Source of the DNA: Somniosus microcephalus
Taxonomy: Eukaryota
DNA length: 64,000 bases
Assembly: GCA_052327205.1 (NCBI GenBank)
Contig: CM126229.1
Location: 42,346,001-42,410,000 of the forward strand
Reading direction: 5' to 3'
A program made the translations under genes and the position numbers. A model generated the notes under the pieces. It was not told the DNA's origin. It worked only from the letters and a program-made list of their open reading frames with translations, and made no database searches. Of this stretch, positions 1 to 64,000 are shown one piece after another; within the stretch, counting starts at the first letter, position 1; every line of letters begins with the position of its first letter.

Positions 1-91
1 ACACGCCTTTGATGTTTTTCTACATTAAAGTTGATAACAAATGAAATCTGTCGTTTAAAAAAAAAAAATGTAAATTTAAGAGTTCACTTAC

Positions 92-164
92 CACAGCGCT
101 AACCCCATAGGTGGGAGCAGGAGCGAGTGTGTGATAGGGGTCTGCAGTGTAAACACGCCCATAG
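92..164 (-). CDS. RBFOX2: RBFOX2 penultimate coding exon (S-YGRVYTADPYHTLAPAPTYGVSAV), 73 nt
   Basis: TTTTGCAG|CT acceptor, GTG|GTAAGT donor, conserved peptide. The last exon lies beyond the window start. Confidence 0.95.
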
Positions 165-1689
165 CTGCAAAAAGACAAGAAATTCATTTGAAATATAAAA
201 GCAGAAATGCTTTGCCTTGGCAGTACCGAACCAAAAATAAAAAACAGCAAGATCCCAGGTTTCCTCTTCATTTTGTGCTAATGTTCGCTCTCAAAGAGCA
301 GTGGTGGGGCATTCTACAACTGGTCTCAGCACTCTGGCTTGGCAGGAAATTCAGGCAAAGTTCCTGCTCTTGACTGCGATCCAGCAAGCTTGCTGGAAGG
401 CATAAATACTGACTGAGGAGGAGACTGGGCACAGGTTTTATGCCTCACAGTAGAAAAGCCTGCTGACAGGCTACCCATGAAGAATGACTACTTAGTGAGG
501 TCCCAGATGGCACGAATGCCTATTAAATTCAGCTCGAGTCACCATCATCGAGAGAGAAAATTCTTCTCTCCCCCACAAGTAATCAGTCCAATTGAGCCAC
601 TGTTAGACTGACTCATCCCAGTGAAAAGTCACCTTCATTCTTTGAATCTAGAGCATCCGCCACATACCATTAAGATTGAACCAATGCATCAGTTCAGGTA
701 CAAGGAAAATCATTTGAGGCATTTACATCCATGATGCAATGACAAGACGACATTATCCTCCCAAACCCTACCCTTCCCCAAGCTCTATATGCCATGTGCA
801 TACTGCAAAATGAATCCAAGGAGCTGGCTAGCCAGGCAACACAGTAAGGAACCCCCTCCAAAAAAGAGCCGATGGAGACGACAGGGTGGGTTTGTTCTAT
901 GTGAAAGCTTCAAAGAATGATATGACTCTTCGGGATAGGTAATCTGTCTTTCTTCACATATCAAATTTCCACATATCACTGAAAAGTGAGCCAGTAGCAA
1001 CTCACTGAGGGAGGCCTTTAGGCCTAGATTAATGCCTGCAGCCAGCAGTGACCTGCTAAGCTGTAAATCATCCTCGACAGACAGGTCCAAACAATAGTGC
1101 TTTGTAAAGGTATGCAAGTTACTTCAAGCAGTTGCTTTATAAATACTTTCAACCAAGACTCGTTTGAAATGTACCCAAGTCACAGCTGAACTCATAGAAT
1201 AGCTCTTGACCAAACTGGAAGGCTTTCTATCTGCAAGCTGCAAGATGATAACAGTAAAGAATACATTGCACCATTCACTTAGATAGTTTCTGTATGGAGA
1301 TGGCTTTTCCTACTGTCTGAAGACAGATTACAAAGAATTAGCAAGATTTTGGCGCACATATGCAGATAACAAAAAGCTATACAGGCTTCCAGTCAAAACT
1401 GTGTTCCACCTCAGAAATCCGAGGTGGCAGGTAAAGCGTTAGAATTGGGGAAAGAAACCCAAGATAAAAATGGAGTTCACTTATATAGTTGCACCAAATC
1501 AGGTAGGGTTGTTTCACCATCAGTGCCTGCAATGCATTCATGCTTTTAGCTTAAACCAATTTGGTATCATATACTTTTCCACTCTAAAGATCTCTGTTCA
1601 TGTGGCTCAAATTTCTAAATGTGGGAGTACAATGAGAAAACGTCATTAAAAAAGCAAATAGGATTCTGGATTTTATTTATATAGGTGTG

Positions 1690-2460
1690 TTTGCATTGAA
1701 TTGAATATAAAAACAAGGAAGTGATGTTAAATTTTATTGTCTGATTAAGTTTGTGAAGTGCCTCGGTAGTTTTTTTTTACATTAAACATGCTATATAAAT
1801 GCGAGTTGTTGTTGAATTTGTACAAGACATTGGTTAGACTACAGTTGGTGCACTGTATGCATTTCTGGGCACCCCAATATAGGAAGGATAGAATCATTGA
1901 AAGGATACAGTAAAGATTAACCAGAATATCAGGAAAGAAAGTTTATATAATTATAAAGGCTCAAAAAAATTAGAGCTTTTTCCACTAGAATGATGATGAT
2001 TAAGGGAGAATTATAGAGGTTTCAAAGTATGAAAGATTTGAGAGGTTAAATAGTGAAAGAATATTTGCTCTGGCTGGCAAATCAGTAACAACGAGGCATA
2101 AACTGAGGAATATCATGAAAAGACAGACCTGCATTTATACAGCACCTTTCACGACCACTGGACGTCTCAAAGCACTTTACAGTCAATGAAGTACTTTCTG
2201 CAGTGTAGTCACTGTTGTAATGTGACATCATCAGAGGGGGGGGGGGGTTTAGAAGGTTTTCTCCACCCCCCCCCCCCCAAAGAGGGCTATAGAACATGGA
2301 ATATAGTACTACAAAGGGCTATTAGGGCAGAGACCCTGAAGTAAGTATTTGAAAAGAAAGAATATGAAAGAATTGGGAGAAACTGCTCAGAGAACACAGC
2401 TCCAGTTAAAGTGCTAGTATTAGCAGATACCTGGGGCTGAATGGCCTCAGTCTGTATTGC
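1690..2460 (+). mobile_element. Old CR1 3' fragment interrupted by L2/SINE tails
   Basis: LYKTLVR..FWAPQYRKD-like sequence and GCTGAATGGCCT end. Confidence 0.65.
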
Positions 2461-3898
2461 AATTTATATTATTCCCGGAGAGGCAGATCGATGTGCGAAG
2501 GACCAGACTAAAATCACAAGCAGTAATTGGGAGAATAAATTATTTTTCACAATCATGAAGGCCAAGAAGTGATGGAAAGCTTCCTTTTAAAACAGCACCT
2601 TTCTGTAATAAGGTCCATGCCTTGGCTAAAGGACAATCTGAAAGGGAGCCTTGAGGTTGACTGTATCCAGTCAATCTCCTGGCAAATTGCCCAAGTAACT
2701 TGTGGCATATAAATGACTTGAAGTGCTCCTTTTGAGAAATGCCTGAAGAAATCCTCTGTCCAGGATAGTGGAAACAGTTAAGTTCCCTAAGACCACAAAA
2801 TAGCACGAGTAAAACTTTCCTTCCCCATTGTCTGGCAGCTCTCCTGTTGCTGCTGCAGCCAACAAACCATCTCAGCAGCGAGGATGGTTTCCAAGAAATC
2901 CTAACAGATGCTTCTCTTGATTTTCACCTCAAAGTAGACTGGATTAACATGTGAAGTTTCTCTGACCCAAACATATCACAATCTCCTCCTAAATAGTGCA
3001 GAAAGCTGGACAGTCATCCACCGTGGCCCCAGTGGGGCAGTAGGGAGAAGTCGCTATTGGAGTGTCGGGGAAAGACTACCTAAAAGAGGATTTTTTAAAT
3101 TGCCTGCATGGTTTGATCTTTGCTCAGATTTTCAGATCCTGGATACATGCAGGTGCCATAGAACAAGCCACTGAAGTACATAATACTGCCTGCCTGGCGT
3201 GCGGGTGGATGGGGCTAGGACTATCCCAAGAAGCCATTCCTGGCTAGATGCAAGGCTTTGCTAGTGGCATTTATAACCTTCCAACTGCTCTTTAACTTGC
3301 TCACTAAACAGGCCCCATCACAGGATACTCACCATTAAGACTCATGCATGAATAATGGTTACTTGAGAAAGGCATTGGAATGCTTGCTGCCTGTGAAACC
3401 ATATCCCAGTGAGCAGTAAGAGGAAGTAGGGGAGAAAAACTGTCAGAAAACCGTTGAGAGAAATAACACATCTTAAACAGACCTTCATCCCTCCTGAATT
3501 TTTTTTTGTTTCCTTGTCTCCGATCTGACAGTCATTTCATTCTAGTGGTTATGTGGAGGATGAAGAATGACACTGTCTCCAGGATAATGTGCAATGTTGG
3601 CGGTTCAATCACTAATGGATAATCCATACAAAGCACTCTCAGTAACGCAGCCTACATTACAACAACCTTTGATAAATCTCAGTCTCAGAAATGATGCATG
3701 CTGTTTATGGCTCCGGAGCAGAGAACCTCTACATTGGAAAGTCCACAGTGAGCAAGTGTAGGATGGAGCTGCACAGTGAAGTCACCCTGTAAAGAGAGCA
3801 CACCACCAAAACAAAGATTCGACACCCTTTCCTGCTAAAATGAACACTGCAGAAGCAGACAGTGAGAAGGGTGAGAGATGGGTCGGCCTGATTCTTAC

Positions 3899-3963
3899 CT
3901 GTCACTGTATGCAGTTGCAGTAGCAGTTGCTGGTTGTGCATACCTGTAGGCTGCATATCCACC
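3899..3963 (-). CDS. RBFOX2: RBFOX2 exon (GGYAAYRYAQPATATATAYSD-S), 65 nt
   Basis: CCCAG|GGT acceptor, CAG|GTAAGA donor, conserved GGYAAYRYAQP. Confidence 0.95.
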
Positions 3964-5829
3964 CTGGGAACAAACAAGAAGATGCCTAAGAATTCTGCAA
4001 CATTCTCACACCTCACACCAAAGCAATGGCAAAAACTGCATTTGTTTCATATATTGCAAATTTTTAAGTAAAAATTGATGCACGCACCATTCATCATTAG
4101 CACTGCAGATTTTAAACTTTTTGTTTTGTAGAATAGCATAAAAATTTATATAGTGGGAGCTGACCATCTAATTCTCGAAGCGTTAAGTCCAAAGATTTAG
4201 ACAGAGGCTGCCAACTGCAATTAGCCTGACTCTTTGTTGACAGCCCACCATCTCACTGCTGTGCAACTAACCCAGGTCTCAGCCCCCTTCACTCAAGGGT
4301 CCCCACTGACAGGCGCCTTTCCCCCCCAACTCACCATCGTGCAAATAACTCGGGTCTCTGCTGACCTTGCACGCTCCTCACCATTGTGAAACAAACACTG
4401 GTCCTGGTTGGCACCTTTACGGTTTGCCACTGGCTGTTGCCCGTGATCCCTTCTTCGCGGACTATAGGTAAAGCAGACCCTTCAGGTAAATGAGCTCCTC
4501 CTACCAGCTAAGCTAGCAAGTAAAATATGGACTGATGGTGAGAAGGAAGACTGAGTGTTGCCAATCCCACTGGGATGCAAATAGGTAAAGCAGAAATCAA
4601 GAGAAAGGGATCAGTTTTAAATTTCCAATTCTCTCCCCACCCCCCTCGCCCCCTCCCCTATCTCTCCACAGGGCACAGTTCCAAGGTAGGCGCATCCCTC
4701 CGGTACCTCACCCAACTGGTCAATCCTCAATGAAGTGAGCCAGTGAGTGTCAGTATGCCAAGTGTAGTTGCCTTCTCCGCCATTCTACCCGATATCAGCT
4801 AACAGCACAAACAGAGCGTGTATATGTGGCTTTGCCGACAGAGCTATTGGGGGGTGGGGAAAAAGTGCTGTTTATTGAACAGGAAATCTCTAACAGATGT
4901 GCAAAACTAGAGCAGATTTTGAACCCTGCGAAGAATTTTTTTAAATAGCATTGCCAAACTGAATTGATGTATAATTGCCTCTGTAGCCCAAGTATGTTAG
5001 ATTACATTAAAACAAATGCAGTTTTTTTTTAAAAATTGCATGTAAGTACAAATGAGTCTTTATTTTCTAAACAGTCAAGCTGTGGTATCTGTCAATCAGG
5101 AGAAATCGGAGCATGCGAATGTCCGAATCTACAGCACTAGCAATCACCAACCAAATGATCCACAGCTAACTCTGGCCGTCCCAGCATTCTCCAAAGGACG
5201 GCCCTCAGCCCTATTCGCTATGGCAAGCCGAGTGAAGGAAACAGCCTGGATTACTAGAGCGTGCAGCCACGATTCTCAGTATTATATATATAAAAATGTA
5301 TATATGAAAATATAATAAACATTCACGATCACCATTCACTCATTGCAGCCTCTCCCGCATACCCAAGAGGTTAACGTTCACGTCAAGCAAACCACATTAA
5401 AAGTTCTCGCTGCAGTTAGAGGTGGGAGCGGAGATACTAACCAAACTCTATAGCATTATCAGGTATCTATGGAGAACAGATTGCTTCAAGTAGCAGCTGC
5501 CTGCTGGGAATGATTCTTTTAACACAGTTTTATTACTGACCAGCAAAACGGGAAAAAGCAGCTAATTTTTAATGAAATGGCAGTATCCAACATTAATCAT
5601 CCCACCTGCACAATTATGTTGTATAAAATGTTTTAATTTATCTTTAACGTGAATCCTATGAGTGGCAGGTTCCACTGGAAAGTATATCCCACAGTAGATT
5701 GTAACTGTAGTGTATGATCAGAGGAGTCGATCATGTAGCAGCCTCAGCTGTATTCGCTGAGCAAGTTTTGCCACTCTGGTAGAAAATGGTGCTGTATTAC
5801 ACTTGCCAGATATCCGCTCTTACTTCAAG

Positions 5830-6125
5830 GGGAGTAGTACATAAAGAGAAACGGTTTCCAATGGCTGAAAGGTCGATAATGAGAGGGCACAGGTTTAAAG
5901 TGATTGGCAAAAGAACCAGAGGCGACATGAGGGGAAACCTTTTTTACGCAGCGAGTGGTTAGGATTGGGAATGCGCTGCCTGATGGGGTGGTGGATACAG
6001 ATTTAATAGTAGCCTTCAAAAGGGAATTGGATAAATACTTGGGAGAAAAAATTGCAGGGATATGGGGAAAGAGCCGGGAGTGGGACTGACTGGATTGCTC
6101 TTCGCAGACTTAATGGGCCAAATGG
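5830..6125 (+). mobile_element. CR1 3' fragment
   Basis: RGH..FFTQRVVRIGNALP...GYGERAG-like sequence. Confidence 0.8.
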
Positions 6126-7494
6126 CAGAATTAAGGGATTTTTTAAATCCACATATATAACTAAAATATGTAACAATTCAGACCTGTATCATTACCAGGG
6201 CCACTGTTCTACATCAATAAATCAAATTCTGTTTTTATTAGATCAGATTCTGGAAATTTTACCAGTGTTTTGGGGATTACATTCTGCAAATGCATCTCCA
6301 TGAAAACAGCAAATCAGTGGCCTTGAACATTCCTTACACAGGCTGCGGAGGAAGACTGATCAGATTGCAACAATTCTACCTGAACTGCATTTAAATATTT
6401 ATTGTATATTAACAAGAAATAGCTAAACATCTGCTGAAGTTAGCCACATCTAGTGCAGTGAAACAAGAATTAATGGGAAAGGATGGTGTGTTTATGCCAT
6501 GATGCACTGGAGTGAATGAAAGTGACTTGGTTCATTGGAATTCAATGCTTGGATCCCATTAGGTTTTATCTACACGCTCCTGCATGATTAATGTACTGCA
6601 GGCTGGTTTCACATTTCCCACTGATATTGCTTCCACTCATAAAAGGAGAATTTTTATCACCTCGTTCATCTCTCTTATTACAGACATGTGCCCTTAAAGA
6701 TTTCTTCCAAGCCCCACTGTAAACAAGGCTATTATAATTCTCTCTTTTCTGTGGCTGCCTGAGACCCTGATATTCCAGTCTTTCAGCAGCCTGCTGGCAT
6801 GGCTTTTGGGCAGCATTTAAACAGCCATTCGCGTCTGCAACCAGGTGAGAAAGGGAAAAAAGGTTGAAGGGCGAGTCACCCTGGACCTTTTTTTTACGCA
6901 GTCCCTACTGCACAGGTTCCCAGTGGGGTTGCCAGAAATCTGGAAGAAAACAAGTCACTTTCTTATTGACCTCGTGGTCATGGAATGGGGTGTGGCTGAG
7001 AAATTCTTGCAAAAAATTTTTTTTTTGTTTAAAAAAAAAATCTCCTACTCATGCTGACTAAATAAGGCGATCGTCTTGAGTGCCAAGCTATGGTAGAACA
7101 CTGTTCTTTCACCTTGGCTATCCAGATCCCCATTCCACCAACAGATGAGATGAAAGTAATTTCTCATGGCATTGCACGGTTACACTAACCTTTAATCAGA
7201 CTGACAGAATGAGACCCTCTCCTTCACAGCTCTTTTAATGATTCAAAGTGAAATGTGTTGAGTCAGTAACAGGCACAACCCCACACTATAAACCTACCAA
7301 TTATATTCAGTAGTAGGATTTTTTCCCCCCCAAGTTTGTGTTAATCTGATGCTGAAATTAGTGCACGCTGCAGGAATGTTTCATCTCCATTTGGTGCCTG
7401 CTCCCATCCCTAACTGCAGTCTTGGCTGTTAGTAGGATTTTTCACTGCAATCCACAATCTGTGCGATTGGTCTCTTCACACGTTTCTATCATAC

Positions 7495-7537
7495 CTGCGG
7501 TAACTTACTGCTATACACTGGTTCCTGATACACTATT
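7495..7537 (-). CDS. RBFOX2: RBFOX2 mutually exclusive muscle-type exon M43 (IVYQEPVYSSKLPQ), 43 nt
   Basis: TTATAG|AA acceptor, CAG|GTATGA donor. It is 43 nt with an M43-like xVxQEP...K.PQ peptide. Confidence 0.9.
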
Positions 7538-8322
7538 CTATAACAAAACACAGGGAAGAACATTGGCGACGAGGCTGGAAAAGAAACAACTGAAAAGAGA
7601 CAGACCCTCCTCGGATAAAGCCATTCTATTATTGGAGGATGCTTTACACTGATGAACCTTTAACACTAGATTTAATAAAGAGACATTCACAGGCTGTACA
7701 ACTACACACGTTGAAATGATTGAACACTCGTTAAATTTACTCTCAGCACCTGTCTACATTTCTTTTGCCAACTGTCTTCAGTTTCCATTTACAGATCAAA
7801 GGTGATGGATTTGATTTCAAAGTCAATGCACACGCCATACACCAGCATTCCTCAGTAAACATTTCAGCTCAATTTAAAATTAAAATTAAAAAGGACAAAA
7901 GAGTTGGTGAGCAATACTACAAGCCTTAACAACTGTTTCATCAAGGTTTTCCTTACAGCCCAGAATCCGTGCAGCAAAGGTCAACTTTACTCAATACATT
8001 CTTTTTGACATCATTGCTTTTGCATGATATCCCAAAAGAAACTCCATTACCTCCAGTGTGTAACGCTTGAAAGGTTCAGGACACTATACTGTAAATAACA
8101 GCAAATGAGCATGACTTTTCTGTTGACAAAGCTTAAACAAACTACACAACTGAGGGGACTGGTGTCTCAAATTTACATAACTGGACGATGAGGCCGGGTA
8201 ACAAGAAATTAACACCTGCCAGATGTGGAAAAATACACAGCTGGAGGAAGTATTAGCATACTGGTTTAAAGAATGGCTTCATCAACAGAAGGGAGACAGT
8301 GTAAAATAGTGTTTATACTTAC

Positions 8323-8362
8323 ATAGAGATCGGCACCATAAAATCCATCCTGGTAAACCACA
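8323..8362 (-). CDS. RBFOX2: RBFOX2 mutually exclusive exon B40 (VVYQDGFYGADLY), 40 nt
   Basis: CTGCAG|TG acceptor, TAT|GTAAGT donor. Exact size and peptide of B40. Confidence 0.95.
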
Positions 8363-8879
8363 CTGCAGAGATGCACACAGAAACACTCTCATTACTGCAA
8401 TTCCAACATGCAGGGGCTAATAAAGGCAAGGTTTGTCACAAGAATTCCCGAGTGCCCAAATCTCCACCAGAAATCTTTCATAGTTTGAAAGCAAGTGTTT
8501 ATTTCAAAATATGTAATACGTCCTTTTCAGGCCATATTTCCTACTAAATCATACTGCCATTTTGGAGGCAGTTGCTATTTCTGTGCATCCAGCTGCACAG
8601 TCAATAGAGGGCTAGGCCACAGAGTTACAAGATATAACCTGGCAGTCCCAATACTCTTCAGCTAGGTGAGCCACCTAATCACTATTCAACTGTGGAGGGC
8701 ATCATAGCCAAGCCCTCTTGGTCAGGAAAGAGGGTGTGAAATTGAAACAAGAACTTGAGGAAATGTAAAGGTGTTTTTCCATTTACTCGGTTTCTGTTTC
8801 TCTGTGGGCTACGCCCCCTGTTACAGCCTGTACTGGGAGTCGGGCTCAGCCATCGAGCTTGGCTGTGCGGTATAATAGA

Positions 8880-9510
8880 AATCAACAAACAGTAATCAAA
8901 AAGTCTGATGGAATGTTGGCCTTTATCGCGGGGGCTGGAATACAAAGGGGAGGAAGCGATGCTTCAGCTCTAGAGCCTGGGTCAGACCCCACCTGGAGTA
9001 ACTGCGTTCAGTTCTGTGCTCCGCACCTCAGGAAGGATAGATTGGCCTTGCAGGGGGAGCAGCGCAGATTCACCAGAATGATACCGGGGCTAAAAGGGTT
9101 AAATTATGAGGACAGGTTACATTCATTTGGCTTGTATTCCCTCAAGTTTAGAAAGTTAAGGGACAATCAAATTAAGTTGTTTAAAAGGATAAAAAGATTC
9201 GATAGAGTAGAGAGAAAAACTATTTCTTGCATAATTTTAAAATGAGAGCTAGGTCATTTAGGAGCTAAATCAGGAAGCACTTTTTCATACAATCGGTAGA
9301 GGAAATCTGAAACTCACTCCGCCATATGGCTGTGGCTGGATGTTGGGTCAACTGAAATTTTCAAATCATTTTATATCGACTTTTGTTAGGTAAGGATATC
9401 AAAGGATATTGAACAAAGACAGGACAATGGAGTTGAGGTACAGATCAGCCATAATCTAATGGAATGGTGGAGCAGGCTCGAGGCTGAATGGCCTCCTCCT
9501 GTTCCTATGT
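8880..9510 (+). mobile_element. CR1 3' fragment
   Basis: CVQFCAPHLRKD...RRFTRMIPGL and GAATGGCCTCCTCCTGTTCCTATGT end. Confidence 0.85.
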
Positions 9511-9597
9511 AACAGAGCAAACAATGGGACCAGGTCTCCTTTTCTTTACTCCAAGTGGAGGCTTTAATCAGACAACAGATTCATAGGCCCACATAGG

Positions 9598-9967
9598 CTG
9601 ACCTGGGAGTGGAGTGAGCAGCGACGCCCGACCAGGGCGGACCTGCGTGAGGTACAAGCAGCGCAGCAACTTTAAAAGGAGGGGCGAGGCGAGGCCCGAC
9701 CACAGCGACTGACCTGGGAGTGGAGTGAGCAGCGACGCCTGACCAGAGCGGACCTGCGTGAGGTACAAGCAGCGCGGCAACTTTAAAAGGAGGGGCGAGG
9801 CGAGTCCCGACCACAGCGACTGACCTGGGAGTGGAGTGAGCAGCGACGCCCGACCAGAGCGGACCTGCGTGAGGTACAAGCAGCGCGGCAACTTTAAAAG
9901 GAGGGGCGAGGCGAGGCCCGACCACAGCGGCTGACCTGGGAGTGGAGTGAGCAGCGACGCCCGACCA
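9598..9967 (+). repeat. 111-bp tandem repeat, about 3.3 copies, forming the CR1 5'UTR
   Basis: CTGACCTGGGAGTGGAG starts at 9598, 9709, 9820 and 9931. Confidence 0.93.
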
Positions 9968-10196
9968 ATTCAACAGCAGGGGAGAGAGGTAAAAAGTAAT
10001 CAAAGTGTGATGTCACCAGGAAGCAGGTAAGTGATTGGTTGGTGAGTATTTCTCTCTTTTTTTAAACTTTAACTCTGTTTTATAGTTTCTAAGGTCTCTC
10101 TAGTGTAGCAGGGACTGTTGGTAAACCAGTTAACTGTAGTGTAATTAGTGGGATTGATTGATTTAATTGAAATTCAATTAATTAAAAGGGTAAGTC

Positions 10197-11147
10197 ATGG
10201 CAGGACAGTTGGGCCCTGTGATCTGCTCCTCCTGCGAAATGTGGGAACTCAGGGACACTTCCTGTGTCCCTGACAACTACATGTGCAGGAAGTGCATCCA
10301 GCTGCAGCTACTGACAGACCGCATTGCGGCGCTGGAGCTGCGATTGGATACATACTGGAGCGTTCACGATGCTCAGGACATCGTGAATAGCACATTTACG
10401 GAGTTGGACACACCGCAGGTGGAGGTTGGACAGGAAGAAAGGGAACGGGTGACCAACAGGCAGAGTACTAGGCGCAGGCAGGTAGTGCAGGGGTCCCCTG
10501 TGGCCATCCCCCTCCCCAACAGATACTCCACTTTGAGTACTGTTGGGGGGGATGGCTTATCAGAAGAAGGCAGCAGCAGCCAACTTCCTGGCACCAGGGG
10601 TGGCTCTGCTGCACAGAATGGGAGGAAAAAGAGGGGTAGAGCTATAGTAATAGGGGATTCAATTGTAAGGGGAATAGATAGGCGTTTCTGCGGCCGCAAA
10701 CGAGACTCCAGGATGGTGTGTTGCCTCCCTGGTGCAAGGGTCAAGGATGTCTCCGAGCGGCTGCAGAACATCTTGGAAGGGGAGGGTGAACAGCCAGTTG
10801 TCGTGGTGCATATAGGCACCAACGATATAGGTAAAAAGCGGGAGGAGGTCCTAAAAGCGGAATATAGGGAGTTAGGAGATAAATTAAAAAACAGGACCTC
10901 AGAGGTAGTAATCTCAGGATTGCTACCAGTGCCACGTGCTAGTCAGAGTAGAAATAGAAGGATACTTCAGATGAATACGTGGCTAGAGGAATGGTGCCAG
11001 GGGGAGGGATTGAAGTTCCTGGGACATTGGAACCGGTTCTGGGGGAGGTGGGACCAGTTCAAACCGGACGGTTTGCACCTGGGCAGGGCTGGAACCGATG
11101 TCCTAGGGGGAGTGTTTGCTAGTGCTGTGGGGGAGGGTTTAAACTAA
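10197..11147 (+). CDS. CR1 ORF1p: CxxC...CxxC zinc finger, coiled coil and SGNH/GDSL esterase domain
   Basis: CSSC..CRKC, GDSIVR, HIGTND and DGLH motifs. Intact 316-aa ORF. Confidence 0.92.
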   Translation: MAGQLGPVICSSCEMWELRDTSCVPDNYMCRKCIQLQLLTDRIAALELRLDTYWSVHDAQDIVNSTFTELDTPQVEVGQEERERVTNRQSTRRRQVVQGSPVAIPLPNRYSTLSTVGGDGLSEEGSSSQLPGTRGGSAAQNGRKKRGRAIVIGDSIVRGIDRRFCGRKRDSRMVCCLPGARVKDVSERLQNILEGEGEQPVVVVHIGTNDIGKKREEVLKAEYRELGDKLKNRTSEVVISGLLPVPRASQSRNRRILQMNTWLEEWCQGEGLKFLGHWNRFWGRWDQFKPDGLHLGRAGTDVLGGVFASAVGEGLN

Positions 11148-14127
11148 AATGGCAGGGGGTTGGGAACCTGAGCAGGGAGACAGAGGAAAGGGAAACAAGG
11201 ATAAAAGCAAAAGATAGGAAGGAGAAAAACAAAAGTGGCAGTCAGAGAAATCAACGGTTTAAATCAAACATGGCCACAGTAAATAATAATTCTAATAGGT
11301 CTAAGAGCGTTAAAAAAACAAGCCTGAAGGCTTTGTGTCTTAATGCGAGGAGCATTTGTAATAAGGTGGATGAATTGGCTGTGCAAATAGAAGTAAACAA
11401 ATACGATTTGGTTGGGATTACGGAAACAAGGCTCAAGGAAGGCCAGGACTGGGAACTCAACATCCAGGGGTTTTCGATATTCAGGAAAGACAGGCAAAAA
11501 GGAAAGGGAGGTGGGGTAGCATTACTGGTTAAAGGAGGGCTTAACACAATTGTAATGAAGGATATTAGCTCTGATGAGGTGGAATCTGTATGGGTAGAAT
11601 TGAGAAATACTAGGGGGAAAAAAACGTTAGTGGGAGTGGTTTATAGACCTCCAAACAGTAAGGCGGAGGTTGGGGATGGCATTAAAAGGGAAATTAAAGA
11701 AGCGTGCAATAAGGGCACAGCAGTCATCATGGGTGACTTTACTCCACATATAGATTGGGCCAACCAAATTACTAACAATACTGTGGAGGAGGAATTCCTG
11801 GAGTGTTTACGGGATGGTTTCCTGGACCAATATGTCAAGGAACCAACCAGAGATCAGGCCATCTTAGACTGGGTATTATGTAACGAGGAAGGATTAATTA
11901 GCAATCTTGTTGTACGAGGCCCCTTGGGTCGGAGCGATCATAATATGATCAAATTCTTCATTAAGATGGAGAATGAAGTAGTTGACTCGGAGACTAGGGT
12001 CCTCAATTTAAATAAAGGAAACTACGATGGTCTGAGGAGCGAGTTGGGTAGGATTGATTGGGGAATTGCACTCAAAGGGTTGATGGTGGATAGGCAAAGG
12101 CAAACATTCAAAGACCGAATGGATGAACTACAGAATTTGTTCATCCCAGTTTGGCATAAAAATAAAACAAAAAAGGTGACCCAACCGTGGCTAACAAGGG
12201 AAATTAGGGATAGCATAAGGTCCAAGGAGAGGGCATATCAATTGGCCAGAAAAAGCAATAATCCTGAGGATTGGGAGCAGTTTAGGATTCAACAAAGGAG
12301 GACAAAGGGATTAATTAAGAAAGGGAAAATAGAATATGAGAGTAAGCTAGCAGGGAACATAAAAACTGACTGTAAAAGCTTTTATAGATATGTGAAGAGA
12401 AAAAGATTGGTGAAGTCAAGCGTAGGTCCCTTGCAGTCAGAATCAGGGGAATTTATAATGGGAAACAAAGAAATGGCAGACCAACTAAATACATATTTTG
12501 GTTCTGTCTTCACAAAGGAGGACACAAATAACCTCCCAGAGATGCTGGGGAACATAGGGTCTGATGAAAGGGTGGAACTGAAAGAAATCAGTATTTGTAG
12601 GGAAATGGTGTTAGGAAAATTGATGGGACTGAAGGCCGATAAATCCCCAGGGCCTGATAATCTACATCCCAGGGTACTTAAGGAAGTGGCCCTAGAAATA
12701 GTAGATGCATTGCTGGTCATCCTCCAGAACTCGATAGATTCTGGAACGGTACCCATGGATTGGCGGGTAGCTAATGTTACCCCACTATTCAAAAAAGGTG
12801 GTAGAGAAAAGGCGGGGAATTATAGACCGGTAAGCTTGACATTGGTAGTGGGGAAAATGCTAGAGTCCATTATAAAAGATGTAATAGCAGAGCACTTGGA
12901 AAGCAGTGACTGGATCGGACAAAGTCAACATGGATTTACAAAAGGTAAATCATGCTTGACTAATCTACTGGAATTTTTTGAGGATGTAACTGGTAAAATA
13001 GATAAGGGAGAACTAATGGATGTGGTGTATTTGGACTTTCAGAAGGCTTTCGATAAGGCCCCGCATAAGAGATTAGCGTGCAAAATTAAGGCACATGGGA
13101 TTGGGGGCAAGGTATTGACTTGGATAGAGAACTGGTTGGCGGACAGAAAGCAAAGAGTTGGAATAAATGGGTCGTTTTCCGAGTGGCAGGCAGTGACTAG
13201 TGGGGTACCGCAAGGATTGGTCCTAGGACCCCAGCTGTTCACAATATATATTAATGATCTGGACGAGGGAATTGGATGTAGTATCTCCAAATTTGCAGAG
13301 GACACAAAGCTGGGTGGGAGGGTATGCTGTGAGGAGGATGTCGTGAAACTCCAGTACGATTTGGACAGGTTGGGTGATTGGGCAGAAACATGGCAAATGC
13401 ACTATAATGTGGATAAATGTGAGGTTATCCACTTTGGTGGCAAAAACAGGAAGGCAGATTATTTGAATGCAATAGATTGGGAGAAGGGGAAGTGCAAAGA
13501 GACCTGGGTGTTCCTGTGCACCAGTCGCTGAAGGTAAACATGCAGGTGCAGCAGGCGGTTAAGGCGGCAAATGGTATGTTGGTCTTCGTAGCAAGAGGGT
13601 TCAAGTACAAGAACAAGGATGTCTTGCTGCAGTTGTACAGGGCCTTGGTGAGACCGCACCTTGAGTATTGTGTGCAGTTTTGGTTGCCTTACCTGAGGAA
13701 GGGCGGGCTTGCCATGGAAGGAGTGCAGCGAAGATTCACCAGGCTGATACCTGGGATGGCAGGAATGACGTATGAGGAGCGATTGTGTCGATTGGGCTTA
13801 TACTCACTGGAGTTTAGAAGATTGAGAGGGGATCTCATTGAAACCTATAAAATTCTGTCAGGCCTGGACAGACTAGATGCAGGAAGGATGTTTCTGATGG
13901 CCGGGGAGTCCAGAACCAGGGGTCATAGTCTAAGGATAAGGGGTAAGCCATTTAGGACTGAAATGAGGAGGAATTTCTTCACCCAGAGAGTGGTGAACCT
14001 GTGGAATTCTCTGCCACAGAGGGCGGTGGAGGCCAGTTCATTAAGTATATTCAAGAAAGAGTTGGATATATTTCTTAAGGCTAAAGGGATCAAGGGATAT
14101 GGGGAGAAGGCAGGGACAGGGTACTGA
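11123..14127 (+). pseudogene. CR1 ORF2 (apurinic endonuclease + reverse transcriptase), frameshifted near 13460-13480
   Basis: APE motifs (ITET, YRPP, GDF, SDH) and RT motifs (QHGF, AFDK, PQG). The catalytic FADD is changed to FAED, GDFN is changed to GDFT, and the C-terminus is in a second frame (13477-14127). Confidence 0.93.
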
Positions 14128-16866
14128 ATTTGGATGATCAGCCATGATCTCATTGAATGGCGGAGCAGGCTCGAAGGGCCGAATGGCCTACTCCTGCTCC
14201 TATCTTCTATGTTTCTATGTTTTTCATGGCAACATGAGGCTGGTAGTTCAAGAAAGATTGGGATGTTACATTGTGGTGTGCAGCTGATGGAGACCCACAC
14301 TGCTGCACTGTCAAAGAACTTCATGCTCTAACCCTTCCCTCTCTATAAAGTAAACCCAGAATTTCACAGGTGAATGTCAAGTTATTCATTTTTTCTAATA
14401 CCCTCATGAATGAGAATTGAGTCAAAAGTGTTCCCAAAAGAATTGCTTAGATCGAGTCACATATTTATCATACATTTTAATGTACAATGTACATTAGAGA
14501 AATGAGCACTTTAAGGATTTAAGAGCCTCACCCCAGCCTCCTCTGCCCCAGTGTTTAGCACCCTGCAATTACTGTAAAATCCAACGTCCCCGTGTTTCTT
14601 TCACTTGAGACAAACCTTCCCTCTCAGCCATCAGTGACAATGTTAGCCAACATCAATTATCCACATGCTTTAACAAGAACAGTCTTAAAGGCTAATAATA
14701 CATTCAAACATGCTCGTGCTAAAGGTTCCTCAAACAACATTGTGCAGTTGAAAACATTTCATAAATATAAAATTAGAAAAATACTTCTGCAGTATATAAA
14801 AGGATATTTGCTGCCAATTAGTTTCCTCTATTAAGATGTAATTTTTGATATTTCCCCTCCCCTATCGGCCTTCATATCCACACTCTCGCACCTACTGGGA
14901 GAGGCAGGCAGCTCTCCTGCTCCAGGGATGGTCACCTGAAGAAGCAGATGACATGCTGTTCTACTCTGGAGGGAAGCACTCACTCCACTTGGCATGGTTG
15001 AGTCTGGGGAACTGTGCAGGGTAACAGCAGGCATCAAGCCCATGCTTGAACGCTCTGAGGCAACATCCAAGATATATTTTTTCTTCTATTTATCAAGGTG
15101 AAGATAAGTCGACTGAATGGAAAGTATTTGCCACAGTGCAATACGCTGGACTACCAGTGACATGACATTAAGAGTCGGCTTCACAACCAGATAGCACAGG
15201 GATCAAATCACAAACACTTGAACTTGTGTCACAGCCGAAGGCTCACTATGTGGAGACAGGTGGCAAAGGGACTGACATCAAATCAGATCGCCAATAATTG
15301 GTCACAATCACAAGAAACTGAAATTGATCACACCTCTGTTGGGCATGGCCGATTTACAAATAATTAACAAAACAAGTTTAATACTTCAAGGGATTAAAAC
15401 AATTGTGAAATGGACAAGTATTTGAGAGAAAACAGCATTTTTTCGATTTATAAATTTACACCAAATTATGATGCTTCATTCAGCCCAGAAAAATAAAATT
15501 TAGGGCCAAGATTTGCACAAAAAACTACAAATTGGGTAAATTTCCTCCTGTTTTTAAAAAAAAAAGTGAAAAAAAAGTATTTGGGAGTTAAGGTTTTGTT
15601 TCTTAAGGCTGCTCAATTTAAGCATTGAAGAACTGGAATGTGGTATTAGGCTTTTACACCCTACATGTTTGTTCTACCCAAAATGCATTGCTTCAGTTAT
15701 ACAAAAATCAACAGTGTCATCTTGGACCTCCATAGAACACAGGTTAGAGCCAGGGGTTCACCACAAAGTAAACTTCTGATCTTTCCAGTGTTGTTGTTGG
15801 CAGACACGCTGAGGAAGATCAGGCATCCCAAGCTCAGTGCCCACACCGGGAATCACATCCCAAGCTCAGTATCGATGCGCATAGCAGAGGACTGATAGCA
15901 GATCTCAGCCTATGTGGGTGGTCAGGGACGGTGAGTGGAATGGACAGTTTCATAGTGAGCAACAAACCTCACAGATTAAAATACAAATTAAATTAAGTAT
16001 GCAGTTCTCGCTCCCTCTGGAAAAGGGGAGCCAACAGCACAGTGTGTGTGAAGCATTTGGGAATAAACACCTTCATAAATTGCCTGTATAGCTTGGCATT
16101 ACTTAAGTAAAAAAACAGAAAACGATGAAATTAATCTCAAGAAGCTGCACCAGAGGTTTGTAGTTCACTACTATAATTATTAAAAAAAGTTAATTTGGTA
16201 ATTTCTGCAATAATAAGATAACAGACTTGAATGGTGGCATAGTGCTAATTAATTCAACTTACAGCAGTAGAAGCCCCTTAACCCACCCCTATAGCGTGTG
16301 AGCCCATGGATCATATCCTGCAGTTACCCTGAACCATTCCATAGTATCCACTCCCTTAATTATTCAAATATCTGGAATAGCGATGCATTGCAAGTAACGA
16401 ACCGTGCAATCTATGGATTTAGTTGAAGACAGCACACGCAGCTTAACCTGTTAGTCTGTTCTCTGCTTAATTCACAGGCTGTCAAGTACAATCAGGACAT
16501 TACTGTGTATAGTGGGCAGGTAGGTGTGTGGCACACTGGTATGATCAATGCACTACATCATTAATTCTGCAATACACCCATGATTCTCCACATTAAACTC
16601 CCAAACTCAGTCAGAGCAAAATACTGAGCAAAGATTTTTTTACTTGCCCACAGTGAGCGGAGATGAAGGGAAAGGGGTCAATCTGGGGTCCTCTATTGTA
16701 CCAGCTAGAGTGGTGCAAGAACAAGTTGCAAAATTGTGACATTAAACAAACAGCATAAAATGTTCAAAGTAACTGGAGACAGCACTGATGTTAGATTTAG
16801 TGAGTTATCCATTTGGAAACTCCATGCTCAAAGATTGTTAATTCACTTCCAAACACGTCTGCTTAC

Positions 16867-16996
16867 CCTCCATAGGCCGGTATGGCGGTGGGAGGCGCTG
16901 CTGCACGGAACGCGCTGTAGACTGCACGACCTCGTCCTCTCAGGGCACCTCTCAGTGCAGCCGCTGTGGTGGCTGCTTGATATGGGAAACCAGGAA
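16867..16996 (-). CDS. RBFOX2: RBFOX2 exon ([44 protein letters not shown]), 130 nt
   Basis: CCTCAG|TT acceptor, GG|GTAAGC donor, conserved PGFPY and RGRGR motifs. Confidence 0.95.
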
Positions 16997-17986
16997 CTGA
17001 GGATTCAGGGAATGGAGGAGAGAGAATTAGGATGCTGTTGTAAACACCAGTTCAAAATAACTAACAAGAAAAACAATCTTTCCATGAAAGGCAACAGTGG
17101 TTGTGACAATCAATCAAAAACCAGTCAAAGCATGCCAATAAAAATGTACTGACAAGCATGCAGGCATCACTATAAACTAAAAGGCCTTTGCATTAATAAA
17201 TTTAGCATTAGAAGGCTCACCTATACAATGCAAAGTATGTTTGTGTTATTTTGTCTGCAGTATACCAACATTGTCTCAGTGTAAAATATATCAAAGTTTA
17301 AGAGAATACACTAATCATACACAAGCAGGAACTTCACAATGATTGTTTCTAAATTAAGAAAAAGTGGGACTGGATGGTGCAGTGCATTAGTCACTGCTCT
17401 TTCACTTGTAGGAGCTGGCTTAATCCAGCTCTGATTCATGGGATGAAAATCTCTGTTTGCTGCATGTCAGGGTTCAGTGTGAAATGGAAAGTCTCAATCC
17501 AGTGTGCAACAGGAAGCATATACAGTTGAGCCTTCTAATGCAGAGAGGAATTTCCCAGGTTTTTTCCCTAAATTGGCCCATGGGAATTTTCTATGGTTTT
17601 TAGCCTCTCCCAGGAGATTTTCTGGCTTGTGGGTGGTTGGGGGGTAAGAAATCAGTGGCGATGGTCTGCAGAGTTAATATAGGACAAGCTCGATAGACCA
17701 GCTGGTCATCTTTTGTATGTTCGTAATCTTTGTTCTATTTGCCGCACCAGCCTTCAATGTTACGCTGATGCAGTCGCAGTCGGTGTTTTCAGATCGGGCA
17801 ACATACAGGGAGCTTTAATCTGCATATACCCCTGCTGTACTTCACAGTGCAACCACCTACAATATGATGGCACGCACATAGAAGGCCCTTCAATCAAGAC
17901 TCACTCATCCTTGACAATAAATTTGAATAAAATATGTGACCGAGTGGTTCTCAAACTGAGCCAGCAAAACACTCGAAGCTAGAACT

Positions 17987-20369
17987 GAACCAGAAGGAGG
18001 AAACACAGAGTGAGGAACCAGAAGGAGGAAACACAAGAGTGAGGAACCAGAAGGAGGAAACACAAGAGTGAGGAACCAGAAGGAGGAAACAGAGTGAGGA
18101 ACCAGAAGGATGAAACAGAGTGAGGAACCAGAAGGAGGAAACAGAGTGAGGAACCAGAAGGATGAAACAGAGTGAGGAACCAGAAGGATGAAACAGAGTG
18201 AGGAACCAGAAGGAGGAAACACAAGAGTGAGGAACCAGAAGGAGGAAACAGAGTGAGGAACCAGAAGGAGGAAACAGAGTGAGGAACCAGAAGGAGGAAA
18301 CACAAGAGTGAGGAACCAGAAGGAGGAAACACAGAGTGAGGAACCAGAAGGATGAAACAGAGTGAGGAACCAGAAGGAGGAAACAGAGTGAGGAACCAGA
18401 AGGAGGAAACACAAGAGTGAGGAACCAGAAGGAGGAAACAGAGTGAGGAACCAGAAGGAGGAAACAGAGTGAGGAACCAGAAGGATGAAACAGAGTGAGG
18501 AACCAGAAGGAGGAAACACAAGAGTGAGGAACCAGAAGGAGGAAACAGAGTGAGGAACCAGAAGGAGGAAACAGAGTGAGGAACCAGAAGGAGGAAACAC
18601 AAGAGTGAGGAACCAGAAGGAGGAAACAGAGTGAGGAACCAGAAGGAGGAAACAGAGTGAGGAACCAGAAGGAGGAAACACAAGAGTGAGGAACCAGAAG
18701 GATGAAACAGAGTGAGGAACCAGAAGGATGAAACAGAGTGAGGAACCAGAAGGATGAAACAGAGTGAGGAACCAGAAGGATGAAACAGAGTGAGGAACCA
18801 GAAGGATGAAACAGAGTGAGGAACCAGAAGGATGAAACAGAGTGAGGAACCAGAAGGAGGAAACACAAGAGTGAGGAACCAGAAGGAGGAAACAGAGTGA
18901 GGAACCAGAAGGAGGAAACACAAGAGTGAGGAACCAGAAGGAGGAAACAGAGTGAGGAACCAGAAGGAGGAAACAGAGTGAGGAACCAGAAGGATGAAAC
19001 AGAGTGAGGAACCAGAAGGATGAAACAGAGTGAGGAACCAGAAGGAGGAAACACAAGAGTGAGGAACCAGAAGGATGAAACAGAGTGAGGAACCAGAAGG
19101 AGGAAACACAAGAGTGAGGAACCAGAAGGAGGAAACAGAGTGAGGAACCAGAAGGAGGAAACACAAGAGTGAGGAACCAGAAGGAGGAAACAGAGTGAGG
19201 AACCAGAAGGAGGAAACACAAGAGTGAGGAACCAGAAGGATGAAACAGAGTGAGGAACCAGAAGGAGGAAACACAAGAGTGAGGAACCAGAAGGAGGAAA
19301 CAGAGTGAGGAACCAGAAGGAGGAAACAGAGTGAGGAACCAGAAGGATGAAACAGAGTGAGGAACCAGAAGGAGGAAACACAAGAGTGAGGAACCAGAAG
19401 GAGGAAACAGAGTGAGGAACCAGAAGGAGGAAACACAAGAGTGAGGAACCAGAAGGATGAAACAGAGTGAGGAACCAGAAGGAGGAAACACAAGAGTGAG
19501 GAACCAGAAGGAGGAAACAGAGTGAGGAACCAGAAGGAGGAAACAGAGTGAGGAACCAGAAGGAGGAAACACAAGAGTGAGGAACCAGAAGGATGAAACA
19601 GAGTGAGGAACCAGAAGGATGAAACAGAGTGAGGAACCAGAAGGAGGAAACAGAGTGAGGAACCAGAAGGAGGAAACAGAGTGAGGAACCAGAAGGATGA
19701 AACACAGAGTGAGGAACCAGAAGGAGGAAACACAGAGTGAGGAACCAGAAGGAGGAAACACAGAGTGAGGAACCAGAAGGAGGAAACACAAGAGTGAGGA
19801 ACCAGAAGGAGGAAACACAGAGTGAGGAACCAGAAGGAGGAAACACAAGAGTGAGGAACCAGAAGGAGGAAACACAGAGTGAGGAACCAGAAGGAGGAAA
19901 CACAAGAGTGAGGAACCAGAAGGAGGAAACACAGAGTGAGGAACCAGAAGGAGGAAACACAAGAGTGAGGAACCAGAAGGAGGAAACACAGAGTGAGGAA
20001 CCAGAAGGAGGAAACACAGAGTGAGGAACCAGAAGGATGAAACACAGAGTGAGGAACCAGAAGGAGGAAACACAGAGTGAGGAACCAGAAGGAGGAAACA
20101 CAGAGTGAGGAACCAGAAGGAGGAAACACAAGAGTGAGGAACCAGAAGGAGGAAACACAGAGTGAGGAACCAGAAGGAGGAAACACAAGAGTGAGGAACC
20201 AGAAGGAGGAAACACAAGAGTGAGGAACCAGAAGGATGAAACAGAGTGAGGAACCAGAAGGATGAAACAGAGTGAGGAACCAGAAGGATGAAACAGAGTG
20301 AGGAACCAGAAGGAGGAAACACAAGAGTGAGGAACCAGAAGGATGAAACAGAGTGAGGAACCAGAAGGA
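17987..20369. repeat. Minisatellite, 26/28/29-bp variant units GAGTGAGGAACCAGAAGGA(G/T)GAAACA(CA/CAA), roughly 85-90 copies
   Basis: Directly visible. It produces spurious ~800-aa ORFs in all three minus frames. Confidence 0.98.
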
Positions 20370-20576
20370 GTACAAAGGAACAGCAGCAAATCACAGGGCA
20401 TTAAATTCAACCCAACAGTTTTGATGTCACAAACAGTAATGGCAAAGTTCAAATGTTTTATGAAGAGATGGGTGGAGACTGTATTAGGGCCTCATAAACC
20501 CCATGGCTGCTGTTCCTCTCCTATAATGTATAGTGCAGTTTATTTAAATAGAACATTTGTTTTCAACTGGTCTTAC

Positions 20577-20651
20577 CGTTGTGTGTTGGGCTGAGTGCTG
20601 TAGAGGCGACGGGATGTAGGTGAAAGGGTAAAGATGATAGTGATGCTGGAC
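20577..20651 (-). CDS. RBFOX2: Candidate in-frame alternative exon (G-PASLSSLPFHLHPVASTALSPTHN), 75 nt, phase 1-1
   Basis: CTTTCAG|GT acceptor and ACG|GTAAGA donor, no stop, frame-preserving. It sits where mammalian RBFOX1/2 have a variable cassette exon, but I recognise no peptide homology. Confidence 0.55.
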
Positions 20652-21406
20652 CTGAAAGTATATAGCATCACATGACCAGTATTAAAACCTTATTTTGGTC
20701 GGCAGTGTCTTACTGGTAAATACGCTGTACACTTTATATTACACTGTGATTTTGTACATAAAACCCAAGTTCACTGCACTACATATCCACCCCCCCCCAA
20801 TAAAACAATCATAATAAATCATAGACAATACTAATAGATTATTCAGATTATCTCCAATTTTCTAATTCCCTTGGATTATTCTAATTTTGTTTACTCTCCA
20901 TCTGAATGTTGACTGCATTTTCTCCTTTTAAAAGGTTCATTCTGTACATTTTGACTTGAGATGGAGAACTGGGCAGTCTTTATTGGAGCAAAAACCCTGC
21001 TCCAAGAACCAAGCAGTACCACACGGAAGAACACCCTAATGGTCATCTGATTTCAGCAGCTGGCAAAGTGCCACAGATCCCACCTTTGCTCAAGGGCTCC
21101 CGATACCTCAGTTACAAAAGGCAGTGTGTAATATTGTACGCCGTGCAGTCCAGCAGGTCCCAGCCTGTGCTCAGTGAGCTGATCGCAGCACCCTGGCCTA
21201 GGGAGGGGGAAGTCTGCCACAGTTCCGCTTCCGATAGCAAGATTAAAATTATCACTAAAGATCCTACTGAATAGTAATATTCAAATGTACAGAAGCCAAA
21301 TTCTCAGTGCCAAATTTATACATATTTTCTGATCGTGTTTCACTGGAATCCTTAAAAAAAAAAGAAACTCAGATAGTTTAATCCTAGGCGAGACTGTTTT
21401 ACTTTA

Positions 21407-21508
<102 letters not shown>

Positions 21509-21539
21509 TTAAAGACAAATCCAATTAAAGTGGAGGCAA

Positions 21540-21850
21540 ATGAGTCTAGAACGAGGGGTCAGTGTCTCGATGCGGGGTAGGACATTTAGGACTGAGAGGA
21601 GGAGAAATTTCTTCACTCAGAGGGTGGTGAACCTATGGAATTATCTACCACAGAAGGCTGTGGAGGCCAAGTCACTGAATATATTTAAGAAGAAGATCGA
21701 TAGATTTCTAGATGCAAAAGGCATCAAGGGGTATGGGGAGAGAGCGGGAATATGGTATTGAGATAGAGGATCAGCCATGATCATATTGAATGGCGGAACA
21801 GGCTCGAAGGGCTAAATGGCCTACTCCAGCTCCTATTTTTCTATGTTCTA
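21540..21850 (+). mobile_element. CR1 3' fragment
   Basis: RNFFTQRVVNLWN...GYGERAG and tail. Confidence 0.88.
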
Positions 21851-23464
21851 ACATCAAGCTGCAATTAGAAACAACATAACAGAGTACCCAACAACTAATC
21901 AGCAATAAACAACCAGAATATCTGTAGATGCTAGTCTTTCTAGCTACTCTATTCTAGTGGATTAATCTATGCTGCAGAGCTCTCCCCAATGGCTCAGTAT
22001 CGTTATCCAATGAGCTAGAAAGACCAGGAAGATCCAGGTTCATGTGCAGAGTTTCTGTGAGGAGCAATTGTCCTCAGCATCCCTGGGGTTATAGAAAGAA
22101 AAATCATCCAATGCTCGAGCTGGAAGTGAATACTGCACGAGGACAAGAGCAGGCCTTCGAACACTCAGCATCAAGGCCCAGCACAAACACAAGCTACTGG
22201 GCCAAGTACTGGAGGGCAATTGATTCCACTTGGCAAGCTACCAGAGGTAGCTGGTGCCACTTGCCACAGTTCCAGAGGGTGTTTGGCACCTGTGGAACTG
22301 TACTCCAGCACAAAGGTAATACCATCAGGAGGAGGAGGCAGGGAGCAGATTGGCAAAAAAAATAAACCTGCATCAGTAAAGCACCCTGAACTTCAACTCA
22401 ATGTGCAGACACACAGAGATGGTTGCCATGACTTCCAAAGTACTGATCGAAAAAACCTTTTCAATAAATATAAAACAACTCAGACAGTGCCTTTAAAGTA
22501 GAAAATTGTCCCAAAGTACTTCACACAGGCATATCAAAAAAAAGATACCAGGAGTGGTGATCAAAAACATGCTCGAGGCATGTTTGAGGAAGGGTTTTCA
22601 AGGAGAAGGAGCTGGGAAGGTGGAGAGGTTTAGGGAGAGAATTCCAGGGCGTGGCACCTATGCAGCTCAAGGCACGGCCACCAATGGTGCACATGGATGC
22701 ACAAGAGCGTGAAGTGAGAGGAAGAGAAGGTGGAGGGAACAGTTGTAGGACTGGATGAGGTTACAGAGGCAAGGTCGGGAGGGGCAAGGGAACTTAAGCA
22801 TGAGGATGAGAATTTTAAATTTGAGGCATTAGAGAGACAGGAAACCGCTAGAGGAGAGTCGCTCCTCTTATCCTTGTGGTTAACATCAACACCCAGTGTG
22901 GCACTGAGCCATATAGACTTGATGGTCCCAGTTCTGCTCCCCAACTGTGCTGAGATAGCAGATCTCGGCCTGAGCAGCCCTCAATGCCCTGAGCTGGAGA
23001 AAGGGTTAATTAGCCAGGGTTCCCATGGCACCTGGTGGAATATGCCTGGATGTCAGGGGAGGACATGACCAGACCAGATTGGATACTCTCCCAGCTCAAG
23101 TAGAATGGCTAAGCTTCTATTTGAAGATAGCCACTTGGGAGAAGAACCAAATTGCTCCAGTCACTTATGAAACAGTACATCAATCTCGGCCTACACTGTG
23201 TAAACTATAGCTATCAGATATTTCAAAACTTATTCCAGGCTTGCAGTTGGACATCATAATAGTAATTTAAAATTCTAACCCATATGCCTCTGATGGCTCA
23301 GCTGGTTTAAGCAATGACTAGCTGAATCACACAGGCCAAGAGTGTCCCAACTTCAATCACTGGTCTGTGCCGTCAGCTGATCTCTGGCAGTGGAGTGACA
23401 GTCGGGAGCTGCAATTGGCTTCAGTACCCGTGGGAAGCCAGCCAGGATTTCTGCTACTGATCAC

Positions 23465-23677
23465 TGATGCGCTATCAATTACTCATAAAAGACAGAGTTA
23501 AGAGAGTAACTAAAGGCTTTTATTAACAAAAGAATGAAGGTCTGCCTCGAGTGGTCGACCGGTCCAGAAATACAAAGGGCTGGGGAGCAGTCACCTTTAT
23601 ACTAGGACTTGTGGGAGGAGTCAGCCGAGGCATGTCCAGGCATGTCCACAGTGGAATACAAACAGTGGTTTACCACA
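23465..23677 (-). mobile_element. Solo LTR (213 bp)
   Basis: The minus strand reads TGTGG...CATCA with TATAAA followed by AATAAA. A 5-bp TSD ATCAC lies at 23460-23464 and 23678-23682. It interrupts an older SINE. Confidence 0.85.
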
Positions 23678-24559
23678 ATCACCACCCAGCAATCTTTCCT
23701 GGGTTATCTGTGTGGGCACTGAAGGAACATGGGATTGAGCTCAGCCGTGATGTGCCCTATAAAAGAACATTCACCATCTGGGTTCACACATTAAGAATGA
23801 CCGCTTGGAGGGTGCCTGGTCCCCGTGGAACCTGAAGCCCAGCACTGAGTTGACATGCTTGGGCAATGGGGAGAAAATTGGAAGCGGGGAAGAGGAGGTG
23901 TAAAATAAAAGGGAAAAGGAATTTAATCTAGAACCTGATATTAAGCCTATACTAAAAGAGTATGCGTCAGCCAAAGCTGGATGTAAAGCAGTCTGCTGGG
24001 CCTTAGTACTGTGCAGTCTCACGAGTTCTGCCACTGGGCCCATCGTGACAATTTTAGTAAGCTATGCCATCTGTCAGTGATGACCGATGTGTGAATCATC
24101 ACTTAACTCATTATTCTGCACCTTAAAAAATATGCTCCCCATACTCTTGCTTCCTTCACTATGGTTCTGAACTGGTCAGTTTCAAGTGCGGCTTTATTTT
24201 TATTTTTTTAAAAACCGTGTGTGCAAGGTAGCTCATTTCACTTTTGTGCACGACTGTTCTACGTGTACACAACGGAGCGTGGCACTTCTCCACGTTTGCA
24301 CACCGGCCAGTGGGCGTGCTCATATTTGTGTAGGCACAGGTATCTGTACATACAGTTCTTTAAAAAATATATAATCCCACTCCCATCCAGCTAAGAGATT
24401 TGGCCAGTCCAATCGAAGAATGAGGTCATGCAGTCACATTAAGACTGTGTTAATGCCACTCTTCCATCATGAGAGAGGTACACAAGATTAGTCCCAGAGT
24501 GACCCAAGTCACTGATTTTCTCCTTCTGCCTCGAGAACCATCCATCTTTCATCTGGCAA

Positions 24560-25050
24560 CTCTCAAGTGGACAGCTGCGATCAAACTCTCTCACTGTGCA
24601 CAACTGTGGCTACAAGCCGGCATTCCAGCACCCTGAATATTCCAAACATTTATTACCCTGTGAATAATAGAGAAATATATCGCTCTAAACTTTCCACTAA
24701 TTTAAAGTGATGCTCTCTGGTCCTACGAGCCTTGTTTACTAACTTAAATATTCCAGCTCTAAGTAGTCTATATGTACACATGTAATACAATGCCTTAACC
24801 ATCTTCTCTCTCGACTGCGAAGCTTCAGCCTCTCTAAACTTTCCTCATAGCTCACTCCCTTCACACTTGGGATCAGTCTTGCGGTTTTTCTTTTCACCCT
24901 CTCTGATGTATGTACCTCCTTTTTGTCGTGTAGTGACCGGAGTTTAACAATCTGCCCCAAATGGGGTCTCACCAATGCACAGCAAAACCTTAACATAACT
25001 TCTGTTGGCTTATATCCCAACACTCTATTGACTTTTTAAATTGCTACATC
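24560..25050 (-). mobile_element. Old CR1 3' fragment
   Basis: ORF 24739-25023 reads ALVRPHL...ERVKRKTARLIP. Confidence 0.75.
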
Positions 25051-25146
25051 ACAAATGATGATTGGAATCATCATTCAAGAGTAAATTACACTCAAGACAT
25101 GCGGTTAGGTTTCTCCTTTCTCTCCTGTTCCCCAAATGCATATATA

Positions 25147-26033
25147 CAGGAAACTCTTTGGTATCCGGCACCGACGGGGAGTCCAGAACCAGGGGTCACA
25201 GTCTAAGAATAAGGGGTAAGACATTTAGGACTGAAATGAGGAGGAATTTCTTCACCCAGAGAGTGGTGAACCTGTGGAATTCTCTGCCACAGAGGGCGGT
25301 GGAGGCCAGTTCATTAAATATATTCAAAAAAGAGTTGGATATATTTCTTAAGGCTAAAGGGATCAAGGGATATGGGGAGAAGGCAGGGACAGGGTACTGA
25401 ATTTGGATGATCAGCCATGATCTCATTGAATGGCGGAGCAGGCTCGAAGGGCCGAATGGCCTACTCCTGCTCCTATCTTCTATGTTTCTATGTTTCCCGG
25501 TTGATCAAAAATTCCGGATGACTGAGGGGGTTATCTACCGAGGCTATTTTTAACAAAGATAAATTTAAAAATCAAGAAATGTGCAGTATACAGTAATTGG
25601 ATACTCACCTACAGAATGTTGCGTTAAATGGATGGTGGAAGATGCTTGATTGAGTAACGTACTGCCAGTTGAGGGTAATGCAATGCAATGACTACCAGCA
25701 GCGTGGGAGACACACAGTACCCCTGCAAAATGGTGGATCAGAAGAGACTACCGGCAGCGCGGGAGAGTCAGACTCCTGTTATTGAGGTGTTCCGACTTCC
25801 GGCAGCATGGGGAGAGTCCGACTCCTGTTATTGAGGTGTTCCGACTCCCGGCAGTGCCAAGAAGCCGAGTAGTGGCAGTTTGGAGAACTACCCCCACTGA
25901 CTAACTCGGCCACCGCGGGAGACTCAGACTCGGACACATTGCCGGTTATTGAGGGGTTGTTTTCGGGGTGAGAATTTTGCCGGTTGAGAGAGAATTCTGG
26001 ATATTTAGGTGCCGTTTAAACAAGAGTTTCCTG
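25147..26033. mobile_element. Non-autonomous Tc1/mariner-pogo-like TIR element with a nested CR1
   Basis: TA|CAGGAAACTCTT...CGGCACC and GGTGCCG...AAGAGTTTCCTG|TA imperfect TIRs, TA TSD, and internal ~45-bp repeats at about 25750-25855. Confidence 0.8.
25175..25496 (+). mobile_element. Young 5'-truncated CR1 3' end, nearly identical to 13902-14222
   Basis: GESRTRGHSLRIRG...GYGEKAGTGY and the same (TCTATGTT)n tail. Confidence 0.93.
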
Positions 26034-26938
26034 TATTTTTATCATTGCCAGTTGCTCTGCTGCACATTGAGAGAAGAATGGAAGAGTTTGGACTGTGGTT
26101 ATTTCAATGACTGGTAGTAATGCTCTTACAGAATTGCACGTTTCTGTCCCTGAAAACACTGCGCGGAATAGTCCAGTTATAATATTCAGCTAGTTTGGTT
26201 TTGTACATTTTTTGCCTGAAGGTACGAATGGATGCAGAGAGGAGGTTCCCCGAGTGGTAGCAGCTTCCAGACACCTTACCAAAATGGCCATTCCTCACAC
26301 TCGAGCTTCAAATGAAACTCTGGATTCTCTAGTTATTTCTCTATGGGGGTCATCACAGCCAAACCCAACCTTGTGAACAACAGCCTCCAGAGTATAACAT
26401 TCAATGAAAAGAGGCCAGCCAATCAATGCTTGCCTCTCCAGTCCTCGAACTCTCCCCAGCCTAGCATCTAACTTCTCAATCTTTGTCTTGACTACCTTAC
26501 TTGGCAGTTTATTCCATTCATCTTCATAAATCCACAGAGATGCACAAGCACCCACTTCCCAGCAGAAATCACTGGATAGAGATCATGAGCAAGATCCTTT
26601 ATCAATTTTCTTATTCCTAGGCCAGAGAAACAGGGGCCATAACTTCCCAATGCAGTACTCGGTCAAATCAGCTAACAATACAGGCTAGTTAATCTGGGGA
26701 TGTCCTAATCTGTAGAATGCAATACCATACCACAGGGAGTATTGTAAGCATTAAGGTTACGCACCAAGGAACTTTTCAACATGTACATTTAATTACTCAA
26801 GTACAGTACTTTGCTTCTGTAAGAATCTAGTGTCTAGGCGGAAACTGTACCCTTAACGCTGAGGACTTGAAGCACTGTCACACAACTTGCACAAAAGCAT
26901 CTGTAAACTGGTACGTGCTGAATCCTTGAAATACTTAC

Positions 26939-26999
26939 CATTTGCATAAGGGCTGACCATTTTCTTATTAGTCATCACACGAGCTGTGGCATTGTTTAC
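26939..26999 (-). CDS. RBFOX2: RBFOX2 exon (VNNATARVMTNKKMVSPYAN-G), 61 nt
   Basis: CTCAG|GTA acceptor, ATG|GTAAGT donor. KKMVxPYAN is RBFOX2-like. Confidence 0.96.
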
Positions 27000-27559
27000 C
27001 TGAGGTGCACAGATCGACACAGAACCAGCACGTTAGACAAGGAAAAGGTCACAGAGTTTAATACACAACATGCAAGTCTAGCAAAACTAAGATAGATTTC
27101 CTCGAATTATAATGGCCATAACATTACGTTTGAATTAGAAGGAAAATTTACAAATTACTTTTTACACTTTAGCGTTTATTAATGATTTGCAAAACATCTT
27201 TAAATATTTTCAACAAGGACACTCAAATGTAAACCATTGTTTCTCAGGCAAACTCTTCTCCAGTTATCCCTATAATATTCAAACAACTGAATTCACAGGT
27301 GTTCACACGGATATCTTTAATTAATAAAGCCATTGTACAATTTGTTTGCTGGGAGTTTGAGGGAGATCAGCAGCTTTGTCTGCACTGGGACAAGTGAGTG
27401 ATTAGGAAATTAGGTACTTTATTTAGTCAGAATGGCAAGGTGGTTGGAGAAACTATTGGATGGAGCTCATCAGTGGCACAGAGGCGAGTATGAGTTTGGG
27501 CCAAGTGGGCCTCTAGAAATGAATTGTGGGACGGTTTGGGATCTGTTATAGTCGGCGAT

Positions 27560-28470
27560 ACACATTCGCAATAGAAAACACAACTGCTCAACAGGAAGGT
27601 AAGTTGTGTTTGGAAACATAGTTAACAGTGGAGGAGGATAGGAACGGACTCCAGGAGGATATGGACAGACCGGTGAAATGGGCAGACACATGGTAGGTGA
27701 GGTTTAATGCAGAGGAGTGTGAAGTGATGCATTTTGAGAAGATAGGAGAGGCGACATAAACTAAATGATACAATTTTAAAGAGAGTACACATGTACAAGT
27801 CTTTGAAGATGGCAGGACAAGTTGAGAAGGCTGTTAAAAAAACACACAGATCCTTGAATTTATAAAGAGGCATAGAGTACAAAAGCAAGGAAGTTATTCT
27901 AAACTATTATAAATCAATGGTTGGGCCTCAGCTGGAGTATTGTGTCCAATTCTGGGCACCACACTTTAGGAAGGATGTCAAGGCCTTGGAGAGGGTGCAG
28001 AAGAGATTTACTAGAATGGTACCAGGGATGGGGACTTCAGTGATGTGGAGAGACTGGAGAAGTTGGGGTTGTTCTCCTTAGAGCAGAGAAGGTTAAGGGA
28101 CGGTTTAACAGAGGTGTTCAAAATGATATGGGGCTTTGATAAGAGTAGATAGCGAGAAACTGTTTCCACTGGCAGGAGTGATGGTAACGAGAGGGCACAG
28201 AGTTAAGATAATTGATAAAGAATCAGCGGGGAGATGAGGAGCATTTTTTTAATGCAGCGAGTTATGACCATTTGGAATGCACTGCCTGAAAGGGTGATGG
28301 AAGCAGATTCAATAATAACTTTCAAAAGGAAATTGGATATATTCATGAAAAGGAAACATTTGCAGGGCTATAGGGAAAGAGCAGGGTGGAACTAATTGGA
28401 TAGTTCCTTCAAAGAGCCGGTACAGGCATGATGGGCCAAATGGCCTCCTTCTGTGCTGTAAGATTCTATG
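27560..28470 (+). mobile_element. CR1 3' fragment
   Basis: PQLEYCVQFWAPHFRKDVKALERVQKRFTR-type sequence, CR1 3'UTR and GATTCTATG tail. Confidence 0.88.
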
Positions 28471-31400
28471 AGATCCACATTTCCATGCATCAGATTAACC
28501 CCGGGGGAGTTGGAGTGTCTTCGCGAAGTCACCGAGGAGCCTGTTCCTTTTTATTTACTGCTTGAGAAATTTAGCTCTCAATATTCACTACATGTGCTGA
28601 CTCCTTCAAGCTTTCTTGCACCACACAGGATAACGTATGCGATGCCTTCTAGGTTGCACAAAGACAGCAATCAGAGCACAGAAATCCTTCACAACAGACC
28701 ATGAACTCCGGTCTCAGTGATGAGTTCGACGTGTCAAGAGTTGTAGTCATCAGTGCTTCTATGACACAGTCATTCATGAGTTACCAACACAGCATCAACT
28801 GAAAGCTGCATTTATTCCAGTGGGTCCAGGATAGATAGATGGCCTGATTCCATCCATGTTTGGTCATTTTTAGCTATGCAAAGGAACTGAAATGATTTCT
28901 ATTGATGGCAGGTCAGTAAAATGATTAGAAGCAGAATGATATGTTAACAGGGTGTTGTTCTGTTCAGCTATATAGCTAGGCTTACTCTCAAAGTTAAAAC
29001 TATTGTCTTTCAATAAACTAGAATCCAGGAAGTGGGGGGGGGGGGAAGAAAGAGAACTCACCTACATCAAGGTAGAACTTTGCCATGTTTCCCAGGTCTG
29101 GTTAGGGCTGAAATTATTACTCTTACCTTAAATGAATTGCACAGAATTACAGAAATTTCCGTGGGGACATTGTAGTACAAAGAGTAACTGTCGATTTCTG
29201 TGCGACTATCATCATGGTCTAGGGGCTTATCCTTAATCAGCTTCTTCCAATCATTACGGTTCAGGACACTCTCTTGTCCCTCATCGACAGTAAGATCCAT
29301 GCTGATATGGAGCACTTTTATGTTGTCATCCCATCTTATTCTGCCTTGTGACCTGACTATGGTTAACTAACATTCAATGCTTTAGGAATTCCACTCAAAT
29401 AAAGTGGTAAAAATTGAATAGGCTCTCCAACTGATTCAATAGGTAAACAAGATTGGCAGCACGGCCACTTTAGCAACGTGTGTCAGTGGGGTTGAGGGGG
29501 AGAATCAGCCAATATTCCCCTACTATTGCGGTTCAGTGACCTTTACTAGCAGTACATATAGACGGATGTCAGGTGAGGGAAAGATCAGCCTTAGCTGTGA
29601 TGCCCCTTCACGAATGAACAGCCTCATGACACTCGCTAGCTAGCCTCACAAATGAACAGTGCCACTTTGGGGAGGTGCTGGAGGGCTGCTGGTGGCTATG
29701 GAACCTTAAACCTACTTGAATCAGCATCTGCAGGAGGATTAAAAAGAGAAATCAGACAATGGAATGCCTTTTTAAAAAAAAGGAAAACTGGTGTCATTTA
29801 TAAAAATGTTTTCCCATGTTTTTAACTTGGAATAAATATATGTTAAAAATTAAACTGCTGCTTTTTCTTTTATTAAGTCACTGTAAATGGGTGGTCTTTG
29901 AGCAGGGACTGTCAGAAACAATGGACTCGATCAGAACACTTCGCAAAATACACTCACCCATCAAAGGTCTACACACAATGATTAGCCTGAGAAGCACCAG
30001 GTTTACCTTTGTTTGGCCACACACAAACGGATCTAAAAACCATGGAACAAAACAATGAAACAAGGAACATGCAAAAAAAAACCTTGAAAATTAAAAATAA
30101 AAGATAGTAGTGAAGGGTTTTAAACATTAGGTGAGGGGCAAAAGTCAGTTTCCCAGCAGTGTGCAACATGAGCACCGAGAAGGGCCAAGAACCATCGGAG
30201 AAGCCACACATTGAGCCAATAGAAAAGGAGGCACAATCCCAGAGAAACAGAGTAACCATTCACAGGCGTGACATACAAGGAAAGGGGGAGAGAGGGGGAA
30301 CAAGGACAAACAAACACAAAGAAAGGGTGCATTAATCAGCAAAACCGTAGTTAAAACTCTGAGTAAGATGTGTAGGAGTCACCATCAATCAACTACTAAA
30401 TATAGCTCAGGCTGCTTAAAAAAAATAAAATAAATATGTACAATCCAGTACAGGCGGCACCAAAAAACAGCATTGGAAAGGGGGGAAAACGACAAGTCAA
30501 GTCACATTCGTAGCGTTAAACGTGAAATGGCAGATGGGTTTCCTTTTTGTTTTGTGTTCGTTTGTTTTGTTTTCCTTTTTTGGTTCACTTACCCCCTTGC
30601 GTACCATCGCCAGCATGTATAGTTACCATGGTTACTGTGACTCAAGTGAAGGGCCCTAAACGCTACACCATCGAGGAGGGAAATATATAAAAAAAAGCAA
30701 AATATGCAAACATCTTACTCAAAAGGCTTTAAATGATTCATAAAGACCAGTCTGCATACAAGACAGAGCTGAGGAGGAAATCCCAGGCCTAAAGTTCATT
30801 TGGAATTAAGAAAATTCTATCCAAAATCACGAAACATTAACAAGGTTTCAGACCCTCTTTGGACAAGCGTACTCCAAGTTGTTTGCAGATTTAACTGGTT
30901 CGCAATAGACCCAAGGTCCAGGAGACTCAAAAAAACTTGTGTACAAGTCTAGTTATTATGAGAGGGGAGGGATAATGTCAAAGTTATTTTTTGTTTTAAT
31001 TATTCACCTTTTAATAATTTGCGATACAGGTAACTTAGTGATGAACATTTCAAGTAGTTTTGACCACTGCTCTATGGCCATCTGCAGCTGTTTGGAAAGG
31101 CAGTCCAAAGAAGCTCTACAGAACCTCGTTTACAAAAGGAGAGGCTAGCTCCACTGATGGATTCACCCCTCAGCACTGCATTGAAGAAAACTGACTCATT
31201 TATTTTTGTGTTTCGTTAGTTTTACCTCAGAAAACAAGGGGAACCTACTTGCACCCTGCTTTGAAAGACATAGAGGTAAAACTGGACATTCTCATTGCAA
31301 AAACAAAACAGAAAAGGAGCCTTGCACAACAGAGGCCAAAAAAAACACAAACATAATTCTGGTCAGCAAGGCTGGAGGAATTACTGTGTAAATTAAAGAG

Positions 31401-31563
31401 TGCAAGAAAGAGATTGGGGGGTAAGGGGGGAGTTAGAACAATGACGCACATAAGATGACCATCGAACAACCAGTGTATAAAATAAAAGGTGAGGCAAGAC
31501 ATTTAAAATAAATGTATAGAAGGAAACAATTTTTTTTTTGTTTTTTGTTTTTGTTTTTAAAGA

Positions 31564-31766
31564 CATGCACCTCTATTTTACGGCCCTCAACCACCGTGCC
31601 GTGTAATTTCTCCCTCGCCCTGTCGGCATCAGCACTAGATTCGAAAGTTACGAACCCGAATCCCTGCATGCGGCGGGAGAAGGGGGGAGAACAACATGCA
31701 CATCATTATAAATAGAACAAGTACATGACCACAATCAGCAATACTCTTCTCTCTCATCCTCATGCA
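31564..31766 (-). promoter_or_regulatory. RBFOX-binding (U)GCAUG cluster around the 93-nt RRM exon
   Basis: Plus-strand CATGC(A) at 31564-31569 (inside the 5' splice site), 31667-31671 (abutting the 3' splice site), 31695-31700 and 31761-31766. Confidence 0.85.
31571..31663 (-). CDS. RBFOX2: RBFOX2 93-nt alternative RRM exon ([31 protein letters not shown])
   Basis: GCATGCAG|GGA acceptor, GAG|GTGCATG donor. Contains the RNP1 GFGFVTF motif and is 93 nt, as in mammalian RBFOX genes. Confidence 0.97.
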
Positions 31767-33289
31767 TGTTTCTTGGAAAATTAAAAAATAAAATAAAAAA
31801 GTAAGCGGCGAGGCCAAACAAAACTGTACTCGTTACTTGGGCTGCTCATTAGTAATTGGGAGTTTGGGGCAGCCTTTTATGGGGGTAAGAGGAAAGGGAT
31901 GGATGAAAGCAGCAAAGAGCAAGATATAGAACTACTGAAAGCACATGGAGGTCAGTGCACTGTGAATTGTAACTCTTTCTTTAACGTGTGCCTGTGCGTT
32001 TTCTATAGCTAGCTTCTCAGCTATTTCAGAAATTGCTCTACCACTGTTGGCTCCCGAAGCACGCATTTTGCACAGCTAATGGAAACGCTAAAGGATATTT
32101 GTCCAGTTCGCTAAGGTAAGTAGCCATGAACATCAGTTTCTTATCAGATCTTGCTGGCTGTGGTCCTCAGGAATCTGACAAGTTTACTTAACTGTTGTCG
32201 CCAGCTGCATGAGACCATGTACGGTGAGCCAGTAGCGCTACCATGGCACTAAGTAACTACAGTTGATTTCAGGTGGAGCAATGGTGGGCAACAACTGGCT
32301 TCTTCCTTGCCAAGCTGCGTTGGCTCGGTGGGGGGTTGGGAAATCAGTCAGGGATCCTGCTGCTGATGGTTAGCCACTGACCTCTGCTGGAAAATCCAAT
32401 TAATAGAGGACAGCATCAGGCTCAGCTGTGACTTCCCAACAATTAGCTTGGCAACACTAAATGTCTAGGTCTCTTGGACAAGTACCAGAGAGTTGACAGA
32501 GCCTGTGGAACCACACACGAGCCAGAATCAGCCCTTTAGGAAAGATGGGGCGCAAAACACAAAGTATTCTAAATAAAATGACTTTTTTGTGAAAATGTAA
32601 TTATAATAATGAAAGAAATCAAAATAGTTCATCAATAGTATCCATTTGATTTTGCAATGCAAGAAACCCAAGTGCAACTCACTTCCCCCTACCTTCCTGC
32701 TTAATGCCATTCCCTATTTTTGTCAGTCTTGATGCCAAGAAGACTGCTGTTAATTAAATTTAGTGTGTGTGCGTGAGAGACAACTTTCAGCTGCCACAGA
32801 ACAGACTGTGAAAGGAGCCAGTGGAAAACTAACTGACCACATCAAAGCTGGAACTTTCTGAGCTACGTAGAAAGAAAGAAACCAACCCTGAAAGCCTCGA
32901 CAGAAGTAAAGCTCGGACTGTAAACATTCAGCGTATGGATCAAGTGTGTGATCATTAGTGATATTTTTCTTGCAAGAAATGCAATTTTTGATGGTGTGAA
33001 AGGGGCTGTTGTCGAGATAATGATGCAGTCAGTCAGTGGAGAGATGCTTTTGTAGGTTTGCCAGCAAAGCCAAGAACTATCTAAGCTTCAACAATTTACC
33101 ACAAACCCATGGACATGGGACACGTGGAAGTTATTCCACCCAAACTATTCTAATAAACACAAGTCAACTAATGGCACTCAATTCCTGGATTCTCTAAACC
33201 ACAGCATATTTTAACAGGGAATTGTCCAATCACATGTAATTCAAGGCCGTGTAGGAGCTACACTGAAAGGAGTCCCTGTTTTGGGGAAA

Positions 33290-33460
33290 GGGTGGCACCG
33301 TCAGAACACTGTCCTTTTCACCTCTGAAAGCTGGGTTCAAGCCAGCACAGACAGATGGTATGAAAGTCTCCGCTCTCAGCTAGAACAGCCCCAAGAGAAA
33401 TTCGTTTTGGCAGTTGCGATCCAGCTCCTAATGGGCAGAAGTCCACAGTACAAATGAAAT
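33290..33460 (+). mobile_element. Old LF-SINE-like tRNA SINE fragment (similar at about 17365-17530)
   Basis: CTTTTCACCTCT..GGGTTCAAGCCAGC head and ATCCAGCTCCTAATGGGCAG..GTCCACA body resemble LF-SINE from memory. The family assignment is uncertain. Confidence 0.45.
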
Positions 33461-34429
33461 GTAATTCGGCACTAACTAGCAATCTTGCTCATCGAGGTCA
33501 TAAGGATGGCGAGTATAGGAAATGGAAATGTCACAATGAAACAGTACAGGCTGCTCTTCTCATGCTGCATGTTGAAGCATGAGGAGCACTTTAAAAATAC
33601 AAGTTGGGGTTGAAGTGTTCTGCTCAAACAGTATATAAGCAGCTTTACTCTGCATCTAACCAGCACTGTGCCTCCGAGTATCCAATGTAACAAACACCAA
33701 GTGAAAAGAAAATAGAATTTTCAATTTCCAAACAGGGTCATTCCCTACCTTGATAAATGTTAAAATTCACCCAAAGATGATTAAATAAAATGACGGTCTC
33801 CCTTTTAACAGTACACAAGAGACCTGGTTAATGTTAATGTTTTAACACAGGAATTAAAGGCAAGTGCACTGCTACATTTAAATATTTCCAATCTACAAGA
33901 GGATATTTTCCATGTGCCTCAGTGAAGGTCCCACGTTATTTTTCTAGATCGATAGCAATACGCTATCACACAGCAGTCTTCAAGAAGTGAGTATTTAAGA
34001 TTTTAAAAATCCAGAATTTAAAAATGAAGCTCAATTCACAAATACTGTTTTGTTGCAAAAGTACAATATACAGTATAAGTTAACTTGTATTTTGTCATAT
34101 CTACCTACTTCTCATGCATTGTGCAGGCTCCATTTTCATCTTGCTGGTACCCACGATCTAACAGTTCCACACGCTTGGCCTTTCTTTGGCTGAGTGCACT
34201 AATGGGCCCATTAATCAGTCAAAAGGAAGGCGACCCACATTTTGTGCTGCCCTGACAGCAACTCCAGGGACCTCAGTTCACCCACTTTATATTGATAATG
34301 TGCTGGTGGTGGCAGGAGGATTGGGCACTTGCTGCCCACGACACATCATTAATGCAAAGCGGGTCATGCTGGACAGAACTGCCCAAATACAAGGCGGAAA
34401 ATTATTCTCACCCCTGATAACTGGCCATG

Positions 34430-36201
34430 TTCTGCTCATACATCAAAGTAAAACTCTGGTGATGAAAGTGATCTTATCAGAGACTATCTTAAATTAGCTG
34501 AGACAGCAGTAGGGACTGGGAAGGAAAATATAAGTAAGGGCTCTGACTGTGAAGTGTACATAAGTGAATGGCTGATTACACTTATTAAACCATCTTCTTG
34601 TTAATGTTATATAAATACTACTCTAATAGAAATAAAATTGAAATCAATTGCAGACAGTACAATGTCATGACAATACTGTGATAATAGTTTCAAAAAATGT
34701 AGTTGGGATGGACTGTTAGGGAAAAACAGGTCAAGATTTGGTAATAAGTCTGAAATTGATGCCAAATGAGAAAACGTCAATGTTCTAAATGATTATTTCT
34801 AATACTACATCCTATCCTGAAAAAAATCCCATACCTCTAACCTTGCTAGCCTTCATTGGCTTCCCACCCTTCAGTGCAGCAATTTCAAATTCCTCTCAGT
34901 CTTGCTCCTTCCCACCTCTGCAATTTCCTTCTGCCCAACATTCCTGAACATACTCTCTGCTCTTACAACTTTGGTCCATTGAATGTTGTTTTTTGGTTCT
35001 TACCTTTCCTTCTCTAAACTGCTTTGGCACACCACATCTCTCACCTTAAAAAGCCTAAAAACTACTTCAACAGTACTGCCATCTGTTTTCTTTCACCTCC
35101 CACCTACTCAGGTCTGACCCCCATTGTCAAGTACTTTGGAAAATATTGCTACATTAGAGATGCTATATGTCAACTTGCACTGAGTGCTAACTAGCAGAGT
35201 GGCTCAATGGCAGCACTTTTGCCCGAGTCAGGAGGGCATTAGTTCAAGTCCCACTCCAAGGCTTGATCACATAATCTCGGCTGATTTCAGTGCAGTACTG
35301 GGAGTGGTGCATTGTCAGAGGTGCCACCTTTCAAATGAGACATTAAACTGAGCCCTGTACAGGTGGATGGAAAAGATTCCATGGCATTATTCGAAGAAGA
35401 ACAGGGGAAGTTCTCCTGGTCTTCTGGCCAACATATATCCCTCAACCAACACTGCCAAAAGAGATTAAACAGTCTTTTATCTCATGGCTGTTTGTGGGAC
35501 CTTGCAGTGCACAAACTGACTGCCAAGTTTGCCTAGATAACAACAGTGGCTATACTTCAAAATACTTCATTGGCTGTGAAGCGCTTCGAGATGCCCCGAG
35601 GATGGAAAAGACACTATATAAATGCAAGTTCTCCCTTTCTTCAATAAATGTAATTTCTGTTGTATTATGGAATAATCACAAAGCAGGAGTCCACACCTGC
35701 AGAGAAGGAAGGAGAGAACCAGAGTGGAAAACAACAGATCTTGAAAGAACAGGACATAAAAGTTCTTCAAATTCAGGAAATCTTAAACATTGGAGTAGGA
35801 GGTCATATTCCCGTGACATGTGGACTCAGAATGGAAAACCCACCCCACGAAACCATTCTGCTCATACATCAAAGTAAAACTCTGGTGATGAAAGTGATCT
35901 TATCAGAGACTATCTTAAATTAGCTGAGACAGCAGTAGGGACTGGGAAGGAAAATATAAGTAAGGGCTCTGACTGTGAAGTGTACATAAGTGAATGGCTG
36001 ATTACACTTATTAAACCATCTTCTTGTTAATGTTATATAAATACTACTCTAATAGAAATAAAATTGAAATCAATTGCAGACAGTACAATGTCATGACAAT
36101 ACTGTGATAATAGTTTCAAAAAATGTAGTTGGGATGGACTGTTAGGGAAAAACAGGTCAAGATTTGGTAATAAGTCTGAAATTGATGCCAAATGAGAAAA
36201 C
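34430..36201. repeat. 346-bp direct duplication (34430-34775 and 35856-36201) with a 1080-bp spacer
   Basis: Both copies run TTCTGCTCATACATC...GCCAAATGAGAAAAC and appear identical by eye. Confidence 0.92.
35195..35640 (+). mobile_element. tRNA-derived DeuSINE (SacSINE1-like); a second copy at about 55605-55985 and a minus-strand tail at about 2120-2225
   Basis: A box TGGCTCAATGG, B box GTTCAAGTC, Deu-like GCATTGTCAGAGGTGCC..TTTC..ATGAGAC.TTAAAC, and tail CTATATAAATGCAAG. Confidence 0.75.
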
Positions 36202-39200
36202 CTCGCCCGCATCAACAGCTCTTAGAGAACCCCATTTTGGACAGATTAACAGAAATTCAACCAATTCAGTTCTAACTATCCCTAAAGTCACCTCTCCTCA
36301 ATTTAGCATCTGGTACACACATAGGTTTGACACAGCCAGCTTTGGACATGATGTGGACATTGAAGCCCATGGCACTTTAGCAGCAACTTACTAATAATTT
36401 AATATACATGAGTTTTATTCTTTGGAGTTAGGGCCCATATGGAGGGGTGGTAAATAATTGGAAGGAAGGTGCGATGGAGGTAGCCCAAGTAACTCGTCGT
36501 TTTAACCTGGCCTCAGAACTGCAATAAATACAAGCAACAGATGAGCAGTGTCAAAAAAGTAGATCAACCCCTGCAGAAGAATGATAAATAAACGTTACTA
36601 GATACAAATATAAAAAACGAGAAATCAAAAAAAGGCAATACTCCTATATGTGTTCATAGACAGAAAACACAATTTAACCCATAAGAATACATGCACTATA
36701 TCCCAATATACCACAGTGCACATAATAACACAGTTTCAGCAGCAAAAAACAATCATGCTTGAAGTGATTGGTCGAGGGTAGTTGTTTTCATGCTGCGTTA
36801 GAGGATCTACAACCTTATTCATCATCTGTAAATGACGCGAAGCCGTTTGCAAGAACCAGTTCCCCTGAACTCAGGCCCACAGATGATGCTACAGTCTTTG
36901 TTCCAATAACGACATACCATTTTATGGAGTCTGCTATGGGCTAGTTATCAAGGCAAAGCATTATCCAATTTGGAGTGACTGGGCTCCATTTGAATGCTTC
37001 CCTCTATTCTTGACCAAGAGCTGTGAGGCCAATCAGCAGACCAGACACCAGCCAGAGAAAGCCAACCACCGCCAACAGGAGCAAAAAAGACCACAGACTA
37101 CAAGGTACTTCATATCACTCCATTCACCTGGCACAGCACTCGAATGAAACAGACCCCTCCAGTCAAGAGAGCAAAGAAATGGACTAATTCAATCCTGGAT
37201 TATACAGTTTTGTGTTTTAGTCTGACTAATAGAGATAACTCTCATTTCTGCTCATGATAGCTACTCTAAACCTGACTAACTGGGTAAAAGATTGCTCATT
37301 TTAGCTTTCTTTCTCGACTGTCCTGCACGTTTATAAATTTCCATGAAATAAAATGAAACGGCTGTGATTTTCTGAGAAACAAATGACAAACATCACAGCA
37401 GGAGCCAAGGATGTGTCTTTGATTAATGGAGCAGTTAATCTGGAGGTCCCTGTTTACATTACATTACAAGCATTAAATATATATGTAGCCCTGCTGAAAT
37501 TATGGCATTTCAGCAAATGTCTAAGGTTTTCCTCAACATAACATGGGAGAACTCCAGCATTGTGAAGTATCCGATCATTTATGTACTAGGTTTTTTCTAA
37601 AATTACCTTCCCCTCTCGAAATTTCTTGTCTACAAGCGATGTCTATTGCTTGGGCATGATTCCATGGGCTCTGGCTGCCCTTCAATACCTTGGACAAATG
37701 ACCATTCTTTGTGCATGAGCCAAGGCAGTTAGTTTTGGCAGGTTGAGAGATTTCAGGAGCATTACAGCCAAGTCTGATCCTGTCTTCACCAGATGCCCAT
37801 ACAGTGATCACTGGAGAGCAATCAGGAGCAGGAACCATGGGCAATTCCCCCCCCCATAACCTATGAGGCACTGAGGCTGATGTTTACACCATAACTGCTG
37901 CCCTGGTCGAGATCAACTAATGCAGCAGTGTCTTGGCATCGACATGGGGTCTTTTAGACTTTGTGGCAGTACCTTTATCTGAAACGTTGGGAGCTAATGA
38001 TTCATTTTTGATAAATTAATGGCACGGTTAACCTGTAGATACTTTGTTTCTAAAAAAAAAAAAAAAAAAAAAAATTCTGAGCATAATCAAAGCAGGAGAA
38101 GGTTTGAACACTTGAGTCGAATAGCCTGCCAACACTTATTGTCTAGGCTCAAAGAGGAATTAATGGCACTTGAACGAGTTACTGGAAGGTGTTCATGGAA
38201 CCCTAACTCAACAAGGCAACAGCTTCAAGGGGCAAAATAAATTAGCAAACAAAAATATATTCAGTAGGAGAATGAACATTAATTTCCAACTATCCAACTT
38301 TCATTTAATACTTAGTAAATATAAAGATCCCAGATATTTTTAGTTGAAGTAGCTCACTGACCACGATTTAGCTTAAATGTTGCTGTGGTGTCCATTCTAG
38401 CAATGATTGCACCCTGACTGAGGATCCCTGGACATTCTTGCAAGCCACTCCTCATCATCAATTCAGTTTGATTTTTCCCAATCAGAGCAGTTTGGACGTG
38501 GTTAGCAGTGGTCTCACAGATACCATACACAGCAAGCACACCAATGCATGATGTGTCTCTGTGAGCTGGATATCTGTGGTCGACTCAGAGGACCCATTGT
38601 ACAGAATAGCAACTATGCAAAGACAGCTGTGAAATTCACGATTAAAAGCAAAAGGTGTGGGGACGAGAGGAATCTGGTCAAATCTGTCACCAGAAAGGTT
38701 GATCTCAGTATTAAAAATGTTGCTTCATTAGTCGTTAAATCAAAAGGAAAGGGATAAAAAACATGTTTTTCCTAACCCTTTTTTTTTTTAGCATGAAGTG
38801 GTTTTAGTGAGACAGTTAATCATATAAAACATCAGAATACTGTGTGGCGATTGGTCCCCTGTATTTCTGGAAAAACACAAACATAACCAATCAAATCACA
38901 TTCTGACTCCATCTCTGCGAGCCATACCTCCCACCCACCATAAAGATAGAAACAGAAAAGATTAAACTTCAAAATATATTTCAAATCTATTATTTTAAAG
39001 AGACAATATCCCAATTTCCTGACCTGTACAGTCAGTTACAATCAATTGTACAAAATCAGAAAGGGGTAAAAATGTCTAGAGGGAGTATCGCTCGTGTGAG
39101 ATTTTCTGGCCTCAGAGTCCTGCTACTTTAGGTCTCCATCCCAACTCAAAGCTCTGACAGCTAGTAGTGCTGTTTCTGGGGTTGCCTGACTTCAACTGGC

Positions 39201-41345
39201 TCCCAGGCTGGGTAGAACCAGACTGTTGTGCAGTGAATGGGGCAGCTCGGTGATGTCTGTGACCCTCCCTGCACACAAGTCAGAGAGATGCTGAAGAGAA
39301 AAGGAGACTCCCAAAACGATAGGTGTCCATAATTAGAGAAAAAAAGATCGCTCAACTCCGTTAGACTTTCCCTCGACTTTAAACCTCACAAGCTGGTTCC
39401 TGCAAGTTGATCAGCCACTTCAATCCACCAGCTGTATGGCATCACTTGCTAGGCAAGAGGATGGGTATGTGGGCAATATCAAGCCACTTGAGCCCAACAC
39501 TGGAAAGTCCACAAGAATGGTTCCAGCTGGGTGGGTGGGAGAAGGCAGATCAAGAGTGCAGCATTTGGGTTATTTATCAGCACCTACCCATTAGCCCAGG
39601 ACTCCACAGCACAAAACTTGGCAGCGCTAACTTGTCTTTATTTTTATTTTTTAAACTTGCTGTACAGGACAATAAAAAGGAAGATTTTCTCTTAAAAACT
39701 TACTCTAAAAAGACGTAATCATAACAGAACCAATACGCACAAACATTTTTCATCAATCGTAAATCATAAATTGGCGTATTGCAATAAGTAAAATTACAAG
39801 TAGTCATCTCTCTCCTCTCACCCTCCCAAACATTTTCATGTCTACCATGAAAGCTGTAATCGATCATCACCAACAAAAAACATTAAAATGTTCCAACTCC
39901 CAAACAATACAAACTCAATACATTAAACATTCCTCCAGTGATTATTTCCTAGCACTAATTAATTTTGCTCTTTTCCTAAATCTGCTACCTCTTGCTGGCA
40001 TACTGTTCCACATGTGGTGGTCGCTCCACAGTACCTTGCTCAAGTGTGAGCCCAGATAGAGTGTACCAGCAAGCCAATGAGCCATGAGGTGCATCGCAGC
40101 CAAGTCCAATCCTGTTTCGCCCAATGTTCACACGCATACTTTCCATTGGAGTCACTGGATAATGATCAGATGTCGACATCTTAGCCAATATTTCCACCCC
40201 CTCCCCCAGTAATATCCCTTTTGCTGCCCTCCTCGGTGAATAGCTAGCTCAAGGCACTATTATATTATACAGTAATATAAGGGACCCCGGGGAAGCAGCA
40301 TCCAAATGGAGATCTGCAATCCTTTGCTGCTACTATCCTTTATACTGTTGCCCCAAATCGATGCCTAAAGGCTAGAGGCCCGTGATTCCTAAATTTAAAA
40401 GGGAGTCTGTCTCCGCAGGTGTAGCTTTTTTAAATGGAGACCTAATGGCAGATTGCATGATCCACAGTGGTATCTGGTACATTACAGAATGCTATTGGCT
40501 ATTACTGCCATCAGGGGCACTTCTTCAATGTAAATGTACCAAACTTATCTAGTCAAGGAAAACAAGTCTCAAATTGGAGGTTCTTAAACTTTCTTAATGC
40601 CAAGCAGAAATCATCAACAGGCTTTTAATCACCAGATAACGGAGTCAGTGTTTGCTGTTGGTTCAAATTACATTTACCTTGTATAGGAGACAAGTACCAG
40701 ATTGACTCCATGCACCAATCTCCCATGTTTATATTGTCAGTTATCTCATTCTGCTGTAGTCTGCTAGAGTCCGATTCAGAAAATGGAGACCTGGTTTTCA
40801 GCACAGAAGACCGGGTCTCTTTCTGAAACAGCTTCCAAAGGGCCTGCAGGAAAAGCAGCAAATGCCAATATAAAAGTCAATCCGCTGACATTTCAGGTCA
40901 CCGAAACATCGACTGATCGTTTCTCCACAGATGCTGCCTGACCATTTCCAGCTTCTTCTGTTTTTGTTTATAAGATTTCCAGCATCTGCAGTGTTTAGTT
41001 TTTTTGCCAATATAAGAGGCTGTTCTTTGAACTGCCTGCATGAACCCATTTGACATTGGAGTCAGTGGGGCTGGGAAGACCAAAGGCAGACCTTGGAATT
41101 GATGCTGAGCTGGTTATCACATGGCTACCGGTGTGGAATTTCCCTCAACACCAGTGAAGATTCATGAACAGAAACTCAAGGTTACAAAGGGGACTCATAA
41201 ACCACGGAGAGAGATCTGGTGCATCTGCAGTTGCCTCAGAGTTGCTGCCAGTACTCTGAATCTGCCCACAATGTAAATGGGAGAAATCTGCAGTATCTTG
41301 CAGCCTCTACAAAGCCATTTATAAGCAAGGTAGGAGGTTAATACC

Positions 41346-41501
41346 ACCACAACAGAAAATGCTGGCAACACTCAGTAGGTCAGGCAGCATCCGCGGAGAG
41401 AGAAATGTTTCTCTCTCCACGGGTGCTGCCTGACCTGCTGAGTGTTTCCAGCATTTTCTGTTGTTGTTTCAGATTTCCAGCATCCGCAGTAATTTGCTAT
41501 T
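41346..41501. mobile_element. Same palindromic family, centre deleted, flanked by a 16-bp TSD
   Basis: Inverted arms, with GTAGGAGGTTAATACC at 41330-41345 and 41502-41517. Confidence 0.8.
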
Positions 41502-42855
41502 GTAGGAGGTTAATACCTTTTCTTTTGAAATAGCCAGATAAATTGGGGGGCGGGGGAAGATAACTAGAAGGAACCTCAATATTGTTTTGTTGACAGCCCC
41601 CTATGACCCTCCTCTCCACTTCAAACTGTAGCAGCAGCAAATGCAAAGACTGCAGGGTCACAAGCGAGCAAGTCGTTATCCTGACTCAAACCCATCTGCA
41701 TCTGTACAGTGATTCTTCTATCAAGTTTAAACTGCCCTTGTTGGAAAAAAAATAACATGCTCATACACGGTGCAGCATCTTATAAAATGGAATATTTTTT
41801 ATTTAACAAGGGCTATTTTATACGAATACACAGAAGGACTGCAGAATAGTTAAGTTGCCTGTAAAGCACACTGTTATTGTCGGGGTTAGGAAGCAGTGGC
41901 CAGCCATGTCCCTTTTTAATCCCCACGGATCTATTTTTCTCCCTCTAAACTGCTCAGCAGCACAAGTGGCTTTGAATAGCAGCTCTGTGATTAAGAAGCT
42001 TGCCAGCAAGCTCTCAAACAATAAATGAAAAACATTCACCTTGGAAATTGCTTTTTAAAGTTTCCTGCAGATGAAATGCAGAATTAAAATAACACTAGGA
42101 ACTCGACATTGGAGTGGTGTATAATTTAAAAACAAGCAGTCTGGGAAAGGGAGGAGGAGAGATGAATACATTTATTTCCACAATAGTACAGAACAGATCA
42201 CTGAGTATGATAAACTGTATTCTTGAGGAAAGGAGGTACTGCCCAATAATTGAAAAATCTTAAGCATTTTTCAAAATATATTAGTCTTTTATATTGAATA
42301 GTCTCCTGTGACTAAAAACCAATTCCAGACCAGCAACATTTTCCAAGTTTAGTGACCATCAGCCAGAAATCTATTGGACTGAGAGAGGAGACAGCATCAG
42401 GAATAAGCAAACCAACTGATCCCCAGCATCAAGAGCGGGCACACAAGCAAAGTAAGCCTGGACTACAGATACAGCTAGTCAGTAAAAGCAACCAAGCGAA
42501 AGGCTCGACAAATGGCGACAATTCTGGGCTCTGGACTTAGTTTAAGGTTCAGTGAAGTGGACTAATAAAAAGGCAAATGAGTAAGTGAAGAGTCAATAAA
42601 AAGTACACTGATACACCATAAAATGGCTACCAGGAAGTACTATAAAATAAAGGTTAGTGAAGAGAATGGTGAAAATTACTGCCCATCGAGACTGCAGTAT
42701 TGCTGAAATTAACAGCAAAAAAGCCTGATTGTGGAAAATGTCACTAACTGGAAATGGTTTTAAAATAGCCAGTGACTAAACTGCTTCTTCAGTCTTTCTA
42801 TAGAGCAATAACTGCAATGATTGCTGCATGTAGAATTGTTTTTAAATGTGCTTAC

Positions 42856-42909
42856 CTTTGAGCCGCGCTCATTAAATATAATTTCTACATCTATGATTTT
42901 ACCAAATTG
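42856..42909 (-). CDS. RBFOX2: RBFOX2 RRM exon (QFGKIIDVEIIFNERGSK), 54 nt
   Basis: CTGCAG|CAA acceptor, AAG|GTAAG donor, conserved peptide and exon size. Confidence 0.96.
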
Positions 42910-44064
42910 CTGCAGAGAAGAAAAAAATAAGTTTGTTAGTATACATGTCAGTCAAAATTCTGCTCTATACACAACTCTTTCACATACTTTCCCCATTTCT
43001 CTTACGGTGCTGGGACCGAGTTCCGTGGGTGCTAGTAGCCCTTCAGTAACTCACTCAAGTGGTCATTCTTCTTGATTGATTTTAGCCAGTAGGCGTCAAT
43101 GAAAGGCTATTTAACCATGAGGGATATCACAACAGAGTCTGATCCCGTCTCTCATCCACGGACATGCACTTTTGAGCAGGAATCACCAGATAATGATCAG
43201 GAATGCTGATTTATTTTAGGGTACTAAGACTAGGACTTAATAGTGGAACCACTGCTCCTAGCTGAAGTTACCTACCACTACAGAGCGGAGATCAAATCCA
43301 GGGCCATTGGCCTTTATGGATCAGCGCCCCCACTAGTCAGTGATTTACCCATTAAGCACCAAGCACGTGTGTAACATGCCCTTTAATCCAATTGTTCTGT
43401 CTGGCATGGATTTAAATCCAGCTCCAAAGCTGAAATGCTGCTTAAACATAGTCAGACTTTCGGGTCCCAACAGAAGGTGATCGTTTTTTGCTAACCCCCC
43501 CCCCCCCTCCTCCTGCTGCTTCTGTCCAGCAGGGATAAATCCTTTCTCAGAAGTGAAAGCAGCACATGGTTCTAACACATCAGGATTTGCTAGGGCCGCA
43601 TTGAAAACTTTAGCCCCCACCCCCACCCACCCGGTTTGACTTGATATAAACCCAAATCACGAGCTAAAAGTAGCATGATGCTTGAAAATTGAGATACTGA
43701 GAAAAACAAAGAAAGCTTCCACCTGCCTGGCTCTGAAAGCAGCTCTCAAAGGCAAAAGGGCACTGATCTAACAGTTAGTTCCCTATTGAAATGAAGCAAT
43801 TTAACTGACTGGACCAGGTAAAAATCCAAATGATTCACTGCAAGGGGCTTTTGAATCGTCAGGTTACATTTTGCTCAGTATAGCTGCTTTTATATTGGTG
43901 CTAATGTGGTGCTAATGCTGCCAATTCTGACACGTGGGTCTTGCTAAACTGGCAGCAAACCCAGAGTAAATGTGCAACTCCTACTGTCCAGTCACAGACA
44001 GAAAGAACTTGAACATATAATGAATATGCTGGCCTACACTGGCAGCTTGTCCCCATACATCTCA

Positions 44065-44452
44065 AATTTAAAATTCTCATCCTCGTGCTTAAATCTCTTC
44101 AAGGCCTCGCCCCCCTCCCCATCTCTATAACTTCCTCCAGCCCTACAGCTGGTGTCCTCCAAACTCTCCGTCGCTGAGACTCTGGCCTCTTGTGCAACCC
44201 CCCCTTCAGCCCACCATTGACAGCAGTGCTTTCAGCTGTCAATGCCCACGCTCTGGAACTTCCTCCCGAGAATCCTCTGCTCGCCAACTCTCTCTCCTCC
44301 AATACTATCTTTAAAACCCACCTCTTTGACCAAGCATTTACGCCCCCAATATCTTTTTCTTTGGCTCAGCTGCCTTTTTTTGATTAGGGCTATGAAGGGC
44401 TTTGGGACATTTTTCTACATTGAAGGAGCTATGTAAATGCAAGTTGTTGTTT
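44065..44452 (+). mobile_element. L2-clade LINE 3' end (other pieces at about 34800-35170 + and 22500-22830 -)
   Basis: FKILILV.KSLQGLAP..., LWN.LP and LKTHLFDQAF-like sequence, with tail ATGTAAATGCAAGTTGTTGT. Confidence 0.75.
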
Positions 44453-44642
44453 TACACCGGCACTACTTTCATTCAAATTCCAGGAGACTGGCGATCTGGC
44501 TCCCGGGGTTTACACTGCCAACTCTAGCTCCATTGTCCTAGCCAGGATAAGTGGCTAGATTAATAGAGCAGCTCACTGCCACTGGCATCCCAGAATCCAA
44601 ATTCAAACATGGCAAATATTAAACCAACTATAATGCACTTAA

Positions 44643-44866
44643 ATAACAGAAGAAGCTGGAAAAACTCAGCAGGCCAGGCAACATCCGTGGAGAGAGAAAC
44701 AGTCTCAACGTTTCAGCTCGAAGACCCTTCCTCAGAATAGAGTTCTGTAGAAGGGTTTCGATCTGAAACGTTAACTGTTTCTCTCTCCACAGATGTTGCC
44801 TGGCCTGCTGAGTTTTTCCAGCTTTTTCTGTTGTTATTTCAGATTTCCAGCATCCGCAGTATTTTC
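44643..44866. mobile_element. Palindromic short interspersed repeat with twin hammerhead-like cores
   Basis: About 90-bp inverted arms. The centre has CTGnnGA...GAAACGTT on both strands. Confidence 0.7.
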
Positions 44867-45678
44867 CTAACGAAACCGCTGGAGGGATGGGTCAAATCTT
44901 TCGTGTGTAACTGTCGAACATACCCCTTTATGTCCTTTGATATTAAACTTCATTAAGTTTGTTTGTAAAATTGAGTATCAAACAAAATGTCAATGTTTGA
45001 TGGCTTTGTTCTACAATTCTTCAGTTCATTCCAAAACTCAGAGAAACTCTGTAAATCCAAAGTTGGCAATTGTGTACATTTAACATCCGGAACAGCAAAG
45101 GATGAGATGACAAACTTGGGCAGAATTTGCCTATCAAAGACTCTAATAAATGATCCAGTCAGAGAATAGAGGATTAACTAATCCTGTATGGACATTTCTC
45201 ACCCCATTGCTATCCAATTATCATATCTTTAATAGCACGGATTTCCAATGCTCACACAAAAAATGGAAAGTTCCCTTTACATTAACTCTCCAATACATTT
45301 TAGCCCCTATTAAACCAGCCTGGCATTTCCATTTTTAAGTTTTCTTCACAATTTGTTCTGCCAAATGTTTCTCCTTCCCCCAAGGCATTGCTGGAGTATG
45401 ATTCCGGGGTGCCAAACACTTTCCAGTACCTCACCCAAATAGATTAGACAAGGGCCTGCATGGCGTCACTAGGATTCCAGTAAAGCAAAACTGTGAACAT
45501 TAGTAATGTTCCTACTCTGCCGACTTGAGCCGAGAGTAACACTCGGCAGTGAAATTATCATTGTCCTCCCAACCCCGAATTGTGTCTGGAGAGAAAGCAT
45601 TTTGAACTGTATGCAGCAACAGGGTTGCTATTAATGAGGATACGTCCGAGAGCAATGGAAGATGATTTGAGGTGACAG

Positions 45679-45938
45679 TAGGGTTGCCAGCCCTCCAGGA
45701 TTGTCCTGGGGTCTCCAGCAATTAAAGATTAATCTCCTGGACACGAGCAAGCCAAGAGAAAAATCGTAGGGGCATTAGAAAGAAAATGCTGTATTTTTTT
45801 TCCATTTTCTTTGAACATTTATTAGTTAAAAAAATATTGCAGATAGGAAGAGGCTGTTTGCCTGGGCGGGGCAACTGGAGTCGAGATGTCATGGGATGAA
45901 ACCGCCAGGAATACGTCCAAGCAAAGCTGGCAACCCTC
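45679..45938. mobile_element. hAT-like MITE
   Basis: AGGGTTGCCAGC / GCTGGCAACCCT TIRs. The flanks GGTGACAG / GGCTACAG (6/8 match) look like a decayed 8-bp TSD. Confidence 0.7.
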
Positions 45939-46481
45939 GGCTACAGTATACACACGAGTATTGACGCTAGTGCAACCTTCCCTCCTGCATATTACTACCA
46001 ATACACTAAATAAGCTTGGGAACAACACTTGCCAATTTAATAACACCAAAATAACTCCAAGTTGAACCAGATATGCCAAACATTTAGATACATTGTGTAT
46101 GAATAAATAGGACATTCCAGTGAAGTTCATATATGAACCTGAACCAGGAACAGACAATTTTATGCTGCTGAATTGCAGCTATTCAAAACTGGAATGACAC
46201 AGTCCGATTCACTTCACATAGGACCTTTCCAGCAATCAGAGACAGGACTACCTTCCTCGCTGTGGTCGGGAGAGATGAAAATTCAGTGTTATAAACAACA
46301 GTACAATCCAATCTCTTCATATTATTTCGTGTGGCATTTTTCAGTCTTTTATTAGGTGGTCAAATTCTTGCACAAGTGTCACTGGTAAATTCCCTGCCTG
46401 GGGTAACTCCACAAACTCTAATGGGAAAATATTTTAGTATGAATCCCTGAACAGAGTTCCAGTAAAAAGCTCATCCCTTAC

Positions 46482-46625
46482 CCCAAACATTTGCCTGAGG
46501 TCAGGATCACGGAAGCGGAAGGGAATGTTGGAGACATGAAGCCGTTTAGGGATGGGTTTGCTCTCGCTGCTCTCGGTAGTCTGTGTTTGCTGCTGTCCGT
46601 CCGTCTGTGCTGCTTCATCTGTCTG
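46482..46625 (-). CDS. RBFOX2: RBFOX2 exon, start of RRM ([48 protein letters not shown]), 144 nt
   Basis: Invariant [22 protein letters not shown]. Acceptor TTTCAG CAG (NAGNAG), donor GGG|GTAAG. Confidence 0.96.
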
Positions 46626-49600
46626 CTGAAAGATAAAAATGAATTGGACTATGATTTAAATGAACATTTCACTTAAACATTTCTGTGTACCTGCGATAGC
46701 TAATGTGTTTTAATAGTCCACTATATTCATCATGCTTCATGCAGCTCCATAAACCTGCAAACAATTATGGCCACACAATTAAAATTCTACTTTTTCAAAT
46801 CAGCAATATTTGTAGATTCAACACTATTCATAGGGGATTTGGTGCTACAAACTGGTATCTAGTTTATAATGGGACAGCTCTACTTGGTCCTGCAAATACA
46901 TTTCAGTTTCCTTGGAAAAAAATGTTTCAATGATTCTCCATCTGCACAATTTCTCCCGAGGATGCAGAGTCTTGAAGCAGCCCTTTGCCTCACCAGCTGA
47001 ATTAGCTAACTCAACACAAACAGGGGACCGAAGCTGGGAGCTTCATGCGCTGTACGTCTAGGTGGTTTCCACATGGTATGCATAGTGGTTTGACCTTTGT
47101 ATATGGAAGCCTTGAATTTTCTGCGTCAAGTAACCTCGCACTTTTATTTCTGCTTAATTATATGCAGCCCACTCACTAGTTGTGGCACCTGTATCTGGCC
47201 TCTGCTTCAAAAAGATTGGACATCCCCGGTCGGTGTTAGAGCGTTCTCAAACAAATGCCAATTGTCCCACAATATCTTGCCCAACTGGCCACACTTCATA
47301 TGTGAAGCTTAACAGTGTGTGTTGGCAGGATGCTGGAAATCACAGCTGAATAATCTGAAACTCATTCAAATCAACACTTACATTTTCCAGCAAGGGTCAG
47401 TGGATAGCTAATTCCCCCCCACCCTTACCCCCTTAGGGGATGTTGAGATCAACTGTAGCCCCACAGCTGACATCAGTAGAGAGCAGGATAAGACGCGAGA
47501 CCTTCCTGATCTGAATATTGAAACAGCATGCCTCATAATCCATTCCAGCACGGAGCCATCAGTTGAGCTGCACGTTTCACCAATATATCAAGGTAAGCTG
47601 CCACTGCAAAATCAGACAGGGCAAGGCTTTCAAAAAACACACTGTACACCTGCACTAAACAAATCTGTTCCTACATACTGTACATGAACACAAGTTGGGT
47701 CAACACATGCATGCACACAGTTGCATTTAAGAAATAAAAATCAAGTTTTTTAATACAACTATAAAAATGCCAGACTTTTCCTATCTGTTTTTTGAAACAC
47801 AACAATTACTGGGACCAGCTCTAAAAGTGGACAGTCTGCTGACTACCAGCGCGATCACTGAAGATTTGATACCCAAATGTGCTCAATTCTAGTTTCATAC
47901 AGAACTGTGCTATGGAAATAAAGACATGGTAGGACTTGTGAAATGACGGGTAAGGGTGACTGAAAAATGGATGCCAAAGAGCTGCTTGTCTATCCCACTA
48001 GAGTTTTTCCTCCGAATCCTGAGCTGCAAAGAGTTCATTTCCATTCTTGCTCAACTGAATTTGTCACCAAACAGCTGAACTGTGAATGGATTACCCTGCA
48101 GAACCCCAGCGTCCCCACAGGTGTGAAAGATTAACACTTTTTTCTGTGCTCAGCTGCTTTCTGGTGTCACATTTACAAGTGTCATCAAGCTCACAAGAAA
48201 GGCAATGTTAATTCACAGTCATGCCACGACGTAGCGCCCCTTCCAAACGCTAAACTCAAACTACTGAAAAGCATTTGAATAAGAACAAAGAATGAATTTA
48301 CTTCAATTAGCATCACTTCTCTCCAGAGCGTGGCACTTGTGGACTCAGTTAGTTGTAGGACTTGTGGAAATGCAATTTCTTTCTAGGGTCTCTGAATGCA
48401 TGAGCACTGCACGGTTACAGCCCCTTCCCCTGAACGCAACCGTGTGACCAGCTGGATTCTGCAGCCACGCTGCTGGGCTCCTCCTCTAATATTTTAATCA
48501 GACTCTTCTACCCTGCCATCCAAGAAAGTCACCTGACAACCATCAGCATCTAAATAAAGAATGAATAGCTGTGCGATAAAAAGGTCTGTGCATTTTATGA
48601 GAACATGACATACTGCAAAATATAAATGACTGCATTCTTCTATCAAACATTAGGGAATTTTCAGGCACTATATTTCACTGGTTCAAAATACGGTATACTT
48701 GGACAAGGGGAGAAGCCAGGATTGCTGGTGGACCCAGCTCTCCCCAACTCAAAGGTGTTTATGTAATCGTAGCCCAGGCAGGTATTTTGTACCAATGGAT
48801 TGTCTACAAGTCCATGCTTAGAATTGTGAAACTGAAAGCGAGTCAGAAAGGGTGTGGATGAGGTAGTACGTTTTAGAGCTATGGCACTGTACAACATTCT
48901 ACAAACCTCCTGGGTGTTTCCATGGCAACATTTTCCAACTTTATTTCATAACCAAATGTTGCTGCTTAAGGAAAATGAAGGAAACGGATTTTGAAATGGT
49001 GTCCTTTGAAAATGTCTCTGTGGCCCCACATGTGCATCTGTCTGCAGATGTCAGCACTGGAGTTTAGGGCGAGGGGGAGGGAGGGCTGGTGGGACTGAAC
49101 AGGCTGGACTGGTTTGGCGGCTGTGTGGGGCATCAGGTGTCGACAGTGGGGGCCTTTCAGGCCTCTTGGTGCACTGTTAAGACAAACATCCTTTCAAACA
49201 GGCAGAGCAGCTGTTCCTACGTCTATGTCAGCCTGTTTGATGAATGCCGTGCACGTTGCCGGATAGCCAAATTAGTGAGCTTCGAGTAAAACTGCAGTAA
49301 TTTAAAAACTCACCCGCAACAATCTGAAATCATTTTGATAGCAAGGTTTTATTTTTATTTGAATATATCTGCAGACAGCTGCGTACATGTGGCCACTTAG
49401 AAAATTTCAAACGTGAGATTTAAGCACTCACTCCTTCAGCAGTCAATTCATCTATCGCCACCATCCAATATGCTCAACTGTGCATGCTCAAGGTACACTT
49501 ATGTCCATTTATGGATATCTTTCACAATGAGCAGCCAAGATATAGGGTTGAACTAGGATACAGGATATTTAGAGTTGGGACCTTTGCAGTGCATTCAAAG

Positions 49601-50077
49601 TATAAAAGAAGCCCCAAAAAAATTCTACAATTCATCTTACTAGTGTTAAAGTCAGCACAGTTTACTACACACCCAGACCATCAAATATCTATGTACAGTT
49701 CTAACGTTCTCAAATAACCATCTACTGTAAATGGTTCAGAAAAAATTTAATTTTCCAGCAGAAAACTGGGGCTGTTCTGAGAATTGATCTGTCCTGATTT
49801 CCCAATATCCAACAGTTCAGCACTTCAGGCAGTAGTAGTCGGTGTGAAGATTAGATGTGAATTAGATCAGTTAATTATGAGCTAATTTCTAATCTGTTGT
49901 ATAAACGTAAAATAAAAGTTTAAGTCAAATGAAAATTCAGGTAAATCAGGTATCCGTTATCTTGCTGCTGATGAAACTGCCCCAATTTTACCACAGGGCA
50001 GGACTTTGGGAGCTCCCTTCATACAGGATAAAAATGGACACTGGATTGGGATGAGGTTGCATACAAATGTAGCAGCC

Positions 50078-50310
50078 CTAGGAACAGGAGGAGGCCATTC
50101 AGCCGCTCAAGCCTGTTCTGCCATTCAATGGGATCATGGCCGATCTGTATCTTTAACTCCATCTATCTGGCTTGGTTCCTTAACCTTTAATACCCTTGTG
50201 TAACAAAAATCCATCAATCTCAGGTTTTACATTTTCAATTGCCCTCGTCTCAACAGATTTTGAGGAGACTTTTCCATTACCCTTTGCTTCCTGGCATCAC
50301 CCTGAACGGC
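50078..50310 (-). mobile_element. CR1 3'UTR fragment
   Basis: TAGGAACAGGAGGAGGCCATTCAGCC, the reverse complement of a CR1 terminus. Confidence 0.75.
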
Positions 50311-51154
50311 CTAGAAGGTGCAAATATGAGTGAACAGCTGTTTACAAATGAGTTGGCTTACGTTTAAATTAGCAAAAGTGTGGACAGGTGCAAGGGGCAC
50401 AAACATTGGAGGGGAGCACTTCATTCGTGTGGGCTATTTTCATTCAATGATGACAGTTTAACTAGCATGTACAAACTACTACTGTGGCTCAGTGTCATAA
50501 AACGTTTCCAATGTATTACAATGGAGACTTTTCTGTGTTTTTAAAGGACCATTTATCTCACTATATTCCCTCAGACTGCAAAGGCCCACAAGGAGACGAC
50601 GATGTGGTGTACCAGTGCCCTTGGAACCAGTAAATTCCTCATAGGGCAGGGCTTTTGCGGAGTGCCTCAGATAGGAAGTGCCACTATTAGAAAAGCTATT
50701 TGGATTCTGTTGGCAGCACTTACATAATGTGGATGATCTTGGCTCTTGCTGCGGGCTGGCTGACCCGTACCAACAGACACTGCACTTCCACCTTAGCTGG
50801 CCTTCCCGAATTGAAAAGTCACAAATGTAAATTTGCACTAACTGCGCATTTGCTTTAAAGTCTCATTCATGAGCAACTGGACACATGCAAAGCTTGGGCT
50901 GTGGTCACCCAATCCACCCAGCAGTATAAGATTGGCTAGAGCTAGTCAAATATGAAATTACTTCTATAAATGGTATATAAAAATGGCATGACTGCCCATA
51001 TGTAAACCATGCGCTCTATATATTTGATTCTTGCTGTGGTTGTAGTAGTAAGCTTGTGCTGATATCATTAAAATAACTTGATATATAAAATTTAACTTTT
51101 TTTTGCATCGCATCACTATGTAGGATGAAGACTAAAGCCTGGATTTTGACTTAC

Positions 51155-51403
51155 TGTGGCGGTTCCAGATACAGGCTGCACATTGGCAATTGTGCCACTC
51201 TGTTCCCCAAGGGTCTGACTGGATGCGTAGATATTCAGAGTATGGTCTGGGACTGGCGTCTGGCCTGTGTAGTCCTGAGTGTGTGGAACAGTGTATTCTG
51301 TTGGAATTCCATTCTGTGGAGGAGGAGGAGGAGGGGGAGGGAATGGAACTGTAGCGTACGGCTGTACCATAGCGTCTGGGGTGGCTGCTGGCTCCTGGCT
51401 ACC
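51155..51403 (-). CDS. RBFOX2: RBFOX2 exon, N-terminal domain ([45 protein letters not shown]...SGTAT), 249 nt, phase 0-0
   Basis: TTCAG|GGT acceptor and ACA|GTAAG donor. The [14 protein letters not shown] and PHTQDY motifs match RBFOX2 better than RBFOX1 or RBFOX3. Confidence 0.93.
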
Positions 51404-51649
51404 CTGAAGAAAGATGAATGAAAAATGACATTTGAGGAACGTTTCTCATGACATTCTTGGACAGGGTTTAAATGTGCATCATTCAATGACCTGAATGACA
51501 TGATCACATTTAGACTTCAATAACAATCCTGCAAGATCTGTTCTCCCCAGACTACTGCGGCAAAATGCCTGCTCATTTGTAAGACCAGGAATTTTAGAAA
51601 TTACCAGGAATTTTAGAAATAATGACATTTCCAGTACAGCTAAAAAGAT

Positions 51650-51835
51650 AAACTGCAAATGCTGAAAATCTGAAATACAAGAAAATATTGGAAATACAGC
51701 GTCAGTCAGCATCTGCGAACAAAATTGACAGGTTAATGTCTCCGGGACAAAGGGCCTCAACCTGAGCCCGTAACCTGTCTCTTTCCTTTCCAGATGCTGA
51801 CAGACCTGTGTATTTCCAGCATTTTCAATTTTTAC
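51650..51835. mobile_element. Degenerate copy of the palindromic family (another partial copy at about 40890-41000)
   Basis: ACTGCAAATGCTG.AAATCTGAAATA arm and CAGATGCTG...TTTCCAGCATTTT counter-arm. Confidence 0.6.
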
Positions 51836-53299
51836 CTTTGCAGAAGGTAGTAGATTAGAAATACTTTTACAATATAGTACCCTTACAGTACCCTTTTTAA
51901 ATGAAATTTTAACATACAAAAAGGCAGATAGAAATTATCAAACTATTTTCAAATCGCTGGTTTTGAAACACAGAGTTAACAGCACAATACAGCAACCATT
52001 TCACTCTGCGGCACGGTCTCATATTGACATTACACAACTGTGACTCTCGGTACAGACTTATCTTTGGTTATACTCAATTGGTGTGCACTACAGGTCTATA
52101 ACACAATGAAAGTGTTCACGGGGCACCAGTCTCATTGCTCCCTAATGTCTAAATATGGCAGTATCATGCTGCAGTCAGTGACAGACTCCAATACAGTAAT
52201 TGTGTATGTTATTCTGGTATGAGCCAGTCTACATGCTGGTGTGGAGCAGTGGCTTTCAAACATTTGTGTGGGATCCCCTGCAAATATCGACCCATTCCCA
52301 GGTAGTAGCTTTAGTAGAAAACTTGTGTTGTAAAATCCAGCACAGCTTTCCACATCTGACTGACGAGAATGGCAAAAACATTTGATCATACTGAAGTGAT
52401 GAGAAAGTACAAGATGTATGGATTCAAGATTTGGAGCATACTAATCCAAGTGGAGCGGGGTGGGAAGGGGTGCTGAGACAGTGGGAGCGCTTTAAAAAAG
52501 AAGCACAACAGCGTGAAGTTCAACTTCAAAGAGCTGACACCCAGCCTGGAACAGACGAAGCCCGCAAAAGCCTTTTATATATTTCCTCCCCTTAATCTCA
52601 AGTTTGGACTGCATCTCTGATGGCATGACCAAATAGGAGAGAAAACAACACAGTAAAAGGCAGCAGTGCTGCCAGTTGGCCAAAATGAATCTAAAATAAA
52701 ACTAGGCCTTAATCCTTGAACATTTTGGTTATGTACAGTGCATAAGGGTTGGATCCTTAAGGAGTGGAAGGGTCAGAAAGATTGCGTTAGTAAAAAAAAA
52801 AGCCACTGTATACTGGAAGACAAAACAAAGTCACTAATTTGTCACAAGCTGACCTCAGGTCTAGAGTCTTTACTGGTCCTCATTAAATTGTGGCTCACGA
52901 GTTGTTTTGTTGCCTAGCAACTGCTGAATTCTGTTTTCAGGAGGAAACATTAAAATACACTGGTTTATCATGCAACTGGGGTGGGTGGGGACACAATTCT
53001 ACTGGCAACGAGATGCTTTTTACAAAATTGAAATGCCAGTGACTGATCACTCACATCACCCCCTACCTTCCGTGACAGAGGAGGCTGGGATTGAAAAATC
53101 AGACCGTGAGTAATAATACGGTGCTCCATCACATGACATTAAACACTGCCCAGCCAGAACAATCCAACAGTTGCCTTATCCGCACACAACGTTTTCTTCG
53201 TAATATTGGATAATTTATGCAATGTGAACATTCTCTGAAGGTAAAGGCTCATCCACATCAAGCAGATTGCAGTAGGTGAACAGTATTCATCCATAATAC

Positions 53300-54560
53300 A
53301 GGATGAAATTACTGAACGCTTAGAGTGGCACAGACTAATCAGCAGGGATGTATAAAGGACAGGTCAGTATGTCTAATTTAACAATGTTTTGAAGCAGTCA
53401 GAGTGAAAACAGAGGATATTTTAGATATTTTATATATATTTGCAGATGGTGTTTGAGAAAAGACCTGTTAAAAAATGACACGTAATATTAAAAGCAATGC
53501 ATGGAGAGATAGCCTGGGGACAGAACAGAGTTTTTCAAAACAGATATTTTTCCAATTGGCAGCATTAAGGTAGAGTGTATAGCAAACTATGGGGAAGAAT
53601 GCAAGAGGACTGACAAGTTAGCAGATGGGGCAGGGAGATAGCAGGTGCAGTTCAATGCAGAGAAAAGTGTAGTACATTTTGGGACAAACAACAGTGAAAT
53701 TAAGTACACCCTGAAGAATAACGTCCTTAATGAGGAACAGAGAGATCCAATGATATAAAGATTTATGAATTTGTAAGTGGGAATGCAGGTAGAAAAAACT
53801 GAAAAGGGGGAAATGGAATTAATATAGAGGCATTGAATACAAAAGCAAGAACATAATGTTGAATTTGTACAAGACATTAGTTAAACCACAGCTGAAGTAC
53901 TCTAGACACTAGTTTATAGGAAAGATATTACAGCCACGGAAAAGCTACAGCGGAAATTCACTAAAATTACAGGCTGGGTAACCTTAAATTTACCCACATC
54001 TTTTATCCTGTATTATGTCCTGTCAAAGCTTACCCATTACCTATGTTAGGCTGACTGGTCTGCAGTTACCCACTTTATCCCTCTCTTCCTTTTTGAACAG
54101 AGGCGTCATATTGGCAACCCTCGAGTCTTCGGATACATAGACAAGGATACATGAAAGATTTTGGTCCGAGCCTCTGCTGTTGCCTCTCTGACTTTCCCCA
54201 TTCTAGGATGCAGCCATCAGGGCCTGGTAACTTTTCTACCCGAGTTCCACCAATTTTACAGTACTCCTTCCTTACCTAGAATTCTCTTATCTCCTTGCGC
54301 GACTCCCTTCTCTTCTACCCTTTTTCTTCCCACTAACGTACTCTTCTGCAAAATCAGAGGCAAAGTACTCATTTAGTATCTCCATCCTTCATAAGTTTTC
54401 TTTCTCAACTCCATTCAACCCTAACTTTTCTTCAACTGTCCTGTTACCTGGTGTTTATTAAACCCTTTACGTTATTGCCTGTCTTTTAGCCTTTCTGGTT
54501 TCCTTCTTTTTGCTTCCCCACTAGATTTTCTATATTCTGCTTGATTTTCCTTTGTAATCG
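53300..54560. mobile_element. Highly decayed CR1 ORF2 pieces in opposite orientations (+ about 53300-53970, - about 53990-54560)
   Basis: The + part has FNAEKSVVHFG and LYKTLVKPQL. The - part has the reverse complement of LFKKG...GNCRPVSLT. Confidence 0.6.
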
Positions 54561-57500
54561 TAACACTAGATTTTTTCATATTTTGCTCTTTACAAACCAT
54601 TTATTTCAGACCATTGAAAGCATTCCTTTAAAGCTGCTTTTAAATTGCATGAGGCCCCTGCTATTGCTGCTGGTTCATGAAGGTCTTGTGGAGCTGGCTG
54701 CAAGCTGAATGTAAACTGCTGGGACCCACTAAGACTTGCAGCTGGGAAGTCCTCTTTTAATGACGTCTTCCCAGCCACCGATCTTGGCGAGTTCACGGAG
54801 TTTTACATTCACCTTGCAGCTGGTTGGACTTCCGTGGAACCAGAGACACTAGAACAAGTTTCACACAATATAAAAAAAACTATAATCTTTGTGGGCTTAC
54901 ATTATCACTCTGTCTTTTGGTAGCAAGGCAAGTGCCGTTTAGCTTTTTCTCGAAGTTGACTGAATTAATTTTCTCTAGTGGCTGCTACTTAAGAGATTCA
55001 CAGTGCAATCATTAAAAAACAGAACAGGACAATAAGCAGCCGGAAGCAGACAATGTGACCAGTCTCTGATACTCCATTCAACTCTGGCATCATAATCAGC
55101 ACAACCACCCCTAAACAAGGGATCAATTCTCTCCCTCTCGGTGTCCTGGTGAGGGAGGTGGTAATGATGAAGACTTTACACAAAAGGACAACATGCCTTA
55201 ATCACAGTCATCATTCCCTTACAAAGAAGGAATAGGGTTGTAACACAACAATGGACAAAATTACTGAGGGTTTTCCCTCACAATCAGATTCTATAAAATT
55301 ATACCCACTAAATCGAATATCTAACAAATAATTAACAGCAAGTCCATCATAAAAGTGAAACTGTATTTTGTGATGACATCCACTGAAACCAACGCTAACT
55401 GAATTCAGTTGTCATGCCTAATATTGAAAATGTGTTAAATATACAGTATGCTAGCTTTTATCTACCCGCACTGCATTCATTCTTCCTAGTGTAATTACCA
55501 GTTCTCATCGGCAATCTTCTGATGGTTTTTTCTTAATTAATCATAGTTAAGGTAGCATATGCTCAGTGCAGCTTGCTTCATTAGCCATCTTGCACTTTTG
55601 AGCATCAGCTTGACTCAACTGGTGGCATCTTTGCTTCTGAGTCAGAAGGTTGTGTGTTCAAGCCCCACTCCATGATTTGAGCACATCATCTGGGCTGCTT
55701 AATGAGGAATGAAGGGGAAGCTGTAATGTTAGAGGTGCTCTTTCAGATGGCACTATCTGAATTGGAACAGGGATCCTCGCCAATGTCCCATTTGCCAACA
55801 TTTCTCCCTCAACCAATACCAAAACCGATTAAAAGATTATCATCTCATTTACCATTTTGCAGGAACTTGCTACGTGCAAAATGGCTGCTGTTGTGGCTGC
55901 ACTTCAACAGCAATTCATTGGCTGTGAAACATTTTGCGATGTCCTGAATTTGGGATAAAGAATTGTATAAATGCAAGCTGTTTTCCCCCTCGGGCCTTAG
56001 TGCAATGGCAGATACAATAGCCTCATTCTGGTCTGCCTCTGAACCAAAACGTTGCTTCAGGGAGTCACCACTTCAGCTGGGCAACTACGGTCTATAACTG
56101 CACATTCCTCCCCAAAATGTAAAAACACTAACCATATACAAATGCTGCTGAGTGGGAAACTCATTTTGACATTGTTAATGGCAATCCTGAAAATAAACAG
56201 CCCAACTGCCATAGACCCATGTTTGCTGGGTGACTTGCGTTTTGCCACTGGAATATCCAGTTCCCCTCAGGGCCGCTAAATGTGTTGAGCCAGCTCAGCA
56301 AGTCAGCATGCTTGGATCTCAACTCAAACCAGCACCTTGTCACAAGCATACTGATGCACAGAACTGGTTTAATGTCAAATCTCAAACGAACCATTTCAAT
56401 TTTTTTTTAAATTTGCAGAGTTGATTCAAATCATCTTTTATATTGTCATTTGCCTGCACTCGTCTGTAGGCAGTTGGGAGGCAAATTTAGAAAATTACAG
56501 TCTATTCATCTACTACAATATAAATGTAGGAGTGCTGCATGAAGGTCATTTTGGCATTGCTTCTTTCACAATCAATATAAAGGAAAGGGGCCTTGAAATA
56601 GTCTTAACAGAATACTGCCAACAATAACAGCAGCAATCGTGCTTAGTGCTGTTTTTCAGAGGCTGAAAGTGTGGATCTTATAAGTGACAGCCACTTGAAA
56701 ATTGAAGACAATGTAGAAACCTCATTTACATTACACAACAGAGTCACTGGATGGTCATCAGAAGTGGGAACTGGGGGGGGGGGGGGCGGCATGGTGGAAA
56801 GAGGAACGAGGAATGGTTTTGTGACATGTTTTGCTGGATCTTCACTGCCCATGTAACTCCATCTTAGCTGATTTCCTTCGCAGAATAGAGTGTTCCATTA
56901 CCATGAGGCACCCCATCTGGCAGCCAAAACTCACCAACAGAAGTTAGACATTTTAGTGGTAATTGGCATTGGGTTTCAACTTGATTGAGGCTCGAACCCT
57001 TTCTCTGAAAGTCAAGAAATTTACTTTGAGATATCACATACTTACAGCAGAACACAAGTGAAAACAAAAAAAAGTTTAGTACAGATAGAGTTAACTACAT
57101 AAAGTGCTCCAGCAATGGTAAAGAAATTCACAGCTTTTGCCAAAGGCAGTCACTAATGAAAAACACATTTCAGCATGCGTCATGGAGAACTTTCCACTGC
57201 TACAGTAGATTCACTTCCAAGATGTCTGGCGCCCTCATTACTAACATGCTAAATCTTCTCTGCACAATACTTAATTTTACAGATATCAGCAATTTTTTTG
57301 CACTAACTATTTTATTAATGAGTGTTGCTATTTTCTTAATGTTAATGTTAGAGTCAGGTGTATCCAAGAGGAAATGGTGAAATATGTCACACCTGCCCCT
57401 CCTAACTAGGATTTCAGACTTCATTACTCTTAACGTTTTACAGTCTGGTGGCTGGCATCGGACATGCTCTGCTTTTGCAACCAAGCTACTCACAGTAAAC

Positions 57501-58787
57501 CTGGGCCATCATAACTCACTACAAGAAAAAGTTTCACTCGCCTGGAAAAAGCTGCATTAAACTTGCCAAAGCAAACAATTTTTCAGGGATCCTCAATTCC
57601 TAATTAATCCATTTTAATATGAACACTATGACTCCAGACTAAAAGGGTGGACCTAGGAAGAGAGGGACCGATCTGAAATATTTAGTCTCATTCAGAACTC
57701 TGTTATATTCATAGACAAGGCCCTCCTCCAAATGTGTTCCTAGTTTTGAAAGTCTCAGATTATTCCTAGCAGTTTAATAAATACTTTTCTGCAATTCCCC
57801 CTTCTTTTAAGGCTCCCTCGCGATGTAGTATTCGCAGACACGAGGAGGTTACCAAGAGCTGCCGCCAGCCCACTGCCGCGGTTGCACCGAGGCGTCTGTT
57901 AGGAGGTGTGGCAGCAGTCAAAGGATCTCATGCTTTAAGTTTTCTCTACCTGTAAGAAAGCACCTGGCTTCTTGACAAAATAACCAGTAAAAAGTAGGCC
58001 ACACAAAGAATCAAAGGTACACACTTGCATCCTTCCAGCAGGCTGTGCCACCTACGTGCCATTTAACCAGACTGGGGTACAGTCCCTCACGCAGCAGCAA
58101 CCTAGTGCTTTGCTCAAGTAGCTACTCTTCATATGTGAACCTGCACAGCGATGGCCAGCATTCCGTTTGACGCTGAAGTTCATTCCAGCCAAGTCCAACA
58201 ATACTCTGGCTCAACACCTACTCATCCACTCCAGTGCAGGCTGCTGGATAGTGATCAGGTGAGGTTTTTAAACCTCCTCTCTAGCTAGGGAACAATGAGG
58301 CGAACTGTAGCACCCTTCTAACTCACCAGAGGCTAGGAATCAATCTTGGAATGACTCAGTGATTTCTCATATAATGCATTAACCCATTGAGTCTTTGTGA
58401 GGATGAAAGAGAAGAATGATATTTAACAATCTTACCTTCCTTACTTTGGAAAGTATGTGCTTTAATAGGCCATGTAATTCTATTACAGTTCAGTTTTTAC
58501 AAAGAGGAAGCATTATAAGTAGGCTAGAATGCTCCAGTATTATGGAAATAAACCTTTCACTATTTTTTCTCGATGCCCACATGGTCAAGCCTGATAGTGT
58601 CGGTCTTACTCATCTTCTCACCTAATTCAACCTATAAAAGTTGAAGAAAACTACTATCTTGGTTAGAATTTGTCGGTCTGACCAGCAACATCTCACTTCC
58701 AATAACTGCCCTTTTTCAATGAACAGCGTTCAATATTTTGTTCACGACTGAAGTCAGGCTTGATCGTCTCGGTCTAAAGAAACGCAA

Positions 58788-59193
58788 CCCATTCCGATGC
58801 ATCTGACTAACCGCCCTCCGCGCTTCAATGGGGTTGTGATTTTCCCCATTCCGATGTATCTGACTAACCGCCTTCCGCACTTCAATGGGGTTGTGATTTG
58901 CCCCATTCCGATGTATCTGACTAACCGCCCTCCGCACTTCAATGGGGTTGTGATTTGCCCCATTCCGATGTATTTGATTAACCGCCCTCCGCACTTCAAT
59001 GGGGCTGTGATTTGCCCCATTCCGATGTATTTGATTAACCGCCCTCCGCACTTCAATGGGGCTGTGATTTGCCCCATACCGATGTATTTGATTAACCGCC
59101 CTCCGCACTTCAATGGGGTTGTGATTTGCCCCATTCCGATGTATTTGATTAACCGCCCTCCGCACTTCAATGGGGCTGTGATTTGCCCCATTC
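58788..59193. repeat. 57-bp tandem repeat, about 7 copies
   Basis: Unit CCCATTCCGATGTATTTGATTAACCGCCCTCCGCACTTCAATGGGG(T/C)TGTGATTTGC, with 19-aa periodicity in the ORF track. Confidence 0.95.
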
Positions 59194-59989
59194 TGCTCCA
59201 TCATAAATCTCACTCCTAATATTTCCCTAAACAGCATAAAATCTTAAATTTTTGCAGAAAAGTGGTAGTTTCTTTCATCTAATGTAACAAGAGAGCCATC
59301 ACATTTTGGACCACTTTTCTCACAGGAAACTACCAGATGTTTACAGCTTACACTATGACAAAGGCAACGGAAGTTTGCACTGCTTGCACACCTACTTCAC
59401 TCAGCGCAGCCCCTTCATCTTATAACTCATTTATAATGTACAGCCACAGTAGCATGTGACTTTGAGTGTGCAGAGGCGCCAACTATGGTTGGTGAATCCA
59501 CCCCATTTAGACTGCCAGAATATTTAATAGGAGTGAGAAGATTGCAATGGCTTCTGCCAGTCTTTATGCCTCACCAGCCAGTCAAGTAATTGCAGTTCAA
59601 TTACTTTGTGTGGTTTCTTGTATGGTTTGAAAAGGGAGTTGAACAAGTTTCTTTTTGGGGGAAAAAAAGTTGCATTAAAAAAAAAATTCTTTCAACTAAA
59701 AACATGTGTACTATCAATGATCCAGATTTGAACAATCTACAATTCACCCTATTTTCCCAAGTCCTGACTGTAGAAGGATAGGACTACATCGATGCGGAGT
59801 ACGGTTCTCAATAACCCACCAAGACGAGCAATTCATCATCAAGGGGAAGGCTAGGAGTAATCGTTAGCCAGGGCTGCAATGTGAACCCAGTCCCTCAGCA
59901 GCACGGTGTAGAAATGCCTGCACCACTTGGTCACCTTCATTCAAGAGGTTTTAAAAGACTAAACATATGAATAAACTATTCCTGACAAA

Positions 59990-62877
59990 TATATAAGGGC
60001 AAGGCTGGATGGCATCCATTTTAATGCAAGGAGTCTTGCAAATAAGGTGGATGAACTGAAGGTGTTGATAAACACATGGGAGTATGATATTGTTGCTATC
60101 ACGGAGACATGGTTGAGGGAAGGGCAAGATTGGCAGCTCAATATTCCGGGGTACAGAATCTTCAGGCGAGACAGAGGGGGAGGTATGAGAGGAGGGGGTG
60201 TCGCAATATTAATTAAGGAGTCAATTACTGCAGTAAGGAGGGATGATATATTAGCAGGGTCCTCTCATGAGGCCATATGGGTGGAGCTTAAAAACAAAAA
60301 GGGGGCAAGCACTTTGCTGGGCGTGTACTATAGGCCTCCAAACAGTCAGGAGGAGATAGAGGAACAGATATGTAGGCAAATCTCAGAAATGTGCAAATAA
60401 TAGGGTAATAATAATGGGGGATTTCAACTTCCCCAATATTAACTGGGATAGTCAGAGTGTGAAAGGCTCAGAGGGTGTAGAATTCTTAAAGTGCATCCAG
60501 GAGAGCTTTTTGAGCCAGCATGTAGAAAGTCCTACAAGAGAGGGGGCGGTACTGGACCTAATTCTAGGGAATGTGGCCGGCCAAGTGGAAAAAGTGCTAG
60601 TAGGTGAGCACTTTGGTGACAGTGACCATAATATGGTAAGATTTAAGGTGGTCATGGAAAAGGACAGGGATGGGCCGGAAATAAAGGTTCTAAATTGGGG
60701 GAAGGCCGATTTTAATAGGATAAGGCAGGATCTGGCCAAAATGGACTGGGATCAGCTACTTGTAGGAAAATCCGCATCGGAGCAATGGGAGGCTTTCAGA
60801 AGGGAGATTGAGATCATACAATGGCAACATGTTCCCGTAAAGGTCAAGGGTGGTTCCAAAAACCACAGGGAACCTTGGATGTCAGGGGATATACGAGAAT
60901 GGATTAGGAAAAAAAGGAGGGCTTTTGGTAGATACAAAAGGCTAAAGACGGAGGAAGCCCTAGAGGAGTACAAAAAGTGCAGGGGGATACTTAAAAAAGA
61001 AATTAGGAGATCAAGGAGGGGCCATGAAATAACACTGGCGAGCAAAATAAAGGAAAATCCGAAGATGTTTTATAAGTATATTAAGGGTAAGAGGATAACT
61101 AGGGAAAAAATAGGGCCCATTAGGGACAAAAGTGGCAATCTGTGTGTGGAGCCGGAAGATGTAGGAGGGGTTCTAAATGAATTTTTTGCATCTGTTTTCA
61201 CTATGGAGAAGGACGATGTAGACATAGAAATAGGGCGGGGGGGACTGTGATATGCTCGAACATATTAACATCGAGAGGGAGGAGGTATTGGCGGTTTTAG
61301 CTGGCCTAAAAATGGATAAATCCCCAGGCCCGGATGAAATGTATCCCAGGCTGCTGTGTGAGGCAAAGGAGGAGATTGCGGGGGCTCTAACACATATATT
61401 CAGGACCTCTCTGGCCACAGGGGATGTGCCAGAGGACTGGAGAACCGTTAATGTAGTACCATTATTCAAGAAGGGTAGTAGGGAAAAACCGGGGAACTAC
61501 AGGCCAGTGAGCCTAACATCAGTGGTAGGAAAACTATTGGAAAAAATCCTGAGGGACAAAATTTGTCTCCACTTGGAGAGGCAAGGATTAATCAGGGATA
61601 GTCAACATGGCTTTGTCAAGGGAAGATCATGTCTGACTAATTTGATTGAATTTTTTGAGGGGGTGACTAGGTGTGTGGATGAGGGTAACAGTGGATGTGG
61701 TATACATGGATTTCAGTAAGGCCTTCGATAAAGTCCCGCACAGGAGACTGGTCAAGAAGGTAAGAGCCCATGGAATCCAGGGTGCCTTGGCACATTGGAT
61801 ACAAAACTGGCTTAGTGGCAGAAGGTGATGGTCGAAGGCTGTTTTTGTGACTGGAAGCCTGTGGCCAGTGGGGTACCACAGGGATCGGTGCTGGGTCCCT
61901 TGCTGTTTGTGGTCTACATTAATGACTTGGATATGAATGTAAAGGGTATGATCAGTAAGTTCGCGGATGATACAAAAATTGGTAGGGTGGTAAATAGCGA
62001 GGAGGGTAGCCTCAGTTTGCAGGACGATATAGATGGGTTGGTCAGATGGGCGGAACAGTGGCAAATGGAATTTAACCCGGAAAAGTGTGAGGTGATGCAC
62101 TTTGGGGGGACTAACAAGGCAAGGGAATACACAATGAATGGAAAGACCCTAGGCAAGACGGAGGGTCAGAGGGATCTGGGTGTGCAAGTACACAGATCCC
62201 TGAAGGCGGCGGAACAGGTGGATAAGGTGGTAAAAAAGGCATATGGGATACTTATATTCAATGCCTCGGCTAATGAAGGCAAGAGCAAGGAGGTTATGAT
62301 GGAGCTGTATAAAACACTGGTTAGGCCACAGCTGGAATACTGTGTGCAGTTCTGGTCGCCACACTACAGGAAGGATGTGATCGCGTTAGAGAGGGTGCAG
62401 AGGAGGTTCACCAGGATGTTACCAGGGCTGGAGCGCTTCGGCTATGAAGAGAGACTGGGCAGATTGGGTTTGTTTTCCTTGGAGCAGAGGAGGCTGAGGG
62501 GGGACATGATTGAGGTGTACAAAATTATGAGGGGCATAGATAGGATGGATGCTGAGGAGCTTTTTCCCTTAGTAGAGGGGTCAATAACTAGGGGGCATAG
62601 ATTCAAGGTAAAGGGCGGGAGGTTTAGAGGGGATTTGAGAAAGAACTTTTTCACCCAGAGGGTGGTTGGAGTCTGGAACTCACTGCCTGAAAGGGTTGTG
62701 GAGGCAGAAACCCTCAACATTTAAGAAGCATTTGGATGTGCACTTGAAATGCCATAACATACAAGGCTACGGGCCAAATGCTGGAATATGGGATTAGATT
62801 AGGCAGGGCTTGATGGCCGGCGCGGACACGATGGGCCGATGGGCCTCTATCCGTGCTGTATGACTCTATGACTCTAA
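59990..62877 (+). mobile_element. 5'-truncated CR1 LINE (ORF2 only, different subfamily), disrupted
   Basis: ORF pieces 60047-60400, 60414-61250, 61252-61719 and 61825-62724 encode APE and RT (FADD). Ends in a (GACTCTAT)n tail. Confidence 0.93.
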
Positions 62878-64000
62878 CAGTGTAGGATACTGCCTCCAAA
62901 TATAGGATTCAGGATTTGATTTTCTAGGGCAATGAAGGGATCAAATCCAAACGACCTATTCAGTAAATACAAGGTTTGCTACGCTTTAAATGCAATGCAG
63001 TTTGTTCAGGATGACTGTTTTTTCCATGCAACTGAACTAACAATACTAAATGGTTTACTGAAGGGCTGATTCCAACTGGATGAAAAGGAGAAAACAGCCA
63101 TGAACCTTTCCACTCTCCCAATCTGGATCTATCTTCAGAACCATTTATGTTTATCTGACTGATTCCAGCATCCCAGAGGCTCAGACAGAGCTGAATGATA
63201 TTGTATTCAGACATGAGTAAGTAGTCTGGGATGGATTTGCTCCACTGGGAATGTTAACACTGCTGCTACACACATCTGTGAAACGTTTTTCTGAAACAAA
63301 TGCACAATAATTATCCAAAGCTGAAGCAGCCACTTTCTAATGAGTGGATTGCGAATACACAGTCACTTTCATCAATTCTTTTAACCCTACTTTCTCCTCC
63401 CAAGACCCAGGACACTCTGCTGTTACGTATGCAGGAGAATGGAATCATCAACCCTCAACCGTAATGTGTAATCAGTAAAAAAGCGGCAGGATTTAAGTGG
63501 AACAACATTTTTCTCTCCACTAATCCTCCCTCCCGACCCCAGAAGTTGTCATTTCTACTAGCCAGCTCGTGACCCAGGTGAAAAACTGACCGCTGAAGCT
63601 AGAAAGTTCAAATGACAGACCGCCCAAGCTTTTAACCCTCTAGTTTGAAGCCGAAGAGGTCACAGATTGCAAGACGCGAGTAGTTTCTTTGACAATACAG
63701 TCCAGTGGGAACTTGAGACGCCACTTGAAATTCATGCGATTCTAAAGGACAATAACTGAAATTTTTCTAAAGAGCAAATTAGAAACTTTAACAAGGTGCT
63801 ATATTTTGTTTTCTTTCCCACTCTCTTTTACTGTGTTTAATAATTGAAGTAGAGAAGGAAGGCGGGTAAAGGGAATGTTAAATGTGCCTGTTGGAAGTAA
63901 TGTGTAAACAGCAACATACTATGAGAGGGCTGTGTTCAAACAAGTCAACACTGGTCACTCCGCCCCTTTGTAGATCTGACCAAAGTTGAAAATCCTGAAA

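What the first reader, a model, noticed from the sequence alone, without database searches (positions are those of the whole stretch)
11120..11272. Candidate programmed -1 ribosomal frameshift fusing CR1 ORF1 to ORF2 (G-GGU-UUA-AAC-UAA)
Seen: ORF1 ends GGT TTA AAC TAA. This holds two overlapping X-XXY-YYZ slippery heptamers (G GGU UUA and U UUA AAC, 11135-11144) directly before the stop. The -1 frame is the ORF2 frame. It opens after a TAG at 11120-11122, overlaps ORF1 by 25 nt, and stays open for about 42 Lys/Arg/Glu-rich codons before the first AUG at 11270. A few nt downstream are a small hairpin (GGTT-GGG-AACC, CAGG/CCTG) and four G-runs (GGGGG, GGG, GGG, GGG). Known: U UUA AAC is the coronavirus -1 frameshift heptamer, and hairpins or G-quadruplexes can stimulate -1 frameshifting. 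L1 ORF2 is thought to use termination-reinitiation instead. Inference: this CR1 lineage may make a Gag-Pol-like ORF1-ORF2 fusion (esterase-EN-RT).
Basis: partly seen in the sequence, partly recalled or inferred. Interest (0 to 1): 0.8.

Follow-up and report, generated by a model that had tools for sequence, protein, structure and literature searches.

The report
Frameshift signal in vertebrate CR1 retrotransposons
A very abundant jumping gene (a CR1 LINE) ends its first gene with a seven-letter slippery sequence plus a stop that distant relatives keep letter for letter, and its second gene, which often has no start codon, continues one base back, so ribosomes likely slip back one base and make one fused protein, as retroviruses do.

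Summary
Observation confirmed; the -1 frameshift reading is well supported by comparison but untested in the lab. U_UUA_AAC-stop (11138-11147) ends ORF1 in 162 of 170 distinct junctions from this genome, including 15 of 18 from a blind 1 Mb sample, and in five distant metagenome loci. Across 11 lineages down to 37% protein identity, 0 of 140 other ORF1 codon columns keep their third base; the last three codons all do. Linkers of 34-80 codons stay in the -1 frame. The AUG at 11270 is not conserved, and a young family with whole ORF2s has its first Met 131 codons inside the endonuclease. Corrections: G_GGU_UUA, the hairpin and the quadruplex are not conserved. A plain GGGGG at +11 to +15 is, and is the candidate stimulator. 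Distant relatives instead have ORF2 in frame behind UGA-C, a readthrough context. No paper found for CR1 in 9 searches, but the classic CR1 papers could not be read. This scan noted the same signal earlier on other DNA.

The parts
9598..14224 (+). Near full-length CR1-type LINE copy of a young family; this copy is broken in ORF2. Both ends are approximate.
   Evidence: 40 scored copies 98-100% identical over 501 bases
9598..9967 (+). 5' untranslated region of 3.3 tandem 111-base units
10197..11147 (+). ORF1, 316 aa: N-terminal Cys motifs and C-terminal SGNH esterase domain, ending L-N-stop
   Evidence: Pfam PF13472 E 3e-13; profile of relatives matches PDB 4c1b at E 3e-50
11138..11144 (+). Slippery heptamer U_UUA_AAC in the ORF1 frame; predicted -1 shift site
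11145..11147 (+). ORF1 stop directly after the heptamer (UAA 14, UAG 4, one decayed, UGA 0 of 19 representatives); read as CUA Leu in the -1 frame
11155..11159 (+). GGGGG at +11 to +15 after the heptamer; conserved at fixed spacing, including two silent positions; candidate unstructured stimulator
   Evidence: G in 19, 19, 18, 17, 18 of 19 representatives; codons
11144..11341 (+). Basic linker, open in the -1 frame, from the shift site to the first conserved Asn of the endonuclease (11342-11344)
11270..11272 (+). First in-frame AUG; not conserved (ATG 32, GTG 14, CTG 1, AGG 1 of 48 copies of this linker type)
11123..13531 (+). ORF2 frame, part 1: APE endonuclease and reverse transcriptase; RT motif reads FAED where intact relatives have FADD
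   Evidence: Pfam PF03372, PF14529, PF00078
13423..14127 (+). ORF2 C-terminal part, in another frame because of a frame break in this copy

Best explanation
This is the ORF1/ORF2 junction of a vertebrate CR1 LINE, where a conserved U_UUA_AAC heptamer plus stop likely makes a small share of ribosomes slip back one base and continue into ORF2, which would give an esterase-endonuclease-reverse transcriptase fusion of about 1,300 residues. Shown by sequence: the heptamer, the adjacent stop, a GGGGG ten bases downstream and an open -1 linker are conserved across lineages, and there is no conserved start codon. Inferred: tRNA-Leu and tRNA-Asn re-pair from UUA AAC to UUU AAA, the next codon read is CUA, and the junction reads G-L-N then L-K-W. 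Most ribosomes would stop, giving excess ORF1 protein. More speculative: with no conserved fold downstream, the pause would come from the stop codon plus the G-run, perhaps with a protein bound to it.
For: (1) Heptamer within 9 nt of the expected place in 162 of 170 distinct own-genome junctions, found with queries that left out the last 9 ORF1 residues; 15 of 18 in a blind 1 Mb sample; 21 of 23 among loci chosen by the endonuclease alone. (2) In 19 representative real copies the third base of codon -3 is T in 19 of 19 over seven different codons, Leu is TTA in 19 of 19 and the last base is C in 19 of 19, while ORF1 background is TTA 48 of 221 Leu and AAC 27 of 89 Asn. AAT would keep both frames' residues, so the C is not explained by protein. 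(3) 0 of 140 other ORF1 codon columns keep their third base across 11 lineages at 37-71% identity to the window family. (4) Linker lengths of 34, 38, 43, 46, 51, 58, 66-70, 74 and 80 codons all keep the -1 phase. (5) The young 46-codon family has 975-codon open ORF2s with first Met at codon 178 in 7 of 8 copies checked (122 in one); the conserved Asn is at 47 and Glu at 74. L031 and L033 have no AUG, CUG, GUG, ACG or UUG in the linker. (6) 77 of 89 ORF1 homologues with the DGxH motif end in L-N, from sharks and rays to a teleost, coelacanth, frogs, turtles and squamates. (7) Distant esterase LINEs have ORF2 in frame behind UGA-C in 17 of 30 loci, a second route to the same fusion.
Against: No measurement of frameshifting or of a fusion protein. 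No conserved 3' structure, which canonical -1 signals need (PMC3542737 passage). The 19 representatives were chosen for an open -1 linker, so their zero stop count is circular; unselected counts are 124 of 142 endonucleases in the -1 frame and 116 of those open. Fifteen of the 19 come from one genome and stand for only a few deep lineages. For tetrapods only protein ends were seen, no DNA. One old family has UAAUG with the AUG in the ORF2 frame (14 of 170 junctions). Eleven of 19 representatives do carry some in-frame AUG in the linker, at scattered places.
Confidence: 0.8

Rival explanations
1. AUG-independent termination-reinitiation, as proposed for mammalian L1: ribosomes stop at the ORF1 stop and restart close by in the -1 frame without an AUG, and the conserved bases are a reinitiation signal rather than a shift site.
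For: Would explain the missing AUG and the open, in-phase linker. A review passage describes AUG-independent initiation as likely for L1 ORF2 (PMC5009743). No 3' structure was found.
Against: Does not predict an exact X_XXY_YYZ pattern in the ORF1 frame, invariant at three silent positions, nor that ORF2 is always in the -1 frame. Relatives with in-frame UGA-C point to fusion.
Confidence: 0.11
2. Reinitiation at an AUG, either a SART1-type UAAUG stop-start or a downstream AUG such as 11270.
For: One old family has UAAUG in the ORF2 frame (13 of 21 junctions from the P0055 search and 1 from the random sample). The window has TAAAATG at 11145-11151 and an in-frame AUG at 11270.
Against: The 11149 AUG is in the +1 frame and varies in reads (A>T in 790 of 4334). 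The 11270 AUG is GTG in 14 of 48 copies, 11 sharing diagnostic changes. 38 of 116 open linkers have no Met.
Confidence: 0.03
3. The frames are joined at RNA level, by polymerase slippage on a G-run or by splicing.
For: In the 46-codon family a G8 run precedes the heptamer, and one extra base fuses the ORFs into a 1,286-codon frame in several copies.
Against: Those copies are scattered on the tree, not one clade. Other families lack that run. RNA reads of a related species list no indel at the heptamer at 1% or more and no RNA joint at the junction among the 15 rows shown (32 not shown).
Confidence: 0.03
4. The pattern is a by-product of protein constraint on the ORF1 end and of shared ancestry, with no recoding role.
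For: L-N lies at the end of the last esterase helix region; many sampled families are related.
Against: All 20 invariant residues elsewhere in the ORF1 C-terminal half vary in codon. The ZfL2-1 esterase matches only to profile position 314 of 318, and distant relatives end differently.
Confidence: 0.03

Closest known systems
Viral -1 programmed frameshift on U_UUA_AAC (coronavirus 1a/1b) and retroviral gag-pol
   Same: Same heptamer, listed among the most shift-prone in mammalian ribosomes (PMC5009743 passage); structural gene followed by an enzyme gene in the -1 frame.
   Different: Found in a non-LTR retrotransposon; the stop follows at once; no conserved stem-loop or pseudoknot at 5-9 nt.
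PRRSV nsp2 protein-stimulated frameshift
   Same: Short sequence motif at fixed distance; PRRSV has CCCANCUCC 11 nt 3' of the shift site (PMC5009743 passage), here GGGGG begins at +11.
   Different: G-rich, not C-rich; no binding protein known or tested; the likeness in spacing is an analogy only.
Dictyostelium TRE5-A and TRE3-A
   Same: APE-type non-LTR elements said in a review figure legend to need a -1 frameshift for ORF2 (PMC5911963 passage).
   Different: Different lineage and ORF1; their junction sequence and the underlying evidence were not seen here.
L1 (AUG-independent reinitiation) and SART1 (UAAUG coupling)
   Same: Bicistronic LINE RNA with ORF2 made at low level (PMC5009743 and PMC3708506 passages).
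   Different: They make a separate ORF2 protein; here there is no conserved start or stop-start and the ORFs overlap in the -1 frame.
Vertebrate CR1 subgroup with esterase ORF1 (CR1 subgroup 7, type IVB) and ZfL2-1 esterase, PDB 4c1b
   Same: Zinc finger or zipper plus esterase ORF1; APE-RT ORF2 (PMC4120745, PMC3905857 passages).
   Different: Neither paper contains the word frameshift in its main text.

Membership tests
Vertebrate CR1 LINE with esterase ORF1 | ORF1 with SGNH esterase domain | tested here: met
   PF13472 E 3e-13; 4c1b E 3e-50
Vertebrate CR1 LINE with esterase ORF1 | ORF2 with APE endonuclease and reverse transcriptase | tested here: met
   PF03372, PF14529, PF00078
Vertebrate CR1 LINE with esterase ORF1 | Short tandem repeat 3' end without poly(A) (feature recalled) | tested here: met
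   Short TCTATG-type repeat at about 14205-14221
Vertebrate CR1 LINE with esterase ORF1 | RT phylogeny inside the CR1 clade rather than L2 | not tested
   No named reference RTs were fetched; the CR1 label rests on architecture and recall
Canonical eukaryotic -1 frameshift signal | X_XXY_YYZ heptamer in the upstream ORF's frame | tested here: met
   11138-11144
Canonical eukaryotic -1 frameshift signal | Downstream ORF open in the -1 frame from the heptamer on | tested here: met
   124 of 142 in the -1 frame, 116 open
Canonical eukaryotic -1 frameshift signal | Conservation at silent positions | tested here: met
Canonical eukaryotic -1 frameshift signal | Stem-loop or pseudoknot 5-9 nt downstream | tested here: not met
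   Folding z-scores of the next 70 nt run from -2.0 to +0.8 in 19 representatives; window z -1.37; one long-range partner rejected. Pseudoknots were not modelled directly.
Canonical eukaryotic -1 frameshift signal | Measured frameshifting or trans-frame product | not testable with these tools
   Needs reporter, proteomics or ribosome profiling
Protein-stimulated frameshift (PRRSV type) | Unstructured conserved motif about 10-11 nt 3' of the shift site | tested here: met
   GGGGG at +11 to +15
Protein-stimulated frameshift (PRRSV type) | A trans-acting protein that binds the motif and is required | not testable with these tools
   No binding data
SART1-type stop-start coupling | UAAUG with the AUG in the ORF2 frame, conserved | tested here: not met
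   Absent in the window; 14 of 170 junctions, all but one from one search of an old family

The most novel reading that the evidence does not exclude
Esterase-ORF1 LINEs make their reverse transcriptase as a Gag-Pol-like ORF1-ORF2 fusion by ribosomal recoding, and have switched route as retroviruses did: vertebrate CR1 by a -1 frameshift driven by a new structure-free signal (heptamer, stop, GGGGG at +11, probably protein-bound), sister lineages by UGA-C readthrough.
Probability: 0.4. Interest if true: 0.88.

Novelty: new variant of a known kind. Interest (0 to 1): 0.74.

Why it matters
How LINEs translate ORF2 is described as unclear outside a few cases (PMC3708506 passage), and CR1 is the main repeat of chicken (PMC11835228 passage) and very abundant in this genome (about 140,000 first-look ORF1 candidates). 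A -1 frameshift would mean the enzyme is made joined to the esterase ORF1 protein at a set ratio, which changes how ORF2 starts are annotated, how the RNP is thought to assemble and how CR1 constructs are built. It also offers a short natural frameshift signal without an RNA fold, testable with one reporter and a few point mutants.

Tried and rejected
G_GGU_UUA as a second site: codon -3 is GGT in 3 of 19 representatives. Hairpin: not above shuffles. G-quadruplex: pattern in 4 of 19, two of them in an unstable G-run family. Long-range pairing of the G-run with a C-rich ORF1 stretch about 630 nt upstream: own partners fold no better than foreign ones (-23.4 vs -23.3; -19.4 vs -19.8 kcal/mol) and it is missing in L031 (11 of 19 representatives had the anchor motif). 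A fused single-ORF lineage: copies with an extra base are scattered on the tree. Viral contigs: 62 pattern matches, none with ORF1 or APE likeness; one weak locus each. Prokaryote genomes: nothing. Sequencing runs: no RNA holder listed; two raw RNA runs added by species label were laid instead. Papers not held: PMC1190309, PMC11146056, PMC1356112, PMC7528939. No structure or complex prediction was run, as it would not bear on the question.

Full report
What is there. The window holds a near full-length LINE at about 9598-14224: a 5' region of 3.3 tandem 111-base units, ORF1 at 10197-11147 with an SGNH esterase (PF13472; a profile of 56 relatives matches the ZfL2-1 esterase 4c1b at E 3e-50), and an APE-RT ORF2 that is broken in this copy near 13450-13530 and has FAED in the RT motif. 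The genome is 6.4 Gb and the closest named ORF1 relatives are from sharks and rays. The family is young: 40 scored copies are 98-100% identical over the junction. The CR1 label rests on architecture; no RT tree with named references was built.

The observation. In this one copy the site is not remarkable: the 9-mer occurs once against 1.05 expected, and ORF1 has one other in-frame slippery heptamer. The question is therefore conservation.

Conservation in this genome. I collected junctions with one DNA query, four ORF1 protein queries, one endonuclease-only query and 100 evenly spaced 10 kb stretches. ORF1 ends were located with queries cut 9 residues short of the end, so that the heptamer did not guide detection. 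Of 178 junctions, 170 were distinct; 162 of 170 have TTTAAAC within 9 nt of the expected place, 142 show the start of the endonuclease, 124 of those in the -1 frame, 116 of those without a stop, and 38 of those without a Met. The blind sample gave 15 of 18 and the endonuclease-only set 21 of 23. The old family from the P0055 search is decayed, with only 6 of 22 endonuclease starts found.

Conservation at silent positions. One real copy was taken from each of 15 clusters of intact junctions, plus 4 distant metagenome loci (L031, L033, L035, L038). Codon -3 takes seven forms (GGT, GCT, GAT, ACT, CAT, TGT, TAT) but always ends in T; Leu is TTA in 19 of 19; Asn is AAC in 18 of 19 (one AGC); background use is TTA 48 of 221 and AAC 27 of 89. 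In a codon alignment of 11 of the 19, at 37-71% identity to the window family, none of 140 gap-free ORF1 columns kept its third base, including all 20 columns with an invariant residue, whereas the last three codons do. Dual coding (L-N-stop over F-K-L) could fix the first six bases but not the final C, since AAT would keep both readings. These copies stand for only a handful of deep lineages, so the counts are not independent trials. At protein level 77 of 89 homologues with the DGxH motif end in L-N, 68 of them exactly 26 residues from the Asp, with named sources from sharks, rays, a teleost, coelacanth, frogs, turtles and squamates (31 of 120 proteins lacked the motif and were not counted). 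No tetrapod DNA was seen.

No conserved start. Linker lengths run from 34 to 80 codons and all keep the -1 phase; the zero stop count in the representatives is by selection. In-frame AUGs occur in 11 of 19 linkers at scattered places. The AUG at 11270 is ATG in 32, GTG in 14, CTG in 1 and AGG in 1 of 48 copies, and 11 GTG copies share diagnostic changes. In the very young 46-codon family (end branches about 0.5%), copies with 975 open codons have their first Met at codon 178 in 7 of 8 cases, far past the conserved Asn (47) and Glu (74). L031 and L033 have no AUG or common near-cognate start in the linker. Against this, one old family has UAAUG in the ORF2 frame (14 of 170 junctions); I read it as chance, since the codon after CUA starts with A after any UAA, but cannot exclude use.

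The stimulator. The hairpin and quadruplex fail, as does a long-range partner in ORF1. What is conserved is GGGGG at +11 to +15 (G in 19, 19, 18, 17, 18 of 19), while +4 to +10 vary. Positions +11 and +14 are third codon positions in the -1 frame; elsewhere in the linkers GGG is 22 of 92 Gly codons and G ends 129 of 272 Gln, Lys and Glu codons. The spacing equals that given for the protein-bound motif of PRRSV, 11 nt 3' of the shift site (PMC5009743 passage). The same review notes a plant virus site whose nearby stop codon is needed for shifting. That the stop and the G-run together stimulate the shift is inference.

Sister lineages. Of 80 metagenome loci, 30 showed both an ORF1 stop and an endonuclease; in 17 of 30 ORF2 is in the ORF1 frame, open right behind the stop, and all 17 read UGA-C, a known leaky context (PMC3542737 passages). 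Many of the 17 are close kin. Four of the 30 carry the heptamer, L039 carries it without a scored endonuclease, and the rest are decayed. Two recoding contexts leading to the same fusion favour fusion over reinitiation.

RNA. Two raw RNA runs of a related species label cover ORF1 and the junction. None of the 40 best-supported variants lies in 11138-11146 while both flanks vary (54 rows not shown, and reads may be favoured for matching there), and the only indel listed at 1% or more is a one-base loss in the G-run. Reads pool many genomic copies and both strands, so they show neither a full-length transcript nor translation.

Literature. Nine full-text searches listed no paper proposing a frameshift for CR1. 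I saw passages only of PMC5009743, PMC3708506, PMC5911963, PMC4255032, PMC3542737, PMC3905857, PMC4120745 and PMC11835228; no supplements were opened. PMC5911963 says in a figure legend that Dictyostelium TRE5-A and TRE3-A need a -1 frameshift, so the idea has a precedent among LINEs. The SART1, L1, amphioxus CR1 and Kapitonov-Jurka papers were not held, and the 1990s chicken and turtle CR1 papers (recalled) were not read; any of them may already mention overlap or frameshifting. This scan's notes hold the same reading from other genomes; they are not independent evidence.

Verdict. A real, deeply conserved recoding-type junction. A -1 frameshift giving an ORF1-ORF2 fusion is the most likely mechanism (0.8), with AUG-independent reinitiation the main rival (0.11). 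It works like a viral -1 site but fails the canonical test of a 3' RNA structure, so it is filed as a new variant. Interest 0.74.

Noticed in passing
L036, L047, L049, L051, L054, L055, L058, L060, L070, L072, L075, L079, L080, L083, L090, L099, L102 (ORF1 stop): Distant esterase-ORF1 LINEs have ORF2 in frame behind a single UGA followed by C: candidate programmed readthrough.
   Followed up: partly
L213, L215, L220, L224, L225, L233, L238: Chimeric subfamily: the last 600 bases of ORF1 are 94-98% like the L192 family, the 600 bases after the heptamer 95-96% like the window's family; an ORF1 swap with its crossover at the conserved junction.
   Followed up: partly
L143, L406-L410, L412, L414, L415: Copies of the 46-codon family with one extra base in the G-run before the heptamer have ORF1 and ORF2 in one frame (up to 1,286 codons); scattered on the tree, so independent slips or assembly errors.
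   Followed up: yes
L172-L190, L261: Old family whose junction is heptamer plus UAAUG with the AUG in the ORF2 frame, followed by an unstable G-rich run.
   Followed up: partly
window 10020-10030 and 10186-10199: Splice-donor-like AGGTAAG and GGGTAAG motifs in the 5' region, the second directly before the ORF1 AUG.
   Followed up: no
window 11269: In RNA run X24, 525 molecules end here against a depth of 2575; may be one expressed truncated copy or duplicates.
   Followed up: no
window 59996-62721: A second, 5'-truncated CR1 copy of another family that starts in the linker and lacks the junction.
   Followed up: partly
window 17987-20370: A+G-rich minisatellite, about 87 copies of a 26-base unit.
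   Followed up: no
window 58788-59193: Tandem array of 7 copies of a 57-base unit, 96% alike.
   Followed up: no
proteins P0008, P0038, P0125: A CR1 ORF1 is filed under Pseudomonas aeruginosa (likely contamination); two ray gene models run from the esterase through F-K-L into the linker and endonuclease.
   Followed up: no

Follow-up and report, generated by a model that had tools for sequence, protein, structure and literature searches.

Can a shark intron harbour a mobile element built with hammerhead ribozymes in both polarities, or is a mirror-image pair of ribozyme motifs what is left when a retroelement copies itself into place? The question is raised by a palindromic repeat in the 64,000-nt stretch of DNA analysed here (the window), in which a preliminary description had noticed two inverted hammerhead-like motifs and had taken them for the design of a non-autonomous, Penelope-derived element.

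Hammerhead motifs on both strands

The plus-strand motif was present where it had been described, as a minimal type I hammerhead at positions 44741-44776 with one core substitution. Its helix I comprises four pairs (44741-44744/44773-44776), and the core that follows (44745-44752) carries a U in place of the conserved base at position 6 (44748), a position at which substitutions strongly reduce hammerhead cleavage. Helix II (44753-44756/44761-44764) consists of G.U, G-C, G.U and U-A pairs capped by a UUCG loop and is followed by GAAA at 44765-44768, a palindromic ACGU at 44768-44771 and a predicted cut between 44772 and 44773. One A, originally assigned to the start of helix II, is rather an unpaired base between positions 9 and 10.1, as in the CUGANGAH consensus of Fig. 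S3 in PMC4209133.

The minus-strand motif, also a minimal type I hammerhead (44705-44737), had the intact core and weak helices ascribed to it: the core at 44735-44728 is unaltered, helix II contains a G-G mismatch, helix I is only 2 bp long, and the predicted cut lies between 44707 and 44706. The two cores stand head-to-head, separated by 9 nt, in the apex of a single hairpin, and both copies have ACGU at positions 15.2-16.2, the palindromic sequence suited to a dimeric helix III that the preliminary description had pointed out. Compared with CUGANGAH...GAAAN-NUH, the minus core is intact and the plus core differs by the single substitution at position 6. An intact core together with a proper helix I (3-6 bp) and helix II (at least 4 bp, G first) never occurred in one copy, as the plus copy has the helices without an intact core and the minus copy an intact core without the helices. 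The suspicion that each hammerhead is partly decayed was thus borne out, by a mutated core on the plus strand and by broken helices on the minus strand.

The pattern CTGANGAN{4,34}GAAACGT matched once against 0.04 matches expected, a level reached by 4 of 100 shuffles, and the hammerhead core alone was reached in 16 of 100. A helix descriptor tolerating at most one core mismatch found the plus copy only, and a descriptor with a strict core that permitted a single mismatch in helix II found the minus copy only; both descriptors were set post hoc, and neither was attained in any of 100 shuffles. The fully strict hammerhead descriptor returned no match in the window. Rfam gave no match at gathering score anywhere in the window, and the 14 weak matches at E ≤ 10 within 44500-45000 were mostly to generic hairpin models, with hammerhead absent among them. 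As mirror copies of each other, the two motifs count as one observation and not as two independent ones.

Architecture of the insertion

The motifs belong to an insertion of ~230 bp (44642-44869) consisting of inverted pLTR-like arms placed head-to-head and a one-sided tail. The repeat is palindromic, as had been stated, but the extent of 44700-44780 originally given to it was too small, since the paired arms reach over 44642-44703/44774-44835, where they are 95% complementary around a symmetry centre at 44740. The tail-bearing arm (44739-44835, plus strand) contains the hammerhead and then the pLTR-like body, and the tailless inverted arm (44642-44737, minus strand), which runs in the sense of the host gene, is identical to it in 87 of 93 aligned columns. 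The two arms meet at an inversion junction (44736-44744) with a 2-bp closing stem and a 5-nt loop, a candidate point of cDNA fold-back. The resulting 194-nt hairpin has a predicted folding energy of about −154 kcal/mol with folding z-scores of −23 and −25. Beyond it the plus arm continues unpaired for 30-34 nt to 44869; this tail (44836-44869) starts between 44836 and 44840, depending on gap placement. No target-site duplication of 6 nt or longer was found at the 44642-44869 insertion.

Two substitutions (44796 and 44802) are common to both arms and absent from the other copies in the window, a pattern that a mirror half copied from a single template during insertion would leave. The arms differ from each other at about 8 places in 97 nt, compared to 4.05 expected for an insertion postdating the divergence from the closer relative (organism C; P = 0.054). 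The hammerhead part has 5 differences in 35 nt compared to 1.46 expected (P = 0.017, or 0.087 with the farther relative), an excess over the outer arm that is not significant (Fisher P 0.13). These statistics rest on our own count of events; taken as they are, the arm differences somewhat exceed expectation, so that perfect self-copying leaves part of them unexplained.

Sister copies in the window

Three further copies of the repeat allowed us to compare boundaries. A sister palindrome at 41346-41500 has no hammerhead cores, carries its tail on the plus strand and is flanked by a 16-bp target-site duplication (41330/41502); its arms begin 5-6 nt 3′ of the equivalent predicted cut. With its perfect 16-bp duplication, the 41330-41517 interval is the cleanest insertion record in the window and was possibly copied from cleaved RNA. 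An older, plus-strand copy at 40874-41004 starts near GAAA, has a tail and is flanked by an 11-bp direct repeat (40863/41005); a short inverted arm considered for this copy failed pairwise alignment and was rejected. The third copy, an old palindrome at 51647-51844, has arms that begin inside a decayed hammerhead and a tail on its minus arm.

The head-to-head inverted pLTR, in the form of a clear palindrome of 120-200 bp, was thus found in 3/4 window copies, and the one-sided tail in 3/3 of the palindromic ones. Of 8 arms tested, 7 aligned to the plus arm, one of them trivially, being the plus arm itself. The equivalents of 44835, 44834 and 44843 mark the ends of the tailless arms, and those of 44869, 44864 and 44866 the ends of the other copies' tailed arms. 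Arm starts vary across copies from about −32 to +6 nt relative to the predicted cut. Duplication-like repeats of 16 and 11 bp flank two of the four copies, and the studied copy has none. The one-sided 30-34-nt tail and the duplications of the sister copies are consistent with a Penelope-like insertion, which the preliminary description had proposed. The symmetric terminal inverted repeats, fixed target-site duplication and shared interior of a MITE were not observed among the four copies, in which the tail is one-sided and the centres and duplications differ.

The further idea that the element had been built with ribozymes in both polarities found no support in this comparison. Only 1/4 window copies keeps two cores, the copies start at different places, and both arms of the studied copy carry the two substitutions missing from the other copies, as with a mirror half made from a single template. 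The dual-polarity appearance is probably an artefact of insertion.

Empty site and family sequences

We aligned two RNA runs (X18 and X19), labelled as coming from a best-matching species, and the contigs of two related species (X4 and X9), 4 of 23 listed sequence sets. In both relatives a single record (X4 record 4 and X9 record 10) aligned up to 44642 and resumed at 44874, with 13 nt between these points compared to 231 in the window. The flanks of the two relatives diverge at 35/838 (4.2%) and 55/828 (6.6%) positions. With an empty site in 2/2 related species, the simplest reading is that the insertion took place after those splits: it is young, and up to 13 target bases were lost with no duplication.

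Family reads, taken at 80% likeness, gave the majority letters of the motif. A T>C change at 44762, which repairs the third helix II pair of the plus arm, was found in 166/166, 79/79, 388/423 and 290/295 reads (923/963 RNA), and a C>G change at 44717, which turns the G-G mismatch of the minus-arm helix II into a G-C pair, in 437/466, 509/532, 985/1003 and 1209/1243 reads (3,140/3,244); in the relatives' contigs the 44717 change reached only 27% and 41% of depth. An insertion of CT behind 44774 was found in 163/430 and 381/1198 RNA reads (32-38%) and at ~0.7% of the relatives' contig depth, and by inspection it lengthens helix I, paired with 44739-44744, to 6 bp. Since the family letters repair helix II and lengthen helix I, the family motif reads as a standard Penelope-type minimal hammerhead, and the defects at 44741-44776 and 44705-44737 appear, among the letter changes listed, to be private to this copy. 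The earlier assignment to minimal type I hammerheads of the Penelope type, within a repeat that is non-coding and of high copy number, therefore agrees with both the published consensus and the pairs restored by the family reads.

The family is very abundant, with 31,450 and 51,169 contigs and 12,646 and 22,352 RNA reads of the two runs on a 1.5-kb stretch that also contains another repeat. No RNA data set was listed as matching the locus itself, and RNA depth on the unique flanks was near zero, so that RNA reads matching the element derive from other copies, and ~90% of the aligned reads continued into unlike sequence, as for dispersed copies. Loose read ends piled up at 44865/44869, at one or both positions in 4/4 runs, and also at 44838 in X9. 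Relative to the arm bins, the centre bin had a depth of 23-36% for RNA, and the relatives' contigs gave 1.5-3.1%; either truncation or subfamily divergence could account for this. Neither RNA run (2/2) showed a pile-up of read starts or ends inside the element, including at either cut, the three such places in the stretch all lying outside it; with the library type not given, this is a weak negative for cleavage. RNA reads were skewed between strands over 44663-44866 (1496 vs 726 in X18 and 3105 vs 2417 in X19 for the tail bin, and the opposite on the mirror arm), in libraries whose strandedness is not given. Stretch-wide tallies gave no A-to-I editing signal, with A>G and T>C places numbering 19/21 and 26/27 in RNA compared to 18/26 and 22/29 in contigs.

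The neighbouring repeat (44040-44451), likewise in high copy, is present in both relatives and presumably resembles a LINE 3′ end. RNA reads on it contain short tandem joints from 44147 back to 44112-44115.

Capacity of the motifs to cleave

Folding suggested that both motifs are very probably unable to cut RNA. Forcing the hammerhead fold in a 51-nt context cost +4.9 kcal/mol for the plus and +13.4 kcal/mol for the minus motif, and in the whole element +40.2 and +42.3 kcal/mol, respectively. Even in transcripts ending just past the cut, the core was predicted to be already held in the hairpin. Because the head-to-head cores lie on opposite strands, a dimer in cis is impossible, and because in either direction of transcription the complement of the core precedes it and holds it within the 194-nt hairpin, neither should cleave. 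According to published work, minimal hammerheads of Penelope-like elements (PLEs) are inactive as monomers and weak as dimers (PMC4209133; PMC6765202), and the minimal hammerhead of an anole PLE needs protein for cleavage (PMC11167929). In vitro, the unprocessed RNA of the anole element serves as the insertion template, making cleavage dispensable (PMC11167929).

Host intron and surrounding repeats

The host intron (42910-46481, minus strand) is 3,572 nt long, with GT at 46481 and AG ending at 42910, and separates two RRM-coding exons of an RBFOX-type gene whose exons we located with RBFOX peptide motifs and whose paralogue name we take to be RBFOX2. RRM_1 matched a later exon at 31583-31678 (E 1.7e-07; 1/3 exon pieces scanned). 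The insertion lies mid-intron, at a distance of >1.6 kb from both splice sites, and its intact core is on the sense strand of the gene. Its effect on the host, if any, is most likely that of long intronic double-stranded RNA. Another RBFOX exon (51212-51406, minus strand) encodes eight prolines before QNGIP, presumably a longer run than in vertebrate RBFOX orthologues.

The window, which is animal DNA, contains other repeats. A near-complete CR1-type LINE (10194-14222) has an ORF1 with a GDSL lipase/esterase domain and an endonuclease-RT frame; a second, more broken one lies at ~59975-62724, and a 321-bp pair with 98% identity (13902-14222 and 25175-25495) matches the CR1 3′ end and suggests recent CR1 activity. 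A 2.4-kb purine-rich tandem array (17987-20370; AT skew 0.82, units of ~26-30 and 55 nt) is open in three minus-strand frames, and further tandem arrays with 57-nt and 111-nt units occupy 58788-59193 and 9589-9967. A 349-bp direct repeat with 99.7% identity (34430-34778 and 35856-36204, 1.4 kb apart) is a very recent duplication, an LTR-like pair or an assembly feature.

Origin of the palindrome

Quite probably a shark Penelope-like retroelement inserted its 3′ end (pLTR and tail) here recently, as a copy that was dead on arrival; we infer its Penelope parentage, the fold-back and the inactivity. The element's reverse transcriptase, primed at the nicked target, would begin at the tail end (44869), copy uncleaved RNA through the hammerhead and halt ~7 nt 5′ of the core. 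The cDNA end would then fold back on the 2-bp stem and 5-nt loop, and self-copying would yield the mirror arm, which would halt at the pLTR/tail boundary and join the other flank, deleting up to 13 target bases without duplicating any; after insertion the two cores would have decayed separately. Arkhipova et al. (2013, PMC3846280) interpret junction palindromes in PLEs as the result of self-priming on an antisense template, and the first-strand cDNA may be that template here. The differing centres of the copies and the substitutions shared by the arms suggest that the mirror half would have been newly made at each insertion.

A coding parent was sought with short queries, which makes the protein-search negatives weak. 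The 42-aa frame had no match to an RT/GIY-YIG parent or to any other protein, and a profile of four arms had four matches, none with an RT or GIY-YIG domain; we rejected these as one chance tandem repeat and three repeat-derived read-throughs. Pfam gave nothing relevant in seven frames over the copies or in a 31-aa frame. Scans with the family pattern found 0 matches in viral contigs and 0 in prokaryote genomes, and 14 metagenome loci (GC 0.52-0.69, matching a 20-mer only, one of them 28 nt) were rejected as chance. Predicted proteins of two sharks, Heterodontus francisci and Scyliorhinus torazame, do contain the family read-through peptide, which makes a shark host very probable. The repeat is translated in the shark gene models XP_067897430.1 and GCB70218.1, as an annotation artefact or through exonisation at AG/ATG. 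PLEs have been reported as expanded in whale shark introns (10.1101/443036).

Whether the hammerhead has a part in the fold-back bears on a more doubtful extension, to which we give a small chance. In it, the hammerhead region itself sets the stop and fold-back, or acts as a splice-versus-cleave switch (mRNA versus transposition template) that may lie in the parent element's retained 5′ intron. All six aligned arms and the plus arm begin within about −32 to +6 nt of the cut, one copy just 3′ of it and the others inside the uncleaved fold. Under a crude exponential-length null, this clustering had a probability of 0.0001-0.02 for the three unselected copies, a tiny sample; the clustering would look no different if the master RNA were short. 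The predicted cut also coincides with a 3′ splice-site-like motif (44771-44795, plus strand) composed of a branch-point-like TTAAC, 14/16 pyrimidines and CAG/ATG; the cut lies 1-2 nt before the branch-point-like A, which is 18 nt upstream of AG/ATG. The host-sense arm is without the AG and without TTAAC, and the repeat peptide begins at the Met of CAG/ATG in 3/3 places (two predicted shark gene models). Both the splice site and the peptide starts are predictions. Selection against a splice acceptor on the sense strand was considered and rejected, since the AG is kept in 1/3 sense and 3/4 antisense arms, and a CpG change explains this equally.

Alternative explanations

Two alternatives concern the origin of the palindrome and its cores. 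Three of four window copies being clear palindromes of 120-200 bp, a family of 31,450 and 51,169 contigs (on a stretch shared with another repeat) and a coding parent absent from protein and Pfam searches would all suit a palindromic non-autonomous element, MITE-like or a fixed PLE-derived hairpin, that moves whole with two cores fixed in its master. We regard it as unlikely because arm starts differ between copies (about −32 to +6 nt relative to the cut), the tail is one-sided, flanking duplications are 16 bp, 11 bp and none at three copies, and copy-specific substitutions are common to both arms; the relatives' centre-bin depth of 1.5-3.1% of the arms also argues against it, although subfamily divergence could produce the same figure. 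The cores might instead be chance or degenerate look-alikes in an unrelated shark repeat without ribozyme ancestry, as the missing Rfam hammerhead match, the zero matches of the strict descriptor and the attainment of the core alone in 16/100 shuffles would allow. However, the helix descriptors were reached in 0/100 shuffles, the faulty helix II pair of either arm is precisely what the family letters restore, with helix I made longer as well, and a PLE-type tail and target-site duplications are present, which together make this origin very improbable.

Two functional readings appeared slightly less credible still, and equally so. An active dual-polarity unit, retrozyme- or viroid-like and processing both strands of a circular or rolling-circle RNA, is suggested by the cores in both polarities and the abundant family RNA in 2/2 runs, and infectious circRNAs do bear ribozymes in both polarities (PMC7761336). 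Yet tandem copies, defining for non-LTR retrozymes, are absent; minimal hammerheads are poor cleavers that depend on dimers of the same strand, and here each core is sequestered and neither copy is free of a defect in core or helix. The read ends without pile-up at the cuts (a weak point) and the ~90% of reads entering unlike sequence, as for dispersed copies, also speak against such a unit. The mid-intron position, with the intact core on the sense strand, might point to a domesticated regulator of RBFOX pre-mRNA acting through cleavage, splicing or editing, and palindromic repeats are strong ADAR substrates in the frog (PMC5625713). Such a role is hard to reconcile with the insertion missing in 2/2 related species, with the weakest helices falling on the sense-strand copy >1.6 kb from the splice sites, and with A>G and T>C place counts that are alike in RNA and contig runs. 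The insertion of a Penelope-like 3′ end with fold-back at the target thus remains our preferred explanation.

Comparison with known systems

The shark motif shares CUGANGAH, G at 10.1, GAAA and a loopless palindromic helix III with the minimal PLE hammerheads of metazoans (Cervera and De la Pena 2014, PMC4209133), which cut after NUH, have a 4-6-bp helix I and are mostly dispersed as single motifs; chondrichthyan examples are absent among the Fig. S3 rows listed from that paper. The same source describes dual minimal hammerheads on opposite strands 100-700 bp apart, and one motif with which a truncated PLE begins at its 5′ end, whereas the shark cores are only 9 nt apart, at one hairpin apex, and both defective. 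Non-LTR animal retrozymes (PMC7229834; bioRxiv 10.64898/2026.07.22.740005) are likewise non-coding and PLE-related with a type I hammerhead, and have been reported in one chondrichthyan genome (bioRxiv 10.64898/2026.07.22.740005), whose supplements may list the shark family. As those sources present them, however, retrozymes form head-to-tail tandems of mostly canonical hammerheads, while here a single head-to-head pair has minimal cores; self-comparison of the window revealed no tandem unit at the insertion, that is, no two or more units head-to-tail. The palindromic Harbinger repeats of Xenopus (PMC5625713) also form ~200-nt self-folding stretches within transcripts and are ADAR substrates, but belong to a DNA-transposon family without hammerhead or tail.

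Outside Repbase and subscription journals, our search found no publication that deals with hammerhead palindromes of shark PLEs or with a fold-back at the hammerhead. The locus, a single decayed member of a shark repeat family of very high abundance, matters little as such; its value lies in a dated and simple record of a Penelope-type insertion, with an empty site in relatives, arms made from one template and a 5-nt junction loop. The role of PLE hammerheads has been stated as unknown (PMC8557442; PMC7761336). If junctions cluster at the ribozyme genome-wide, shark genomes would provide a very large data set on the hammerhead during reverse transcription, and if the fold-back or switch reading is true, the PLE hammerhead would have a role besides cleavage. 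The closest likeness is to described PLE insertions (PMC3846280; Craig et al. 2021, PMC8557442; Frangieh et al. 2024, PMC11167929), in which, according to the descriptions consulted, an inverted 5′-truncated copy meets its partner at a palindromic junction, a 30-40-bp tail stands at one end and the target-site duplication is variable or missing; the inversion, the junction and the one-sided tail are as observed here, in a copy with no such duplication. In contrast to those insertions, the ORF between the repeats is absent and a pLTR stump stands alone. Both motif and architecture have thus already been published, and the insertion is an ordinary example of a known element type.
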